A stretch of 64,000 nt of DNA from an uncultured archaeon. GTDB lineage: Archaea > Thermoproteota > Nitrososphaeria > Nitrososphaerales > Gagatemarchaeaceae. Below are positions 1-64,000 of the stretch, piece by piece (within the stretch, counting starts at the first letter, position 1; each line of letters opens with the position of its first letter). The notes beneath the pieces were generated by a model. The model did no database searches, was not told where the DNA came from, and was given only the letters and a program-made list of their open reading frames with translations. The translations under genes were made by a program, and so were the position numbers. The stretch spans positions 512,001 to 576,000 of the forward strand of contig CAWFOU010000007.1 of the NCBI GenBank assembly GCA_963817525.1, given 5' to 3'.

Positions 1-246
1 CCCCTTCGCGAGGATGGTGACGGTGATCCTTCCCTCCAGGAGGCTGATGAGCTCGTAGACCGCGCCGCACTTTGGGCACGGGAACTTCTTGCCCACCTCC
101 TTCTCGAAGGCGTTGAGAGCTATCTTGGTCGTGAAGTTGTTGGAGCACTCCGCGCACACCAGCCTGGCCTCCTGCCCTGACCCTGCAGCCTTCGCGGGCT
201 TTGCCTTTTTCGCGGTCGGCTTTTTCTTCTGTTTCTTGCTTGGCAA
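1..246 (-). CDS. Zinc-ribbon protein with Lys-rich N-terminus (runs off the left window edge)
   Basis: Manual translation from TTG at 246: MPSKKQKKK...CAEC...CPKC...; two CxxC pairs; not in the ORF track. Confidence 0.6.
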   Translation of the reverse strand, partial: MPSKKQKKKPTAKKAKPAKAAGSGQEARLVCAECSNNFTTKIALNAFEKEVGKKFPCPKCGAVYELISLLEGRITVTILAKG

Positions 247-376
247 CTGGGACGCTCGGGGTGGACTCTGGTGAGGCGTATTTATTTGATGCTGCGCGCA
301 ATCCTTCTCCGCGCACGGCTCGAAGTATTTGTTGTTCACCCCGGCTAAATAGCGTCGAGCGGTCAGATGGCTCGCA

Positions 377-865
377 TTGAACGTCAGGTACGGCCAGGTC
401 GAGCACGAGAGGCTCGGCGAGACCCTCAGGGCGGATGTAGAGAGAGGACGCGGAGGCAGGATCGCGCGTTATTTTGCGGAGAACGGGATACTATACCTGC
501 ATGAGGCAGCGGCGCCGAGGGATCGGCCGGTCTTCAAGCGAGATTTCGCGAAGCCGGACTTCTATCTCCCCGACTTCGGCGTCTACGTGGAGTACTGGGG
601 TATGGCGCACGTAGACCCGGAGTACGCGAGGGAGATGAGGCGGAGGATGGCCGTCTACAACACGCACAACATCAGGTTCATCAGCATCTTTCCGGAGGAC
701 CTTGGAAGGCTCGGCCTGGTCTTCCGCGCGAGGTTCAGGGAAGTGGCGGGGTTCGAGCTGCCCCACCCAGTCTCTAGGTCAGCCGTCCTCCTGTGCAGCC
801 GTTGCGGGACCGCACCGCCGCCCGACGTCAACTACTGCGAAAAGTGCCAGCGGCACTTGGCCTGA
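377..865 (+). CDS. Endonuclease-like domain protein with C-terminal zinc ribbon
   Basis: PDFYLPDFGVYVEYWG motif; CSRC...CEKC tail; paralog of the N-terminus of 19213..20445. Confidence 0.6.
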   Translation: MNVRYGQVEHERLGETLRADVERGRGGRIARYFAENGILYLHEAAAPRDRPVFKRDFAKPDFYLPDFGVYVEYWGMAHVDPEYAREMRRRMAVYNTHNIRFISIFPEDLGRLGLVFRARFREVAGFELPHPVSRSAVLLCSRCGTAPPPDVNYCEKCQRHLA

Positions 866-971
866 AGGGACTGCGTCCGGTTCGGCGTCCGGTGCCTTGG
901 GCGACTCTGGCATACCTACTTAGTAGCGCTTTACTACTACCTTTATTAGGCCCGGTGCCGTTCTGGGCTTT

Positions 972-2042
972 ATGACAGACATCTCGGGTTTGGTAAAGGG
1001 CCTGCACCACATTAGTCTGGTCACCACCGACCAGGAGCTCAACAGGCGGTTCTACACGGAGGTCCTCGGGCTGAGGCGGGTGAAGCTCACCGTCAACCAG
1101 GACGACCCCTTCCACCGGCATCTCTTCTACGCGGACGAGAAGGGGACGACGGGCACTGCGATAACCTTCTTCGAGTGGCCCGAGCTCCCGAGGGGCTATG
1201 TGGGCCTGGGCTCGCCGCACCACCTCTCCTACTCGGTCAGGGGCGTCGACTCGCTTCCAAGATGGGCTAGCTGGCTTAGGACCAACGGCGTGGGCGTCGC
1301 TGGGCCTCTCCAAAGGGACGATCGGCTGTCGCTCTATCTGAAGGACCCGGATGGAGTGCTCGTCGAGATCACCGCTAAGAACCCCGAGGGAGTCTCCTTG
1401 GACTACCTCCGCCAGCTCGAAGGCGACGAGGTCAAGGAGGTCACGGCCGACATGAGGCTGGTCAAGTTCGACCACGCGTCGCCGCTCTCGAGCGACTCCA
1501 ACGTCACGCACAAGTTCCTGAAAAACATCGTGGGCCTGGAGAGCTTCTCCCAAAGGCCCAACCCCGACCAGGAGGGCGCGTCGCTCGCCGAGGCGGGGAG
1601 CGCCGACAAGCCCGGCTTCATGAAGTACCTGACCTCGCCCGGGGCGAGGACGGGCATGGTCGGGAAGGGGAACATCCACCACATCGCGCTGGCGGTGGAG
1701 GAGGACGAGGACCAGCTCAGGATAAAGCGGAGGCTCGACGACGCGGGCATCAGGAACTCCGGGGTGATAGACAGGTTCTGGTTCAAGTCGCTCTACTTCA
1801 GGGACCCGGACTACAACCTCCTGGAGATCGCCACCAAGAAGCCCGGCTACGGGGTCGACGAGGCCCCGGAGAAGCTCGGAACGTCGCTGGTGCTCCCAAA
1901 GTGGCTGGAGGGCTCGCGCGGCGCGATAGAGGCCGCGTTGAAGGAGGCGGACAGCAAGGGCTCGCGGAAGTGGCCCCCGAAGTACGAGCCGGTCCCCTCG
2001 CCGCCAGAGAGCCTGCACGTGAGGCGCGAGCAGATTGCGTGA
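972..2042 (+). CDS. Ring-cleaving dioxygenase (VOC/glyoxalase, MhqO/PcpA-like)
   Basis: GLHHISL, TVNQDDP..HLFY, HHIAL, DRFWFKSLYFRDP..LEIAT motifs. Confidence 0.9.
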   Translation: MTDISGLVKGLHHISLVTTDQELNRRFYTEVLGLRRVKLTVNQDDPFHRHLFYADEKGTTGTAITFFEWPELPRGYVGLGSPHHLSYSVRGVDSLPRWASWLRTNGVGVAGPLQRDDRLSLYLKDPDGVLVEITAKNPEGVSLDYLRQLEGDEVKEVTADMRLVKFDHASPLSSDSNVTHKFLKNIVGLESFSQRPNPDQEGASLAEAGSADKPGFMKYLTSPGARTGMVGKGNIHHIALAVEEDEDQLRIKRRLDDAGIRNSGVIDRFWFKSLYFRDPDYNLLEIATKKPGYGVDEAPEKLGTSLVLPKWLEGSRGAIEAALKEADSKGSRKWPPKYEPVPSPPESLHVRREQIA

Positions 2043-2667
2043 CCTCGGCTTCGTCCACAAGTTCGTCCCTCCCTCGGGCGGGTCGCAGCTCACCCTACTG
2101 CTCCTACACGGCACTGGGGGCAACGAGGGCGACCTCATCCAGCTCGGGCACGAGCTCTCACCGGGCGCGGCTCTGCTGAGCCCGCGGGGCAAGGTCCTCG
2201 AGAACGGGATGCCACGCTTCTTCCGCAGGCTGGGCGAGGGAATCTTCGACATCAACGACCTCAACGACCAGACGCACAATCTGGCGGTCTTCGTGAGGGA
2301 GGCCTCCGAGGCCTACGGCTTTCACCTGGGCAAGGTGGTCGCGGTGGGATACTCAAACGGCGCGAACATCGCGGGTAGCGCGCTCATACTTCATCCAGAG
2401 ACGCTGGCCGGCGCTGTCCTCTTCCGCCCCATGGTCCCCTTCGTTCCAGACACCATGCCTCGCCTCTCGCGCAAACCCATTCTCATCATGGCGGGCTCAC
2501 GGGACAGCATCGTCCCGAAGGACGAGACGGAGCGCCTCGCGGGCCTGCTCGAGCGGGCCGATGGCGACGTCACCCTCCTCTGGGCCGACGCGACGCATGG
2601 GATTACAGGAGGCGAAATCTCTGCGGCGAGAGAGTGGCTGGCTTCCAAATTCCTCAACGCAGCCTAG
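2035..2667 (+). CDS. Alpha/beta hydrolase (MhqD-like carboxylesterase)
   Basis: LLHGTGGNE, GYSNGANIA nucleophile elbow; overlaps the dioxygenase stop. Confidence 0.88.
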   Translation: MRDLGFVHKFVPPSGGSQLTLLLLHGTGGNEGDLIQLGHELSPGAALLSPRGKVLENGMPRFFRRLGEGIFDINDLNDQTHNLAVFVREASEAYGFHLGKVVAVGYSNGANIAGSALILHPETLAGAVLFRPMVPFVPDTMPRLSRKPILIMAGSRDSIVPKDETERLAGLLERADGDVTLLWADATHGITGGEISAAREWLASKFLNAA

Positions 2668-4589
2668 TCGAGCGGGAGGCCGACCGACCTCAGGAGGTCC
2701 CGGTATCTCTTGGTCTTCTTCACGGGCCCCCAGAGAGGGTCCCCCCTCAGCCAGGAGACGAACGCCTCCTTCTTCGAGAAGGCGTACTCGAGCCAGTCCA
2801 ACGAAGCCTCGATGTCCCCGAGCGCGACGAAGACCAGCGCAATCAGCTCCCCCTTGACCCGTTGCCCCTCGGGGACTTTTTTGAGCTTCTCGACGAGCTC
2901 CAAAGCTTCCGCCCTCTTTCCGCTCATCGCGTAGATGTAGGCGAGGTCTGCATCGAGGTAAGGGTCGGCGGGGTCACGTTCGATCATCCTCCGCAAGGCG
3001 AGCAGGGCCCCCTCCCAGTCCTTGTGGTGGAACGCTAGGACCATGAGCGCCTCATCCACGCTGGGAGCGTCGAGCTGCCTGAGCTTGCGTATCCTCTTCT
3101 CCGCCTCGTCGAGCCTGCCGCTGTGGATCATCCTATAGAAGACGCTCAGCGTCACCCTTGGGGAAAGTGGGTCGAGCTCCTCGGCGATGAGCGCCTGCCG
3201 GACGGACTCCTGCTGGCGCCCGAAGCTCTCCAAGCTAATGGAATACCAGATGCGTCCCGTCGCGTAGCTGGGGTTGGTCTCCACCGCCTTTCGCAGCTGC
3301 GTCTCCGCTTCGACGAACCTGTATTGGAAGAAGAGCAAGGTGCCGAGGGAGACCCTTGCCTCGGCCTGGTCGGGGTCGAGCGAGAGCGCCTTGGTGAGGT
3401 ACTTTTGCGCCTGCTTGAGTGCCGTGGGGACCGGCGAGAAGAGGTAGTCCCCGAGCATGATCATCGCGTCGGCCATTCCCACGTAGGCCTTTGCGTAATT
3501 CCCGTCGGCCCTGATCGCCGCCTCGAACTGCGCCTTCGCGAGCGGGATCGACTGGTCCGACCCCTCCGTGAGGAGGCTCCTCCCTTTGAGGTACGCGATG
3601 TGGGCAGGTACGCTCTCTGTCTCTTTGATCTGCCTCCTCTCCGCTCCGCGGGCGGCCAGCCTTGACTTCAGCGCCTCAGCGACCCGGGCGGCCATGTCCC
3701 TCTGGATAGAGAAGACGTTGTCAAGGTCCTTCTCGTACCTTTCTGACCAGACCTCCTCCTGAGACCCGGTGTCGACCAGGCGGGCGGTCACCCTCACCCG
3801 GTTTCCCGCCTTCCGTACTGAGCCTTCGAGCAAGTGCGAGACACTCAGCTCCGCGCCGATCTGCCCCGCGCCCTTCGAGGTACCTCTGTAGCGCTCGACC
3901 GAGGTCCTCGCGATAACCATTACCCCGCCGACCCCCGAGAGCTCCGAGATCAGCTCCTCGGTCAGGCCGTCCGCGAAGTAGGCATCGCGCTGGTCGGGGC
4001 TGATGTTCGCAAAGGGAAGGACTGCGATCCGGCCGGTCTGCTTTGGCGCCGGCACCTCGGACGGTGCGCGCCTGCCGGCGAGGAGGTAGAGCTCGACCTG
4101 CGACTCGATTCCTCTGAGCCTGCGCGTGGGGAGCCTCTCCGCCTCCACGTCGACCTTGTTGCGCACCTGGTCGTACACGGGCCCTGAGACGCAGACCTCG
4201 CCGCCCTGGGCCTCTTCGACTATCCTGGAGGCGATGTTTACCGCGTCTCCGAAGAGATCCCCGCCCCGGCTGATGACGTCTCCTACATGGATCCCGATCC
4301 TTACCGAGACGCCCTCCCCCGAGCGCCCTTCGTTGGCGGACCCCATGAGCTCCCTCTGGGCTTCTAACGCGAAGCGGACCGCCTCCAGCGCGCTGGGGAA
4401 CTCCAGTAGGAACGCGTCCCCGATGGTCTTGACCTCGCGCCCGCCGTGGCGCCCCATCGCCCCCCTGACGATGGAGTTGTGCGAGTCGAGGAGCCTCATC
4501 GCGAGGGCCTCGTTCTGCTCCGAGAACGCGGAGTACCCCACGATGTCCGTGAAGACTATGGCGGCGAGGCGCCTAACCTCCTTCGGCAT
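2664..4589 (-). CDS. Class III adenylate/guanylate cyclase with TolB-N-like domain and TPR repeats
   Basis: FTDIVGYS, KTIGDA, RIGIHVGDV, GDAVNIASR; IAVLPFANIS...YFADGLTEE; helical repeats. Confidence 0.9.
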   Translation of the reverse strand: MPKEVRRLAAIVFTDIVGYSAFSEQNEALAMRLLDSHNSIVRGAMGRHGGREVKTIGDAFLLEFPSALEAVRFALEAQRELMGSANEGRSGEGVSVRIGIHVGDVISRGGDLFGDAVNIASRIVEEAQGGEVCVSGPVYDQVRNKVDVEAERLPTRRLRGIESQVELYLLAGRRAPSEVPAPKQTGRIAVLPFANISPDQRDAYFADGLTEELISELSGVGGVMVIARTSVERYRGTSKGAGQIGAELSVSHLLEGSVRKAGNRVRVTARLVDTGSQEEVWSERYEKDLDNVFSIQRDMAARVAEALKSRLAARGAERRQIKETESVPAHIAYLKGRSLLTEGSDQSIPLAKAQFEAAIRADGNYAKAYVGMADAMIMLGDYLFSPVPTALKQAQKYLTKALSLDPDQAEARVSLGTLLFFQYRFVEAETQLRKAVETNPSYATGRIWYSISLESFGRQQESVRQALIAEELDPLSPRVTLSVFYRMIHSGRLDEAEKRIRKLRQLDAPSVDEALMVLAFHHKDWEGALLALRRMIERDPADPYLDADLAYIYAMSGKRAEALELVEKLKKVPEGQRVKGELIALVFVALGDIEASLDWLEYAFSKKEAFVSWLRGDPLWGPVKKTKRYRDLLRSVGLPLD

Positions 4590-4787
4590 TTGGTCCAGGC
4601 GAACGGTGCGCGAGAATAAAGATTTTGTTGACGAAGCCGGACCGATTACTCGGTGTAGATTAGCATGGGCTGGTGTGTTGGGGCACCTTCCAGATGGGTT
4701 CCCGCCTCGGTCACATCGGCAAAATCGGCCAGACGCATCCTCGCGAGCTTAAATCCGCACGACCCCCGACCGAGCTCCTCCTACCAA

Positions 4788-6623
4788 ATGAAGTTCTGTC
4801 CCAAGTGCGGCAAGCGCCTCAGGCTCCTGACTGGAAAGTTCCGCGGCCAGGCGTTCTGCCCCGAGTGCGGCACCCGAGTGAGCGCGGCCGAGATGCTCGA
4901 GGCGCCTCAGGTGGAGGCCGTGAGGACGCCGCTCGTGCGGTCGTTCCCCTACGGCGCGATGAGGCCGTACCAGAAGGACGTCCTGGAGAAGATCGAGGCG
5001 GCGCTGGGCTCCGGGAAGAAGTTCATCATCCTCGAGGCGCCGGTGGGGTTCGGCAAGTCGGCGGTCGCGGCCGCTCTCTGCCGCCACCTCAGGTCGGCCT
5101 ACGTCCTCACCTCGACGAAGCAGCTCCAGGAGCAGTACTCCGCAGACTTTGGGTTCACCACAGTGATGGGCAAGTCGAACTTCACGTGCCTAGTCCCCAC
5201 CAGCTCCGGGAGGCTGGTGGCGTGCAGCAAGGGGAGGTGCGAGGCCGACTGGAGCCTCTCCGACTGCCCGCACTACCTGTCCTTCGACCAGTACGAGGCC
5301 CACCTCAAGGGGCTGTGCGATAAGAGGGAATCCAAGTGCGAGAAGGACTATAGGACCGCCGGGGAGGGGAAGCTCTGCACCTACTACAAGCAAAAGTGGG
5401 ACTCGTTCAGGCAGAAGGTCACCGTAGGCAACTACGCCTTCTTCTTCAGCGAGCTTAGGTTCACCGAGGACGTCAGGAAGAGGAAGCTGCTGGTCTGCGA
5501 CGAGGCGCACGACCTGGAGAGGCAGCTCGTCGGCTCCGCCTCCTTCACGCTGAAGGCGTCCACCATACGCCAGTACCCCTCGGGCGCGGAAAAGGAGTTC
5601 GCAATCCCCTACGAGGAGGGGATGGACACGCACGCCGAGGATTGGCTCAAGGCCCTCGGCGCGGCGAAGGACACGCTGCAGGGCTACTATGACGCTCACG
5701 ACGGCGACCTCACGATGCAAGACAGGCTCACCTCGTGCAGGGGGATGCTCGAGTCCCTGGAGGGGTTCATCGACGCGCTCAAGTCCGACCAGGAGAACTG
5801 GGTGGTTTGCGACATGAGGAGGTCGACCACCATGGACGCCTACGGGGGAGGTTCGACGCTGGTGGACGAGGTCGTCTTCCAGCCGTTGGACGTCTCGGCC
5901 TACACCTCGCAGCTCTTCGACGCCGCCGAGACGGTGCTCTTGATGTCGGCGACGGTCTTCTCGGATCAGCTCCTTTGCAGGACGCTGGGGATACCTGAGG
6001 AGAGGGCCCACTTCATCAGGGTCTCCGAGTCCTCGTTCCCCGTCGAGAACAGGAGGATCCATCCGATGGACGTCGCGCAGCTCAGCTGGGCGACCATGAA
6101 CTCCTCGATGGACGGCATCGCGAAGGCCGTCGACGAGGTGATGGACAGGCACGCGGGCGAGAGGGGCGTCGTCCATACCACATCCTACCAGCAGGCCAAC
6201 TACATCATCGAGCACGTCTCCGAACACAACAGGGGACGGCTCGTCACCACTGAGGGGAGCGCGGCGAGGTCCGAGCTGCTTCACGCCCACGGGGCGACGG
6301 AGGCCTCGGTGCTCATCTCGCCGAGCCTCTACCAGGGGGTCGACCTGAAGGACGACCTAGCGAGGTTCCAGGTGATCGTGAAGGTCCCCTTCTCCGACCT
6401 CTCCGACAGGAGGACCCAGGTCAAGATGCACAGGGACAGGGGCTGGTACGATTATCAGACCGCGGTGCGTCTAGTGCAGACCTACGGAAGGCCTGTGAGA
6501 AGCGAGACCGACCATGCGGAAACCTATATCCTCGACTCGAACTTCACAAGCTTCGTCAAGGCACACCGGGAGATGTTCCCGCAGTACTTCCTGGACGCGC
6601 TCTCCGACCCAGGAATGCCCTAG
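4788..6623 (+). CDS. Rad3/DinG-family SF2 DNA helicase with N-terminal zinc ribbon
   Basis: EAPVGFGKS, DEAH, SAT, QTYGRPVR; Cys cluster; start placed at ATG 4788 (MKFCPKC). Confidence 0.85.
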   Translation: MKFCPKCGKRLRLLTGKFRGQAFCPECGTRVSAAEMLEAPQVEAVRTPLVRSFPYGAMRPYQKDVLEKIEAALGSGKKFIILEAPVGFGKSAVAAALCRHLRSAYVLTSTKQLQEQYSADFGFTTVMGKSNFTCLVPTSSGRLVACSKGRCEADWSLSDCPHYLSFDQYEAHLKGLCDKRESKCEKDYRTAGEGKLCTYYKQKWDSFRQKVTVGNYAFFFSELRFTEDVRKRKLLVCDEAHDLERQLVGSASFTLKASTIRQYPSGAEKEFAIPYEEGMDTHAEDWLKALGAAKDTLQGYYDAHDGDLTMQDRLTSCRGMLESLEGFIDALKSDQENWVVCDMRRSTTMDAYGGGSTLVDEVVFQPLDVSAYTSQLFDAAETVLLMSATVFSDQLLCRTLGIPEERAHFIRVSESSFPVENRRIHPMDVAQLSWATMNSSMDGIAKAVDEVMDRHAGERGVVHTTSYQQANYIIEHVSEHNRGRLVTTEGSAARSELLHAHGATEASVLISPSLYQGVDLKDDLARFQVIVKVPFSDLSDRRTQVKMHRDRGWYDYQTAVRLVQTYGRPVRSETDHAETYILDSNFTSFVKAHREMFPQYFLDALSDPGMP

Positions 6624-7018
6624 CTTTCGGAGGGCCACATCTTTCTTCTGAGGTCGATTATGCCTTAGCTGTCTTGCGTATTCTGGGAATGATTCAGGGT
6701 CCCTGTACCACGCTCTCGGCAACCTCTTCCTGTACGCAGCTTCAACGTTTGCGAGAAACAGGCGCAGGTCTTCGTCTGACATTTCCGCTACCTCTCACGG
6801 CTCTATCCACCCTTTCCTCATACCATTTCATGGGCTTCTTCAGCGCATCCTTGAGTAGCCTTTCGAACTCCTCGTCTTCCGGAATGCTGACTGTCAAGTT
6901 CTGCCTCTTCTCATTGATGCACGAGGAGCTAGATAAACGCCTTCATCGAGACCTAATGCTACGACTATGGGACGTCCGCGCCGTAGGATGCGCCCTCCTA
7001 GCGATGATCTCTTCCGAA

Positions 7019-7294
7019 TCAGGCCTCGATCATCGGGACGTGCATCGGCGCTCTCACATCTTTCAGCACGACCGAGATGGCTGTGGCCCTTATCCCTTCG
7101 ATGCTCCTGATCTTTTCCCTGAGGATCTCCCCGAACTCCGCGCTGTCGGCGGCCGAGATTAGCGCCACTACGTCAAACTCCCCCGTGACCTCGAAAAGAG
7201 CCTCCAGGTTGTCGAGCTTGCTGAGCGCGCGCTCGACGGCGTCGAGGCGTGTTGACTCTGCGAAAATCTGTACGAGCGCGGTGAAGCGAGCCAA
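7019..7294 (-). CDS. Lrp/AsnC ligand-binding (RAM) domain protein
   Basis: FEVTGEFDVVA...KIRSIEGI. Confidence 0.8.
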   Translation of the reverse strand: MARFTALVQIFAESTRLDAVERALSKLDNLEALFEVTGEFDVVALISAADSAEFGEILREKIRSIEGIRATAISVVLKDVRAPMHVPMIEA

Positions 7295-7428
7295 TCGATC
7301 TCCTCGACGGCTCTCAACCCACGATATCGGGTATTACGCCTGGCAATCGAAATTGTTTCTCCTGTGGGTCAGGAGCATTACATCTGTTTGGATTCGCTTC
7401 AGCCGGTCCAGGACCCGGGGGTAGCGTG

Positions 7429-8169
7429 CTAGGCGTTCACGGTGGCGGTCCCGTCCGCGGCTATCGTGAACTGGACGGCCACCAGAGCACCCCACTCGTC
7501 GCCTGCGACGGCCGTGTAGGTGCCAGGCGGCAGGGGCGCGGGCGAGGAGAGCATGCTGCCTCCGCCCGAGTAGAGGCCCGTCGCGTTCACCATGGAGAGC
7601 ATCTCTGTGGCGTTCCCGCTGCCGGGGAGGATGAGGGCCATGTCGCTCGCCGGCTGGAAGAGGTAGCCCGTCACCAGCCTAATGAACATGGGGCAGGGGA
7701 CGATTGGATAGATCTGGAGTGGCTGGGCGAGGGACAGGTTAGCGGCCGAGTACGCCCCGCTGTAGAGCGCCACCCCGTACGGCGAGGCGAACCTCCCGCA
7801 AGAGCCGAGGGAGAGGCCGTCGAGCGCGAACTCCGTGGATGCGGAGGCGTTGTTGGCCTTGGGGAGAGTGTTGTACTCGTCCGCGACCATGCTGACCATC
7901 ACGCTGCCGTTGGCCCCGTCCCCGGGGTAGAACCTGAGCGCCAGCTGGACCTGGAGGCCGTTGGGGTCGGTCGAGTTGAAAGTCCCCGAGCCTGTCGCGT
8001 TAATCGCGAAAGTGCTGGAGATGCTGCTAGCGGAGGCGCTCGTCGTGGTCTGCGTCGCCGTCCCCTGGAGTCCGCCCTGCTGGCTCGCGAGGATCCCCGA
8101 GACCACTATGACCACGATGACCACGGTCGCCGCGAAGGCAGAGCTCGCTTTCAACCTCGTTCGACCCAC
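7429..8169 (-). CDS. Secreted/membrane-anchored hypothetical protein
   Basis: N-terminal hydrophobic segment, Ser/Thr linker, GTYTAVAGDEWG C-terminal motif. Confidence 0.65.
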   Translation of the reverse strand: MGRTRLKASSAFAATVVIVVIVVSGILASQQGGLQGTATQTTTSASASSISSTFAINATGSGTFNSTDPNGLQVQLALRFYPGDGANGSVMVSMVADEYNTLPKANNASASTEFALDGLSLGSCGRFASPYGVALYSGAYSAANLSLAQPLQIYPIVPCPMFIRLVTGYLFQPASDMALILPGSGNATEMLSMVNATGLYSGGGSMLSSPAPLPPGTYTAVAGDEWGALVAVQFTIAADGTATVNA

Positions 8170-8250
8170 AGTGGGATGGGCGGGGTAATAATCCTAGAGG
8201 GCAGAACGGCCTGTTCTGCTAAAATATCGCAGGTCCCAGCGTGCCGCGAC

Positions 8251-8670
8251 ATGCCCGCGAAAGTGGTGACGACGAGCTTCGAGGTCGAGACCGAGCTAGA
8301 GAACCAGATGGTCGACATCACGAAGAAGGTCAGGGAGGCCGCGTCGGCCCTCTCAGACGGGCTGGCGACCGTGTTCGTCGTCGGCTCCACGGCGGCGGTC
8401 GTCACGATGGAGTGCGAGCCCGGGCTCGTCATGGACTTCCCCGCCATGCTGGAGCGGGTCGCCCCGAAGGACGTCGGCTACGAGCACCATCGCAAGTGGC
8501 ACGACGCGAACGGGTATTCGCACGTGAAGGCCTCGCTCCTCGGGCCGAGCCTGTCGATCCCCATTGTGGGCGGGGAGCTCGTCCTGGGAGAGTGGCAGCA
8601 GGTGGTGCTCGTGGAGCTCGACATCAGGCCGCGCACCCGGAAGGTCGTCGTCCAGCTCATCGGGGAGTAG
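8251..8670 (+). CDS. yjbQ: YjbQ/UPF0047 family protein
   Basis: DIT, GSTAA..E, ANGYSHVKASLLG, LGEWQQV; start at ATG 8251. Confidence 0.88.
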   Translation: MPAKVVTTSFEVETELENQMVDITKKVREAASALSDGLATVFVVGSTAAVVTMECEPGLVMDFPAMLERVAPKDVGYEHHRKWHDANGYSHVKASLLGPSLSIPIVGGELVLGEWQQVVLVELDIRPRTRKVVVQLIGE

Positions 8671-8862
8671 CTCCTGGTCGATGCGCCGAATTCCGGAGAT
8701 TGCATAAAGAAACGGGCCCCTCACGAAGGTAGTTCTATAATCTCAGTCGACGTGAACAGGGCATTGAGCCTGCCAGCCCGCGAAGGGTCTCAGACCGCGA
8801 GCCTTTCCGACGTTGTCGGTGGTGTCAGACGAGGGCGGCTTGCCAAGTGAGAATCGAGGAGG

Positions 8863-9204
8863 ATGCGAAGCGCAGACCAGCTGTTCGAGCAGGCTGGGAA
8901 AGTTGCAGGCTACCCGGAGTGCGTCGTGAAACAGGGAAACGGAGTGACGTATCGCGAAATCAAGACGAGCGCCAGCGTCCAGAAGGGGTCGACCAGGTAC
9001 CTGAAGTCGTTCTCGTTCTCATCAGGTAAGAAGATAAAGTGGGACGCCAGGCATCTTCTTTTGGAGGAGCAGCTTGAAGAAGAAGACAACAGGGTATGGA
9101 AGGTAGTGGCGTGTGAGATGCGCTACCTCTCAACCGAGTTCAACGTGAGGTTCAGTGACCTCGTTGGCGTGCGGCTCTTCGGCTCCTCGGACGCCGTTGG
9201 CTGA
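8863..9204 (+). CDS. Hypothetical protein
   Basis: 113-aa ORF ending 4 nt before the regulator start. Confidence 0.5.
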   Translation: MRSADQLFEQAGKVAGYPECVVKQGNGVTYREIKTSASVQKGSTRYLKSFSFSSGKKIKWDARHLLLEEQLEEEDNRVWKVVACEMRYLSTEFNVRFSDLVGVRLFGSSDAVG

Positions 9205-9208
9205 GACT

Positions 9209-10396
9209 ATGGAGGACATGAAGAGATCTGAATCTCCGAGGCGGAGGCTCAACCGGGAGCTCGTACGGATGGCGCACTGCCTCGCGGAGGTAGGGCCCAG
9301 CGTCAACGAGATCGCCAGACGCACCGGGCAGTACAAAGAGACGGTGCGCTACAGGTACCACAGGTTCTTCCTGGATAAGGGCATCACAATCCAGGCAGTC
9401 CCAAGCTATACCAAGCTCGGGTTCAAGAGGCTCATAATCATAGCGAAGCTCGCCCGTTCCTCGGAAGCCAACGCGGAATCGATCTTCATGGAGCTGTGCG
9501 AGTATTGCTATCTTCACAGCTTCACTCGCGTCCTGCTCACGGGCCGGTACGTCATCCACGTCGCAGTGCCGTCAGAGCTAGCTGGGAGGTGCTCCGCGGT
9601 CTATCGGAGTCTGCAAGAATCAGGGTTGTTCACGGAAATGGAGATCCTGGAGTTCGACGAGATGAGGAATCCGCCTATGAAACCAGAGCTGTTCGACTTT
9701 GTCCGGGGGACGTGGTCGTTCGACTGGGATTCGGTCCGCGCCAATGACCTGGAGCTGCCGGTGAGCGTCAGGCCGAAGGTCGAGAGATACGACAGGGTCG
9801 ACCTGCTAATCTTGAAGGAGCTCGACATCGACGCGAGCAGGACACTGGTGAAAATGGCGGAAAACGTGAAGGTGAGCTTGAACGCACTAGAGTTTCACTA
9901 TCGCGACCACGTCAATGCCCGGGGCCTGATCAAGGGCTATCGGCTGGTCTGGCAGGGGACCAAGTACGACCGGGAGCAAAGGAAGGTCATCTCTAGGAAG
10001 GAGTTCTACATAGAGCTCACAATCCTCCTAAAGGGCGGCACGCGTGAGGAGGTCGTCGAGCTAATGTTGCTCCTCAACAAGACGCCGTTCCTTTGGAGCG
10101 AGGCCCATGGAGCGTCGTATTGTGCCGAGGTCTTCCTCCCCCACTACGCCTACGAGGGGTTTCTGGAATACATGGACGAGTTCGCCACGAGTGCGGGAGA
10201 GAAGCTGAGCATCTTCGTAATGGACCAGAGCCGCGCGATGAGGTTCGTATTACAATACGACCTCTTCGACGCCGTGTCGAGAAAATGGCTCCTGGACCCG
10301 CACGCGATTCCGAAGGCGTTGGAGAGCCTGGCCGCCACTACCGGCAAGGAGAGGCGCCCAGGGGAGAATGAATCCAAGAAGCTCCTTAACTCTTAA
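9209..10396 (+). CDS. Tandem Lrp/AsnC-like transcriptional regulator (two HTH modules)
   Basis: SVNEIARRTG..KETVRYR; DRVDLLILKEL..DASRTLVKMAE. Confidence 0.75.
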   Translation: MEDMKRSESPRRRLNRELVRMAHCLAEVGPSVNEIARRTGQYKETVRYRYHRFFLDKGITIQAVPSYTKLGFKRLIIIAKLARSSEANAESIFMELCEYCYLHSFTRVLLTGRYVIHVAVPSELAGRCSAVYRSLQESGLFTEMEILEFDEMRNPPMKPELFDFVRGTWSFDWDSVRANDLELPVSVRPKVERYDRVDLLILKELDIDASRTLVKMAENVKVSLNALEFHYRDHVNARGLIKGYRLVWQGTKYDREQRKVISRKEFYIELTILLKGGTREEVVELMLLLNKTPFLWSEAHGASYCAEVFLPHYAYEGFLEYMDEFATSAGEKLSIFVMDQSRAMRFVLQYDLFDAVSRKWLLDPHAIPKALESLAATTGKERRPGENESKKLLNS

Positions 10397-10421
10397 ATTC
10401 CTTCGAGAAGCCTTCGACCTC

Positions 10422-10970
10422 ATGGACTCACCGCTCGCAGGGAAGCGAATCGCTGTGCTGGCGGAGAACATGTACGAGGATTTGGAGCTTTGGTACCCGG
10501 TAATTCGCCTTAGGGAGGCCGGCGCGGAGGTCTCCGTCGTGGCGCCGACGGCGGGCGCGACCTACAAGAGCAAGCACGGGCTAGAGGTAAAGGCCGACCT
10601 GGCTGCCGAGGCAACAAAGGCGAAGCAATTCGACGCGGTGGTGATCCCTGGGGGGTTCGCCCCGGACTACATGAGGCGATCAGAGGCTATGGTCAAGTTC
10701 GTGAAGGACGCGAATGACGAGGGTAAGGTCGTCGCGGCGATTTGCCATGCGGGGTCGATGCTTGTCTCGGCGAAGGTGCTGAAAGGGAAGACCGTCACCT
10801 GCTACAAGTCGATAAAGGACGACGTTGTCAACGCGGGAGGGAACTACGTGGACAAGGCCGTCGTGAGGGACGGCCAGCTCATCACCTCGAGGGTCCCTGA
10901 CGACCTCCCCGCGTTCTGCGCTGAGATAATAGCGACTCTTTCGACGAAACCCCAGACTCGCTCTCGATGA
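10422..10970 (+). CDS. pfpI: PfpI/DJ-1 family protease/deglycase
   Basis: YEDLELWYP, IPGG, AAICHA, ITSRVPDDLP. Confidence 0.9.
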   Translation: MDSPLAGKRIAVLAENMYEDLELWYPVIRLREAGAEVSVVAPTAGATYKSKHGLEVKADLAAEATKAKQFDAVVIPGGFAPDYMRRSEAMVKFVKDANDEGKVVAAICHAGSMLVSAKVLKGKTVTCYKSIKDDVVNAGGNYVDKAVVRDGQLITSRVPDDLPAFCAEIIATLSTKPQTRSR

Positions 10971-10985
10971 TCCGAAGAGTCCGGC

Positions 10986-11387
10986 TCACGTCCGACGAGT
11001 CGGCTTGGCTGAAAGGTACTTTCCGATGATCTTCTCCGCCGAGGGCGTCAAACTCGGGCCCGAGCCGTCGTAATACGCGACGCCCTTGACCTCCTGCCCC
11101 GGTTTCGGGGCTCCCGTCGCCGTCACGAGAAACACCTCGTGGGCGTTCCTGAAGGTCCCTCCTTTGGGGCCCGTGTGAACCCCTCCAGCGAACTCGAAGA
11201 GGCGGATCAGCTTGACGGCCTTCATGCCCGTCTCCTCCATGAGCTCTCGAATCGCGGCGCCGCGCCTGCTCTCGTTCAACTTCGCGCCTCCCCCGGGAAG
11301 GGTGAAGACGTTGCCGTCCAGGCTAACGACGAGGATGCCTTTCGAGGTGTCGACGATGGCCGTGCCTCTCCTTCTCCTATAGACCAC
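10986..11387 (-). CDS. NUDIX hydrolase
   Basis: PGGG...ES....AIRELMEETG Nudix box. Confidence 0.85.
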   Translation of the reverse strand: MVYRRRRGTAIVDTSKGILVVSLDGNVFTLPGGGAKLNESRRGAAIRELMEETGMKAVKLIRLFEFAGGVHTGPKGGTFRNAHEVFLVTATGAPKPGQEVKGVAYYDGSGPSLTPSAEKIIGKYLSAKPTRRT

Positions 11388-11481
11388 TGGTTGCCCACTC
11401 GATGCTCACCGAATATAAATTGAGAGTAGCTTGCTGTGGTGCCGTTAGCGTCCGTAAATGGTCAGAAGGCGCTGAGCAGCG

Positions 11482-11955
11482 TCACACGGCGGCGGCTCTG
11501 GACGCAATGATTGCCATAGTCTTGGCCAGGCGCGCCTTCCTTCCCTCGAGGCTATCCGTGTGCGCCTTTAGGGCCGCGACCTTCGCCTCCATGACAAGAA
11601 GCTCCCCTTCCTTCCTCGACCTCTCGATCTCGGCGCTCAGGCTCTGCGACCTCCTCGCCATCGTGTCGAACAGCCCCTGCATCTCGGAGTTGATGCGCTG
11701 GGCTTCCTCGAGGTCTGCCAGGAGGGCTGAGAGCTTATTGTCGCCGACCAGCATGTAGTTGCGCCTTCCCCTCACGGCGGGAATGTCCGCCCCGCATCGC
11801 TTGCAGCTCATCAGGTCGACTATCACTGGCGACGAGGCAGTGCCCAAGATAGGCTCGCTCGCCGTCTTGAATGAGCTACCCTCGGCGAAGCTGTCCCCGT
11901 TGCAGTTGGGGCACAGCAAGGCGGCTGGGCGCCTCGGTGGCGCCGTCTGGGGCAA
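11482..11955 (-). CDS. Zinc-finger plus coiled-coil hypothetical protein
   Basis: CPNC...CKRC followed by heptad-rich helix. Confidence 0.6.
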   Translation of the reverse strand: MPQTAPPRRPAALLCPNCNGDSFAEGSSFKTASEPILGTASSPVIVDLMSCKRCGADIPAVRGRRNYMLVGDNKLSALLADLEEAQRINSEMQGLFDTMARRSQSLSAEIERSRKEGELLVMEAKVAALKAHTDSLEGRKARLAKTMAIIASRAAAV

Positions 11956-11981
11956 GCGAATGACCGCGTCCCTGTGGCGTC

Positions 11982-12281
11982 CTAGTTGGACGGGACGGGG
12001 GAAGCGGCTTCGTCGTGCTCGAGCGCGGGCTTGCCTTCCGCCAGCGTCCGGAGCATGTCCCTGACCAGACTGAGGGAGTTGTTGTTCGACTCTAGGAGTG
12101 CCGCGTACCTCGACAACTCCAGGATTGGGATCTGCTCTACGAGCTCGGAAATCTCGTTCTCTAACGACGACTTCTTCTGCTCCAGGTCTCCCAGCCGTGC
12201 CTCAATCTCCTCTCTCCTTCCTTGCGTCTCGCTCATGGTTTCCATGAGCCTTCCCGCGCCGTGCGAGTATGTTTGGCACAC
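11982..12281 (-). CDS. Small coiled-coil hypothetical protein (start uncertain)
   Basis: Heptad pattern; co-oriented with 11482..11955. Confidence 0.55.
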   Translation of the reverse strand: MCQTYSHGAGRLMETMSETQGRREEIEARLGDLEQKKSSLENEISELVEQIPILELSRYAALLESNNNSLSLVRDMLRTLAEGKPALEHDEAASPVPSN

Positions 12282-12373
12282 CGCCCAAATCAGTTGAGCC
12301 GCTGGTGAACTTTGGTGGACGAGCCTACGATTGGTCGTAAACTCTTAACTAAGACAGGGCTGTAAAATCGCAC

Positions 12374-12688
12374 ATGAGTGGTGAGGAGTTCAAGTCCAAG
12401 GCCAAGCAGACCGCCAAGAGCGCAGGCGAGCTTCTCGACGCGGTGGAGAAGGCCGCGCGCGCCCGGCTCTCGAAGGAGGCTCCGAAGGTCGTGAACGCCC
12501 TCGACAGCTCGTTCGACAAGGCTTCGAAGACCCTGGCGGACACGCTGAAGACGATCGACAAGAGCACCGCGAAGGAGCAGGCCGAGCTTCTGAAGGCCTA
12601 CAAGTCCTTCCTGGACAAGCAGGCCGAGATCATCGAGAAGCGGATGGCCTCGATGAGGGACAAGGAACCAAAGTCCGAGAGCGGCTAG
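12374..12688 (+). CDS. Lys/Ala-rich amphipathic helical protein
   Basis: 104-aa ORF with host-like codon usage. Confidence 0.65.
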   Translation: MSGEEFKSKAKQTAKSAGELLDAVEKAARARLSKEAPKVVNALDSSFDKASKTLADTLKTIDKSTAKEQAELLKAYKSFLDKQAEIIEKRMASMRDKEPKSESG

Positions 12689-12709
12689 GGCCGCCTCGAC
12701 GAGCTTTGA

Positions 12710-14200
12710 CTAGGCGGTGGTAGCAGAGTCGCCGGACGCGGCGACCGTTATCTCGGGCGCCCCCTGTTGCGCAGCGTTCTCGATTGCGTCCTTTGCCACG
12801 GAGGATACCGCCTGCGCTGGAGCCTCGACCGCGACGGCCTCGCCGATTGCCGCGTCAGCGCCGCGCGCCTCCTGTGTCTGCGAGCTGATCTCTGCTAGCT
12901 GGGAAGCGACCTCACGGATTTCTGGGACAGCAGTCTCTGTTGCGACTGGCGCGGAAATCGACTCGGCGATCGGCGCGTCCGCCTGGACGATGGGCTCCGT
13001 TGCCTCTGGAATCGACTGCTCGCTGACGGCCGTCGCCACCACCTCGATTGGAATCTCGGCTGCGGGTGCCACCGTTATGATTTCTGGCTCTGGGGTTGCG
13101 ATTGTCTCCGCGACTTGCGCCGGGGTCTCTGGCGCTGCGATTTCGATGCCCTCCGCCGTCGCGACTACGACCTCTGCGATGGGCTCCGGCGCGGAGATCT
13201 CGCTGGGCGCTGTCACCTCGGCAGCGACTTCGATGACGGGCTCTGGTGCACCGATTACCGCTTCGGGCTGTACCTCCACAGTTGCCGGCACCACGGGCTC
13301 GGGCGCAGCGACCTCGATGGCCTCGACCTCGACGGTCTGGACTTCGACCGCTGGAGCGGCTGGCTCTGCCACCGTTGCCTCAGCCTGCGCCTCTGTCCTG
13401 GCCTCCTCCGGCTGGACGGCGCCTCCCGTCACCGCCTCGGCGAGGGAGACGACCCTTGAGACGAGCTCGTCGTAGACCGACTGGGGGACGTGCTCCGCCA
13501 GCCTGCTCTCGAGCTCCTTCACCCTCATCTCGCTGGAGACGAGCTGCTCTCTCGGCGCCATCGTGTACATGGCGCCCTCGAGCTCCTCGACCTTCTGCTT
13601 GATCGCGATGTAGTCAGACGCCGGGACCATCTCGGCCAGCTGCCTTGTGGCCTCGTCGAACCTCTCCTTTAGGGAGTTGTAGTCGGAAGCCGGGATCATC
13701 GTGCCAATCTGGCGCGAGACCTCGTTGAACCTCGCCTCTAGGGAGTTGTAGTCGAACCTCCTGACCATCCCGCGCTTGTCCTCCTCGAGGTCCCTGATCT
13801 TGGAGAGGGCCTGGAGGTGCACGTTGGACGGGACCGTGCCCTGGGCGATCTTCGTCGCGATGGCGTCGAGGATCTTGCCCTGGGAGGTGAGCGCCTTGCC
13901 GCTCGTGGAGGCGTCGTCCTCTATCGAGTCGAGGATCTTGCCCTGGGAGTTTGCGGTCTTGCCGAGGGAGGCGATGAGGTCCTCCACCCCGGAGATCTGC
14001 TTGTTGATCGCTATCGTCTTCTGGTTCTCGAGCCTGGAGCGGTCCAGATCCCTCTCAAGGGAGTCTATCTGTTTCTCCAGCTTCGAGGTAATCTCGTGGT
14101 GCTCCTTCTTGGACACCGACTGCCTCAGCTGAACCTCAAGAGTCTTGCACCTCAGCGCAAGCTTCTTCGCGTCGTCGACCTGGGTCTCTACCTTGCTCAT
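12710..14200 (-). CDS. Coiled-coil protein with six 23-aa repeats and acidic Ala/Glu/Pro/Val tail
   Basis: M[VI]PxxDYxxL repeats at exact 23-aa period; low-complexity C-terminus. Confidence 0.75.
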   Translation of the reverse strand: MSKVETQVDDAKKLALRCKTLEVQLRQSVSKKEHHEITSKLEKQIDSLERDLDRSRLENQKTIAINKQISGVEDLIASLGKTANSQGKILDSIEDDASTSGKALTSQGKILDAIATKIAQGTVPSNVHLQALSKIRDLEEDKRGMVRRFDYNSLEARFNEVSRQIGTMIPASDYNSLKERFDEATRQLAEMVPASDYIAIKQKVEELEGAMYTMAPREQLVSSEMRVKELESRLAEHVPQSVYDELVSRVVSLAEAVTGGAVQPEEARTEAQAEATVAEPAAPAVEVQTVEVEAIEVAAPEPVVPATVEVQPEAVIGAPEPVIEVAAEVTAPSEISAPEPIAEVVVATAEGIEIAAPETPAQVAETIATPEPEIITVAPAAEIPIEVVATAVSEQSIPEATEPIVQADAPIAESISAPVATETAVPEIREVASQLAEISSQTQEARGADAAIGEAVAVEAPAQAVSSVAKDAIENAAQQGAPEITVAASGDSATTA

Positions 14201-14359
14201 GTCAGTAATCGAGATGAAATCGCGCGCTTCGCTGATATCGCGCTAAGTCAATACGATTTTACCTAGACATGAACTCTTGTGAGTGTTGCTGCCGGGGCGC
14301 GGGCGTTCCGCTTGCGCCTCTTGAAAGAGGCGTCGAAGGTGAAGGGGCGCCAGGTGTAA

Positions 14360-14403
14360 GCCTTCTCAGGCAGAGCGTGGGAGAACGTCCTCTGCCTAGA
14401 AGC
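14360..14403. terminator. Hairpin downstream of the minus-strand double-RAM gene
   Basis: AGGCAGAG...CTCTGCCT inverted repeat, extended by CTTCT/AGAAG. Confidence 0.35.
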
Positions 14404-14443
14404 GGTAGTCTCATCGGTGTAAAGGCTTGAGAAAAAGTCCGGC

Positions 14444-14965
14444 CTAGGCCCAGGTGGGCTTGTAGGCTAGCAGCGTCTCGCTCGTCTTCACGCCTTGCAC
14501 GTCGGCGATCTTATTCACTGCGGAGAGGATCTCGTCGGTGTCCCTTCCGTAAACAGTGCATAGGACGTCGAATTCGCCCTGTACGACGAACGCGTTTCTG
14601 ACCTGCTCGATCTGCTGGATCGACTGTAGGACCTTCTGTGCCTGCTCGTTGACTTGCAACAGGACTAGCGCAAGAGAGTCGGCTGCCTGGACTGTCTTGG
14701 TGGTTGCAGAGCCGTCGACCGGGTTATAGGTTCTTGTCGCTGTGACCCCGCTCAAGGATCGGATCTGGGTTATGGTCTCGTACACGCGCCTCGAGTCCAT
14801 CGCCTTTAGCTCGACTGCGATGTCGAACCTTCCGATGGTCGGCGAGAAGTAGTTGATCCCCTGCATGCTGCTCAGGTGCTCGGTAACTTGGCCGAGCATC
14901 TTTGGGGTGATTGAGACGAAGATGGTTGTTGGATAGGTGGTCTGTGCGGTCATTGTAGTGGACAT
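14444..14965 (-). CDS. Double RAM-domain (Lrp/AsnC ligand-binding) protein without HTH
   Basis: Two G[RE]FD motifs with SLSGVTATRT and VQGVKTSET. Confidence 0.75.
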   Translation of the reverse strand: MSTTMTAQTTYPTTIFVSITPKMLGQVTEHLSSMQGINYFSPTIGRFDIAVELKAMDSRRVYETITQIRSLSGVTATRTYNPVDGSATTKTVQAADSLALVLLQVNEQAQKVLQSIQQIEQVRNAFVVQGEFDVLCTVYGRDTDEILSAVNKIADVQGVKTSETLLAYKPTWA

Positions 14966-15151
14966 ATCTATTTCAGAATCGCATTAGATATATCGACTAT
15001 ATAAAGGTATATAAGGAGAAAGTCGACTCTGGCCAACGGTCCGGGGATGTGAAGGGCTGTCCAACGGCGGGTGATGCCTTTATCCTTCGTCGATCGGGAA
15101 GTAAAGGTGGATGGAACTGCTTAAGAAATCCCTTGAGCAAAAGAAGTCGGA

Positions 15152-15400
15152 TTGAGACGCAAGGTAACTGTGATAGTCATAGTTATTTTGGCGCTTTTGT
15201 TCATGTATTTTCCTTTTGTAAGCATGTCCACTTATCTTGGACCCTGCCCGACCCATACATGCCGTCCGTCAGATTTCGAAGTGTCTCCCAGTTGCTACTT
15301 GCTGGCGATGGGCCCTAGCTGGTTGGTTGCCAACACGGCGTTTGGGGCATACTACTCGAATGGAGAGGCGGGCATCGGCTGCTCGCCCCTCATTGATTAG
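15152..15400 (+). CDS. Small Cys-containing exported protein
   Basis: Basic then hydrophobic N-terminus; AT-richer context. Confidence 0.45.
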   Translation: MRRKVTVIVIVILALLFMYFPFVSMSTYLGPCPTHTCRPSDFEVSPSCYLLAMGPSWLVANTAFGAYYSNGEAGIGCSPLID

Positions 15401-15583
15401 CTGTCTCACCCGTCATTGGACACACTTGGAAATCACCCGCTGATTGGAGAGAGCCCGCCTCCGGCGCCACCAGGGTTAAATAGGCGGCCGCAGAGTCTGT
15501 TTTTGCAGGCAGTTCGGTTCGACGATTCGGAGCTTCTAGGTTCTGATTCTCTGACGGGATAATCCTGTAGAAGCAAAACAAAA

Positions 15584-16813
15584 TTGAGTACATTTGAAGA
15601 AATGAAGCTCGACCCCTTGATAATGAAGGGAGTCGAAAAGATGGGTTTCACAAAGCCCACCCCCATCCAGGAGAAGACGATCGGGCCTCTGATGCGAGGC
15701 AAGGACGTGATAGGACAGGCCAAGACGGGCTCGGGGAAGACCCTTGCCTTTTCGGTGCCCATGTTGCACTCCATAGACCCGAGAAACCGGCAGGTCCAGG
15801 CGCTCGTCCTGGCGCCCACGCGGGAGCTCGCGGTCCAGATAACCCACGAGGTGAGGAAGCTCGGCGCCCACACCGGCGTCAGAGCGGTGACGATCTACGG
15901 CGGCCAGTCGATAGGCATGCAGCGGGATGAGCTTAGGCGCGGGGCGCAGGTGGTCGTCGGCACCACTGGCAGGGTCATCGACCACATCAAGCGCGGGTGG
16001 CTCGACCTTCGCTCGGTCAGGTTCGTCGTCCTGGACGAGGCGGACACCATGCTCGACATGGGCTTCATCGAGGACGTCGACTACATCCTGGGCTGCATCC
16101 AGGGGAAGAGGCAGTTGTGCATCTTCTCCGCCACCATGCCCCAGAGGATTGCGGAGCTCTCGAGGAAGTACATGGTCGACCCCGAGAAGATCCTCGTGGA
16201 CTCGGACGAGCCCTCTGTCGAGACCCTCGACCAGTACTACGCCGTGGTCAGGCACGACGAGAAGCTCGAGTTCCTCACGGACCTCCTCCAGAAGGAGCGC
16301 CCGGTCAGCACGATAATCTTCCGAAGGACCAAGCACGGCGCTGACAAGCTCGCCACGGAGCTCCACAGGAAGGGGTACGAGGTCGTGCCCCTCCACGGGA
16401 ACCTCTCGCAGAACCAGAGGGACCACTACATGGACGCCTTTAGGAACGGGCGCGCAGACGTCCTAGTCGCGACGGACATCGCCAGCAGGGGCATCGACGT
16501 GTCCCAGGTGGCGTGCGTGGTGAACTACGACGTCCCCGTAGACCCGCTGGTCTATTTCCACCGGGTGGGCAGGACCGCGAGGGCAGGGAGAGCGGGGAAA
16601 GCCTACACTTTCGTCTCGAAGGAGGAGTCCGGCGACTTTGGGCGCATCCTCAGGCTGACAAAGGCCCCGATACTACCCATAAGGCCGGAGGACAAGCTGC
16701 ACACGTTCGTCCCAGGCACGTCAGTCCACAGTAGTGGAGGCGGGGGGTACGGCGGTCGAGGCCACCGCGGCCAAGGGAGCCGGAACCAGCACGGCTACCG
16801 GCGCTACCGCTGA
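15584..16813 (+). CDS. DEAD-box RNA helicase
   Basis: Q motif, AKTGSGKT, PTRELA, DEAD, SAT, HRVGRTARAG, Gly/Arg tail. Confidence 0.95.
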   Translation: MSTFEEMKLDPLIMKGVEKMGFTKPTPIQEKTIGPLMRGKDVIGQAKTGSGKTLAFSVPMLHSIDPRNRQVQALVLAPTRELAVQITHEVRKLGAHTGVRAVTIYGGQSIGMQRDELRRGAQVVVGTTGRVIDHIKRGWLDLRSVRFVVLDEADTMLDMGFIEDVDYILGCIQGKRQLCIFSATMPQRIAELSRKYMVDPEKILVDSDEPSVETLDQYYAVVRHDEKLEFLTDLLQKERPVSTIIFRRTKHGADKLATELHRKGYEVVPLHGNLSQNQRDHYMDAFRNGRADVLVATDIASRGIDVSQVACVVNYDVPVDPLVYFHRVGRTARAGRAGKAYTFVSKEESGDFGRILRLTKAPILPIRPEDKLHTFVPGTSVHSSGGGGYGGRGHRGQGSRNQHGYRRYR

Positions 16814-16907
16814 GCTAGAATTCGGGGTCCTTGGGACTCTGAATATAGAATAGTGGTCTGGACCAGAAAACCGTGGGCGTTTTTATAACAACGATAGAGT
16901 CTTTTTC

Positions 16908-17534
16908 GTGAATTTGTCCGCCGTGGGCTCGGACCCGTTGGAGTCTCGGATGCTCGATTCGATAAAGGCGACCCTCACCAGGGTGCTGGGCACGGAGAGC
17001 GCCCGGGCGGTGGAGTTCTACGTTGACAATCACCTGGCCCTGCAAGACCCGGCGGCCTTCGAGCAGGCCCTCGCCGACTTTTTGGGGTCGCAGGCGGGGG
17101 GCCTCCTCATCGAGGCGATAAAGGCCGACCTGCGGAAGGAGGGCGTAAAGTCCAAGGTGCCCGAGCCTGTCTCCAAGTTCCTGTCCCACGAGGTCACCAT
17201 CGCCAACCGGCCGCCCGTGGCCCCTGTAGACAGGCGGCCGTCCAAGCTTCCCCCAGCCGGCGCTCACTTTGAGCGCTTCGTCGAGGCGACCACGCTAGCG
17301 ATGGAGGCGGGGATCACCTTCAAGGACCTTGTCATGGAGGGCCTGGTGTCGAGGCAGGGCGAGACCTGCGGGTACGCCACAATCGCGTGCCTTGGCAGGA
17401 AGGCCCTGGAGGACCCCGCCGCCTTCGCCCAGAGGGTCGCGACGGTCTTTGGTCTGCAAGCCATGACGATGCTGAACAGCCTGACCTCCTACTGCGAAAC
17501 GAGGGCCAAGGCGCGTCAACTTACCGCGTCCTGA
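16908..17534 (+). CDS. Hypothetical protein with two similar small helical domains
   Basis: LQDPAAFEQAL..FLG and LEDPAAFAQRV..VFG internal duplication. Confidence 0.6.
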   Translation: MNLSAVGSDPLESRMLDSIKATLTRVLGTESARAVEFYVDNHLALQDPAAFEQALADFLGSQAGGLLIEAIKADLRKEGVKSKVPEPVSKFLSHEVTIANRPPVAPVDRRPSKLPPAGAHFERFVEATTLAMEAGITFKDLVMEGLVSRQGETCGYATIACLGRKALEDPAAFAQRVATVFGLQAMTMLNSLTSYCETRAKARQLTAS

Positions 17535-17621
17535 ATGGACAGGGCGCCGAGGACGCGAGCTTCCGCGTACTGAAAGGTTCAGGTGCCAATCCTTATACTC
17601 CGAGTTCGACCAAAACGAGTC

Positions 17622-18983
17622 GTGCCGGTGACGATCACCTGCTACGGCGGGGTGGGCGAGATCGGGGGTAACAAGATCCTCATCTCGGACAGGGACACGA
17701 GGGTCTTCCTCGACTTTGGTGCCGGGTTCTCGGAGGGGACCGATTTCTTCTCGGGAGGGATCGAGCCGAGGGGGGTGAACGGCGCGGGGGACTATTTCGA
17801 GTTCGGGCTCCTGCCGGAGATAAAGGGGTTGTACTCAGAGCAGGCGCTCCAGAACACGGACCTGAAGCACACCAAGACCCCCGAGATCGACGCGATCATC
17901 CTCAGCCACTACCACTATGACCACTTTGGGAGGATAAGGTTCACGGACCCGAAGATCCCGATATACTGTGGCGAGACCACCGCCCTGATACACCAGGCGT
18001 ATAGCGAGTCGAGCGGCTCACCGCTGGACGGCCACAAGATCGAGACCTTCAGGACGGGCGACAGGTTCAAGGTAGGGAGCCTGGAGGTGCAGCCTATCCA
18101 CGTGGACCACTCCATCCCTGGGGCATACGGGTTCGTGATCCACACCTCGGAGGGCGCGCTGGCCTACACGGGGGACTTTAGATTCCACGGGCCTGCGGGG
18201 AGGATGACGGAGGATTTCATCGCGGGCGCGGCGAAGGAGAAGCCAGTGGCTCTTGTCAGCGAGGGGACGCGGGTGTCGGACTCCGGGCCGGGGAAGGAAT
18301 CCACCGAGGAGGACGTGTTCGTGGCCATGCAAGAGCTGCTGAAGGGGGCCGGGCACCTGGTCTTCTCGTCCTTCCGGGGAAACGACGTCGACAGGATAGT
18401 CTCGTTCGACAGGGCCTGCAAGACGGCCGGCAGGACTCTGGTCGTGCCCCCGAAGATAGCGATCCTGCTAGATAAGCTCAGGGACGACAAGAACCTGAAG
18501 GTGCCCAGGGTCGGCAAGGACGTCAGCGTCTACCTCAGGCGAAAGAAGGGAGGGACCTACGACGACAAGGACTACTTCCCGTGGGAGAGGGACTTCCTCG
18601 ACCGCGGGGTCACGGCCGAGCAGGTGAGGAAGAAGGAGAAGGAGTGGCTCCTCCACCTCGACCAGTGGTACCTGCCCGAGCTGATCGACATAAAGCCGAC
18701 CAAGGGCGGCTCTTACGTCCACGCGACTACGGAGGCGTACAACGAGGAGGGGGAGGAGGAAGAGCAGGTAATCAAGAACTGGGTGGATTATTTCGGCTTT
18801 AGCTACCACCAGATACATGCGTCGGGGCACGCGCCCATGGACAAGGTCAGCCACCTAGTCAATGGAGTGCATGCCAAGAACGTCATCCCTGTCCACACAG
18901 AAAGGCCAGAGCTCTTCAAGTCCTTTGCCAAGGGAAGCCAGGTGCTGATTCCCGCCCTCGCTCAAGGTCTTGAGTTGAAGTGA
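17622..18983 (+). CDS. Metallo-beta-lactamase/beta-CASP hydrolase (RNase J-like)
   Basis: GGVGEIGGN, SHYHYDH, VDHS, YTGD, HASGH, PVH. Confidence 0.88.
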   Translation: MPVTITCYGGVGEIGGNKILISDRDTRVFLDFGAGFSEGTDFFSGGIEPRGVNGAGDYFEFGLLPEIKGLYSEQALQNTDLKHTKTPEIDAIILSHYHYDHFGRIRFTDPKIPIYCGETTALIHQAYSESSGSPLDGHKIETFRTGDRFKVGSLEVQPIHVDHSIPGAYGFVIHTSEGALAYTGDFRFHGPAGRMTEDFIAGAAKEKPVALVSEGTRVSDSGPGKESTEEDVFVAMQELLKGAGHLVFSSFRGNDVDRIVSFDRACKTAGRTLVVPPKIAILLDKLRDDKNLKVPRVGKDVSVYLRRKKGGTYDDKDYFPWERDFLDRGVTAEQVRKKEKEWLLHLDQWYLPELIDIKPTKGGSYVHATTEAYNEEGEEEEQVIKNWVDYFGFSYHQIHASGHAPMDKVSHLVNGVHAKNVIPVHTERPELFKSFAKGSQVLIPALAQGLELK

Positions 18984-19212
18984 CCCACGGACAAGCGGTT
19001 CTGCGAGGCGAAGACCAAAGAGCGCCAGGTCACCGCGTCGTGACAGGACAGGACGCACGACCTATCGAGTCCAACTCCCACGGGCGGCCTGCTTCGCGAC
19101 TTTCGCGATATCAAGACTTGAGCGTGGTAGTAGCGGGCGAAGGCGACCCTAGCGAGAGACTTCGCGCTTCTGCCGTGGAGACATCGTTCAGAGTGCAGAA
19201 GTGATCTGTATG

Positions 19213-20445
19213 CTAAGACGGAGTGTGTTTTCCGCAGTAGTTCTTCTTCAGAAGGAGACCCTTCGTCACGATATGGTCAACACAGAAGCTCTTTCCACAG
19301 GTAACACAGACAGCGCTGTGGTCTTCGCACGCAAGGCCTCCACATTCCACGCACAATTGAGCGCCACCCTCGCTCTTATGTTGGCCGTCCACATTGCAGT
19401 AGATGAAGTCGTCGGAGACCATGTGGTTGGTCGCAACTTGTAATTTGCGCCCATAGGTTCTGTCCTTGTACCTGAAGGTCGCCGTCACCAAAGGTAGGTT
19501 TGCCTGCTTGACTGAGACTATCCGCACATGCGAGATGGACGGCCTCAATGTCATCGATCTGAATGTGCCGTTCTTCAGCGTGCGCGTAAACTCTTGACAG
19601 AGGTTCCTTGCGATTTCTATCCTTGCTATCTTCTCTGCTTCATACTGGCTGACTTTCACTGGAATGGCCTCGAGTTTGTTGAATTGCGTTCCCTCGGCGA
19701 TTGTCGACCTTGGAGTCTCAACAGCTTCGATTTCTCGGCAGTCGGCAAAATAACCTCTCATCGGCAAATTCGGTCGGACGCCTGATTCTACTTCCACGTC
19801 GACCACCTGTCCTTTCTGGCCTTCGATCACAAGCACGCCTTTGCTGGAGAAGTTCACCCTTTGGTAGAGGAAACTGCCTTCAGTGAAACAGTCATACTCC
19901 ACGAAGAAGCAAGGCATGTATTCCAAATTTAGTCCTGAAAGCTCAATCTGACTCGAAACCCCATTCCTGATTGTCTGTTTGAGGCCTGGTAAGATGGGGA
20001 GGGCATAGACAGTTTTCTCTCCGACCGGCCCTTTTGCGAGGTCCCTGCCAAGCACCTTCCTAAATTCCGCCTTGAAGGCCCCATCGAGGTCGTTAAGATT
20101 CCAAGGGTATAATGAAATGAGTTTGATTCCATTCTTGCGGTATTGCTCTGTCTTCCATTCCTTATCCTGACGGTACTTGTTCCTGTCCTGCCAATCGCCC
20201 ACGTCGATTAGACCCCAATACTCGACGTGAACTCCGTAGTCGGGGAGATGGAAGTCTGGCCTGCTGATTTCAGTTCTGAATGCTGATTGGGTAGTCTTCG
20301 CTCGGTCTTCGTAGACGTATCTTATGTTATTTTCATTGAAATAGTCAGCTATCTGCTTCTCCGCTCGACTCTTCACAATCTCGCCTCGCACTGTTTTGCT
20401 TTGCTCTCCGTACTGCCTGCCAGGATATGAGCGAGGGGTACTCAA
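19213..20445 (-). CDS. Endonuclease-like N-terminal domain plus C-terminal zinc fingers
   Basis: VKSRAEKQIAD...PDFHLPDYGVHVEYWG; CVEC/CEDH/CVTC/CVDH; AT-richer. Confidence 0.7.
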   Translation of the reverse strand: MSTPRSYPGRQYGEQSKTVRGEIVKSRAEKQIADYFNENNIRYVYEDRAKTTQSAFRTEISRPDFHLPDYGVHVEYWGLIDVGDWQDRNKYRQDKEWKTEQYRKNGIKLISLYPWNLNDLDGAFKAEFRKVLGRDLAKGPVGEKTVYALPILPGLKQTIRNGVSSQIELSGLNLEYMPCFFVEYDCFTEGSFLYQRVNFSSKGVLVIEGQKGQVVDVEVESGVRPNLPMRGYFADCREIEAVETPRSTIAEGTQFNKLEAIPVKVSQYEAEKIARIEIARNLCQEFTRTLKNGTFRSMTLRPSISHVRIVSVKQANLPLVTATFRYKDRTYGRKLQVATNHMVSDDFIYCNVDGQHKSEGGAQLCVECGGLACEDHSAVCVTCGKSFCVDHIVTKGLLLKKNYCGKHTPS

Positions 20446-20545
20446 TGAACGAAATCTGCAATTCTCGCATATTTATCCGATATTGACTTGGAATCCGGTC
20501 CGATTTCTGGACTTTCCAGGGAGCAAATTATTCCGTTGGCCTAAA

Positions 20546-21540
20546 TCAGGCCATAAACCCGAACTCGTTTGCAACTCCGTCCACCCACTTCTTGTCGACG
20601 TCTGAGACGACCACATGTCTGCCCATCCTCATCGCTTCCTTCGCCCATTTCGCCACGCCGCAGAAAAAGTCGGCTACGACGTCGCCCGCCCCTGCTGTAG
20701 GCCTTGATAATCTGGAGGAATTCGACTGGATCCTTCACGGCCTCGTGCTTCACGAACCCCGGCTTGGCAGGATTCCTGACCCTCTTCGCATCGATCACGT
20801 TCGTCGCGCCCAGGTCCCATCGGACCCCGTTCCGCTCCCCGGCGTGGAAGACCAGCCACTTCGCCCCCAGATCCCGGCCCGCGTCGTAGCCCATCCCTAA
20901 CACGTCGAGAGCGACGAGTATCTCGCCTTAGTAGACGAATCCGAGAGACTCCGCCAAGGCGATCATAGACTGGATGCTCGGCCTGGTAGTCTTGTTCTCG
21001 AGCGGGACCCTGATGATGCAGGCCGCGCCGCCCCTCGGCCAGTCGCCGCTCCTCCTCCGCTCGAGGTTGAGGGTGTTCCATTGCTTGTTCTTCTTGAGGA
21101 TTCTGAATGCTTCTCTGAAGAAGTCGGCGTCCAGCTCGGGCTGGTGGTATGTCCTTCCCCCCCAGGAGCCTGTGCGGCCTCGTGGTGCCGGTGCCTGCCC
21201 ACTCCCGGCCGAACTTGCCTGGAACGTCAGAGAGGAGAAGGTCGAGCGAGTCGTCGTCCAGCTTCTTCATGATGTCCCAAGCGTTGCCCTCGACGAGGAG
21301 TATCTGGGCCTCACCTGAACGCGCGAAGTATACCCCCTCCTCGACCCGGACTATCGTGCCCTCCTTCACGGCCTCGTGGAGTCTAGCCCTTACGGAGTGT
21401 TCCGGGACCTCAGGCTTCCAGCTGTGAACGAAATCGTAGATTGAGCGAAGCGGTTCGGGCTGCTCTGAGCAGGCGTTGATAGCGAGCTGCTTCGTTGTCA
21501 GAGCCTGCCCAAGCCTGTCAGATGCTCGTGGCGGATTCAT
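20546..21540 (-). pseudogene. Beta-class (N4-C/N6-A) DNA methyltransferase-like gene with N-terminal wHTH; three lesions
   Basis: Reconstructed order DSLDLLLSDVP...FFREAFRILK...HEAVK...DVVADFFCG; frameshift at the G7 run (21157-21163), in-frame TAA (about 20929), second frameshift near 20690. Confidence 0.75.
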
Positions 21541-21594
21541 ATTATGTCGGATCGGTATGGATCACTGACTGAGCTGATATAAGCGCCCATCTGC

Positions 21595-22368
21595 TTACAA
21601 GGACTGGGAGTCCACATAACGATACTCTCCTGACTCTAAGAACTCGATGAAACCCAAGTCGCGCAGGAATTGGAGCTGTTGCCTGATTTTTGGTCTCACG
21701 TTGTGGTTGTCAGGGTGCTTTGCTGCAAGCTCGCTCTCGAAGTCGTAGATATTCGCGAGGGTGAAGTTTGTGAAGCACCTTTCAACGCATCTCAGGACGT
21801 CTGCCAGCCATCCTCTCGTCTCTGGCCTCGACTTGAGAAGGGAATCCGTCTGCTTCCACTGCGCGAGTACCTGTGATTTCTCCCGGACCTGTCCCCCGCG
21901 GACCACCGCAATCTGTCCCTGAGCGGGAATCTCTCTTAGCGTGATCGTGTAGCCTTGCCAGCCCGCGCGCCTGGCGGTGGAGGAGAGCGGTATCCGGGGT
22001 GCGATGCAACTGGTTGTGATGCAGGCCCTGTGCACGAGGGAGAGGTCCTGCACAGCCCACTTGGCGCGGTCGTAGTGAAGCAGAATCAGCGAGGGGAACG
22101 CGTCTTTCAAGATGCTCTCTCGCGTCGTCTCGTATTCCCCGCCGAGTATCGATGTCGAGAAGATGCGGCTCGCAGACTTGAGCTGGAACTTCTCCCTGCA
22201 TTCGGCCGAGTAAAAATCGTAGATCTTGGTGTTGGGAGGGTAGGTAATCAGGTCGGTGCCGCAGGCGGCGCAGTAGAAGTTGTCGGCGGCCCAGCGCTCG
22301 GTGGATACCCGCGCCATCTGAGAAGCACTCTTGAGCCCAGCGGGGGGTGTTGGAAGTGCGAGGTCCAT
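21595..22368 (-). CDS. DpnI-family methyl-directed restriction endonuclease
   Basis: KSASQMARVSTERW..NFYC..CG, RRAGWQG, HPDNHNVRPKIRQQLQFLRDLG winged helix. Confidence 0.88.
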   Translation of the reverse strand: MDLALPTPPAGLKSASQMARVSTERWAADNFYCAACGTDLITYPPNTKIYDFYSAECREKFQLKSASRIFSTSILGGEYETTRESILKDAFPSLILLHYDRAKWAVQDLSLVHRACITTSCIAPRIPLSSTARRAGWQGYTITLREIPAQGQIAVVRGGQVREKSQVLAQWKQTDSLLKSRPETRGWLADVLRCVERCFTNFTLANIYDFESELAAKHPDNHNVRPKIRQQLQFLRDLGFIEFLESGEYRYVDSQSL

Positions 22369-22373
22369 TGCAA

Positions 22374-22910
22374 TCAGTCTAGTGAAGGGGAAGTGATAGC
22401 GCTCAACAAATCACCGATGTTGTACCTTTTTTCTTTGAGTTCTAATCCAGCAATCTTCTTCAGACTCTTGATTGTTATCTTCACAGGACCGCTGAATCGG
22501 GCCTCTCGGTGAGGAAGCACGTAAAGCGCGAAATTCCTACCGCCTTTCCTGAGCAACTCTTCGAAATCAAACCACATCAGGTAATCGGCGTTGATATCCT
22601 TCTCGCCGAAATACTCGAATCCCTTTGTAGTGCCTTTGACTTCGATTCGTACTTCGGTCTGACCGTGCGACCCTATAATGTCTGCTTCGTTGCCTCCGAA
22701 GCGGAAGTCATACCCCTTCACTTCCGTGATGAGACCGCCTCGAAGGAGATGAATCGCTAGAGACTCGGTAAGTTTCGGCGGAAGCTTTGGATACTGGATG
22801 TCAGCCGCAAGTGGGTTGCTCTTCTTCAGATTAGTAATGTAGTTGAAAACGTCATTTAGTAGCAATACAAATTGGTTAATCTCGCGGGGAGAAAGGAGCT
22901 GTCTCGCCAA
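22374..22910 (-). CDS. Putative PD-(D/E)XK nuclease
   Basis: TESL...EADII...RIEVKGT; in operon with the DpnI-like gene. Confidence 0.55.
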   Translation of the reverse strand: MARQLLSPREINQFVLLLNDVFNYITNLKKSNPLAADIQYPKLPPKLTESLAIHLLRGGLITEVKGYDFRFGGNEADIIGSHGQTEVRIEVKGTTKGFEYFGEKDINADYLMWFDFEELLRKGGRNFALYVLPHREARFSGPVKITIKSLKKIAGLELKEKRYNIGDLLSAITSPSLD

Positions 22911-22913
22911 GGG

Positions 22914-23186
22914 TTAGACCTTGGCCCCCGAAATTTCTTTGACTTTGGAAGAGACCAGTCGACCTTGCTTCGAGGCAACGAATAATTTTCCTGATCTTTG
23001 CTTTGGAGTTAGGGACTCGACGAGTTTCCTGGCGAGAAGTTCGCGTAATGCTCTACTGATATTTGGTATGCTGGTATGGAGGTCCGTCGCGAGAAGGGTA
23101 GGAGTACTAGGGGCGTCTAACTTGGCGAGGACCGCTTTCCTAGTCTTGCTGCGCAGGACGTAGCTTACGTCCTCCCACGACATCAC
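22914..23186 (-). CDS. Winged-HTH transcriptional regulator heading the nuclease operon
   Basis: YVLRSKTRKAVL...TPTLLA...NISRALREL. Confidence 0.8.
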   Translation of the reverse strand: MMSWEDVSYVLRSKTRKAVLAKLDAPSTPTLLATDLHTSIPNISRALRELLARKLVESLTPKQRSGKLFVASKQGRLVSSKVKEISGAKV

Positions 23187-23197
23187 GCGAGCGACAG

Positions 23198-23249
23198 TTA
23201 ACAGATCATATTGATCTAGTTATCAGATGATTAACAAAGAATTAACAGA
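23198..23249. promoter_or_regulatory. Phased TTAACAGA-type repeats plus a double-GATC palindrome in a divergent promoter
   Basis: Repeats at 23198, 23220, 23231, 23242; AGATCA-TAT-TGATCT at 23203-23217. Confidence 0.55.
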
Positions 23250-23285
23250 ATATCCTCTAAATCTTGGAATTTTTTCCCATTTCGG

Positions 23286-23981
23286 TTGATGGTCAAGGCA
23301 GGAGATGTAATCTCGTATCTTCAAATGTGCGCTGAAGAGAATACGAGCTTTCGGAGAGGTATGAATTTTGGTCGGAAAGGAAGGCCAAGTGTGATTCTAA
23401 TGAGTACTAGACCAGGTGCTCCATACAAGGACCGAGTGGAGGAGAACGGAAGAGTTCTGATCTACGAGGGACATGACAATCCCGTGCCCGGCAACGGAAG
23501 AAAGCCAAAGGAGGTGGACCAAGAGTCGAGAACGCCTGAAGGAGGTCTTACCCAAAACGGTCTATTCTATGAAGCTGCTCAGAGTTACAAAGATGGAAGT
23601 TCAGCTTCTGAGATAGTCAAAGTGTACGAGAAAATTCGAACCGGAATATGGGTATACAACGGTCTATTCAGGTTGCTTGACGCTTCCACAGTGGTCATTG
23701 AAGGAAGACAGGTGTTCAAGTTTCGTTTGGAATTGGTAGGGAATGTAGAAACAATTGATTCAGGAAGAAAGGAACTGGAAGATACCAGAATTATTCCGTC
23801 TCCCGTAAAGTTGGAAGTTTGGAAGAGGGACGGCGGAAAGTGCGTCAAGTGTGGCTCCAAGAATAACCTTCATTTTGATCACATAATTCCATATTCATTA
23901 GGCGGCACTTCGCTTTATGCCAAGAACATTCAGCTGCTTTGTATCAGACACAACTTGGAGAAGCACGACAAGATAGAATAG
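23286..23981 (+). CDS. SRA-like/HNH putative modification-dependent endonuclease
   Basis: SVILMS..GAPYKD...LIYEGHD N-domain; CVKC..LHFDHIIP..GG...NIQLLC..HN. Confidence 0.8.
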   Translation: MMVKAGDVISYLQMCAEENTSFRRGMNFGRKGRPSVILMSTRPGAPYKDRVEENGRVLIYEGHDNPVPGNGRKPKEVDQESRTPEGGLTQNGLFYEAAQSYKDGSSASEIVKVYEKIRTGIWVYNGLFRLLDASTVVIEGRQVFKFRLELVGNVETIDSGRKELEDTRIIPSPVKLEVWKRDGGKCVKCGSKNNLHFDHIIPYSLGGTSLYAKNIQLLCIRHNLEKHDKIE

Positions 23982-23999
23982 GGAAGATCTGAATTTGCC

Positions 24000-24055
24000 G
24001 GGTTTCATCTTGCTTCCGCCGGGGCATTCCATTAACACGTTGAGCGATAGGTAGT
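24000..24055 (-). repeat. rRNA-trailer/23S 3'-end copy R16
   Basis: 24015-24055 differs from native 62165-62205 at 3 of 41 positions. Confidence 0.9.
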
Positions 24056-24060
24056 AGAGT

Positions 24061-24174
24061 AAGACGGTGATAGTCCAAAAGGAAGTCGTTAAGGTTGCCT
24101 GCAAGTATTGTGGAGTTCTCAACGAAATTGCCACAGCGAGGACCTGTATGAGCTACGGTGCGGCGCTGAAGTAG
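24061..24174 (+). pseudogene. Headless C-terminal zinc-ribbon gene fragment
   Basis: KTVIVQKEVVKVACKYCGVLNE...TCMSYGAALK*; begins right after R16. Confidence 0.5.
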
Positions 24175-24254
24175 ATGGGAGTCGACTCAGAAATCCTGCC
24201 GGAGAGAACTACAGATTCACAACCATGATAAGCCAGTAAAGGCGATAAATCGTA

Positions 24255-24647
24255 ATGGTAGTTCGCCAAGGCGTTAGAAAGCTGCTGGTTGAAGTAGCAC
24301 GCAGAAGGGAAACAATTACCTATGGTCAAGTGGGAGCGCTGACAGGACTTCCACATCAGGGCAATGTCTTAGGCAACATTCTAGGTGAGATAAGTGAAGA
24401 CGAGGTCGCCCATGACAGGCCACCGTTGTCTTCGATCGTGGTCGTCGGAGGCACGATTGGATACGCAAGCTCCCCAATGGGACTACCCGCAGAGCGCTTC
24501 CTCCGTTGCAAATTCGTTCCGACTGACTTGAATGACAAAGAGCAAATGTTGAGTTATATGCGAGAGATGCAGGAGAAGACTTGGGCCTATTGGGCCGGTT
24601 TGCCGCAGGACGAACAAACACGCCGCGTTCTAATCAAGCTCGGTTGA
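24255..24647 (+). CDS. Hypothetical winged-helix protein
   Basis: ARRRETITYGQV...LGEISEDE...PPLSSIVV. Confidence 0.65.
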   Translation: MVVRQGVRKLLVEVARRRETITYGQVGALTGLPHQGNVLGNILGEISEDEVAHDRPPLSSIVVVGGTIGYASSPMGLPAERFLRCKFVPTDLNDKEQMLSYMREMQEKTWAYWAGLPQDEQTRRVLIKLG

Positions 24648-24663
24648 CCAGGAGTTAGCGGCA

Positions 24664-24740
24664 GGGCTGAACCGGTCGCCCTAAGGCTTCCAGCGTACAC
24701 CCAACTCCTTCAACGCGATCTTCTATCGCCGCCCTCCTCG
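24664..24740 (-). repeat. Ectopic fragment (about 77 bp) of the 23S rRNA 3' end
   Basis: Aligns to native 62210-62287, including CCTTCAACGCGATCTTCTATCGCCGC exactly. Confidence 0.92.
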
Positions 24741-24817
24741 GCCCCCATCTCCCGGTAATGGGAAGGATGGAAAAGGCGCTCGAAGTCAAGATGCGGCTCC
24801 TTGTGAGGCTAAAGAGC

Positions 24818-26110
24818 TCATCCGTGGGACGCCCCTGGCCTGACGTACCGCAGGGACCTCATGTCCTTCGAGAGTATGAAGAGGAGTCCCGAGACCAGCA
24901 GGCCAGCGGCCGCCACCGAGTACTCGAACCGCACGCCCGAGGCCTGGATGAGGAACGCGCCCACCACCTGCCCGACTGGTATCACGCCCAGGCTCCCGAG
25001 TTGGTCGACCCCGAAGTACCGCCCCTGCATCTCTCCCGGCACGGCGAGCTGGACGAAGCTCAGCCAGGTCGCGTTGCCGTAGCCCAGGATGAACCCCGTC
25101 AGCAGCATGGAGGCCGCGGCCACGGCTAGGTCAGGGGAGAGGGCGAGAAGGAGGACCGACGGCGCGAGCCCCAGCATGCAGAGGCACCACACCCACCCGG
25201 CGCGGGCGACCGCGCGCGTCCGGCCGACTATGATGGCCCCGGGCGCGAAGCCGAGGGTGAAGAGGGCGAGGAGGAGGCCGTAGACCTCGGCGCCCCCTTG
25301 GAAGACGTCCGCGGCGTAGACCACGACGAAGGTCGAGACCATAGTGATGAAGAGGTTCGAGAGCCCGCCCGAGAGCGTGAGGTAGAGCAGCCCCCTCCAC
25401 CTCAGGAGGTAACTGACCCCCTCCCTGGTGTCGGCGAGGAAGCTTCTGCCGACCGCGGCGCTGGCCTGGGGTTTTGAGCTCCCGCGGACGGCGATCGAGG
25501 TGATCAGTAGGGCCGAGACCGCGAAGGTAGCTGTGTTTAGGCCCAGGGCTACGACCACCCCCGCAATGGCCACAAGGGCTCCCCCGACCCCATTCGCCAC
25601 GGCCTGGAAGACGGAGTTCGCGGTAAGGATGAGCCCGTTCGCATCCGCGACCTCCTCTGGCCTGATGAGGGTCGGCAGGAGAGACCTCTGGGCGGGATAG
25701 AACAAAGCGGTGAAGGTCCCGAGGACGAAGGAGACCGCGAGGACGAGAGGGAGGCTGAACCCCGCAAGGTAGAGCTCGAGCGCCAGGACCGCTATGCTGG
25801 CCGCCCGGAAGGCGTCGGAGTATATCATCATCCGGCGTCTGTGGCGCTGGTCGCCCCTGTCGACGAGCGTCCCCGCGAAGAGGCTGAAGGCTATGACCGC
25901 CACCATGTTCGACAGCGCCACGTAGGCGACGTCCGCCGCGGAGCCGGTCCTACTGAAGACCAGCCAGGTCAGGGCGACGGTCCCCAGGGACTGCCCGCCG
26001 ATGGAAGTGGCGTCCGCGGAGAAGAGCCTGACGAAGCTCCGATTCCGGAAGAGCCCCTGTTGGCTCGCGTCAGCGCGGGGAGTGTCCTTTTCCTCCGTCG
26101 GCTCAGCCAT
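24818..26110 (-). CDS. MFS transporter (DHA3/macrolide-efflux-like)
   Basis: About 12 TM segments; LFRNRSF..LF, AGTLVDR, PGEMQGR. Confidence 0.88.
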   Translation of the reverse strand: MAEPTEEKDTPRADASQQGLFRNRSFVRLFSADATSIGGQSLGTVALTWLVFSRTGSAADVAYVALSNMVAVIAFSLFAGTLVDRGDQRHRRRMMIYSDAFRAASIAVLALELYLAGFSLPLVLAVSFVLGTFTALFYPAQRSLLPTLIRPEEVADANGLILTANSVFQAVANGVGGALVAIAGVVVALGLNTATFAVSALLITSIAVRGSSKPQASAAVGRSFLADTREGVSYLLRWRGLLYLTLSGGLSNLFITMVSTFVVVYAADVFQGGAEVYGLLLALFTLGFAPGAIIVGRTRAVARAGWVWCLCMLGLAPSVLLLALSPDLAVAAASMLLTGFILGYGNATWLSFVQLAVPGEMQGRYFGVDQLGSLGVIPVGQVVGAFLIQASGVRFEYSVAAAGLLVSGLLFILSKDMRSLRYVRPGASHG

Positions 26111-26172
26111 GGTTCCCTGACCTTGCGCGCTAGCTCGCATATTAAGCCGGTCTGTAGGAAATACCTCTCGCA

Positions 26173-26877
26173 ATGACGGACTCTTCGAACCTGCCAGTCG
26201 GTCCAACCACGGACCCGAGCCCCGCGAAGCGCCCTGAGAAGGTCGTCCTCCATGGCCGGCTAATCGACTTGGAGCCGATAGACCCGCAGCCCCACGGAGA
26301 TTCCCTCTTCCAACTCACGTGTGGTAAGGACAAGGAGTACCTGTGGACGTATCTTTTGAAAGGCCCGTTCACCGACCGCAAGGAGTTTGATGCATATCTG
26401 CGGCAGCTGGCCAGGTCCGAGGATCCCATCTGCTTCGCAATCGTGGAAAAGCGTTCGGGAAAGGCGGTCGGCTGGGCGAGCTACATGCGGATCGAGCCGG
26501 CGCACAGGGTTATCGAGGTAGGCAACGTCATGTTCTCCCTCGCGGTGAGGCGCACGAGCGGGGCGACGGAGGCCATCTACCTCATGGCGCGCAACGCCTT
26601 CGAGGTGCTGGGGTACAGGAGGTTCGAGTGGAAATGTAACGCGCTCAACGCCGCCTCAAGGAGGGCCGCCCTGCGGTTCGGCTTTTCCTTCGAGGGGATT
26701 TTCCGGCAGCACATGATCGTCAAAGGTCGCAGCAGGGACACCGCATGGTTTGCGATGATTGACGCTGAGTGGCCGAAGCGCAAGGAGGCGTTCGAGACTT
26801 GGCTTCAGCCGTCTAACTTTGACGAAGAGGGTCGCCAAACGACATCTCTGTCGGCTCTGAACGGAGTCGGCCGATAG
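26173..26877 (+). CDS. GNAT acetyltransferase (RimJ/RimL, YdaF-like)
   Basis: IEVG, LGYRRFEWKCNALNAASRRAALRFGF, KGRSRDTAWF. Confidence 0.9.
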   Translation: MTDSSNLPVGPTTDPSPAKRPEKVVLHGRLIDLEPIDPQPHGDSLFQLTCGKDKEYLWTYLLKGPFTDRKEFDAYLRQLARSEDPICFAIVEKRSGKAVGWASYMRIEPAHRVIEVGNVMFSLAVRRTSGATEAIYLMARNAFEVLGYRRFEWKCNALNAASRRAALRFGFSFEGIFRQHMIVKGRSRDTAWFAMIDAEWPKRKEAFETWLQPSNFDEEGRQTTSLSALNGVGR

Positions 26878-27082
26878 CAGCGAAGAACAAAAATAGCTTG
26901 TTTCGACACATCGCCAGCGAGCGGCGACAAGAAAAATTGTGCAAGAGCTGCGCCACTGCCTTTGGTCCGTGCAAATGCAATTGCCAGATGAACAACACCT
27001 ACAAAGACAAAGGAGGCGCTACCAAATGTCTCCACTGCAGGCACAAACTCAAGATATGACCAGTCTTTGCGCGAACTGATTT

Positions 27083-27132
27083 GCTGCGCTTAATGGTCCA
27101 TCGCACCTCCTCCGGGGCAATTCTCACTCACA
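27083..27132 (-). repeat. rRNA-trailer copy R15 (degenerate)
   Basis: GGTCCATCGCACCTCCTCCGGGGCAATT vs native GGTTCATTGCGCCTCCGCCGGGGCATTT. Confidence 0.7.
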
Positions 27133-27203
27133 ACTTTCTTCACAACAAAAGCAATGAATCTTGACGGCGTACCTTACGACGCCCGCTCCCCGTCTGAAAG
27201 AAC

Positions 27204-28418
27204 TTGGACACCAGGCGGTGGATGCTCAGCCTCGTCCCGCAGGGGGTCGCGGTCGGCCTTTCGAACCTGCTGATCGTCCTCTTCCTGGCGACGAGCCTCA
27301 AGGGCAACGTGCTCGAGGTCGGCCTCCTCGCCGGCGTGACGTCCCTGGTCCTCATGCCCTCGATGATGTTCTGGGGATGGGCGACCGACAGGGTCGGAAG
27401 GTTCAGGCCCTTCCTCATCCTCTCTTTCGTCGCCACCGGCATCGTCCTCCTCCTCATCCCGACGGTGCACAGCATCGCCGAGCTCTTCATCCTCGCCATC
27501 GTGAAATCCGCGGCGTATGCGGGGAGCCTGCCGTCGCGTCAGATACTGATGGCCGAGTCGGAGAGCCACACGACCTGGCGGAGCGGGTATGCCCGCCTCC
27601 AATTCGTGGAGAGCACGGGCGAGACCATCGGGCTTGGCATAGGGTTCGTGTCGAGCGCGGCCCTGGGGTTTGAGACGCAGTTCGTCCTGTGCGCAGCGCT
27701 CTTCTTCGCCTCCGCGTTGGCCACGGCTGTCTGGGTCCGCGACCCGGGCCTTATCATCGAGAGAAGGCTGGTAGGCATCGAACGCTTCGCCAGCACGCTC
27801 GTCAGCGCCTCGGTTCTGGTGGCGAACGCCGACACCTACGCCAGGTACACCACTCCCGGCAGCATCAGGAGGATCTTCAGACCGACTCTGGGGTTCTTCA
27901 TGGTCGGGGTGTTCTGCTTCTCGCTGGGCGCTACCGCCCTGTCCTCGCCCCTCCCCGTCTACTTCCTCAGATACTACTCCGCCTCGAGCGTCTTTCTTCT
28001 CTTCTTCGCCAACGATCTTGGGAACGCCTTGGGGTACCTCATGGTAGGAGGGATCGCCGAGAGGGCGAGGCGGAGCCTGCTTCTGGCCGCGGGGCTGAGG
28101 ATGCTCATGGTACCCGCCCTCCTCTTGGCGGGCGGTCAGGTCGGATTCACGGCAGACTTCGGCGTGCTCGCCATAATGGGAGGCGTCTGGGCGCTCTACG
28201 ACGTCGCAAGCACGTGCATGTTCTTGGAGCTAGCCAGGTCAGGGCGGGTCGGGCTCTACGGCGCTATTGCAGGCCTCGGGACGGCGACCGGGAGTCTCTT
28301 GGGAGGAGCCATCTCGATGAGTTACGGATTCGGGGTCACATTTGCGGTCTGCAGCCTGGTGTACGCGGTCGCTATGGCCATGTTTCTCTTGCAGTTCAAA
28401 GGGACAAGACGCGTCTGA
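27204..28418 (+). CDS. MFS transporter
   Basis: WGWATDRVGR motif A; about 12 TM segments. Confidence 0.85.
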   Translation: MDTRRWMLSLVPQGVAVGLSNLLIVLFLATSLKGNVLEVGLLAGVTSLVLMPSMMFWGWATDRVGRFRPFLILSFVATGIVLLLIPTVHSIAELFILAIVKSAAYAGSLPSRQILMAESESHTTWRSGYARLQFVESTGETIGLGIGFVSSAALGFETQFVLCAALFFASALATAVWVRDPGLIIERRLVGIERFASTLVSASVLVANADTYARYTTPGSIRRIFRPTLGFFMVGVFCFSLGATALSSPLPVYFLRYYSASSVFLLFFANDLGNALGYLMVGGIAERARRSLLLAAGLRMLMVPALLLAGGQVGFTADFGVLAIMGGVWALYDVASTCMFLELARSGRVGLYGAIAGLGTATGSLLGGAISMSYGFGVTFAVCSLVYAVAMAMFLLQFKGTRRV

Positions 28419-28460
28419 CATCTGGGTCATGCGCTCAAGAGAAAGGCCCACCCGTGGTTC

Positions 28461-28546
28461 AAATGAAAGGCTCGTCGCCATGCGTAAGGGTTCGTTGCGC
28501 CCGCGTGGCATTTCATCCGCACGTCTAGCCATGGGTGGCGGACGGG
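28461..28546 (-). repeat. rRNA-trailer/23S-end copy R14 (long, degenerate)
   Basis: Collinear with native 62128-62212: AAATG..GGC..TCGCC..GGGTTCGTTGCGCC..GGCATTTCAT..CACGT..GGACGGG. Confidence 0.85.
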
Positions 28547-29309
28547 ACTTGCATCAATCGCTCGAGGGGTCGGTGCTCCGGGTCTCCTCGCTCGAGCACT
28601 GATTTCTTCCAGTGGAGCACAGCAGCCTCCCCCAGGACGGGTCGTCGGCCGTCCCACAACAGCCTGCCGCCTACCAATGCGGCGTCCTGGTCTGCGAGCA
28701 CGGCGGCTTTCGGGACCCTCTCGAGTTGATCGGCATTGCCTCCGCCAAGGACTACGTAGTCGACCCCGGAGAATGCCTTGAGCCTCTTCATCGCTTCGTG
28801 TACGTGCCGCTCCCAAGCCGCTCGCCCCAGCTGCCGCAGGCTTTTCTTAGCAAGGTAGTCGCCATATCCGCTCCCCCCGAGGTATTCGAGTTGATCCAGA
28901 GTGAGCAACGCCATGATGCCATCGATGATCAGCACTGCGCCGACGCCGGTGCCTAGGCCGATGTAGAGCATCCTGCCGCCTTTGTAGCTCCCGAGCGCCG
29001 GAAGGGCTGCGTCGTTCACTATGTTGACCGGCAGGGCGAAAGCCCGTGGAAAGTCAAAGCGAATCCAGCCCCGGGCAAGGTTGGGAGGCTCCCCTATCAC
29101 ACGGCCGAAGACTACAGGCCCCGGGTAGCCGAGGGAGATCACGTCGTATTCCCAGTCGGCCGTGGCCCTTTTCACCTGGGATACCGTCGCGCTCGCGGTG
29201 AGGCCTGGACCGCTGGGGAATCTCCTCCACTCCCGCTCGCACTGACCAGCATCTTCACGTTGGTGCCCCCCACGTCGACGACGAGAACCCTGACTTGCGA
29301 GCGCGCCAT
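28525..29309 (-). pseudogene. ROK-family (polyphosphate glucokinase-like) kinase, frameshifted
   Basis: VDVGGTNVK in one frame; RFPSG...GYPGPV...VNDAA...GLGTG in another; shift near 29240 (could be a sequencing error). Confidence 0.75.
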
Positions 29310-29423
29310 GGGGTCGGTAAAGGACCGTCCTGGATGCATTGGAGCCCTCAAGCCCTTCCGCTGGTACTTGTGATGAAGGCAGATATTGATGAGCGTACTT
29401 AGTTCTGGCCTGCCGAACCCGCC

Positions 29424-30089
29424 ATGAACGACCCGAAGACCAAGATCTCTGCCCTCGCCGTTGATTTCGACGGTACCATCCGCTCCCCAGGAGGCTCGGT
29501 CTCTAACGACCTGCTCGCCCAGCTGGCCTCCCTGCGCAGGAGTGGCATCAAGGTCATCCTGGCGACTGGGCGCGCCCTTTTCGACCTGAAGGCGCTGGTC
29601 GATGTGGGCGTCTTCGACTCGGTCGTCGTCGAAAATGGGGCCATCGTGATTGTAGGTGACGAGCGAAGGAGCCTGGCGCCGACGGAGTGGAATGCCCAGA
29701 GGGAGAGCTTGCTTGGGCTCTTCGGCTCCACCGGGCATGAGGAGGTCATCGTTTCCTTGAGGAGGGAGGCAGAAGCGCAGGTGAGGGAGCTCCTGAAAGG
29801 CACCGTCAGGATAGAGCTCAACAAGGAAGCCATGATGCTTGTGCCGTGGAACGTCTCAAAGGCCTCGGGCCTTTTGTCCGCGCTCGACTGGCTGAAGGTG
29901 GATGCCAAGAGCGTGATGGTCGTGGGCGACGCGGAGAATGACGTCTCGATGCTGCGGCTGGGAGCCGTAAAGGTGGCGGTCAAGAACGCGGTGCCTGCCC
30001 TCAAGAGCGAGGCTGACTATGTGACCACTGAGGAGGACGGCAAGGGGGTCTCCGAGGCGATTGCGAAGTTCCTCGGTCCCATGACCTAG
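29424..30089 (+). CDS. HAD-superfamily hydrolase (Cof/phosphoglycolate phosphatase-like)
   Basis: DFDGT, ATGR, ENG, SKASG, GDAEND. Confidence 0.9.
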   Translation: MNDPKTKISALAVDFDGTIRSPGGSVSNDLLAQLASLRRSGIKVILATGRALFDLKALVDVGVFDSVVVENGAIVIVGDERRSLAPTEWNAQRESLLGLFGSTGHEEVIVSLRREAEAQVRELLKGTVRIELNKEAMMLVPWNVSKASGLLSALDWLKVDAKSVMVVGDAENDVSMLRLGAVKVAVKNAVPALKSEADYVTTEEDGKGVSEAIAKFLGPMT

Positions 30090-30109
30090 GCGCAACTCCC
30101 GAGTGGAAC

Positions 30110-30278
30110 TCTATGGGACGAGAAAGACTCGGAGGCGATAGAGGAGGAAGTCAAGCAGAAGCGCTCTTGAGGTACGAAGTAAGGCTCTCGAAAAAAGCTG
30201 ATCGAGAACTTGCCTCGCTCGAGCAGTCAACTAGGTCGAGGATGGCGATATTAGAGGAACTACTCAGGAGGTTATGAC
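30110..30278 (+). pseudogene. Remnant RelBE pair: antitoxin tail plus truncated RelE N-terminus
   Basis: LWDEKDSEAIEEEVKQKRS* overlapping LRYEVRLSKKADRELASLEQSTRSR. Confidence 0.55.
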
Positions 30279-30482
30279 TTGGGCTTTGCCCTTGGCCATC
30301 GCCTGGACCATCATTGGCACCACCTTGCTGGCGTTGAGGACCTCGAAGAAGAGAGGCCTCCCCTTTGAGTCCACGTGCATGACCACGTCTCCGACCTCCC
30401 ATGCATGAGATAGCTTCCCCTTGTCCTTCAGAAGCACCAGCAGGACGTCGGCGTCTGAATCGTACTTCAGCTTATAGGTCAT
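30264..30482 (-). CDS. DUF2283-type antitoxin-like protein; upstream partner reduced to a tail
   Basis: YDSDADVLLV...VDSKGR...EVLNAS; overlapping upstream HIVVITFYP remnant. Confidence 0.75.
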   Translation of the reverse strand: MTYKLKYDSDADVLLVLLKDKGKLSHAWEVGDVVMHVDSKGRPLFFEVLNASKVVPMMVQAMAKGKAQVITS

Positions 30483-30567
30483 TGTCTTTTCTCTTCACGG
30501 GATAGAAGGTTATCACAACTATATGCCTTTGCGCTCTTCGTGAACCACCCGGAGCGCGAACTTTCCA

Positions 30568-30630
30568 GCGCTATTTCATGTTCTTGATGGTGGCTAGGTC
30601 CTCGTTGAACGACCGCTCGAGCATCTGCTT
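30568..30630 (-). pseudogene. 3' fragment of a paralog of gene 51921..52331
   Basis: 63 bp matching 51918-51980 with 5 mismatches. Confidence 0.8.
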
Positions 30631-30642
30631 CCGAAAAGACCT

Positions 30643-31011
30643 TCATGGAGGGGCCTTTGGGATGAACTTGAGAGATATGGAGTTGGCACAGTGCCTGGTG
30701 TTCTTCGTTGTGAGCCCCTCTCCCAGGAAGACGTGGCCAAGATGTGCGCCGCAATTCGCGCACTCGATCTCCGTCCTCTGTCCGTCCGCGTCTGGGATCC
30801 TCTTGACCGAGCCCGGTATCTCGTCGTCGAAGGCCGGCCAACCGCACCTCGCGTCGAACTTGTCTTCAGAGCGGTAGAGGGGCGCCTCGCACCTCCTGCA
30901 GACGTACGTCCCGGGCTTGAAGTTGCGCTCGTACTCGCCGGAGAAGGGCCTCTCGGTTCCTTTGCGGACTATGACCCTCTCCTCTTCCGGAGACAGCTCG
31001 TTCATCTTCAA
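30643..31011 (-). CDS. msrB: Methionine-R-sulfoxide reductase
   Basis: GTERPF, CGWPAF, HLGHVF, RHCANS. Confidence 0.95.
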
Positions 31012-31089
31012 TTGTCCTCGCCTCGGTGTTTTTCACGGCGGTGTCTATTAAACGCGGCCGGCCGAGCAGAGAAGGCTTCGAGATAGTCC

Positions 31090-31917
31090 TTAGGGTTCGT
31101 CCGTGGGGTCCCAGACCGTGTGCAGGTCCTCGCCGAGGGCGTCGAGCTTGGACATGTCTGCCGGGGAGATCTCAAAGTCGAAGACCTCGCTGTTCTCCTT
31201 AATCCTCTCGGGGTGGGTCGACTTTGGGATGACGACGAGCCCGTGCTGCAGGCCCCACCGGATCATGACCTGGGCCGGGCTCTTGGAGCACTTTTTGGCG
31301 ACGGCGAGGACCACGGGGTGGTCGAGCTTGTGCCCGCGGGTCAGGGGGCTGTAGGCCTCGAGCTGTATCCCCTTGCCTTCGCAGAAGCGTAGCAGCTCCC
31401 TCTGGTAGAGGAAAGGGTTGAACTCGACCTGGTCGACGGCGGGGGTGACGTCCGAGCCGCCCAGCAGCTCCTGGATGTGCCTGACGGTGTAGTTGCTCAC
31501 GCCTATGGCCCGGCACGAGCCCCGCCGCTGGAGCTCCACGAGCGCCTTCCAGGTCTCGGCCCTGAGCTCAGGGACCGGCCAGTGGATCAGGTAGAGGTCG
31601 ATGTAGCCCAACCCGAGCCGGCGCAGGCTCTTGTCGCAGGCGGACAGGGCGGAATCGTAGCCGTGGTCGCTGTTCCAGAGCTTCGTGGTGATGAAGACCT
31701 GCTCGCGTGGCACCCCGCTGTCCCTGACCCCCCTCCCGACGTCCTCCTCGTTCCCGTAGAGGCTCGCCGTGTCGAGGTGCCGGTAGCCCACCTTCAGGGC
31801 GTACTTCACGGCCTCCTGGGTGGCCCTCCCGAGCGGCGTCTGGAACACTCCCAGCCCGAGCACGGGTATCTCCGTGCCCGAGTTGAGCTTCCTAGTGGAC
31901 GTGATTGTTAGAGCCAC
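31090..31917 (-). CDS. Aldo/keto reductase
   Basis: GYRHLDTA..YGNE, TTKLW, LYLIHWP, IGVSN, IPKS. Confidence 0.93.
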   Translation of the reverse strand: MALTITSTRKLNSGTEIPVLGLGVFQTPLGRATQEAVKYALKVGYRHLDTASLYGNEEDVGRGVRDSGVPREQVFITTKLWNSDHGYDSALSACDKSLRRLGLGYIDLYLIHWPVPELRAETWKALVELQRRGSCRAIGVSNYTVRHIQELLGGSDVTPAVDQVEFNPFLYQRELLRFCEGKGIQLEAYSPLTRGHKLDHPVVLAVAKKCSKSPAQVMIRWGLQHGLVVIPKSTHPERIKENSEVFDFEISPADMSKLDALGEDLHTVWDPTDEP

Positions 31918-32129
31918 GGCATGTTCGCCAAGCCGGCGGAGTTCTCCCCGACCTTAAACCAATCGAGCCAATTAGCTGCCGATTGATTTGGTAGGTCGCC
32001 TGGCCGATGGGAGTGACATCCTCAACATCGCATGTGCAATAGGGAGACATTCGGTCTACTCGGCCAAGCAGGCCGTCGAGACTGGATTAGGTTGGAGACT
32101 TGGCAATCCGACAGGTCCTCAGGGGGGCC

Positions 32130-34460
32130 CTAGGGAGCGAATGAGGGCGGGGCGTCCTGGGAACTGCTCCCCCACTTCGAGGGGGTGCTCCCGAGCGTGA
32201 AGTTCAGCATCGCGCCGTCTTGCAGCGCGGTCCACGGGACCCAGAGACTCGAGGTCGGGGTCCCGTCCAGCTCTAGGCTCTGCACATACGGCTGCGAGGC
32301 CCCGGTCCCGTCGACCTGCAAGGTGTGCCCTCCGGAGAGGTTCACGGTCATCGAGGGGAAGAGCGGGCTCCCGACCACGAACCCTCCTACCCCCGCAATC
32401 TCGGGGTAGAGACCCATCACCGCGAAGATGTACCACGAGGACATCTCTCCGCCGTCGTCGTTCCCCGGCATCCCTTCCGGCGAGTCGTACCAGAACTGGG
32501 TCTCGATCTGCCGGACCACGCTCTGCGTCTCTGCGGGGGCCTGCGCAAAGTCGAACTCCCACGGTACCTCCACGGTCGGCTCGTTCCCTATCCAGATTCC
32601 AAGGCTGTCAGGGCCCGCGTTGAGCTGCGAGACGGAGAGTTCGAGGCGACCCAGAGCAGTGGAGTTGCCCCCCATCGCGGAGAAGAGCCCTCGCAGGTCG
32701 TAGGTCACCAGCCAGGTGTACTGTGCCGCGTCCCCCTCCTCGAAGCCGTTCTGGCTGGTAGGGCTGAAACCGGCGGCCCATGTCCCGTTGGCGTCGCGGG
32801 GCTGGACGTAGCCGCTGGTCGCGTTGAAGACGTTCACCCAGTTTGCGGAGCGCTGAAGGTACTCGTCGTAGACTGCCGTGTTCCCGAGCTCCTTCGCGAA
32901 CTGCGCGATGGCAAAGTCGTCGGTGGCGTACTCCAGGGTGACCGAGGCCGTCGGGAGGCTCGGATAGATGTCGGCCGGGACGTATCCCAGCTTGACGTAG
33001 TACGAGTAGCCCTCGCGCTCGTTGGCCTGCCCGTTCAGCATCGCCTCGAAGGCCGCCCCCGTGTCGAAGTCCGTCGCCCCAAAGGCGTACGCCTCGGCGA
33101 CGTCCGCGTCCGCGGAGTCGCCGGTTTCCCCGTGCGAGTCCACGTTGGCCTGCTCCCACCGCGGAAGGGAGCCGTCGCCCTGCTGGGCGTCGTTCACGAG
33201 CGACTGGATGATGTCGCTAACGGCGGATGGGTCGAGGATCGAGAGCAGCTGGATCTGCGTGCGGTAGTCATCCCAGCCGGCGATGTTCTCGTACTGGAGG
33301 TGCCCCGGCGGGACGGTGTGGACCTTCCCGTCGAAGCCGATGTACTGACCGTTGTCGTCGTTGAAGACGTTGGGTTGGAAGAAGATGTGGTAGAGAGCCG
33401 TGTAGAAGGTCGCGGTCTCGTTGTAGGTGCCTCCAGAGACGAGGATGGAGTTCAACCGCGCGTTCCAGGCATCGGCAGCGCTCTGGGCGACGGCCTCCAG
33501 GTTGAAGCCGGCGTACTCGTCGGAGAGGTTCACCCGCGCGTTCGCCACGCTGACGAACGATAGGGCGACCTGGAGGTTCACCACGTGTTCGGACATCGTG
33601 TCGAAGACGAGGTAAGCGCCAGCGTGCTGGCCGCTGCTCGAGGTCGAGCCCTCACTGATCGAGCTCCCGTTCCAAGTCCCGTAGCTGTTGAAGGGCCTGT
33701 CGAACTTTGCGACGAAGTATACCTGATACGGCTGGTATCCGCATCCCACGACGCTGACCGCGGTCCCGGTGACCTCGTCCTGGGACGGGAGGACATTCAC
33801 CTCCGAGTATGAGTTACCGTTGATGCTCCCCCCTGCGTTGATGATCAGCGTCGAGAGGGTCGACGGAGGATAGATGAAGCGGCCCACGCCCGTGTGGGGC
33901 GTTGCGCTCAACTCGGCAGTTACGTTGGGCCCATCGAGGTGAACCTCGTAGTAGCCTGGACGCGCCGTCTCATTGGCGTGCGAGAATGGCGAATAGTAAT
34001 AGGAGGCGTTCAGCGCGGGAGAGACAGAAAACTGCCCGACGTAGGGCATGAACGGAAAGTCCTGGTAGACCTCGCACCCCCTCCCGCTGAAATGCGTCAG
34101 GCTCAGGCCTTTGATCGTCGAGTCCCCGTAGAAGTAACCCCCTGGAGGGTTGGTGGGGGTGTCGGGGCTCCACTGGACCATCCCCATAGGGTAGGCAGCC
34201 CCAGGGAAGACGTCTCCTCCGCAGGCACCCCCGCAGGGAGGGCTCGGGCTGTTGCCCGTCCCGATGAACGGGTTGACATACTGTGTAAGGTTCTCGAGGG
34301 GGGCGCCGCTCGACGTGGTGGAGCCTCCGGGCGCAGGATAGACGACCGACATCGCGGGCCCGAGGGAGCTGCTCACTGACTGCACGAAGACCACCCCGAT
34401 TAGGAGGACCGCAACGAGCGCCGCGAAGAGAACAGCCGTGCGCTGACCGATTCTGCGCAT
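32130..34460 (-). CDS. Secreted GH92 alpha-mannosidase-like glycoside hydrolase
   Basis: YVNPFIGT, PGAAYPMGMVQWSPDT, GFEEG..QY, GNEP, PGNDDGGEMSSWY; signal peptide. Confidence 0.92.
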   Translation of the reverse strand: MRRIGQRTAVLFAALVAVLLIGVVFVQSVSSSLGPAMSVVYPAPGGSTTSSGAPLENLTQYVNPFIGTGNSPSPPCGGACGGDVFPGAAYPMGMVQWSPDTPTNPPGGYFYGDSTIKGLSLTHFSGRGCEVYQDFPFMPYVGQFSVSPALNASYYYSPFSHANETARPGYYEVHLDGPNVTAELSATPHTGVGRFIYPPSTLSTLIINAGGSINGNSYSEVNVLPSQDEVTGTAVSVVGCGYQPYQVYFVAKFDRPFNSYGTWNGSSISEGSTSSSGQHAGAYLVFDTMSEHVVNLQVALSFVSVANARVNLSDEYAGFNLEAVAQSAADAWNARLNSILVSGGTYNETATFYTALYHIFFQPNVFNDDNGQYIGFDGKVHTVPPGHLQYENIAGWDDYRTQIQLLSILDPSAVSDIIQSLVNDAQQGDGSLPRWEQANVDSHGETGDSADADVAEAYAFGATDFDTGAAFEAMLNGQANEREGYSYYVKLGYVPADIYPSLPTASVTLEYATDDFAIAQFAKELGNTAVYDEYLQRSANWVNVFNATSGYVQPRDANGTWAAGFSPTSQNGFEEGDAAQYTWLVTYDLRGLFSAMGGNSTALGRLELSVSQLNAGPDSLGIWIGNEPTVEVPWEFDFAQAPAETQSVVRQIETQFWYDSPEGMPGNDDGGEMSSWYIFAVMGLYPEIAGVGGFVVGSPLFPSMTVNLSGGHTLQVDGTGASQPYVQSLELDGTPTSSLWVPWTALQDGAMLNFTLGSTPSKWGSSSQDAPPSFAP

Positions 34461-34663
34461 GTGACCTCTGCATGGAAGGGGGAGGTCGCGATATTTAGCT
34501 CTAGAAAAAAGTGGGAAGATCGCGCCCTCGTTTTGGCCACCTCGAGCGGCTCCCGCAGCGAGCTGGCTACGCGCCCTCGAGGACATGCAGGTTTATCCGA
34601 GCACTGTGGAATACGTCCTCAGATAGTACTGCCCATCCTTGGGGCGAGCGCTTGAGCCGGGGA

Positions 34664-35440
34664 TCAGGGGTTGAGGTCGCATATCACGGCGTTGCAATCC
34701 ACCGGCGTGACCTGTATGCCGATCATGCCGCTCACCTGCGAGTAGACCTGTCCCTCCCCTATGTAGCAGCCGGCGCGGTATCCATGGAGAGCGAAATAAG
34801 GTCCGGTCTCGTTCGATTGCACGAACGAATAACCCACGGCGAACGGGAAGTCGACCCCGCACACCACTGGACCGAGGTATCCAACGTCCAGGAAGTAGAA
34901 GCCCTTCGCGTCTGCGTCGGCTATCACCACGAACGCGACCGTCTTCTGCATCGGATGGGTCGCCCCACCGATGGTGATGCTGGTCTGGTTGGGCACAATA
35001 ACCACGTGGGCCGAGACGTTGGTGTACGACTCGCCGTTGCGGACGAAGTAGGTCTGGACGGTCAACCCTCCTGTGCAGTCCGAGCAGAGGCCGATGGTCG
35101 TGCTGTGCGTGGAGTTGGTCGTGAAGAAGGTCACGCAGATCTGTCCCACGCTCTTCGCAGGCATTGTCAGAATCCCGAGCGAACCGTTTGTGGACTGAGA
35201 ATTCTTCGTAGAGTCCAGACCGGAGTAGGGAGTCACGTCAGAGCAGCCCTGGATTTCCGGCGCGGTCACAGTCGAGTTCCCCGTTATCGAGCTTTCAGCA
35301 CCTGCCCGGAGTGAGGCTGTGCTCACAACTGGGTTTGCCCGAGGAGGAGGATAAAGCGCGATCCCGACGGCCACCAGAGCTATGAGCCCGATAGCCGCAC
35401 CAACGAGCCACATTCTCCGCCTTGGACGGGCGTCGGACAT
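34664..35440 (-). CDS. Secreted Cys-rich hypothetical protein
   Basis: RRR followed by hydrophobic signal segment. Confidence 0.6.
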   Translation of the reverse strand: MSDARPRRRMWLVGAAIGLIALVAVGIALYPPPRANPVVSTASLRAGAESSITGNSTVTAPEIQGCSDVTPYSGLDSTKNSQSTNGSLGILTMPAKSVGQICVTFFTTNSTHSTTIGLCSDCTGGLTVQTYFVRNGESYTNVSAHVVIVPNQTSITIGGATHPMQKTVAFVVIADADAKGFYFLDVGYLGPVVCGVDFPFAVGYSFVQSNETGPYFALHGYRAGCYIGEGQVYSQVSGMIGIQVTPVDCNAVICDLNP

Positions 35441-35772
35441 CCAGAGTCCCTGGAGAATCTATCTCGAGACGCGAAATAATAAGTCTCCCATGACGCGGCC
35501 GACTCGCGGCCTCGTCTGTCTCCTTCCGTAGACTCTAACGATTTCGGGATGGCCTTCGCGCCCGTGCCGACCAAGGCCTTGGCCTCCTGAGGCCCAACAC
35601 GCTCATCACCGACTCCTTGAAGTCGAGTAGCTCCTGCAGCTGCTTGTCACTCGCCGAGAGCCTCTCCTTCATCTCCAGTTTTTCGAGCTTCTCGTGGTCC
35701 AGGTCCGCCCTAAGCATCTCGATGCGCGCGAGAGTTCATTAGGGGTGCCTGTGTTCGAAGGAAGATGAGACA

Positions 35773-36114
35773 TTGAGCCTTCCAGAAGGGGGTTTCAACT
35801 TCCTTGACCAGCTCTCGGCGCTGCGATTTGGGAAAGACTCGCGGCTCCTCGTGGAGTGGTCCGACATCATCGAGAGGAAGGCCAAGGAGGCGGGCGGCTT
35901 CTCGTCCATCAGGTTCAAGGGCTCCGTCAACGACAAGGACGAGTTCGTCCTTGACATGGACGCGCCGACTCCCGACGCCACCCTTCGCGTGCTCCAGGCG
36001 ATAGAGAGTTGCCTCGACCTCATGCCCGGGGAGGCAAAGGAGTTCTACGCCGCCCTGATGGACGCAGTGGCTTCCGACGCGGAGAAGAGAGACGAGGCTG
36101 AAAAGAGCTCGTGA
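35773..36114 (+). CDS. Hypothetical protein
   Basis: 113-aa ORF with host-like codons. Confidence 0.55.
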   Translation: MSLPEGGFNFLDQLSALRFGKDSRLLVEWSDIIERKAKEAGGFSSIRFKGSVNDKDEFVLDMDAPTPDATLRVLQAIESCLDLMPGEAKEFYAALMDAVASDAEKRDEAEKSS

Positions 36115-36176
36115 CTCGGCGAGCCAAGCCAGCCCTCGACCAGAGCCTGCGCGATGGCCCGCTAAGGTAAGCAGCG

Positions 36177-36209
36177 GGTGAATAGATTAACTGAATCCTA
36201 GCTATTCGT
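36177..36209. repeat. 33-bp direct repeat, left copy
   Basis: GGTGAATAGATTAACTGAATCCTAGCTATTCGT, identical to 40060-40092. Confidence 0.95.
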
Positions 36210-36391
36210 GAAAAAATAGATTTCGCCGCTGTCCGGGCTCGAGCACTCCCACTTACCGCCCGGGCACAGGGGGCGTCCAAACAAGAAGCATGCCGACGAA
36301 AGCGGGCGTCCCGAGGCCCAGGCGAGGCTTTTGTGCTGAACGAAAACGAAGAGAGGAGGCCCCCTTGGAAGGGGGTGCTGGTTGTTGCCTC

Positions 36392-38848
36392 CTAGGAGGT
36401 GGGCTTCCTGCCGCGCATGGCAAGATAGCCCGAGACGATGATGAAGATCACGGCGACTGCCGCGACTCCATAGAGCGCTGTGGAGTTGGACGATGATGTG
36501 ACTGTTGTCGTTGAGACTAAGGTGGAGACCGCGGTTGTGGTTGAGACTGAGACGGCCACCGTGCTGACGGAAGTTGTTGTGGTAGTGCTGACGACCGTAG
36601 TGGTCGATGCGGAAGACGACGGGAAGCTCGTCAAGGTCAACGCCAGGATGTCGCCGGGCGTCGATCCTGGACATGTCGAGATGGCCTCAAAGCTGCAAGT
36701 CCCCATAGGTACGAGGATGTACTCCTGGCCGCTGTCGGACGCGCCTATCGCCACGCCCACGTCCATCGGTGCCCCGATGTAGTAGTCCCTCACGAGCTGG
36801 CCCGTCTGCGCGTTGAGCATCAGGATGTCTCCCGACGACAGAGTCAGGTAGACGACGTTGCCGCTCACGTCGGTCTGGCCGCGGTATCCTTGGCAACATG
36901 GAACTGCGTGCTCCCAGACTATCTTGCCCGTCAAGGCGTTGATGCCCCACGTCGTGGCGTTGTCGGTGATGGTCCCGCAAGAGGGGCACGGCTGACCGCC
37001 GATGCCTGCGTCATTCTTGTTCGCGTACGTGCTCGAGTTTATTGGAACGTATCCAGAATAGGATGGGACGAGGTGCGACGTAGCGAAGATCATGTTCGTC
37101 GCTGGGTCGTATGACTGTTCGTCCTCGAAGCCCGCTAGTTCGGACGGCCACATCAGGAACGGAGGCTGTGGGCCTGTTACGCAGGTGAGGGTGAAGGTTG
37201 GCGCGCAGTTGGTCATGGCGGATGCGAAGTCGAAGTCCATCTGAGACTCGTTGAGCGGGTTGAACATGTAGCAGACGGGGCACCTGCTCGACCCGGGCGC
37301 TTCTGTCCCCGCGGGCGGGTCCCACGCCCAGATGAGGTTGCCGGTGACGGCGTTCATCTCGTACAGGTAGCCGTTCTTGCACGTCTTGAGGAGGACCTCG
37401 GTGTTGACGCCGCTGATGGTCTCGTTGGCCATCCCCCAGTACCACGAGCAGTCGTAGTCCCACAGCTCGTGCGCGTTGGCCTGGAAGGCCCATATCCAAG
37501 CGCCCGTCGTTACGTTGAGCGCCATGAACGAGCCAGACCAGAGGTCCGGTCCAGGGGTGCACGCGCTGGCGTACGGGTCCTTGTTGTTGGTGCCCACGAA
37601 GACCATCCCCGCAGACTGGCCGGAGCCGACTATCCATTGTCCGCCCCATCCTTCGCCCGTCGAGCCGGTGGAGGCGCCGCCGTCCATTGCCTGGCACGAT
37701 GGCGATTGGTCGACATATCCCCAGTCGTTGTAGAGTGTCGCGTTGAGCTGGGTCGGCGAAAGGGCCTTCCAGTTGACGACGATGTCGTTGTTCACGTTCT
37801 GGAGGACGCCGCCCGCGACCTCTTCCGGCGTGGTGTACCCGTTGGTGGAGCCGTTCTCGCCTGGGTAGAAAGTGGCTGCGGCACTCATGTTGTCGATCAT
37901 CTGGATGTCGAAGTAGGGGTCAGCTGCGACCCCACTGAGGGGTTGCGGAGGCGTGGTGAACGTGATCCACTTCATGGTCGGCGGGTTGGTGTCGAGGTTC
38001 CACCCTGCGAAGAAGCCCCTGGCGGTGTTCGTCGCGCTGTTCCCGCTCATGCCGCTGACGAGGATTCCATCCTGCTGGTTGATGGCTATGTTGGAGTTGC
38101 CTTCAGTGTCATAGATGCTCGTCGGGCTGTTGCCCGGCACCATGCTGAGACCGGTGTAGGTGCTGAAGTTCAGCTCCTCGGTGCCCTTGAGGGCGTTGAG
38201 GGCATAGACGTCGTTGTTGCCAGCTTGGAACCAGAACGTCGGCCCGCTCACTCCGCTCCCGAAGGTCGCGGTCGTGAACGTCTCGGTGCCGTCGTGCGAG
38301 TGGATGACGATTGGACCCTCGCCCTTTCCATTGGTCGCGTTGAGGGTGAGGGGCGTGTGGAATGTCCAGAGGACGTCACCGTTGGCGAGGTTGAAGGTGA
38401 TGACCTCGTCAAACTGGGTTATCACGATGGCTGTGCCGTTGACTATGAGAGGGTCTACGCCGACGCCGGTGGTGCTGAGCTCAAAGGCGGACGAGAGCGC
38501 AGTCGGCACCGCCGGCAGCGGGTAGATCCAGCTCAGCCCCAAGTACTGGACGTTCGAGCTGTTGATCTGGTTCTGTGGATTGTAGTCCTGGCCGAAGGCG
38601 TTGCCGTTCGGGAACCCCCAGTTGGCCTCCGCCTGCGCAGTTGCAGGCTGGGCCGCGACGGGTGCCGCGGCCGAGGTCGTTGCCGTGTTGGGGGCGGCTG
38701 CTGCGGGGCTCAGAATGACCGACGCGCCTATCCCTGAGACGATGAAAAGGAGGCTGAGCGCGATTGCGCGGATTGACTTGTTGCTAAGTGCCTTCTTCAT
38801 GCTTTTCGTAAACTCGTTTCCCGTTCCCTTCGCGGCAGACTTCGGCAT
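36392..38848 (-). CDS. Secreted, C-terminally anchored PQQ-dependent dehydrogenase-like beta-propeller
   Basis: QINSSNV..L..SW, WDYDC, KNGYLYEMNAVTG, Trp-docking repeats; Ser/Thr linker and TM tail; start may be 38800. Confidence 0.85.
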   Translation of the reverse strand: MPKSAAKGTGNEFTKSMKKALSNKSIRAIALSLLFIVSGIGASVILSPAAAAPNTATTSAAAPVAAQPATAQAEANWGFPNGNAFGQDYNPQNQINSSNVQYLGLSWIYPLPAVPTALSSAFELSTTGVGVDPLIVNGTAIVITQFDEVITFNLANGDVLWTFHTPLTLNATNGKGEGPIVIHSHDGTETFTTATFGSGVSGPTFWFQAGNNDVYALNALKGTEELNFSTYTGLSMVPGNSPTSIYDTEGNSNIAINQQDGILVSGMSGNSATNTARGFFAGWNLDTNPPTMKWITFTTPPQPLSGVAADPYFDIQMIDNMSAAATFYPGENGSTNGYTTPEEVAGGVLQNVNNDIVVNWKALSPTQLNATLYNDWGYVDQSPSCQAMDGGASTGSTGEGWGGQWIVGSGQSAGMVFVGTNNKDPYASACTPGPDLWSGSFMALNVTTGAWIWAFQANAHELWDYDCSWYWGMANETISGVNTEVLLKTCKNGYLYEMNAVTGNLIWAWDPPAGTEAPGSSRCPVCYMFNPLNESQMDFDFASAMTNCAPTFTLTCVTGPQPPFLMWPSELAGFEDEQSYDPATNMIFATSHLVPSYSGYVPINSSTYANKNDAGIGGQPCPSCGTITDNATTWGINALTGKIVWEHAVPCCQGYRGQTDVSGNVVYLTLSSGDILMLNAQTGQLVRDYYIGAPMDVGVAIGASDSGQEYILVPMGTCSFEAISTCPGSTPGDILALTLTSFPSSSASTTTVVSTTTTTSVSTVAVSVSTTTAVSTLVSTTTVTSSSNSTALYGVAAVAVIFIIVSGYLAMRGRKPTS

Positions 38849-38967
38849 ACGTCTAGAACGAGCTAACTAGAAACCTAATATCTGGGCACCCCGTGATAGT
38901 TGGCGATTCGGAAAGATGAGCATAGAAACATACCATTCCCGAAATTGCTCTTGGTCAATGTGACACA

Positions 38968-39936
38968 ATGGCTCTGGACAGCGTAGACGTCAAGATTCTG
39001 GAACAGCTATATCGAGGTGCGTGCCGAATAGACTTTCAGCCCGACCTGAGGGGCTTCTCCGGGAGAATCGCGAAGAACCTCGCACTTAATGAAGAGACGG
39101 TCAGAAAGCGCGTTAAGAGGTTGGAATCTGCGGGAGTAATACGGGGGTGGCGAATCTTCGTTTATCCAGATGTGTTCCGCCTGGAGACTTACTGCGTCTG
39201 GATTACGGTCCATCCACGGATGCGATTCGAGGAAGCGGTCCGCAAAATTAGGCTTGTTCCTAATATTATGTCCATCAGCCGACAAATGGGCAACATACTT
39301 GCCGTCGCAATACTCTGCAAAAACCATGAAGAGGTCAGGGAGCGGACAGAACTCATTTGTGAATTAATGGGAGGCGAGGAACTGAGGAGTTATCTTTGGG
39401 CGGAGCCCAGAGTGAAGTGCGAACTGAAATCCGTCGATTGGCAAATCATCGACGCGCTCAAGTCAGATCCGCTTGCGAGCCATAGCATCGTGGCAGAAAG
39501 GCTTGCCCTATCGAGTAGAACTGTCACGAGAAGGATAGCGAGGCTCATTGAGAGTAACCTTTTCTTCTTTTACCTTGACATCGATTTCAGCCGCTTAGAC
39601 GGCGCGTCGTGCGTGAGTCTTTTTCTAGATTACAGTGATGAAGGATTCAAGGACCGAATCGAAAGAAGCATCTTCAAAAAGTTCGAAGACTTCGTTCTGG
39701 TGGCTGGATGGGGAAACCCGAACCATGGCTATTTCGAGTTTCTCGTTCCCAATGCCTCTTTTGCCCAGGAGATCGAGGAGTGGGCAGGAGCTCTCAGAGG
39801 GGTAATAGAAGCGAAGGTGAACTTCGTGTTTAATCGGCTGATGTTTTACGATGCGCCGGACGGAATCAAGGCCAACATGGTCAAGGAGGCTCCGACTTTG
39901 CGGGGGGCTCCTCATTACAGGGCTACACCCAATTAG
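38968..39936 (+). CDS. Tandem Lrp/AsnC-family regulator
   Basis: LDSVDVKIL..EETVRKRVKRLE; VDWQIIDALKSDP..SRTVTRRI. Confidence 0.82.
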   Translation: MALDSVDVKILEQLYRGACRIDFQPDLRGFSGRIAKNLALNEETVRKRVKRLESAGVIRGWRIFVYPDVFRLETYCVWITVHPRMRFEEAVRKIRLVPNIMSISRQMGNILAVAILCKNHEEVRERTELICELMGGEELRSYLWAEPRVKCELKSVDWQIIDALKSDPLASHSIVAERLALSSRTVTRRIARLIESNLFFFYLDIDFSRLDGASCVSLFLDYSDEGFKDRIERSIFKKFEDFVLVAGWGNPNHGYFEFLVPNASFAQEIEEWAGALRGVIEAKVNFVFNRLMFYDAPDGIKANMVKEAPTLRGAPHYRATPN

Positions 39937-40059
39937 GTGCGGATTGCGGACCGGTTATCTTCTCGTTTCACGAAACCTTCTTCGCCGACGAACGTGTCCG
40001 GCGACAACAATAAGATAAAGACAGTGGAGCGGTCCGCAGGTAACGGCCGCCGGCAAGTT

Positions 40060-40092
40060 GGTGAATAGATTAACTGAATCCTAGCTATTCGT
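40060..40092. repeat. 33-bp direct repeat, right copy
   Basis: Identical to 36177-36209. Confidence 0.95.
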
Positions 40093-40135
40093 AACAATGT
40101 GGCGTGCTGAACTGGGGCGGGCCGCAGGGCGGACC

Positions 40136-40552
40136 TTAGGAGGTTCTTCTCGGTATAGAGTCGACGACCTCGATTCCCTCGACGGCCGCGAAAGCCCGGT
40201 CATGCGTCGCTATCTTCCTGACACCGTAGAGTTTCATCGTCGCCAATATAGCGCAGTCTCGACCCCCCAAGCCATCGCCCGCATGTTCCGGCACCATCCC
40301 CAGTGCAAGGTCAGAGACGCGACCGTCTAGGTCGAAGAGGGTGAGCGTTGAAAGGTTGAGGATCGCGCTGGTCAGCTCGGCGAACTCCTCCTTGGGAAGA
40401 GATCGCAGGTAGTGAGCCACCTCGAGAAGCGTCACGTAGTTCATGGCGATTCCTTCTCGGATTGCGCCTCTCATCGTCTTCGTCACGTGCTCGTGCTCCG
40501 GGAGGCTTGAATCCAGCCAGTATATCCAGTAGTTCGAGTCGACGTAGATCAA
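40136..40552 (-). CDS. vapC: PIN-domain toxin
   Basis: YVDSN, LEV, RDC.I.A, THDRAF. Confidence 0.88.
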   Translation of the reverse strand: MIYVDSNYWIYWLDSSLPEHEHVTKTMRGAIREGIAMNYVTLLEVAHYLRSLPKEEFAELTSAILNLSTLTLFDLDGRVSDLALGMVPEHAGDGLGGRDCAILATMKLYGVRKIATHDRAFAAVEGIEVVDSIPRRTS

Positions 40553-40837
40553 TCAAGGCCCGCCCCAGATCTCCTTGAGCCGAAGCGGGTCTGCGGCTGC
40601 GGCCTTGGCGCGGCTCTTCTTCAGCATGCCTTGTGTGCGCTTGATGAATTCGTCCGGTCCTACGCTTTTCGTCAATATGACTGCCGAACCGCCGCTCACG
40701 CCGCTCTTCTCGAGCCTGACTCTGATCCTGCTCCCCTCATTCAATCCGAGTTCCTTGCGCACGTCTTCGGGAATCACTATCCTCCCCTTCGAGTCCATCG
40801 TTGCCTCGTTCAAAGCAAATCCCACTGGTATTCCCAC
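40553..40837 (-). CDS. vapB: AbrB/MazE-type antitoxin (start uncertain)
   Basis: MDSKGRIVIPEDVRKELGLNEG; abuts the PIN gene. Confidence 0.88.
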   Translation of the reverse strand: MGIPVGFALNEATMDSKGRIVIPEDVRKELGLNEGSRIRVRLEKSGVSGGSAVILTKSVGPDEFIKRTQGMLKKSRAKAAAADPLRLKEIWGGP

Positions 40838-40871
40838 AGCCTCGTATTTAAGCGCCCCGCTTCACGCGCGG

Positions 40872-40900
40872 GGGTTCATCTCGCCGCCGCCGAGACTTTC
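40872..40900 (-). repeat. rRNA-trailer copy R13 (degenerate)
   Basis: GGGTTCATCTCGCCGCCGCCG. Confidence 0.6.
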
Positions 40901-40905
40901 GCGCG

Positions 40906-41217
40906 TTGGTCTATCGCGGAGGACGGGTACCTCGGCTTTGCACGAAAAAGACCGAAAGTCCCGAGAATAGTCGTATATCCATAAAGGGAATCTGCAAAGA
41001 GGGCGACCAGACTGACAGGAGGCGAAGACGCATCTCCGATGATCGCTTGAAGGGTTCCGTCAGATACGCCAGGGTTGTTCCCCTAGGGCCCGGTAGGACG
41101 CTTCAAATCGAGTGGCATGAGGAATTCTACCTCGGGACAAAGACCGCGGAGGAGATAACGTTCTCGATGGAGGCCAGGATGAGACGGATCTTGCAAGAGG
41201 CCGGAGTCATCAGGTAG
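40906..41217 (+). CDS. Hypothetical protein or gene fragment
   Basis: ORF begins 6 bp after R13. Confidence 0.35.
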   Translation: MVYRGGRVPRLCTKKTESPENSRISIKGICKEGDQTDRRRRRISDDRLKGSVRYARVVPLGPGRTLQIEWHEEFYLGTKTAEEITFSMEARMRRILQEAGVIR

Positions 41218-41627
41218 ACTTGAATCTGTTTGCCGGTTCCAGAGAAATGGCCGAACCCCTAGTCGCCCCCTCAGCCGCGGTCCGGCAATCCTCGAGGTCA
41301 TCGTCTGTAGTCCTAATCGCGAGCCCCATGTCAGCCTGCCGCTTTAACGCCGGGCAGTGCTCCCCCGGCCAGATATGAAAACTCGTCATGCACCAGCTGA
41401 ATTCCTCGTCGGAAGGGTTGCGCCTGGGAGGTGCCTTGGTCTTGACAATCGCTGTCGCCAAAGAACCATTGGGAGGTTGAGATTCAACCGTGTTCAACAC
41501 CCGTCTGCGATAGCCCTTGTGTTATCGCTCTTCTTTGATGGAATTCGCTAGATCATTGTGCGAAGCCTCGAGACGGGAAGGCAATGGAGCGTCAAATTAT
41601 TAAGCTCCCGGAAGCGCAACAGAGCAC

Positions 41628-42623
41628 GTGGAGACGCCAAGCGACGGAAAGAAGGCAGGACACGAGTTCCCGCGGGTATCCGTAGACGACGCTTCCGCCG
41701 ACCTGAGGGCGATGAAGGTCCGTGGCGGGAGCCGGGTCGCCAGGTACGCCGTGCAGGCCCTCAGGGACTATGCCAAAGATTCCAGCGGAGCGAAGAGCCC
41801 GAAAGCATACCTGGACCCCATACTCAAGGCGGGAGAGAAGCTCAAGTCGGCGAGGCCGACGGCCTTCGCGCTGACCAACGGCGTCAACTACGTCCTCAAC
41901 GCGGGAGCGAGGAGCCTCGAATCGGGAGGCCCCGTCGAGGAGATAAGGAACGCGGCGGTGAACGCCGCGAACGACTTTATCGCATACACCCTGGACGCGG
42001 TGAGGATCATAGGGGAGATTGGCGCCGAACGCATCAAGAACGGCGACACCATCATCACCCACTCGGACAGCGAGGCCGCGATGAGCGTCATGAGGAGGGC
42101 GCACGACATCGGGAAGGGGATCAGGGTCTACTGCACCGAGACGAGGCCGAACTACCAGGGACGCAGGACTGCCGCGACGCTCGCCGCCTACGGCATAGAC
42201 ACCACGCTGATCTGCGACTCAGCTTGCAGGGTGAAGATGGGAGACGCGGACAAGGCGATAGTGGGGTGCGACGCGATCTCCGGGAACGGAGCGCTGGTGA
42301 GCAAGATTGGCGTCTCTCAGGTGGCCATGCTCGCGCAGGAGGCGCGGGTGAACTTCATCGTCGCCGCCGAGACCTACAAGGTGGACTTTAGGACGCTGAC
42401 CGGGAAGCTGATCGATGCCGAGCAAAGGGACCCCACCGAGATCGCCGCGAAGGAGTGGATGGAGCGCAACCCCAAGGTGAAGTTCAGCAACCACGTCTTC
42501 GATTTCACCCCGCCCGAGTACATCGACTTCTACGTGACTGAGAAGGGCATCATGCCGCCGGCGGGGATCTTCACGCTGATGCAAGAGCTGCGCGACGAGT
42601 ACGGCCCGCGCTCCTTCGTGTAA
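41628..42623 (+). CDS. Ribose-1,5-bisphosphate isomerase/eIF2B-family protein
   Basis: MKVRG, RPTA, ETRP, GCDAI, AAETYK, RDPTE, FDFTP. Confidence 0.85.
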   Translation: METPSDGKKAGHEFPRVSVDDASADLRAMKVRGGSRVARYAVQALRDYAKDSSGAKSPKAYLDPILKAGEKLKSARPTAFALTNGVNYVLNAGARSLESGGPVEEIRNAAVNAANDFIAYTLDAVRIIGEIGAERIKNGDTIITHSDSEAAMSVMRRAHDIGKGIRVYCTETRPNYQGRRTAATLAAYGIDTTLICDSACRVKMGDADKAIVGCDAISGNGALVSKIGVSQVAMLAQEARVNFIVAAETYKVDFRTLTGKLIDAEQRDPTEIAAKEWMERNPKVKFSNHVFDFTPPEYIDFYVTEKGIMPPAGIFTLMQELRDEYGPRSFV

Positions 42624-42690
42624 TCGTTATCGCCGCCCTATCGGCGTGCCGCTGCAATGTCTGGGCTGGCCCGGGGCATTCGGCAAAGGT

Positions 42691-42915
42691 CTAGGGCTCG
42701 TTCGCGAGGATGTCCTCCCACGTCCTGTTGCCCTCTACCCAGTTGTGGTTGGCCTCGTCGATCATCGAGCGGAACACGGCGATGAGCTCTAGTACCGAGA
42801 CCGTGCGCTTCCCAAACTCCCTCGCGTTCAGCTCCTTCGCGTACTTGTAGGCCTCCCTCCACATCCTCGTCTTGAGCTCGTAAACTATCTTGCTGTCGTA
42901 GTCAGATTTGTGCAA
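42691..42915 (-). CDS. Small hypothetical protein
   Basis: 74-aa ORF with host-like codons. Confidence 0.5.
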   Translation of the reverse strand: MHKSDYDSKIVYELKTRMWREAYKYAKELNAREFGKRTVSVLELIAVFRSMIDEANHNWVEGNRTWEDILANEP

Positions 42916-43129
42916 GGGTCTCGTGAACTACTGAAAAGTGAAGGGAGCCCCTTGGTTATTTGGAGTGTGAATTTCTGCTATATATTAGCCAGCCCCTTCC
43001 GGTAGAGGGGGAGAGCCTGCTCGCGTGTTGGGCTACAATCAGCCGGGGGCCACCAAAACATGGGGACACAGACCCGACTTTAGCTTGGGGAGAATCCTTA
43101 AGTAAACCACTTGGTTAACTATTGCCGAG

Positions 43130-43564
43130 ATGTCTAACCTGCAAACCGAGAAAGCGATGAAGAAGGGGGAGCCGATGGCTGTAGTCCAGGAAAAGGTGCT
43201 GTCGAGGACGATCAAGGAGATAACGCCGTTCGGCGTGAAGCTCGAGCTCAACACGGAGGGTGTTGTCACCGGGGAGCTTTACACGGCCCAGCACATGGAG
43301 ACGGTCAACCTCTTCCAGAAGACCGACGGCACCTTCGAGAGCGAGGCCAGAGCCATAGAGACGACGAAGGAGGGCGACGTCCTGGTGATATCGTACAAGG
43401 GGACTGGAAGGCAGACCGGGCTGACCACGCTGTGGGGGGAGAGCGAGGGGATCATAATGACCCAGTCCAAGAGGCTCGCGCAGCTGAACAACTCGCGGCT
43501 AAGAGCCGAAGTGAACGCTGACTATGCGACCGGGGTCGTCCAGGTAAAGTACTACGAGCCGTAG
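43130..43564 (+). CDS. Hypothetical beta-rich protein
   Basis: 144-aa ORF with host-like codons. Confidence 0.6.
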   Translation: MSNLQTEKAMKKGEPMAVVQEKVLSRTIKEITPFGVKLELNTEGVVTGELYTAQHMETVNLFQKTDGTFESEARAIETTKEGDVLVISYKGTGRQTGLTTLWGESEGIIMTQSKRLAQLNNSRLRAEVNADYATGVVQVKYYEP

Positions 43565-43666
43565 TTGACCGGGCGACTCGAACCAGGGAGACAGCGTCCC
43601 CGGCTCTGGGAGACCGGGACGCTCGACCCAATGATTAAATGTGAAGGGGCGGAGTGAGCAGGCGGA

Positions 43667-44098
43667 TTGCCAAGGAAGGCTTCGGGATTCGAGGAAAGGC
43701 GCTCCCTCTCTCCCGGCCGCCCCGGAAGGTCAATCTCAAGAGGGTCCTCGGAAAAATCTTTGAGGGGTAGGAGACGGAGTTCCTCTGCCAGTCTCGACCT
43801 CGTGTTCTCGGCGCTGTCGAGCCCGACCCGACGAGAAATCCTCGACATGCTTTCGCGGGGGGAGTCCTCGGTGTCCAAGCTCGCGGCGCCGTTCCAGATG
43901 TCCCTCCCCGCGATATCGAAACACCTACGAGTGCTCGAAAAGGCCCAGGTGATAACCAAGGTGAAGGACGGGCGGGTCTACCTCTGCAGGCTGGAGCCGG
44001 AGACGCTCCAAAGGGCCGCAAGCTGGATCAACTCCTATGGCGCGCTGTGGGAGAGGCAGCTCGACTCGCTCAGCGACTATCTCGAGAAAGGGGAGTGA
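43667..44098 (+). CDS. ArsR/SmtB regulator (start uncertain)
   Basis: FSALSSPTRREIL, MSLPAISKHLRVLE. Confidence 0.9.
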   Translation: MPRKASGFEERRSLSPGRPGRSISRGSSEKSLRGRRRSSSASLDLVFSALSSPTRREILDMLSRGESSVSKLAAPFQMSLPAISKHLRVLEKAQVITKVKDGRVYLCRLEPETLQRAASWINSYGALWERQLDSLSDYLEKGE

Positions 44099-44104
44099 AA
44101 GGCG

Positions 44105-44539
44105 TTGGAGAGCGGTCATACGGAGACGATCCGAGTTCGCAAGGTCGTCCCTGCGCCAAAGGAGCGGGTATTCAGGGCGTGGACCGAGCCCTCTCAGGTG
44201 AAGCGCTGGTGGACGATAGGCGACGGGTGGAAGACCTCGTCCGTCGATGTCGACCTGAGGGTGGGAGGGCGGTTCACCGTCCGCAACGAGCAGGCCGGCG
44301 GGGACCCCCTGCTCATAACGGGAGAGTTCGTCGTGGTGCAACCTCCCGACAAGCTTGTCTACACGTGGCGTTTCCAGTTGCCAAAGCCCGAGGACACGCT
44401 GGTAACGGTCGAGTTCCGTGGCCTGGGCGACGCTACCGAGGTGTTCGTGACCCACGAGTACTCCTCGAAAGATATGGGACCCAGCGCGGTGGCGGGATGG
44501 AATGCGGCCCTTGAGGGGCTTGCCTCTCTGCTCAGATGA
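44105..44539 (+). CDS. SRPBCC/Aha1-domain protein
   Basis: APKERVFRAWTEP..WW, DLRVGG, GW..LE; classic ArsR partner. Confidence 0.88.
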   Translation: MESGHTETIRVRKVVPAPKERVFRAWTEPSQVKRWWTIGDGWKTSSVDVDLRVGGRFTVRNEQAGGDPLLITGEFVVVQPPDKLVYTWRFQLPKPEDTLVTVEFRGLGDATEVFVTHEYSSKDMGPSAVAGWNAALEGLASLLR

Positions 44540-44577
44540 TTTGGTTTAGGGGAAGTATCCGCCACAGAGCATTCCAT

Positions 44578-45033
44578 TCACGCGTTGGGCTTCGCTCGCC
44601 TCGGCCTTTTCGTCCGGTCTGACCCGTCGTCCCGAGGGGCCTCCCGGGGCCTCGTGGCCTGGTATCTGTCGATGATCCGTCGCGCAGAGAATGCTAGCGT
44701 CGGCTGGGACCCGGTGTAGTAGGCGACCTTCTTGATCTCCCTGCTCGGCTTGGGCACGCCCTTCGCCTTCGCGAGGAACACCTTGTGGGCGTTCCGGAAT
44801 ATGCCCCCTCGGGGGCCCGCGTTGGTCTGCCCGAGGAACTCGAAGAGGTACACCGCGTCGGTCGCGTCCAGGCCTGTCTCCTCCTTGAGCTCTCTTATCG
44901 CCGCGTCCCCGTCGGACTCGTCGGGGCGGGCGCCCCCTCCCGGTAGGGTGAAGAGGTGGCCGTCCTTGCTGACGACAAGGATCCCGCTGGCACTCTCAAC
45001 GATGGCGGTGCCCCTCCTCCTCACGTAGACCAT
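44578..45033 (-). CDS. NUDIX hydrolase (paralog of 10986..11387)
   Basis: PGGG...ESD..AAIRELKEETG. Confidence 0.85.
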   Translation of the reverse strand: MVYVRRRGTAIVESASGILVVSKDGHLFTLPGGGARPDESDGDAAIRELKEETGLDATDAVYLFEFLGQTNAGPRGGIFRNAHKVFLAKAKGVPKPSREIKKVAYYTGSQPTLAFSARRIIDRYQATRPREAPRDDGSDRTKRPRRAKPNA

Positions 45034-45071
45034 CGCGGGTGCCCGCAAGGCATCCCGATATAATCGTCAAG

Positions 45072-45112
45072 GCCTGCATGGCAGTTTCCTTGCGCCCCGC
45101 CGGGGCGTTTCA
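45072..45112 (-). repeat. rRNA-trailer copy R12
   Basis: TTGCGCCCCGCCGGGGCGTTTCA. Confidence 0.7.
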
Positions 45113-45730
45113 CCGATTCCTAGCCCTGAGCTGGTTCAGCGCGCCTCCGAGAGTCCTGGCTCCCGTCTGCCTCAGTATCTCCCACTCATAGTCTCTCATC
45201 AGCGGGGTCTCAATCCCTCTTTTCTTTGCGTCCATCAGGTACGTGATCCCGTCGTTCCCGCGCGACGCCGTGGGCACGCTGTGGATGGCCAATTCAGCCA
45301 GCGTCTTCGCCGAGAGGGGGTCTATGTTTTGCCCGATCTTGGTGTACAACATGGTTCGAACTCCCGAGAGGTCATGGATCGTCTCCACGATGACGTCGTT
45401 GAGGCCGATGACGCCCGGGCGGCGATATCTCTGTCGACCGGTCTGGTGGGTCTCTCTTCGCCAGAGCATGTCTGCCACCGAGTCTGGAGCGATGTCGTCC
45501 CTGATGACCAGGATCTCTGCATTGACTCGGGACCCTCCGCTGACGACCGGGACCAGGGTCGGGGCGTATCCTCTGGTCTTGCTTTTCCGCGCAAATTCCA
45601 CGTTGAACGGGGTCTCCACGTTCTTGATGCGCCTGACGGTGACCGACGCGATCTCAGGTCCGGGAGAAACAATCAACGAGCCAAAGGCAAGGATCCCGGT
45701 GTTGGCCGGACCCTGGTCTGTCGGCGTCAT
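45110..45730 (-). CDS. Gamma-glutamylcyclotransferase (ChaC-like) fold protein
   Basis: ILAFGSLI, RG..PTLVP, LWRRE; stop codon lies in R12. Confidence 0.6.
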   Translation of the reverse strand: MTPTDQGPANTGILAFGSLIVSPGPEIASVTVRRIKNVETPFNVEFARKSKTRGYAPTLVPVVSGGSRVNAEILVIRDDIAPDSVADMLWRRETHQTGRQRYRRPGVIGLNDVIVETIHDLSGVRTMLYTKIGQNIDPLSAKTLAELAIHSVPTASRGNDGITYLMDAKKRGIETPLMRDYEWEILRQTGARTLGGALNQLRARNR

Positions 45731-46029
45731 GGGTCGGTGTACCAGCCGTCCGGGGAGCCCGCAAAGTTCTCCGGGCACGTGGTCACGCGGCCGAGCCTGA
45801 ACTGGAGCCAGACCTTGTCCGCCCTCCTCGTTATCTTGACCACCTCGCCTTCCCACGCTTTCTGGGGGGTCCTCATCTCCTTGTCCACCTTGACGAAGAC
45901 CGCCGGAGTGTTGTCCGCCAGCCTCTCGGGGTTCATCACGCCGCCGCGAAGCATCTCGTAGGGATACGAGGAGACGTTGCCGACCCCGTCCCAGTGGTTC
46001 GACCGGCTGGTGATCAGGACGTATCTCAA
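45727..46029 (-). CDS. Hypothetical protein
   Basis: ATGA overlap with the downstream gene. Confidence 0.55.
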   Translation of the reverse strand: MRYVLITSRSNHWDGVGNVSSYPYEMLRGGVMNPERLADNTPAVFVKVDKEMRTPQKAWEGEVVKITRRADKVWLQFRLGRVTTCPENFAGSPDGWYTDP

Positions 46030-46082
46030 GGTGGGAGTGCCGTCGCGGCCGGCCGGGTAGATAACGCTTCGAGCCGCGCGAG

Positions 46083-46244
46083 CTAGCTCTTCGACCTGTT
46101 GCTTTCTCGCTGAGCCGACTTCTTGAGTCGGTTAAGTTCGGCGAGTTTTTCCTTGTACTCCTTCTTCTTCTTCTTGTTTCCTTGCACGCGCGCCTGGTCG
46201 TATAGCTTCCTCAGGTTCTCCTCCTCTGACGCGCTGTCGGACAA
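46083..46244 (-). CDS. Small basic protein (53 aa)
   Basis: Manual: MSDSASEEENLRKLYDQARVQGNKKKKKEYKEKL... Confidence 0.4.
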   Translation of the reverse strand: MSDSASEEENLRKLYDQARVQGNKKKKKEYKEKLAELNRLKKSAQRESNRSKS

Positions 46245-46391
46245 CTTTGGAATTAGGGCGGCGAAGCCGTAGTTATGTCTTTCAGGTTCGGTCTGTTCCC
46301 TGTTCTTGCCGCCTCGGCCGACATGAACCCGACTGAGCGGTGAGACGGAGGGTCATACGTTATAAGCCAGCATCCCCTCGAAACACCAAGA

Positions 46392-46643
46392 ATGTCGTGG
46401 CTGAGAGACAAGAAGCTTGTGCTAGCCAAGAAGGCTAGAAAGGGAGACACCAACTACCTCCACGCCCAACTTCTCCTGGCCGGGGGGAAGGTGGTCAGCG
46501 ACGAGATAGTGGGCAGGTCTCATTCATACTATTTCGACTGCGGCTGCGTCAGGTCTTATTCGGTCAGCGTCGAGTCCGTTGCATCTGAGAGCGTCTCAGC
46601 TTGTAAGGTGCACAAAGACCTTCTGAGCCGCCACAACAGATGA
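46392..46643 (+). CDS. Small Cys/His-containing hypothetical protein
   Basis: FDCGC...CKVH. Confidence 0.5.
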   Translation: MSWLRDKKLVLAKKARKGDTNYLHAQLLLAGGKVVSDEIVGRSHSYYFDCGCVRSYSVSVESVASESVSACKVHKDLLSRHNR

Positions 46644-46670
46644 AGCCTTGGTCACCTGGACCGTCAAGCC

Positions 46671-46692
46671 CGAAATATATATACTATATATA
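46671..46692 (+). promoter_or_regulatory. BRE plus tandem TATA boxes upstream of tbp
   Basis: CGAAA TATATATA C TATATATA, ending 26 nt before the ATG. Confidence 0.65.
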
Positions 46693-46717
46693 GGGTCGAG
46701 TTCTGCGCGTCTCCGTT

Positions 46718-47275
46718 ATGCCCCAAACGAAGGCGATAGTGAGCATCGAGAACGTCGTAGCTTCTGCCTCGATAAACCAGAGGGTCGACCTGAACGAGAT
46801 AACAAAGAAATTTGTTGACGTGGAGTACCACCCCGACCAGTTCCCCGGGCTGGTCTTCAGACTGAAGAGCCCGAAGACGGCCACCCTGATCTTCAGCTCC
46901 GGGAAGATGGTGTGCACGGGCGCGAAGTCTGAGAAGCAGTCGAGAGAGGCTGTGAACGAGGTCGTCAGGAGGCTGAAGAAGGGCGGAATCTCCATCAAGA
47001 ACGAGGCGGAGATAACGATACAGAACATGGTGGCTTCGGCGAACCTCGGTGGGAAGGTCCACCTGGAGGAGGCGGCCAGGACGCTGCCAAAGTCGATGTA
47101 CGAGCCCGAGCAGTTCCCTGGCCTGATACACAGGATGGCCGACCCCAAGACCGTGATACTCCTCTTCGCCTCTGGGAAGCTGGTCTGCACCGGAGCCAAG
47201 AAGGAGGCCGACGTCTACAGGTCCGTGAACAACCTACACGTGATGCTCGAAGAAAAGAACCTAATGGTCTACTGA
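46718..47275 (+). CDS. tbp: TATA-box binding protein
   Basis: Two repeats N.VAS...Y.P..FPGL...F.SGK.VCTGAK; thaumarchaeal-type termini. Confidence 0.98.
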   Translation: MPQTKAIVSIENVVASASINQRVDLNEITKKFVDVEYHPDQFPGLVFRLKSPKTATLIFSSGKMVCTGAKSEKQSREAVNEVVRRLKKGGISIKNEAEITIQNMVASANLGGKVHLEEAARTLPKSMYEPEQFPGLIHRMADPKTVILLFASGKLVCTGAKKEADVYRSVNNLHVMLEEKNLMVY

Positions 47276-47317
47276 CCGCTTCGCGAGCCGGTGACGTTCA
47301 CTTGGTTTCGGACAGCG

Positions 47318-47692
47318 TTAAAGCCCCTGCAGCAGGATTTCTTTCGCTTCGTTGATGTCCTTCATCTTTTCTGCCGACCCCCCGGGTCTGTCCGGGTGCC
47401 ACACCATGGCCATCTTCTTGTACGCCTCCTTGATCTCGTCCTCGGTCGCGCCGGCCCTGACGCCCAAGACCTGGGCGGCCCTCGGGATCTCTTTGACGGC
47501 GCCTAGGTCAAACGGATTGCGACGGTCGTCGTCCTGTCCCGGCCTTCGACGATTATTGTAGGGGTCTCTTTCACGCTGCCTTCTGACCCGCTCCTCGTCG
47601 GCGCGCCATAGTTGCTCGTAGATCATTCTGCGTCGTTCCTCCGTGCGCGCCCAATCCTCTGCTTCCGTCTCCTCCTGTGCTTGCGTCCGCAT
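47318..47692 (-). CDS. C-terminal J-domain protein (possibly 5'-truncated)
   Basis: VLGV...EIKEAYKK...WHPDR..MKDINEA. Confidence 0.75.
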
Positions 47693-47836
47693 CCCCCAGG
47701 TTCGGCCTTGTGTGGGTATTTAAACCGCAGATTCGCTATGTTTAGAGTCGCCGAAGGGGCTGCCTGCGATGGATAGATTGGGGCCGGGGGATTACCAGAG
47801 CAACCCCCTGTCGGAGGCCGTTCACCCCTTGGACCT

Positions 47837-48676
47837 TCAGGACTCGGACTGAACGCCCGAAGCCGGTTGAGCGACCTCGAAGGTCAGGCGGAGACTCTTG
47901 TGTGGCTCGTCGTAGGCGGAGTCTGTGAGGCGCACCACACTTCCGAAAACGGACTCGATGATCCCGGCCGTGGCACCGTTCAGAAAGTTGCTTCGCGGCA
48001 GCCCGCTCACGACCGCGTTCGGGGGCTCACCTATCTTGACCATGACTGCCCCCTCCTTCTCCAGCCTCGGGGCGTCGAACTCGAAGATCCCCCAGCCGGT
48101 GGTCCTCAGCCAGGACACCACGAGCGCAAGGAACTCTTCCGGTGCCGATCCTGGGAGCACCTCGCGGAGCTGGCGGAGGCTCTCAATAGTGTACTGCCTC
48201 CCCACCTCGAACATCAACGAGGCCCCCGCCGAGCCGAACGTCTCCAGCAGCCTCCTCTCGACGCCGAGGAGCGGCTCCAGGCTCATTATCAGGCCCCTGA
48301 CCTTCTCGGTGATCATCACGGGGAAGAGGAACTGGTCCACCGCGACCCCCGTCATGCTCACCGCCTCAACTCGCCTGACGAACTCGAGCCGCTTGAGGTC
48401 TTTGATGACGTGCTCCAGCGTGGACCGCGTCCGGGTGAAGTTCGCGAACGTGGTCCAGACGAACGCGCCCGGGGAGACGTTGTAGTATCCTCCGGACGGG
48501 GCGAGGTTCACGCCGTTGAGCGCCAGAACGTTGGCGAGCTTCGCAAGGGCGCCGACCTCGTCCTCGCCAGCGACGAGCAGCTCGTGCCACCTGTCGTCCC
48601 CCGATTTGGGGCCCTGAGGGCTGATTCCGACCACGCGCGGGTAGAGCTGGCTCAACCTGGCGGACCGGCTTCGCAC
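47837..48676 (-). CDS. ACT plus V4R-like domain protein
   Basis: DEVGALAKLANVLA..VNL; TGWGIFE; FLNGATAGII. Confidence 0.7.
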   Translation of the reverse strand: MRSRSARLSQLYPRVVGISPQGPKSGDDRWHELLVAGEDEVGALAKLANVLALNGVNLAPSGGYYNVSPGAFVWTTFANFTRTRSTLEHVIKDLKRLEFVRRVEAVSMTGVAVDQFLFPVMITEKVRGLIMSLEPLLGVERRLLETFGSAGASLMFEVGRQYTIESLRQLREVLPGSAPEEFLALVVSWLRTTGWGIFEFDAPRLEKEGAVMVKIGEPPNAVVSGLPRSNFLNGATAGIIESVFGSVVRLTDSAYDEPHKSLRLTFEVAQPASGVQSES

Positions 48677-48701
48677 GCGCTAGAATACCCTACGTATACA
48701 A

Positions 48702-49340
48702 GTGGTGTCACTCGTCCCACAAACGAATATATGGGGCGAGGTTCCGTTCGGGGGCATTGCCAAGAGCGTGACCCGGACGCTGCGCCTCGAGGAGGACCTC
48801 GACAGGGCGATTGTGAAGAGGGCCTCGAGCGATCGGGTCTCCGTGAACTTCCTTGTGAGCACGAGCCTGAGGAAGCTTGTGGATTGGGACATCCCGGTCG
48901 TGGAGTTCGGGATGGTGGTCGTGCCGGACCTCCTCCTCGCAAAGTTCTCCAGCGACAAGGACGAGGCGACGTTCGAGAGGTTCGGCAGGGAGCTGACGAG
49001 GGAGTTCACTGACCCGATGGTCACCTATGCGATTGGCGAGTTCACTGTGGCTTCGTGCGTCGAGTTCTTCAGAAGGGTCGCGCTCTATAGCGGGAGGTTC
49101 AAGTTCGACTTCGTGGAGGGCCGCGACAGCCGGAGCTACGTCATGATCATAAAACACGACCGCGGCCGCGCCTGGTCGAGGTACTACCTCGGTGTGCTGG
49201 ACGAGGTCTTCAACGTCCTTCTCGGCCAGGAGGCGAAGATCGCTTACACAGACTCGCTGTGCATCTGCCAGCTCAAGGTGCCGCAGCCAGAGAACCTGGT
49301 CGCTGGACGGGTGGCGCCATCACGATCTTCTGTGACCTGA
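48702..49340 (+). CDS. RHH-like plus V4R/HNOX-like regulator
   Basis: SVTRTLRLEEDL..VSVNFLV; KHDRGRAWS. Confidence 0.6.
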   Translation: MVSLVPQTNIWGEVPFGGIAKSVTRTLRLEEDLDRAIVKRASSDRVSVNFLVSTSLRKLVDWDIPVVEFGMVVVPDLLLAKFSSDKDEATFERFGRELTREFTDPMVTYAIGEFTVASCVEFFRRVALYSGRFKFDFVEGRDSRSYVMIIKHDRGRAWSRYYLGVLDEVFNVLLGQEAKIAYTDSLCICQLKVPQPENLVAGRVAPSRSSVT

Positions 49341-49836
49341 ACATCATGCTCTGGTGGACGTCGAAGAGGGCTGCGATTTGCGAAGGGTCGAGGGACCAGA
49401 AGCCCTCGGCTCTGTGGCAGCATAGGACGTTGCCGGTCTTGGAGAGGTCTTCGGACATCCCCTCGAGGGACATCTTTACGTCGAACCTGTCGTAGATAAG
49501 GTGGGCGAAGTCCCCCATCAGCACGGTGTGCGGACCTCCAACCTCGCCCAGGAACTCGGCCCTGAATGACGCCAGCACGCGTTCCTTGCTGTAGTCAGGT
49601 CTGCAGAACCCCCGCACATTCACGATCCTCGGACGCATGCCCCCGCGCCAAGCGCGTCCTCGGGTTTGGCTCGCGAAGTGGGAGGCGTCCGCGGCCGGAT
49701 GGGCGCTCAGAACCTTCAGGCGGTCGCATCTGACGTCGTTCTCCTCCAGGCAGGAGTCAATCTTCTTGTTCCGGTCCCGCATGTCCGTGTAGATGATTCC
49801 AACGTGCAAGAACCCGTCCCCGGCCCCTGCCCTCAT
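49273..49836 (-). CDS. MEDS-like sensory domain protein
   Basis: HVGIIY...VLCCH...LFDVH. Confidence 0.45.
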   Translation of the reverse strand: MRAGAGDGFLHVGIIYTDMRDRNKKIDSCLEENDVRCDRLKVLSAHPAADASHFASQTRGRAWRGGMRPRIVNVRGFCRPDYSKERVLASFRAEFLGEVGGPHTVLMGDFAHLIYDRFDVKMSLEGMSEDLSKTGNVLCCHRAEGFWSLDPSQIAALFDVHQSMMFRSQKIVMAPPVQRPGSLAAAP

Positions 49837-49880
49837 GTCTGAGAGGAGTTTCCTAGTTCATATTGAATGTTGCGAGTCCC

Positions 49881-49914
49881 GCGCAAGAGGGTTAGTTGAG
49901 CCTCCGCCGGGTCA
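49881..49914 (-). repeat. rRNA-trailer copy R11
   Basis: AGGGTTAGTTGAGCCTCCGCCGGG. Confidence 0.75.
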
Positions 49915-49954
49915 CCTGAAGGTGTGAACCTGGAACAACTTAGCGCAAGAAGCG

Positions 49955-50218
49955 CTATCGAGAAGAGACTTTGCTTTCGACCTGGCTGAGCCTTGCCTTG
50001 ATCTCCGCGATTTCCCGCACTTCGGGGAATCGCTTCTCCAAAGAACTGATCCTCTCATCGACGCGTCTTATCTCGGACTGGACGCCATCGAAACGCGCAT
50101 CCAGCACCTTCTCAAGATGCCCGACCTCATCGCTTACGATGCCGCGGACTTTGGATTCGAGGGTCGGGATGAGCAGCCTCTCCACCCAGCCGGGAATCTT
50201 CTCGGCCGCTTTTGACAC
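49955..50218 (-). CDS. Small coiled-coil protein (sole gene between R11 and R10)
   Basis: Heptads; TTAAATA-like box upstream. Confidence 0.7.
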   Translation of the reverse strand: MSKAAEKIPGWVERLLIPTLESKVRGIVSDEVGHLEKVLDARFDGVQSEIRRVDERISSLEKRFPEVREIAEIKARLSQVESKVSSR

Positions 50219-50253
50219 GGGCGTTTGATGTTGGCCTCTTATTTAAGAGCAAA

Positions 50254-50291
50254 TGCGCCGCCGTCGGGCATCTCACTCGCAGGTTGGGGCT
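50254..50291 (-). repeat. rRNA-trailer copy R10 (degenerate)
   Basis: TGCGCCGCCGTCGGGCATCTCACTCGCAGGTTG. Confidence 0.65.
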
Positions 50292-50292
50292 G

Positions 50293-50601
50293 TCAGAGTT
50301 CTAAGCTGATCCGGGCGAGGTAGGCGTAATGCTCCTTCGTCTCGGGGGCGTGCGGTAGCTCATCGAGTCTGCGACCCGCTGGTTGGGGCGTCTCCAGCCC
50401 GTCAGATTTGAGATGCGCTTGGAACTCCGGGTCGGTCAGTTCAAAGACTTGAACGACCTCGTCTTTCCTCGCGTCGACTATCTCGACGCCGGAGATCGGG
50501 TGGAAGCCCCTCGCCTCGAGCGGCTGCATCCTGTCCCACATCTCCTTCACCGCGCCCTGGATCGTCTCCCCCCTCCCGTCGATCTTGATTGTCTCTGGCA
50601 T
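50293..50601 (-). CDS. Hypothetical protein
   Basis: MPETIKIDG...; stop abuts R10. Confidence 0.55.
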   Translation of the reverse strand: MPETIKIDGRGETIQGAVKEMWDRMQPLEARGFHPISGVEIVDARKDEVVQVFELTDPEFQAHLKSDGLETPQPAGRRLDELPHAPETKEHYAYLARISLEL

Positions 50602-50663
50602 CGTGCCTGGAAGGGGTCGACCTCGGCCGCTACTTACCCCTGAGATGTGGCGGGTGCGTTGGC

Positions 50664-51773
50664 TTAGGGAAAGTAGACCGCTGTCAACGAGATCGTCGTG
50701 TTCGTGCTTGGCACGATCACTGTCTCGAGCCATGTCGACCCATCGTTTTGCCAATGGCCAAAGGTCTCCGACCCATAGGAGGCCGCTGATATTTGGTAGA
50801 ACTGGTCGTTGTTCACCGTGAATGAGCACGGTGAGTAGCAGCTTTGGAGCGGGACGGAGTAGTATTGCCAGAGAGTGACGTAGTAGCCGGTTATCGCGCT
50901 TCCATAAGAGTTGATGGTCGAGATGTCGATCGTCGATGTCCCGCTGCCGCCCGCGCCCCCAACCGAAAAATCCTTGACGATCTCGGTGGCATATGTGACG
51001 GACTGGAAGCTAGCTCCCCAGTCAATGTAGAACGTCGCTTCGAAGGTGCCTCTTGCCACCACCTGGTACTCCGTGCCCCAAGGGCAATATGGATAGAGAA
51101 TGCTCGACGGGGACCTTGGAGTCACGGTCCCGCCCTGGATGATGAGGTTGGTCGAGCATCCAACGTTTGCGCTGGGCGGGTTGACTGTCATTGCCACTAT
51201 CGGAAGGGGAGCCGAGCACGCGGTACTTGTTGATGTGCTATTCACTACTGTGGTCGTCCCAGATGCGGTCGCTGTTACGGTGTTCGTTACTATCGTGCTG
51301 GAAGCCATGCTCGTAGTCACCGTGGTGAGGCAGGAGATTGGCGCGAGTTGGATGACACCGGGAATCGTGTACCAGATGTCTGACTGACCCTGATTGGCCA
51401 GGGTGACATCGAATTTTAGGTCATCACCAAGGGAGGCGTTCTCCACACTTATCGAAAGCACTCTCAACTGGTTGGGACTCAGCGCGGCAGCTGAAGACGT
51501 GTTCGAGGGAGTCCCCACGACACCGGAGGTGGTCGTCATGTTGGTGCTTATGCTCGAAGTGCTCACGGTGGTCGTGTTAGTGGCGATGCTCGGATTGCTG
51601 ATGGTGCTCGGGATTGCGCTGGTGGCGCTTGCAGTCCCGCTTGCTCCCGGCGTTCGGGTGGCCGTCAGATATGAAGCGGCGACTCCTCCCAGGAGAACGA
51701 TTGCAATGATGATGATCGCTGCTGCAACTCGCCCGATGCCCTGCCGCCCTTGGCCGATCATCTGACTGTCCAT
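50664..51773 (-). CDS. Secreted Ser/Thr-rich surface protein
   Basis: Class III-like signal (RQG-IGRVAAAIII), Thr-rich linkers, Ig-like C-terminal domain. Confidence 0.7.
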   Translation of the reverse strand: MDSQMIGQGRQGIGRVAAAIIIIAIVLLGGVAASYLTATRTPGASGTASATSAIPSTISNPSIATNTTTVSTSSISTNMTTTSGVVGTPSNTSSAAALSPNQLRVLSISVENASLGDDLKFDVTLANQGQSDIWYTIPGVIQLAPISCLTTVTTSMASSTIVTNTVTATASGTTTVVNSTSTSTACSAPLPIVAMTVNPPSANVGCSTNLIIQGGTVTPRSPSSILYPYCPWGTEYQVVARGTFEATFYIDWGASFQSVTYATEIVKDFSVGGAGGSGTSTIDISTINSYGSAITGYYVTLWQYYSVPLQSCYSPCSFTVNNDQFYQISAASYGSETFGHWQNDGSTWLETVIVPSTNTTISLTAVYFP

Positions 51774-51846
51774 CGTGAAGTGACGGGACCAGCTAATACA
51801 CCTTCCGCGTCTATGATCCTTGCTCGAAGAGCTCCGCCAAGTTGCT

Positions 51847-51897
51847 AGAATGAAGGGATTGCCGTACGTAAGGGTTCGTTGCGCCTCGGCCGGGACA
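51847..51897 (-). repeat. rRNA-trailer copy R9
   Basis: GCCGTACGTAAGGGTTCGTTGCGCCTCGGCCGGG. Confidence 0.85.
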
Positions 51898-51920
51898 GTA
51901 ACCTGTTTGCGTCTTGGGCG

Positions 51921-52331
51921 CTATTTCATGCCCTTGATGGTGGCTACGTCCTCGTCGAACGACCGCTCAAGCATCTGCTTGACCGCCTTCATTGTGCTTT
52001 CGTCGCTTGCTCCGGCCATCTTGTACTCGCCCACCACGGTTATGGCGGTCTTGTTGCCCTTCCGGGTGTAGTAACTGAAGACCTTGGAACCGGCCGTTGG
52101 GCCTTCGAGGTGCTCCTGAACGATCCCCAGGGGAGGGTACATGGTTATCCTTAGCTTCGACCTCACCGCCTTTCCGTCGACTTCCCTCTCGCTCGTAAGC
52201 GTGAGGACGTTTCCCTGCAGCTCCCTGCTTATGACCTTCGCGGAGTGCTTGTGCGTCTCGCTCGGCAGGTATTCCCACAGCCTTTCAAGAGGCATGTTGA
52301 ACTCGCTCCCCTCGTCCATTATGTAGACCAT
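51921..52331 (-). CDS. START/SRPBCC-like protein (sole gene between R9 and R8)
   Basis: PLERLWEYL...EGPTAGS...FDED. Confidence 0.65.
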   Translation of the reverse strand: MVYIMDEGSEFNMPLERLWEYLPSETHKHSAKVISRELQGNVLTLTSEREVDGKAVRSKLRITMYPPLGIVQEHLEGPTAGSKVFSYYTRKGNKTAITVVGEYKMAGASDESTMKAVKQMLERSFDEDVATIKGMK

Positions 52332-52371
52332 TGTCGTTCAACACCACTTGTTGTTGGGTTGCTTAAAGGCG

Positions 52372-52409
52372 TTCGCCATGCATAAAGGTTCATCGCGCCT
52401 CCGCCGGGG
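52372..52409 (-). repeat. rRNA-trailer copy R8
   Basis: TTCGCCATGCATAAAGGTTCATCGCGCCTCCGCCGGGG. Confidence 0.88.
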
Positions 52410-52470
52410 AGTTTGGATCCCCTACTTCAGTTCCGGCAGGCGAATTCCTGGCGACCTGATCCGCTCCCCG

Positions 52471-52995
52471 TCAAGGGATAACCGCGTATTCGCTCTTGAC
52501 CAGTCCACTTGGATAGGCATGGGTGGCAATATGCTGAATGTGGATTTCTCGCGGCAGTTTTCCGAACAGCGGAATTCCGTTTCCCAAGAGGATCGGCACT
52601 CGGGTGATGGTTAGGTCTTGGATCAGGCCTTCTTCCATGAATGCCCTTATCGTCGCTCCTCCGTCAACGTAGATGTGTTTGACACCACGTTCGGCGAGTC
52701 GAGCCACGACTTGCGAAGGCGGACCGGTCATGACCTCGCATATGGCCCCTGCAGGGACTTGTACTTCCCTCATTTTTGTGCTCAGAACGATGACACGTCT
52801 ATTTCCATATGGCCAAGCATCGAAGGTCATTACTGTCTCGAACGTCTTACGCCCAATGACGACGGCGTCTACAGTGGCCATGAACTCAAGATATCCGTGA
52901 GGCTCGCCTCCATCGGCCGGCAACCAGTCAAGCCCCCCATCTTCCCGCGCGATGAAGCCGTCGACGCTTGTAGCGATGAAGACCGATGCTTTCAT
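52471..52995 (-). CDS. Dihydrofolate reductase-like (RibD C-terminal) protein
   Basis: IATSVDGFIA, GRKTFE, YVDGG, PILLGNGIPLF. Confidence 0.9.
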   Translation of the reverse strand: MKASVFIATSVDGFIAREDGGLDWLPADGGEPHGYLEFMATVDAVVIGRKTFETVMTFDAWPYGNRRVIVLSTKMREVQVPAGAICEVMTGPPSQVVARLAERGVKHIYVDGGATIRAFMEEGLIQDLTITRVPILLGNGIPLFGKLPREIHIQHIATHAYPSGLVKSEYAVIP

Positions 52996-53184
52996 TCTGC
53001 CGTGGGAGGGTCGCTGTCTAGTTCAGGATTGCGGTCATTCCTCTTCAATTCCAAATCGCCGGCCCGTGGTAGGCTTGGAAGGGAATACTCCGGAGGCTTG
53101 AAATCCACACCTTCAAGCGATTTGAACACCTCAGGACATAGGACGTCGTTGTCGCCCTTGTAGCCGATCTCGAGAGTGATTTTC

Positions 53185-53219
53185 CGCCATGCATAAGGGA
53201 TTCATTGCGCCTCCGCAGG
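53185..53219 (-). repeat. rRNA-trailer copy R7
   Basis: CGCCATGCATAAGGGATTCATTGCGCCTCCGC. Confidence 0.85.
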
Positions 53220-53244
53220 CTTCGAGGTTCTTGCCCAGGGCAGG

Positions 53245-54474
53245 TCAACAGGTTCCCCCACCCCCATTGACGAGGGCGCTGTCCACGCTGCCCGGGCTGC
53301 TCGCTACGGGGAAGGCGATGAGAGCCCCGACAAAAGCCCCGTACTGGCCCCCTGCCGAAGGCGTCTGGAGCGATGCTCCATAGAGCGTCACCATGAGCTG
53401 GTTGGTGCTTGGGTCGAAAGCCACGAACTGGCCTTCTGCTGGGAGAGAGTACATGTTCACCAGCGCCCCCGTCGAGCCGTCATAGACCAGTACGTAGGGC
53501 CACGCCAGCGAGACCGCGGCGACTTCGTTCAGGGAGGGGATCACCACCATGTTGCTGAAGATGCCGCATTCGAGGGGGTTGACCTCGAACACGACGTTGC
53601 CGTTGGTGGCGTTGAGGGCGACGAGCTGGTCGCCAGAGACGTACGCCAAGCCCGCGGACGGATTCACCACGACCGTGGGAGCGGAGGAAGAGTGCAGTCG
53701 AAGAGTGGCTACCACCTCCCCGCTCGTCCCGTTCACCGCCGAGGCGATGGAGTCGCATGGGGTGTAGGTGCACCCGGCGGCAAAGACCATGCCCGTCTCC
53801 GGGTCCACCGCGATGCTGGTGATCGGATATCCGAGGGAGACGCTCACGACGACCGCCCCGGTCAGGACATCGACGCCTTCGAGTCTAGGCCCTAATGCGA
53901 TGCCGTAGATTACGTGGGTGGAGGAGTCCATTGCCAGCGGTCCATAAAGCTGTGCGGGGAGGACCCTTACGACCTCGTTCGTGATGCTGCCCGTCTTCCC
54001 GGGCTCGCCGTTCCCCGCCCCGCCCGAGCTGGCTACGCTCGTGTTGACCTCCGCGAGTCCTGCCGCCGTGATATTCGCAACCCCGACGTAGACGATGTTC
54101 GTGCTGGGGTCGATTGCGATTCCGTTGCTGGAATAGGGCAAGGTGGTGATGTACGGCCCCGAGAACGGGAGCAACTCAAAGGTGGTAAGGTTGTCCGAGA
54201 ACGGGCTCGCAACGTAGACCACGTTGTCGTTTGGGTTCACCGCGAAATACTCGGGCTGTCCACGGATGGTCGCATACCCGCTCTCGATGTCCGACGCATT
54301 GATCGGTACCCCAACGGTTAGCGTGGAGGTGACCGTCCTGTCAACGGTCGCGCTGGAGACAACGGTCGTTGTCGAGGTCGCGAATTTTGTCTGCGAGCCG
54401 CCGGCTAGATACCCCACGCCCAAGCTCGCCACGACCAGAATCGCGATGACCGCCGCTGTTGCCTCCTTCCTCAT
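53245..54474 (-). CDS. Secreted YVTN/YncE-like beta-propeller protein
   Basis: Repeats AVNP..N.VYV; signal peptide and Thr linker. Confidence 0.8.
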   Translation of the reverse strand: MRKEATAAVIAILVVASLGVGYLAGGSQTKFATSTTTVVSSATVDRTVTSTLTVGVPINASDIESGYATIRGQPEYFAVNPNDNVVYVASPFSDNLTTFELLPFSGPYITTLPYSSNGIAIDPSTNIVYVGVANITAAGLAEVNTSVASSGGAGNGEPGKTGSITNEVVRVLPAQLYGPLAMDSSTHVIYGIALGPRLEGVDVLTGAVVVSVSLGYPITSIAVDPETGMVFAAGCTYTPCDSIASAVNGTSGEVVATLRLHSSSAPTVVVNPSAGLAYVSGDQLVALNATNGNVVFEVNPLECGIFSNMVVIPSLNEVAAVSLAWPYVLVYDGSTGALVNMYSLPAEGQFVAFDPSTNQLMVTLYGASLQTPSAGGQYGAFVGALIAFPVASSPGSVDSALVNGGGGTC

Positions 54475-54543
54475 GGCTTCCTCAGGATTCGAGTGCGGTG
54501 GTGGCTATTGAACATGATAGAACAAACCTCAATGTGAGAAGTG

Positions 54544-55680
54544 ATGAAGTTGCCGTACAAGGATGGGCGCACGAGGAGTCGCAGCAGACTTTTCTACAAG
54601 AACCGCATCGCTCCCTTCGGTTTGAGGTCTGCCGATACCTCCAAATCAGCACGAAGCCGCCTGAGGTGGGCTGCCTACATGGTGGTCGGCATGGTCTTAG
54701 TGGCCGCCCTTGCCGTCGGGGTCAATGCCTACCTCAAGACCAGCAGCATCTCCCTCTCCGTCGCGACCAATCAGTCAATCTCAGTCCAGGGGAGCCTGAT
54801 AACGCCGCCCGCTAGCCTCCCCGGCGCGCCGCCCATTCTGACCGCGGGGCCTATCGGCGCAAGGCTGACGGACATCAACGTCCCGCTCAACGCCACCGAG
54901 CTCGCCGTCATCAACGACGCCCCGGACTCCTATTTTGTGACCGCCGCCCAGAAGTATCTCAACGGCACCCTCGGCATGGCGGTCGGCATCCCGATCCGTC
55001 CCGCGCCGTCCTTCATCGTCAACGGAAAGCCGACCGTGATATACCTTGGCGCGATCTCGTGCCCGGACTGCGCGGAGAACCGCTGGGCGATGGCGCTCGC
55101 CCTGAGCAGGTTCGGCTCCTTCAATCAACTCTTCAAAGGCTACAGCTCGCTGGAGGACGGTGACGTCCCGACCCTCTACTGGGCGCCGGCCCAGTACAAC
55201 GCCACGCAGGGCGTCGATTTTGGGAACTTCTACACGAGCAAGTACGTCAACTTTCTCTCGATTGATTATGCCTCGCCGATAACGCAGGGATACACCATTC
55301 CGCCCCTAACCTACTTCCAACACGAGGCAGAGGCGCTGCGGAACCCCATCTACTCCGACGCGACGAACATCCTGATAGGGCTGAACGACTACGTCGGCAC
55401 CCCGGACACAGTCTGGGGTAGCTATAGCGTCCCCGGCGCGGATGCGATGGACTTTGGGGCCCCGCCCCCTCAACAATACTTCCTCGCGGCGCTTCCGATG
55501 GTCGCGTTCACCCACGACCAAATCCTGGCGATGTTGGCGAGCCCCCGCACCGACTTCGCTTGGACGGAGTACGCGGCGGCCGACTACTACGTCGCCCTGG
55601 TCTGCGCGAGCGGCGACGTCCCCGCCCCTGTATGCAGCCTCCCTTCGGTCTCGACCATGGTCTCCGAGATTCGGGCCTGA
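54544..55680 (+). CDS. DUF929-like membrane-anchored thioredoxin-fold protein
   Basis: GKPTVIYLGAISCPDCAENRWA..ALSRFG. Confidence 0.75.
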   Translation: MKLPYKDGRTRSRSRLFYKNRIAPFGLRSADTSKSARSRLRWAAYMVVGMVLVAALAVGVNAYLKTSSISLSVATNQSISVQGSLITPPASLPGAPPILTAGPIGARLTDINVPLNATELAVINDAPDSYFVTAAQKYLNGTLGMAVGIPIRPAPSFIVNGKPTVIYLGAISCPDCAENRWAMALALSRFGSFNQLFKGYSSLEDGDVPTLYWAPAQYNATQGVDFGNFYTSKYVNFLSIDYASPITQGYTIPPLTYFQHEAEALRNPIYSDATNILIGLNDYVGTPDTVWGSYSVPGADAMDFGAPPPQQYFLAALPMVAFTHDQILAMLASPRTDFAWTEYAAADYYVALVCASGDVPAPVCSLPSVSTMVSEIRA

Positions 55681-55967
55681 CCCGAAAAGTCCGAGGCCCA
55701 TCGTCGAACCCTGTAGACGCGGTCGTGGTGCTCGTGGTCCTCGAGAACCACGGTCTTTCTTGCCTCGTCTACTGAGAACAACAAGACATGGCTGCCGACG
55801 TGCACCCGCCTCTTGCCGGCGAGCGGGAAGCTGAGGGGCTTGTAGGCGTGGGGGTCGCGAGCTATCTCTTCGATCTTCTTCGCTATCGCTTCCATTCGTT
55901 TGGCGTCTTTCTTGGCCAGCTTCCTGAACGTCCTATCGAGGCGGTCCCTGATCTCTATGTCATACAT
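55587..55967 (-). CDS. relE: RelE/ParE toxin; reads through past the expected stop
   Basis: KLAKKD, YKPL..PLAGKRRVHV, HHDRVYR, then about 40 unrelated aa overlapping the convergent gene. Confidence 0.8.
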   Translation of the reverse strand: MYDIEIRDRLDRTFRKLAKKDAKRMEAIAKKIEEIARDPHAYKPLSFPLAGKRRVHVGSHVLLFSVDEARKTVVLEDHEHHDRVYRVRRWASDFSGQARISETMVETEGRLHTGAGTSPLAQTRAT

Positions 55968-56210
55968 TCATTTCAGTCCGTATCTCTTCCGCAGCTCGGC
56001 GGTGCTTCCCACCCTGATTATGGGCTCCTTCTGAATTTCCATGAGCTTGCGGATGTATTCGGCACTGAACTCCGACTCCAAGACGATTTCCTTGTACTGC
56101 TTCGCCATCTTGTTGATTGCCTGGGACTTGTCCCTCAGCCCGTACTGCGCCTTTAGGAGATTGATGACCTTGTTGGCTTCCTCGTCAATCTCCACGATCG
56201 CCTTGACCAT
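55968..56210 (-). CDS. DUF2683-type antitoxin
   Basis: MVKAIVEIDEEANKVINLLKAQYGLRDKSQAI; abuts the toxin. Confidence 0.8.
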   Translation of the reverse strand: MVKAIVEIDEEANKVINLLKAQYGLRDKSQAINKMAKQYKEIVLESEFSAEYIRKLMEIQKEPIIRVGSTAELRKRYGLK

Positions 56211-56278
56211 ATTAATATGATGTTAATACGCGAACTATTTAGCGGTTGTGCGTCGAGCGTGATCTACGCGGTGCGCAG

Positions 56279-56300
56279 AGGGTTAGTTGCGCCTCCGCCG
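56279..56300 (-). repeat. rRNA-trailer copy R6
   Basis: AGGGTTAGTTGCGCCTCCGCCG. Confidence 0.78.
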
Positions 56301-56303
56301 CTT

Positions 56304-56823
56304 CTACGGGGTCGCCGTGGTGGTGACGGTAGAAGTGACCACAGGCAGCGCGCTGAACGTGCAACTGGTCACGGTGACGGTTTGGGCGTAGCTGGTCGAG
56401 GTCGCAGTCACCGTGGTCGTGGAGGCCGGGGGCGCTGGCCCGACCGTGATCGTAGTGGTTTCTGTCGTAATGACCGGCATGTAGGTACAGTCGGTGGTCG
56501 GAATGGCGTAACTCGTCGTAGCCTGCGATGCTTGGGTCGTGAGGGTGGTCGTCACCGTGACGGTCGCGACCGCGGTATTCGACGAAATCCCTGCGCCGCC
56601 AGACGCGCTTGAGACTGAGGTCGGCGTTCCCTAGAGAATTCGACGACGATGTTGTTTGGACTGGGGGTCCAAACCCGCCAACATTTGACACAGTGGACCC
56701 GCAGATGGGGGGACAAGTGAACGTTTTCGTCGGCGTGCTAACAGCCTCTGTCTCCAAGATACCCGCGACGGCCACCCCGACGACAATCAGGACCGCGATT
56801 ACGGCAAGCGCGAGTCTGTTCAA
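56304..56823 (-). pseudogene. Thr-rich secreted protein, frameshifted
   Basis: Signal peptide frame shifts near 56630 into the Thr-rich frame ending at 56304. Confidence 0.6.
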
Positions 56824-56896
56824 GCATCGGCACTTGACTGAGCAGAGCTGTCAGAATCATAAATGGGTTTGTCCGAACGCCTTAGGCTCCGGTAAT

Positions 56897-56953
56897 TTGA
56901 GAAAATGCGGGCATTGTAGCCGTGCATAAGGGTCATTGCGCCTCCGCCGGGGC
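56897..56953 (-). repeat. rRNA-trailer copy R5, including the U-rich terminator-like end
   Basis: TTGAGAAAATGCGGGC...GCCGTGCATAAGGGTCATTGCGCCTCCGCCGGGGC vs native 62122-62175. Confidence 0.92.
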
Positions 56954-57048
56954 GCTTCTCTCTCATGTCGGCCGATGGTTAGGACGGAAAGGCGACCACG
57001 CCCTTGCCGATGTCGTGTTTATCTAGTGTAGACGGCCATTACCCCCGC

Positions 57049-58995
57049 TTGGCCAACCCCAGGGGATCGCCCGCTGCGAGGCGAGGCCTTGTGCTCGGGC
57101 TCCTCGTGATCGCCCAGTTCGTTGTCATCCTGGATTTCTCGATAGTCCAGATCGCCTTGCCCACGATACGGGGCCAGCTCCACATCTCGATAGCCGACAG
57201 TCAGTGGATCGTGAGCGCGTTCGGCATCACCATCGCAGGCCTCCTCCTGCTGAGCGCCCGCGCCGCCGACTCCTACGGGCGCCGAAGGGTCTTCAGCATC
57301 GGGCTCCTGATCTTCGCCCTCTCTTCTCTCTCCGGGGGACTGGCTCCCTCGGAGGTAGTCCTGCTCGTCTCGAGGGCGGTTCAGGGGGTGGGCGCTGCCA
57401 TGGCCTCGTCCACTGCGCTCTCCCTCCTGCAGATCAACTTCCCCGAAGGGCCCGAGAGGAACCGGGCCCTGAGCGTCTTCGCGGCTGTGTCGTCCGCAGG
57501 GTTCGCGGCAGGGGTGGTCCTGGGAGGCGCGCTGACGGCGGCCTTCGGGTGGAGGGCGGTCTTCTTCATCAACGTGCCCATCGGGCTGGTCGCTGCCTTC
57601 CTAGCGCCCAGGATAGTCGCGGAGAGCAAGGTGGAGGGAACGGGAAAGCACCTCGACCTTCCGGGGGCCTTGGCCGTCACGGCTGGTCTGGCCCTCCTCG
57701 TCTACGCCCTCACCGAGGCTGCGAACACGGGCCTCCTCTCCTCTGGGAGCCTGATCCCGCTGGGTCTCTCCGCATTCGCGCTCGTCGCCTTCCTCCTCGT
57801 CGAGCGCCGCTCCAAAGCGCCCTTGCTCCCTCTCTCCTTCCTGCGCCGCAGGGCGGTGCTCGGTGCGAACGTCCTCGCCCTGGTGCGGACCGCCGCCCAG
57901 GTGCCCATCGTGTTCCTTCTCACGATCTATCTCCAGCAGGTGCGGGGCTACTCGGCGCTCGACGCGGGGCTGGCCTTCGTGCCTCAGGCCTTGGTCTTCA
58001 TGTTCGCCGGTGGCTACCTCGCGAGCAGGCTGGTCCTCCGGTTTGGGACGCGTCCCGTGCTCATGGCTGGGATGGCGATAATGGCCCTCGGGTCTCTCAC
58101 CCTCTTGAGGCTGACAGTCGACACCTCCTTCCTTCTCGGCCTCCTCCCCTCGATGCTCCTCGTCGCGTTCGGCGGGGCCATCTCTTTCACGGCCGTAAGC
58201 ATGGTCGCGCTGGCGGGAGCGTCCCCCGGCGAGGCGGGGCTCGCCTCGGGTCTTGTGAACACGTCGACCCAGGTCGGCGGGCCGATAGGCCTGGCCGTCG
58301 CGGTGACAATAGCCGGAGCGGCGGGCTCGGCGACCGAATCCGCGCTCGTCACTGGGTTCGGGTACGCGTTCCTGGGAGGCGCAGTGCTCTCCGCACTCGG
58401 AGTACTCGTCGCCGCCTCCATGGGACACCCAAGGGCGGTCGTCGCCCCGAGCGAAACGGCGCGTTTGCGGGCGCACGAGCCAATCGTCTCGACGATGCCC
58501 CCGCCGTCCCAGCACACCCCCGCCGCGGCCCCTCTCCACCCCAGCACGCTCAGGAGGATCTTGGTCGCTGTGGACGGCTCCCAGAACGGGGAGCGGGCAG
58601 CGGCAACGGCAATCCAGCTCGCCAAGGACTACACGGCCGAGCTCATCGTCCTGCGCGTGGTCAAGACGCCTATCAGCTATCTCCCGGCAACCCCGACTGG
58701 GAGCGGCGGGCCCTCGGTCATCAGGGACTACTACGACCACGCCCAGAAGGATGCGAGCGAGTACGTCGACGGAGTGGTCGCGAGGGCGAGGGAAGAGGGA
58801 GTGGAGGCGAGGGGCGAGGCGGTCAGGACAACGGTGTCGCCCGCCGGCGCCATCGTTGGGAGGGCGAGGTCGGAGCACGCCGACCTGATAATCATTGGGT
58901 CCAGAGGCCTCGACAGGCCGCGCAGGCTCCTCCTTGGGAGCGTGTCCGCTGGCGTGGCAGCGAACCCCAAGATAGCCACACTGGTGGTAAAGTAG
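57049..58995 (+). CDS. DHA2-family MFS transporter fused to a UspA domain
   Basis: LDFSIVQIALP, ADSYGRRR, WRAVFFINVP; ILVAVDGS..IIGSRG..LLGSVS. Confidence 0.9.
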   Translation: MANPRGSPAARRGLVLGLLVIAQFVVILDFSIVQIALPTIRGQLHISIADSQWIVSAFGITIAGLLLLSARAADSYGRRRVFSIGLLIFALSSLSGGLAPSEVVLLVSRAVQGVGAAMASSTALSLLQINFPEGPERNRALSVFAAVSSAGFAAGVVLGGALTAAFGWRAVFFINVPIGLVAAFLAPRIVAESKVEGTGKHLDLPGALAVTAGLALLVYALTEAANTGLLSSGSLIPLGLSAFALVAFLLVERRSKAPLLPLSFLRRRAVLGANVLALVRTAAQVPIVFLLTIYLQQVRGYSALDAGLAFVPQALVFMFAGGYLASRLVLRFGTRPVLMAGMAIMALGSLTLLRLTVDTSFLLGLLPSMLLVAFGGAISFTAVSMVALAGASPGEAGLASGLVNTSTQVGGPIGLAVAVTIAGAAGSATESALVTGFGYAFLGGAVLSALGVLVAASMGHPRAVVAPSETARLRAHEPIVSTMPPPSQHTPAAAPLHPSTLRRILVAVDGSQNGERAAATAIQLAKDYTAELIVLRVVKTPISYLPATPTGSGGPSVIRDYYDHAQKDASEYVDGVVARAREEGVEARGEAVRTTVSPAGAIVGRARSEHADLIIIGSRGLDRPRRLLLGSVSAGVAANPKIATLVVK

Positions 58996-59047
58996 GGTTC
59001 GTTGCGCCTCCGCCGGGGCGATTCATCTGCATGTTGGGCAATAGGTA
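58993..59047 (-). repeat. rRNA-trailer/23S-end copy R4
   Basis: TAGGGTTCGTTGCGCCTCCGCCGGGGC..TTCAT..GTTG..ATAGGTA. Confidence 0.92.
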
Positions 59048-59084
59048 AGTGTTTTTACCGGATGTTATGCAGAACATCTGTACA

Positions 59085-59354
59085 ATGTCGGAGTCTGAAA
59101 AGAAATATCTGATCAACATAGATTTTCCGGAGCGCTCCCGAATTCACCTCAACCCGAATCTATTCCAACTGGACTCTCGGTGTCGGACAGGCAAAAAGAT
59201 TCCAAGCGACGGAGGAACGGTCTATGCTTCACAGGCGGAGGCCCAACGCTACTTAGCCCTAAAGGGGAGTCTGAGGTTCCGGGGAAGGGAAGTGACGAAT
59301 TTGCAGACCTGTAAGCTTTGCTCGAAGCTCCCCGAATATGGACTGAAAGTCTGA
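59085..59354 (+). CDS. Small hypothetical protein (sole gene between R4 and R3)
   Basis: 89 aa, CKLC near the C-terminus. Confidence 0.55.
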   Translation: MSESEKKYLINIDFPERSRIHLNPNLFQLDSRCRTGKKIPSDGGTVYASQAEAQRYLALKGSLRFRGREVTNLQTCKLCSKLPEYGLKV

Positions 59355-59369
59355 TGATTCCTGAACAGG

Positions 59370-59429
59370 GGGTTCATTGCGCCTTCGCCCGGGCATTTCA
59401 CTCGTATGCTGCCTTAGGGTAGTGGACGG
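59370..59429 (-). repeat. rRNA-trailer/23S-end copy R3
   Basis: GGGTTCATTGCGCCTTCGCCCGGGCATTTCA...GGTAGTGGACGG. Confidence 0.92.
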
Positions 59430-59448
59430 TCTACGTGGTCTTTCGTGC

Positions 59449-60123
59449 CTAATTGGACTTTTGAGAATTCGACCACTGTTCACAGATTGAATGAAGAAGA
59501 CTCAGAGCTTCGCTATCGCCTTCGACAGTCTTCCTTATTGTCCGGTAGTTGTTGCCGAACAAGAAAGGCACTTCCAGACACTTGATTCCTTTCATGTCGC
59601 ACCTCTCCTTGAATGCGTTCCGCTGATTCGTTAATCCGTCACGATTAGAACCAGATAAGAGAATCAGTTCGACCCTCTTCATCGCATCGCTGCTCAAGAG
59701 TCGCTCAAAATGAGATTGGAATTCCTCATCAGGGAGACCCGTACGTATTTGCCGTTTCCCAGATCTTGGACTTGGTATCGACCTTGGAGACACATCCGCG
59801 AAAGCGATTGGTGAAGTTCGATATTTCCTGCATTGGTCCTTCAATTCTCTACTCGTCAAAACCTCAATCCCGTTGAGTTCTCCCACCAGTTTGTACGACA
59901 TGTTCCAGAATGAGGAACGTCTTTTCTTTTGGCTTCCGTCAAAGTTGTATCTCCCGACATCCTCACGAACTGGATTGGAGTCGTTCGGTTCTCTTCCCAT
60001 TATCAAAAACAAAGGGAAGGTGCTTTCCCCACTGTTCCCATAGAGCATTAGCAACGGGTGAAAAGTCAAATTTCGAACGGAACCTGGCACGGCACTCGCC
60101 AATGAATAAGCGTTGGTTCGCAT
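59449..60123 (-). CDS. AT-richer hypothetical protein, possibly UDG-like fold
   Basis: LIMGREPN resembles UDG motif A (weak). Confidence 0.55.
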   Translation of the reverse strand: MRTNAYSLASAVPGSVRNLTFHPLLMLYGNSGESTFPLFLIMGREPNDSNPVREDVGRYNFDGSQKKRRSSFWNMSYKLVGELNGIEVLTSRELKDQCRKYRTSPIAFADVSPRSIPSPRSGKRQIRTGLPDEEFQSHFERLLSSDAMKRVELILLSGSNRDGLTNQRNAFKERCDMKGIKCLEVPFLFGNNYRTIRKTVEGDSEALSLLHSICEQWSNSQKSN

Positions 60124-60177
60124 CCAAGGAAGAATTTATCTATAACTATGGCTATGGCCATGGCTGTTCCGGCGACA

Positions 60178-60378
60178 ATGAGCACCACGATTCAAACGAG
60201 CAAGAGGACAGCCCAGCAGCTTCGCGAGATTATGAAGAAGACCGGGGCGAAGACGTACGACGAGATAATCAGGGAGCTGATCAAGGAGAGGGAGTCAAGC
60301 CCAAGCTCGCTCTTTGGGTCGAACCCCCACCTGAAGCCGTTCACCGCAAAGGAAGAGGCAGAGTTCCACGACCTCTGA
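60178..60378 (+). CDS. vapB: VapB-type antitoxin
   Basis: STTIQ.SK.T..L...KTYDEIIRELI. Confidence 0.8.
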   Translation: MSTTIQTSKRTAQQLREIMKKTGAKTYDEIIRELIKERESSPSSLFGSNPHLKPFTAKEEAEFHDL

Positions 60379-60778
60379 ATACGTCATCGACAGCTACGCG
60401 TGGATCGAGTACTTCGCCGGGTCGGCGAAAGGCAAGTCCGCGACAAGATACATCGAGTCCAGCGGCCCGGCCACCCCGACCATCGTCATAGCCGAACTCA
60501 GCCGGAAACTGCTCAGGGAGACCCTTGCAGGCCGCGAGACTGCCGAGGGCAGATCGGAAAGACTCCTGTTCGTAAGGTCATCGACGGTGGTCATGGACCT
60601 GACCGATGGGATAGCGACCGTGGCAGGAGAGATAGACGCCGAGAGGAAGGAGAAGGTGAGGGATTGGGGCCTCGCCGACTCGATCGTGTTGGCCACCGCT
60701 CGGGAGTTGGGTGCTAAGGTCGTGACCGGAGACAAGCACTTCAAGGACCTTGGGGCAGAGGCCGTCTTTCTTGCATGA
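60368..60778 (+). CDS. vapC: PIN toxin lacking a canonical start (ACG at 60368)
   Basis: YVIDSYAWIEY...AEL...LADSIVLATA...VTGDKHF in one open frame. Confidence 0.8.
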   Translation, partial: TTSEYVIDSYAWIEYFAGSAKGKSATRYIESSGPATPTIVIAELSRKLLRETLAGRETAEGRSERLLFVRSSTVVMDLTDGIATVAGEIDAERKEKVRDWGLADSIVLATARELGAKVVTGDKHFKDLGAEAVFLA

Positions 60779-60782
60779 CTAG

Positions 60783-60822
60783 GCCGTGCATAGGGTTCAT
60801 TGCGCCTCCGCCGGGGCATTTC
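60783..60822 (-). repeat. rRNA-trailer copy R2
   Basis: 39/40 identical to native 62141-62180. Confidence 0.97.
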
Positions 60823-60871
60823 GCTTTCAAGAAGGTGGCGCCGGATTTCGCTTCGGCGGGCCGGTGAGTGG

Positions 60872-62056
60872 TCAGACGGGGAGGCAGGTTTGGCCAGCGC
60901 CTATCGTTGTGGCATTGACGTTGCCGAGGATGTTGGAATCTGGAAACGCCAAGAACTGGCCCGAAGATGTGGTCAGGTAGAGCTCGTGGCTGTCGGGATT
61001 GTACGCGACTGACTGAAGATAGGCGTTGGATTGCGACAAGCTCGAATAGGAATACATGTTGACGAGAGCGCCTGACGTCCCGTTGTAGACGAGCAGGTAA
61101 TCGTAGTTTTGTGGGACCATCAGCACCTGGTCGAGCGACGGGATGACGCCCATGTCGATGAAGGGGCCGCACGTCTCCGGATTGACCAGGAAGACTCTGG
61201 CCCCAGTCGTCCCGTTGAGGGCGACCAACTCGGATCCCCCCGAGGCGTACACGATGTTCGTCGGCACATCGTAGGTCATGGTGGAATAGTACGCGGAGCT
61301 CAGCGAGACGGTGGCCACGACTGCGCGGCTTGTCCCGTTCACTATGGAGACCATCGAGTCGCAGGCAAGGCCCTCTTGATGGCATCCTTCGGCGTAGATT
61401 ATGTTGGTCTCGGGATTCAACGCCAAGTTGTAGGGCGGGAATCCCAATGATACGTTCGCGACCACCGAGCCGGTCCGAACGTCCAGGCCGATGAGGCTAC
61501 CGTTAGCGCCAAACTGGCCGAAGAGGCCACCAGAGGTGTATACGGTGTCCGTCGATGGGTTGAACGCCAGCTCTCCGACGGAAGAGTTGAGGTGCAGCTC
61601 TCCGACGAGCACATTCGTGGAGCCGTTCACCTCTGCGATCCCGCCCTCGACTGAGACCAAGACCATTCCCGTGATCGGGTCGACGACGACTCCGGAGCTG
61701 CCAGAGGGCAGGGTGACGTTGGCAACCACGAAGTGCGACGAAGCGTCGATTACAATCAAGGAGGATCCGACTGCGTCGTATACTCTGCCCGCGCTAGGAT
61801 TGACTGCCAAGTAGCCCGGAACGCGACCGACGGTAAGATTCGCGGTTTCGATGGCTGAGACGGAGATCGGCTGCCCAGGCCCAGGCGCAAGGGTGGTTGT
61901 GGAAGTTATGGTCGACGTAATCGTTTCTTGAGCTGTTACGGTTGACGTCGAAGTGATGGTCACTGTCGAGGTCCGGCCGCCGCCCGCGAAGTAGCCCGCG
62001 CCCAAGCTGATTACCATCAAGAGGGCCACAGCGACTCCGAGCGCCTCTTTCCTCAT
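60872..62056 (-). CDS. Secreted YVTN-like beta-propeller (paralog of 53245..54474)
   Basis: MRKEA signal, propeller repeats, shared VNP..CG.F. Confidence 0.8.
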   Translation of the reverse strand: MRKEALGVAVALLMVISLGAGYFAGGGRTSTVTITSTSTVTAQETITSTITSTTTLAPGPGQPISVSAIETANLTVGRVPGYLAVNPSAGRVYDAVGSSLIVIDASSHFVVANVTLPSGSSGVVVDPITGMVLVSVEGGIAEVNGSTNVLVGELHLNSSVGELAFNPSTDTVYTSGGLFGQFGANGSLIGLDVRTGSVVANVSLGFPPYNLALNPETNIIYAEGCHQEGLACDSMVSIVNGTSRAVVATVSLSSAYYSTMTYDVPTNIVYASGGSELVALNGTTGARVFLVNPETCGPFIDMGVIPSLDQVLMVPQNYDYLLVYNGTSGALVNMYSYSSLSQSNAYLQSVAYNPDSHELYLTTSSGQFLAFPDSNILGNVNATTIGAGQTCLPV

Positions 62057-62121
62057 AGTCTCTCTAGGAAATGGTCCGGCCTCAAAACCTCTTTGGAAAA
62101 TTGTTCCAGCCTCCGCTAGCA

Positions 62122-62186
62122 TTGAGAAAATGCGGGCTTCGCCGTACATAGGGTTCATTGCGCCTCCGCCGGGGCATTTCATTCAC
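62122..62186 (-). other. rRNA operon 3' trailer (native R1; probable processing-stem strand and terminator)
   Basis: Directly follows the 23S 3' end; transcript-sense end GCCCGCAUUUUCU. Confidence 0.7.

Positions 62187-64000
<1,814 letters not shown>

Follow-up and report, generated by a model that had tools for sequence, protein, structure and literature searches.

A probable relic of a 23S rRNA gene end in a Gagatemarchaeaceae genome and the gene cassettes bounded by repeats of that gene end

How does a piece of 77 nucleotides from the end of a 23S rRNA gene come to lie tens of kilobases away from that gene, and what do the base changes mean by which it differs from the gene in a hairpin that nevertheless remains paired? 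The question is raised by positions 24664–24740 of a 64,000-nucleotide stretch of DNA (here called the window; contig CAWFOU010000007.1, positions 512,001–576,000, of assembly GCA_963817525.1) from an uncultured archaeon of the Gagatemarchaeaceae, an abundant, uncultured family of acid-soil archaea. The genome of the window is referred to as G000 and those of its relatives by other G numbers. The fragment is probably a decaying, non-functional relic of a 23S gene end (the last ~80–110 nt of the gene body), and it lies at the edge of an array of gene cassettes.

The fragment matches 62210–62287 on the same strand with 70 identities over 78 positions and one gap (blastn within the window, E = 3e-24). 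All differences taken together are seven substitutions and one indel, and the agreement is, as the alignment indicates, far above chance level. By blastn and Rfam, 24664..24740 (minus strand) is a copy of the 3′ region of the 23S outside its native place, with helices from around model positions 2885–2960. On the Rfam model LSU_rRNA_archaea (RF02540) it covers only positions 2885–2973 of 2987, and is thus not a full-length LSU, with 24.0 bits (E = 6.1e-05), which is below the gathering cut-off of 50 and formally outside the family, whereas the native stretch (the last 123 nt of the 23S) scores 61.2 bits with one non-standard pair. Nothing beyond the fragment matched when 24300–25100 was scanned for LSU. 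The widest plausible extent of the relic is 24643..24775 (minus strand), drawn from nhmmer, the Rfam alignment, and a hairpin seen by eye: nhmmer placed 24643–24711 on positions 131–190 of the model of repeat R (see below); the Rfam alignment extends to 24650, with 24650–24663 being weakly tail-like; and 24741–24775 could, by eye, fold as a hairpin at the place of the native variable helix. A comparison of 24560–24663 with 29 sampled 23S tails and trailers revealed no similarity above that of shuffles (z ≤ 2.7), by which the idea that the left flank is a foreign tail or trailer was rejected. Because this flank is unlike any sampled 23S tail, sure homology stops at 24664, which corresponds to 62210.

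The native counterpart is the genome's only 23S gene. Its 3′ part is found at 62178..64000 (minus strand, 1024.6 bits) and continues past the window end; the whole gene (G000:C7:574179–577845) is present as a single copy in the 2.82-Mb assembly and has a length of 3667 nt, as compared to the 2987 positions of the model. When the 23S genes of congeners are compared with the native one, insertions are apparent at ~62522, 62695–62767, 63405, and 63775, which resemble variable introns or expansion segments.

In RNA sense the native hairpin reads CUAG-AA-GCC-UUCG-GGC-GA-CUAG and that of the fragment CUGG-AA-GCC-UUAG-GGC-GA-CCGG, exactly as given in a preliminary description of the locus, and the three changes named there, a double change from A-U to G-C, one from U-A to U.G, and one in the loop, are all present in the alignment. 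The region was aligned with 21 further loci, of which 20 were taken as native 23S ends; the 21st, L028 of G022, is an ectopic piece and stands outside these 20 natural rows. The stem CUGG/CCAG occurs in working 23S genes of G009, G012, and G016, which belong to the same genus, and of G037 and G040, which belong to two other families. The native CUAG/CUAG is rarer among working genes: it is found in G000 and G018, plus G020, where it is in a contig-end copy taken as native. Four genomes (G015, G007, G010, and G021) have CACG/CGUG, and G004 has CAAG/CUUG. To judge from these rows, the stem is a covariation hot spot that varies freely within the genus, and what had been called a double compensatory change is, by the same comparison, natural polymorphism in an rRNA helix.

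Compared with CUGG/CCAG, the stem of the fragment has one further A-to-G change, giving the U.G pair. Two of its other differences from the native gene, GAGAGC to GAGGGC and GGGGU to GGAGU, are likewise congener states. Found only in the fragment are the change of the loop from UUCG to UUAG, one deleted G, one G to U, and the A to G of the U.G pair, and of these the deleted G and the G to U fall in the strand that pairs with the tail. Congeners with the same 3-bp stem have UUCG, CUCG, UUUC, or GCAA loops; UUAG is absent from all 20 natural 23S rows. The exact CUGG/CCGG variant is also absent from all of them, and the assumption that it is a natural functional variant found no backing there. 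On the archaeal LSU model (RF02540), against which a check of this helix had been suggested, all pairs of the inner hairpin are kept in the fragment, two of them as wobbles. The fragment scores 24 bits as compared to 61, and of 27 model pairs it has lost 4 which the native gene keeps, all of them involving the doubtful left end 24650–24663. Since CUGG/CCAG is the state of working genes elsewhere, the stem of the fragment does not come from decay of the present native allele. On the evidence of the aligned alleles, the fragment descends from a once-working allele that differed from the present native one, and has later drifted. The preliminary description, which had derived it from a working 23S of a relative or an ancestor, was therefore right as far as the allele is concerned, CUGG/CCAG being present in five working genes, but the fragment itself is not intact.

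Where did this allele come from? It had been proposed to look for a better match in another lineage, and none turned up among 41 relatives or in a sample of 401 genomes of the class. In the 41 relatives there was no source closer than the genus itself (best 89–91% over 67–91 nt), and in the class sample, which holds no other member of the genus, the best match was 87% over 84 nt. The fragment is about equally far (84–91%) from all congeners and from two other families. The source allele was probably either that of an ancestor of this lineage or that of a congener, arriving with a cassette, and the identities fit both equally.

The surroundings of the fragment contain a repeat, here called R. 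In an initial search of the relatives with the 23S end and its downstream flank, many short matches were obtained which clustered downstream of their 23S genes. R is 45–120 nt long and is composed of the 23S tail (the last 32 nt, 62178–62209), a core (~62134–62180) of ~40–45 conserved nt just downstream of the 23S, and a T-rich trailer. The founding copy, 62092..62209 (minus strand, nhmmer 119.9 bits), has all three of them, its core being the 3′ strand of the 23S processing stem. The core pairs with the 5′ flank in the 16S-23S spacer with −65.9 kcal/mol in G000 and −64.9 kcal/mol in G012, and between these two genomes there are G-C to A-U and G.U to G-C changes by which pairing is kept. The two flanks of the 23S thus form a long stem with each other, as is typical of an archaeal pre-rRNA processing site, and in the fold model the R core is the 3′ strand of this stem. 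By eye, the most conserved 26 nt of R form a 4-bp GCGC/GCGC helix between two longer helices; on the 3′ strand AAU is bulged out, and the 5′ strand has a longer part without pairing. This predicted shape is bulge-helix-bulge-like, the canonical motif having two bulges of 3 nt, one on each strand, around a helix of 4 bp. The word GGCGCAA(U/A) downstream of the 23S recurs in several other families of the order, from which it follows that the processing-stem element may be much older than the arrays.

In the window, 11 copies of R were found with the first model and 18 (at E ≤ 1) with the model built from 138 copies; the count is reported as 13–18, and 18 of 18 lie on one strand. Going away from the 23S gene there are, all on the minus strand, copies at 60779..60830 (nhmmer 48.0 bits), 59366..59436 (41.1 bits, with 23S tail), 58993..59047 (53.4 bits, with 23S tail), 56868..56982 (49.8 bits), 53162..53216 (24.3 bits), 52365..52414 (42.4 bits), and 51829..51897 (33.5 bits). 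Five decayed copies of one orientation (minus strand) follow within 40863..50288, at 50258–50288, 49878–49914, 45090–45114, 44567–44591, and 40863–40926, their nhmmer E-values of 0.0026–0.27 being weak; one R is decayed in the window where relatives keep R beside the same cassette. The last three, again on the minus strand, are at 28462..28551 (47.1 bits, with 23S tail), 27074..27132 (16.7 bits), and 24001..24061 (40.1 bits, core plus 23S tail). The whole genome has 30 copies at E ≤ 0.01, four of them on C13, which duplicates part of C1. G000:C13 repeats the R-bearing part of G000:C1:541–545 kb with the same match pattern, which fits the contamination/duplication estimate of 8.75%.

Ten regions, namely the window and nine stretches from eight relatives, together contain 260 copies of R, which are co-oriented within every region. 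The largest regions have 60, 48, 39, and 37 copies, the median spacing is 871 bp (quartiles 713 and 1428), and where a region includes the native 23S end, as eight of them do, the array always begins there. The score of R correlates negatively with the distance from the 23S gene in 8 of 10 arrays, in none with p < 0.05; so weak and non-significant a gradient does not establish an ordered insertion beside the 23S. The exact 25-nt core was found 369 times in 120 metagenome contigs, and of the 86 contigs with at least two copies 84 have them co-oriented. It was also found in 34 stretches of a species-genome collection, with labels including Nitrososphaerota, Thaumarchaeota, and Nitrososphaerales, one of the stretches belonging to Candidatus Gagatemarchaeum stordalenia, and in viral contigs there were 0 exact core matches. 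Two other genera of the family have R clusters (G334 with 13 matches and G357 with 8); G347 has the native end only, and in G037, from another family, there was no match to the R stretch. In G334 (C4:2700–32200) the copies near the 23S gene have one direction and a second group 14–30 kb off has the opposite one, as after an inversion.

What lies between the repeats is a cassette array (24776..62091, not assigned to a strand), recognized by family searches and by the presence of the same units at other positions in the arrays of relatives. Its genes encode MFS transporters, GNAT, HAD, aldo-keto reductase, GH92, PQQ-propeller, PIN, IF-2B family, and NUDIX proteins, a copy of TBP, and a DnaJ-domain protein, and there are many open reading frames without a family. 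Blocks of 0.3–1 kb from the window recur in the arrays of relatives at other positions and in shuffled order. For example, 31068–31966 (aldo-keto reductase) is found also in G018, G009, and G012, and 41586–42628 (IF-2B family) in G012 and G022. A full TATA-binding protein gene is present as a cassette-like unit at 46718–47275, with 90.5% DNA identity to that in the array of G009.

The blocks end at R. When 166 inter-genome blocks of 300–3000 bp inside arrays were compared with 500 random placements, 65% of the 332 block ends were at most 60 nt from an R (random mean 13%, maximum 20%), both ends were near an R in 80 of the blocks (random mean 4, maximum 11), and not one of the 166 spanned an R. 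The direction of genes was counted in 203 units of 200–1600 bp: the dominant reading frame has the direction of the 23S in 91, the reverse direction in 43, and there is none in 69. Since 43 of 134 dominant frames oppose the 23S and R is never flipped, R does not follow the direction of the genes. Where one cassette is present in two genomes, the exchange point can be located by comparing the pair. On one side of such cassettes the trailer is more alike than in the background (identity 0.50–0.71 versus 0.36–0.50), on the other side the tail is (0.80 versus 0.68), and the identity of the core equals background. With the trailer linked to one side, the tail to the other, and the core at background, the exchange point lies within the core. 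Co-oriented repeats thus bound gene-sized cassettes that differ between genomes, and the arrays are likely an integron-like additive island anchored on the rRNA gene. The earlier suggestion of an import through the rRNA anchor was right in spirit, since the 23S 3′ end does anchor a cassette array genus-wide; a closer donor of the fragment was not found among the 41 relatives and the 401 genomes of the class.

Do such repeats also carry parts of the 23S gene proper? For 236 copies of R compared with their own native end, the similarity extends as far as the core end in 64 and as far as the tail end in 48, and 16 continue into the 23S body. The stop at the tail end is at position 62209/62210, which is exactly where the fragment begins. 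Five ectopic pieces in relatives contain 44–130 nt of body contiguous with tail and core. Those of G018 and G022 have a hybrid stem, CUAG/CCAG with an A.C mismatch, as would be expected from an allele exchange within the hairpin or from a frozen intermediate.

The fragment, unlike these five pieces, is not contiguous with tail and core and has an unrelated left flank. One more step is therefore required to account for it: something was inserted at the junction, or the fragment has another origin. The tail/body junction is both the point where the nearest R, 24001–24061, stops and the point where the fragment starts, and 602 bp lie between these two copies. In this interval there is an open reading frame for 130 amino acids (24255..24647, plus strand) of no known family, and 24059–24652 has no DNA match in 40 relatives except for one of 66 nt upstream of this frame. 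The 130-aa frame may have entered as a unit at this junction, and the simplest reading would be that of an ectopic R-plus-body copy split later by this insertion; repeats at the ends of the 602-bp stretch were not found.

On the other side of this R is a block of low GC content (19213..23981, no strand assigned; ~49–55% as compared to ~60–64%), which by composition and families is of the defence type. It has genes for a DpnI-like protein with an HTH domain, an SRA-HNH nuclease, a small HTH protein, and a 410-aa protein with a nuclease-like N-terminus, and looks like a methylation-dependent restriction island. The fragment and the low-GC block sit at the far end of the detectable 38-kb array, where "far end" is approximate. 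The closest homologue of a DEAD-box helicase gene at 15584–16813 is beside the array of G012 (87–90% amino acid identity, in two frames), the identity with apparent core orthologues being 62–76%; given this location of the homologue, the flexible region probably extends to the left of the last detectable R.

By which mechanism could such arrays be formed? At each cassette boundary there would be a co-oriented R, made up of 23S tail, 3′ strand of the processing stem, and trailer, with some copies keeping a longer piece of the 23S body. Recombination within the 40-nt core would lead to gain, loss, and reshuffling of cassettes, the tail staying linked to one of the two neighbouring cassettes and the trailer to the other. 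Occasionally the exchange would reach into the 23S body and leave ectopic pieces, comparable to the partial tRNA repeats in additive islands. The fragment would thus have been copied from a working CUGG/CCAG allele, either an ancestor's or that of a congener arriving with a cassette, and since then it would have drifted by the A to G that gives the U.G pair, by UUCG to UUAG, by one deletion, and by the breaking of outer pairs. The copies of R are possibly kept alike by conversion against the native trailer, which is under selection, or by some other requirement.

A dedicated enzyme was looked for in several groups of genes. Tyrosine recombinases (PF00589) are absent from the window and from the arrays of G007, G009, G015, G018, and G021; G007 and G018 have one such gene each, far from the array. 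Genes for serine recombinases, Y1 transposases, or HNH proteins are not present inside the arrays, and the HNH-SRA gene beside the fragment was rejected as a general homing nuclease, being absent from the arrays of five relatives. An integrase gene does occur together with an R core in a module of 2.07 kb (G000:C8:21869–23946; L108, L110), which also encodes a DnaJ-domain membrane protein and is 93–96% conserved in G000 (contig 8), G020, G012, and G009, the frame of the tyrosine integrase being split in G000. The module abuts an apparent intron-bearing tRNA gene, recognized by eye and not called by ARAGORN. As the integrase (22.5–23.8 kb of G000:C8) adjoins this tRNA-like gene, it probably targets the tRNA and not R. 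R-bounded cassettes are thus found also in integrase-borne islands, which could ferry cassettes between cells. With no dedicated recombinase turning up in these searches, we take ordinary homologous recombination as the default. The homology of the fragment, the polymorphism of the stem, the arrays, the shuffling, and the core as the place of exchange are directly observed, whereas the route by which the body piece was duplicated, and the enzyme, are inferred.

Other explanations of the fragment have to be considered. It could be a recent import, i.e., the 3′ end of a foreign 23S that arrived together with the low-GC neighbours, its differences being the donor's functional sequence. This would agree with the composition of these neighbours, with the unmatched stretch to the left of the fragment in 40 relatives, with the equal distance of 84–91% from all congeners and two other families, with a left flank unlike the tail and trailer of the genus, and with a perfect alternative 6-bp pairing between the 5′ strand of the fragment and 24650–24655 that is seen by eye. 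We consider it rather improbable, however: neither the 41 relatives nor the 401-genome sample (87% over 84 nt at best) contains a better match, the UUAG loop occurs in 0 of 20 natural rows, 4 of 27 model pairs are broken, and none of the sampled 23S tails is similar to the left flank. A second alternative, simple decay of a copy made from today's native 23S end, with the pairing kept by luck, could be thought of because only one helix is concerned and pairing in the fragment is lost elsewhere. It is strongly disfavoured by the two differing stem positions, which both match the commonest natural allele, CUGG/CCAG, of five working genes, and by GAGGGC and GGAGU, which are congener states as well.

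The arrays, too, can be seen differently. If R were an attC site on which an integron integrase acts, the array would be a canonical integron, in line with co-oriented repeats around mostly single-gene units that are shuffled between genomes and with a GTTRRRY-like word in the 23S tail (by eye). This can hardly be the case since the copies of R share no fold of their own (consensus energies of −2.4 and −1.5 kcal/mol for the two strands, from the 50 of 138 copies left by the gap filter), an inverse core site was not seen by eye, and there is no tyrosine recombinase in or beside the arrays of G000, G007, G009, G015, G018, and G021. Just as little credit can be given to the view that R is a short regulatory or mobile element (terminator, promoter, or MITE) which merely resembles the 23S trailer, and that the arrays are not products of recombination. 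R does have a T-run and sits between genes, and 91 of the 134 units with a dominant frame share the direction of the 23S; but 43 are opposite without R ever being flipped, synteny between genomes always breaks at R, R lacks both inverted ends and a fold, and dyad symmetry was not seen in it by eye, and R contains the coding tail of the 23S, in 16 of 236 copies also 23S body. A more far-reaching alternative is a dedicated, integrase-independent archaeal platform for gene capture that works at the bulge-helix-bulge half of the 23S processing stem; either the 40-nt core would be recombined by an unknown enzyme, or the cassettes would be read through from the rRNA promoter and cut by the splicing endonuclease. 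We regard this as a rather unlikely possibility. If true, it would explain the near-invariant core in hundreds of copies, and alleles of tail and trailer, possibly even the 3′-terminal sequence of the 23S, would be exchanged between species together with the cassettes.

The account that we consider the probable one as a whole is that of a relic of a 23S gene end in a cassette array which is anchored on the 23S gene. The compensatory signal in the fragment would then be a frozen record of variation that really exists between alleles of an rRNA helix. Independent assortment of gene-sized cassettes has a precedent in bacterial integrons, and islands at tRNA genes are known widely. In the Gagatemarchaeaceae, arrays of this kind would explain how genomes of 2–3 Mb, which are among the larger ones in their order, collect accessory genes. 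The 23S end offers a universal and highly conserved landing site for exchange between species, and the question is raised whether the machinery of rRNA maturation is involved or homologous recombination alone.

How does the array compare with known systems? Integrons have an integrase, an attC site that is an imperfect palindrome folding as a hairpin, and an attI site. Both integrons and integrase-less attC clusters form long arrays of co-oriented repeats with shuffled single-gene cassettes, and in chromosomal integrons the repeats are very similar within a lineage. The arrays described here resemble them in that co-oriented copies of R, which are alike within the lineage, bound shuffled single-gene cassettes. 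They differ in that R lacks the hairpin fold, that an integron integrase is missing both from the window and from the five relatives' arrays, that R is a piece of an rRNA precursor, and that the array abuts an rRNA gene rather than attI.

In additive flexible genomic islands (e.g., fGI-2), as far as they are described in the relevant part of PMC10872708, the last 20 bp of a tRNA gene recur as repeats. From this description the two systems have in common a variable island beside a stable RNA gene, direct repeats of the 3′ end of this gene throughout the island, and a cargo that is mostly accessory or without assigned function. Here too the repeats equal the 3′ part of the target gene, of which R contains the last 32 nt, and the array begins directly at the intact target; a recombinase carried by the inserted units, which is a further mark of additive islands, is absent from the main arrays. 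The tRNA-end islands of that description differ in their repeat, R being a 23S end plus processing-stem strand, 45–120 nt long and archaeal, and in that R bounds nearly every gene, in up to 60 units. Tycheposons, going by the accounts in bioRxiv 10.1101/2020.12.28.424599 and PMC10872708, likewise form islands at the 3′ end of stable RNA genes by repeated integration and have mobile cargo. They have a tyrosine recombinase, in these accounts, whereas the main R arrays have none; only a secondary cluster of R lies beside an integrase, the tRNA-linked one.

The island HVR2 of SAR11 lies between the 23S and 5S genes, and in the passages of PMC2217521 devoted to it the rRNA genes were proposed as anchors for homologous recombination. 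In those passages HVR2 is, like the present array, hypervariable and follows immediately downstream on the only 23S gene; it is presented there as one replaceable block without internal repeats of the rRNA end, whereas here there is an anchor for each unit. For integrated elements of Thaumarchaeota, i.e., from the same phylum, the main text of PMC6563490 names tRNA genes, intergenic regions, and 3′ ends of protein genes as targets and reports tandem re-use of one integration site; "rRNA" is absent from this main text, and its Table S2 of integration targets could bear on this point. The genome paper of the family (PMC10640624) has no mention of a cassette, an integron, a hypervariable region, the 23S, a genomic island, or a repeat, and a literature search that covered main texts gave no description of rRNA-anchored cassette arrays. 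Within the literature searched, the cassette array on the 23S end and its processing stem is a previously undescribed variant of island- and integron-like systems.
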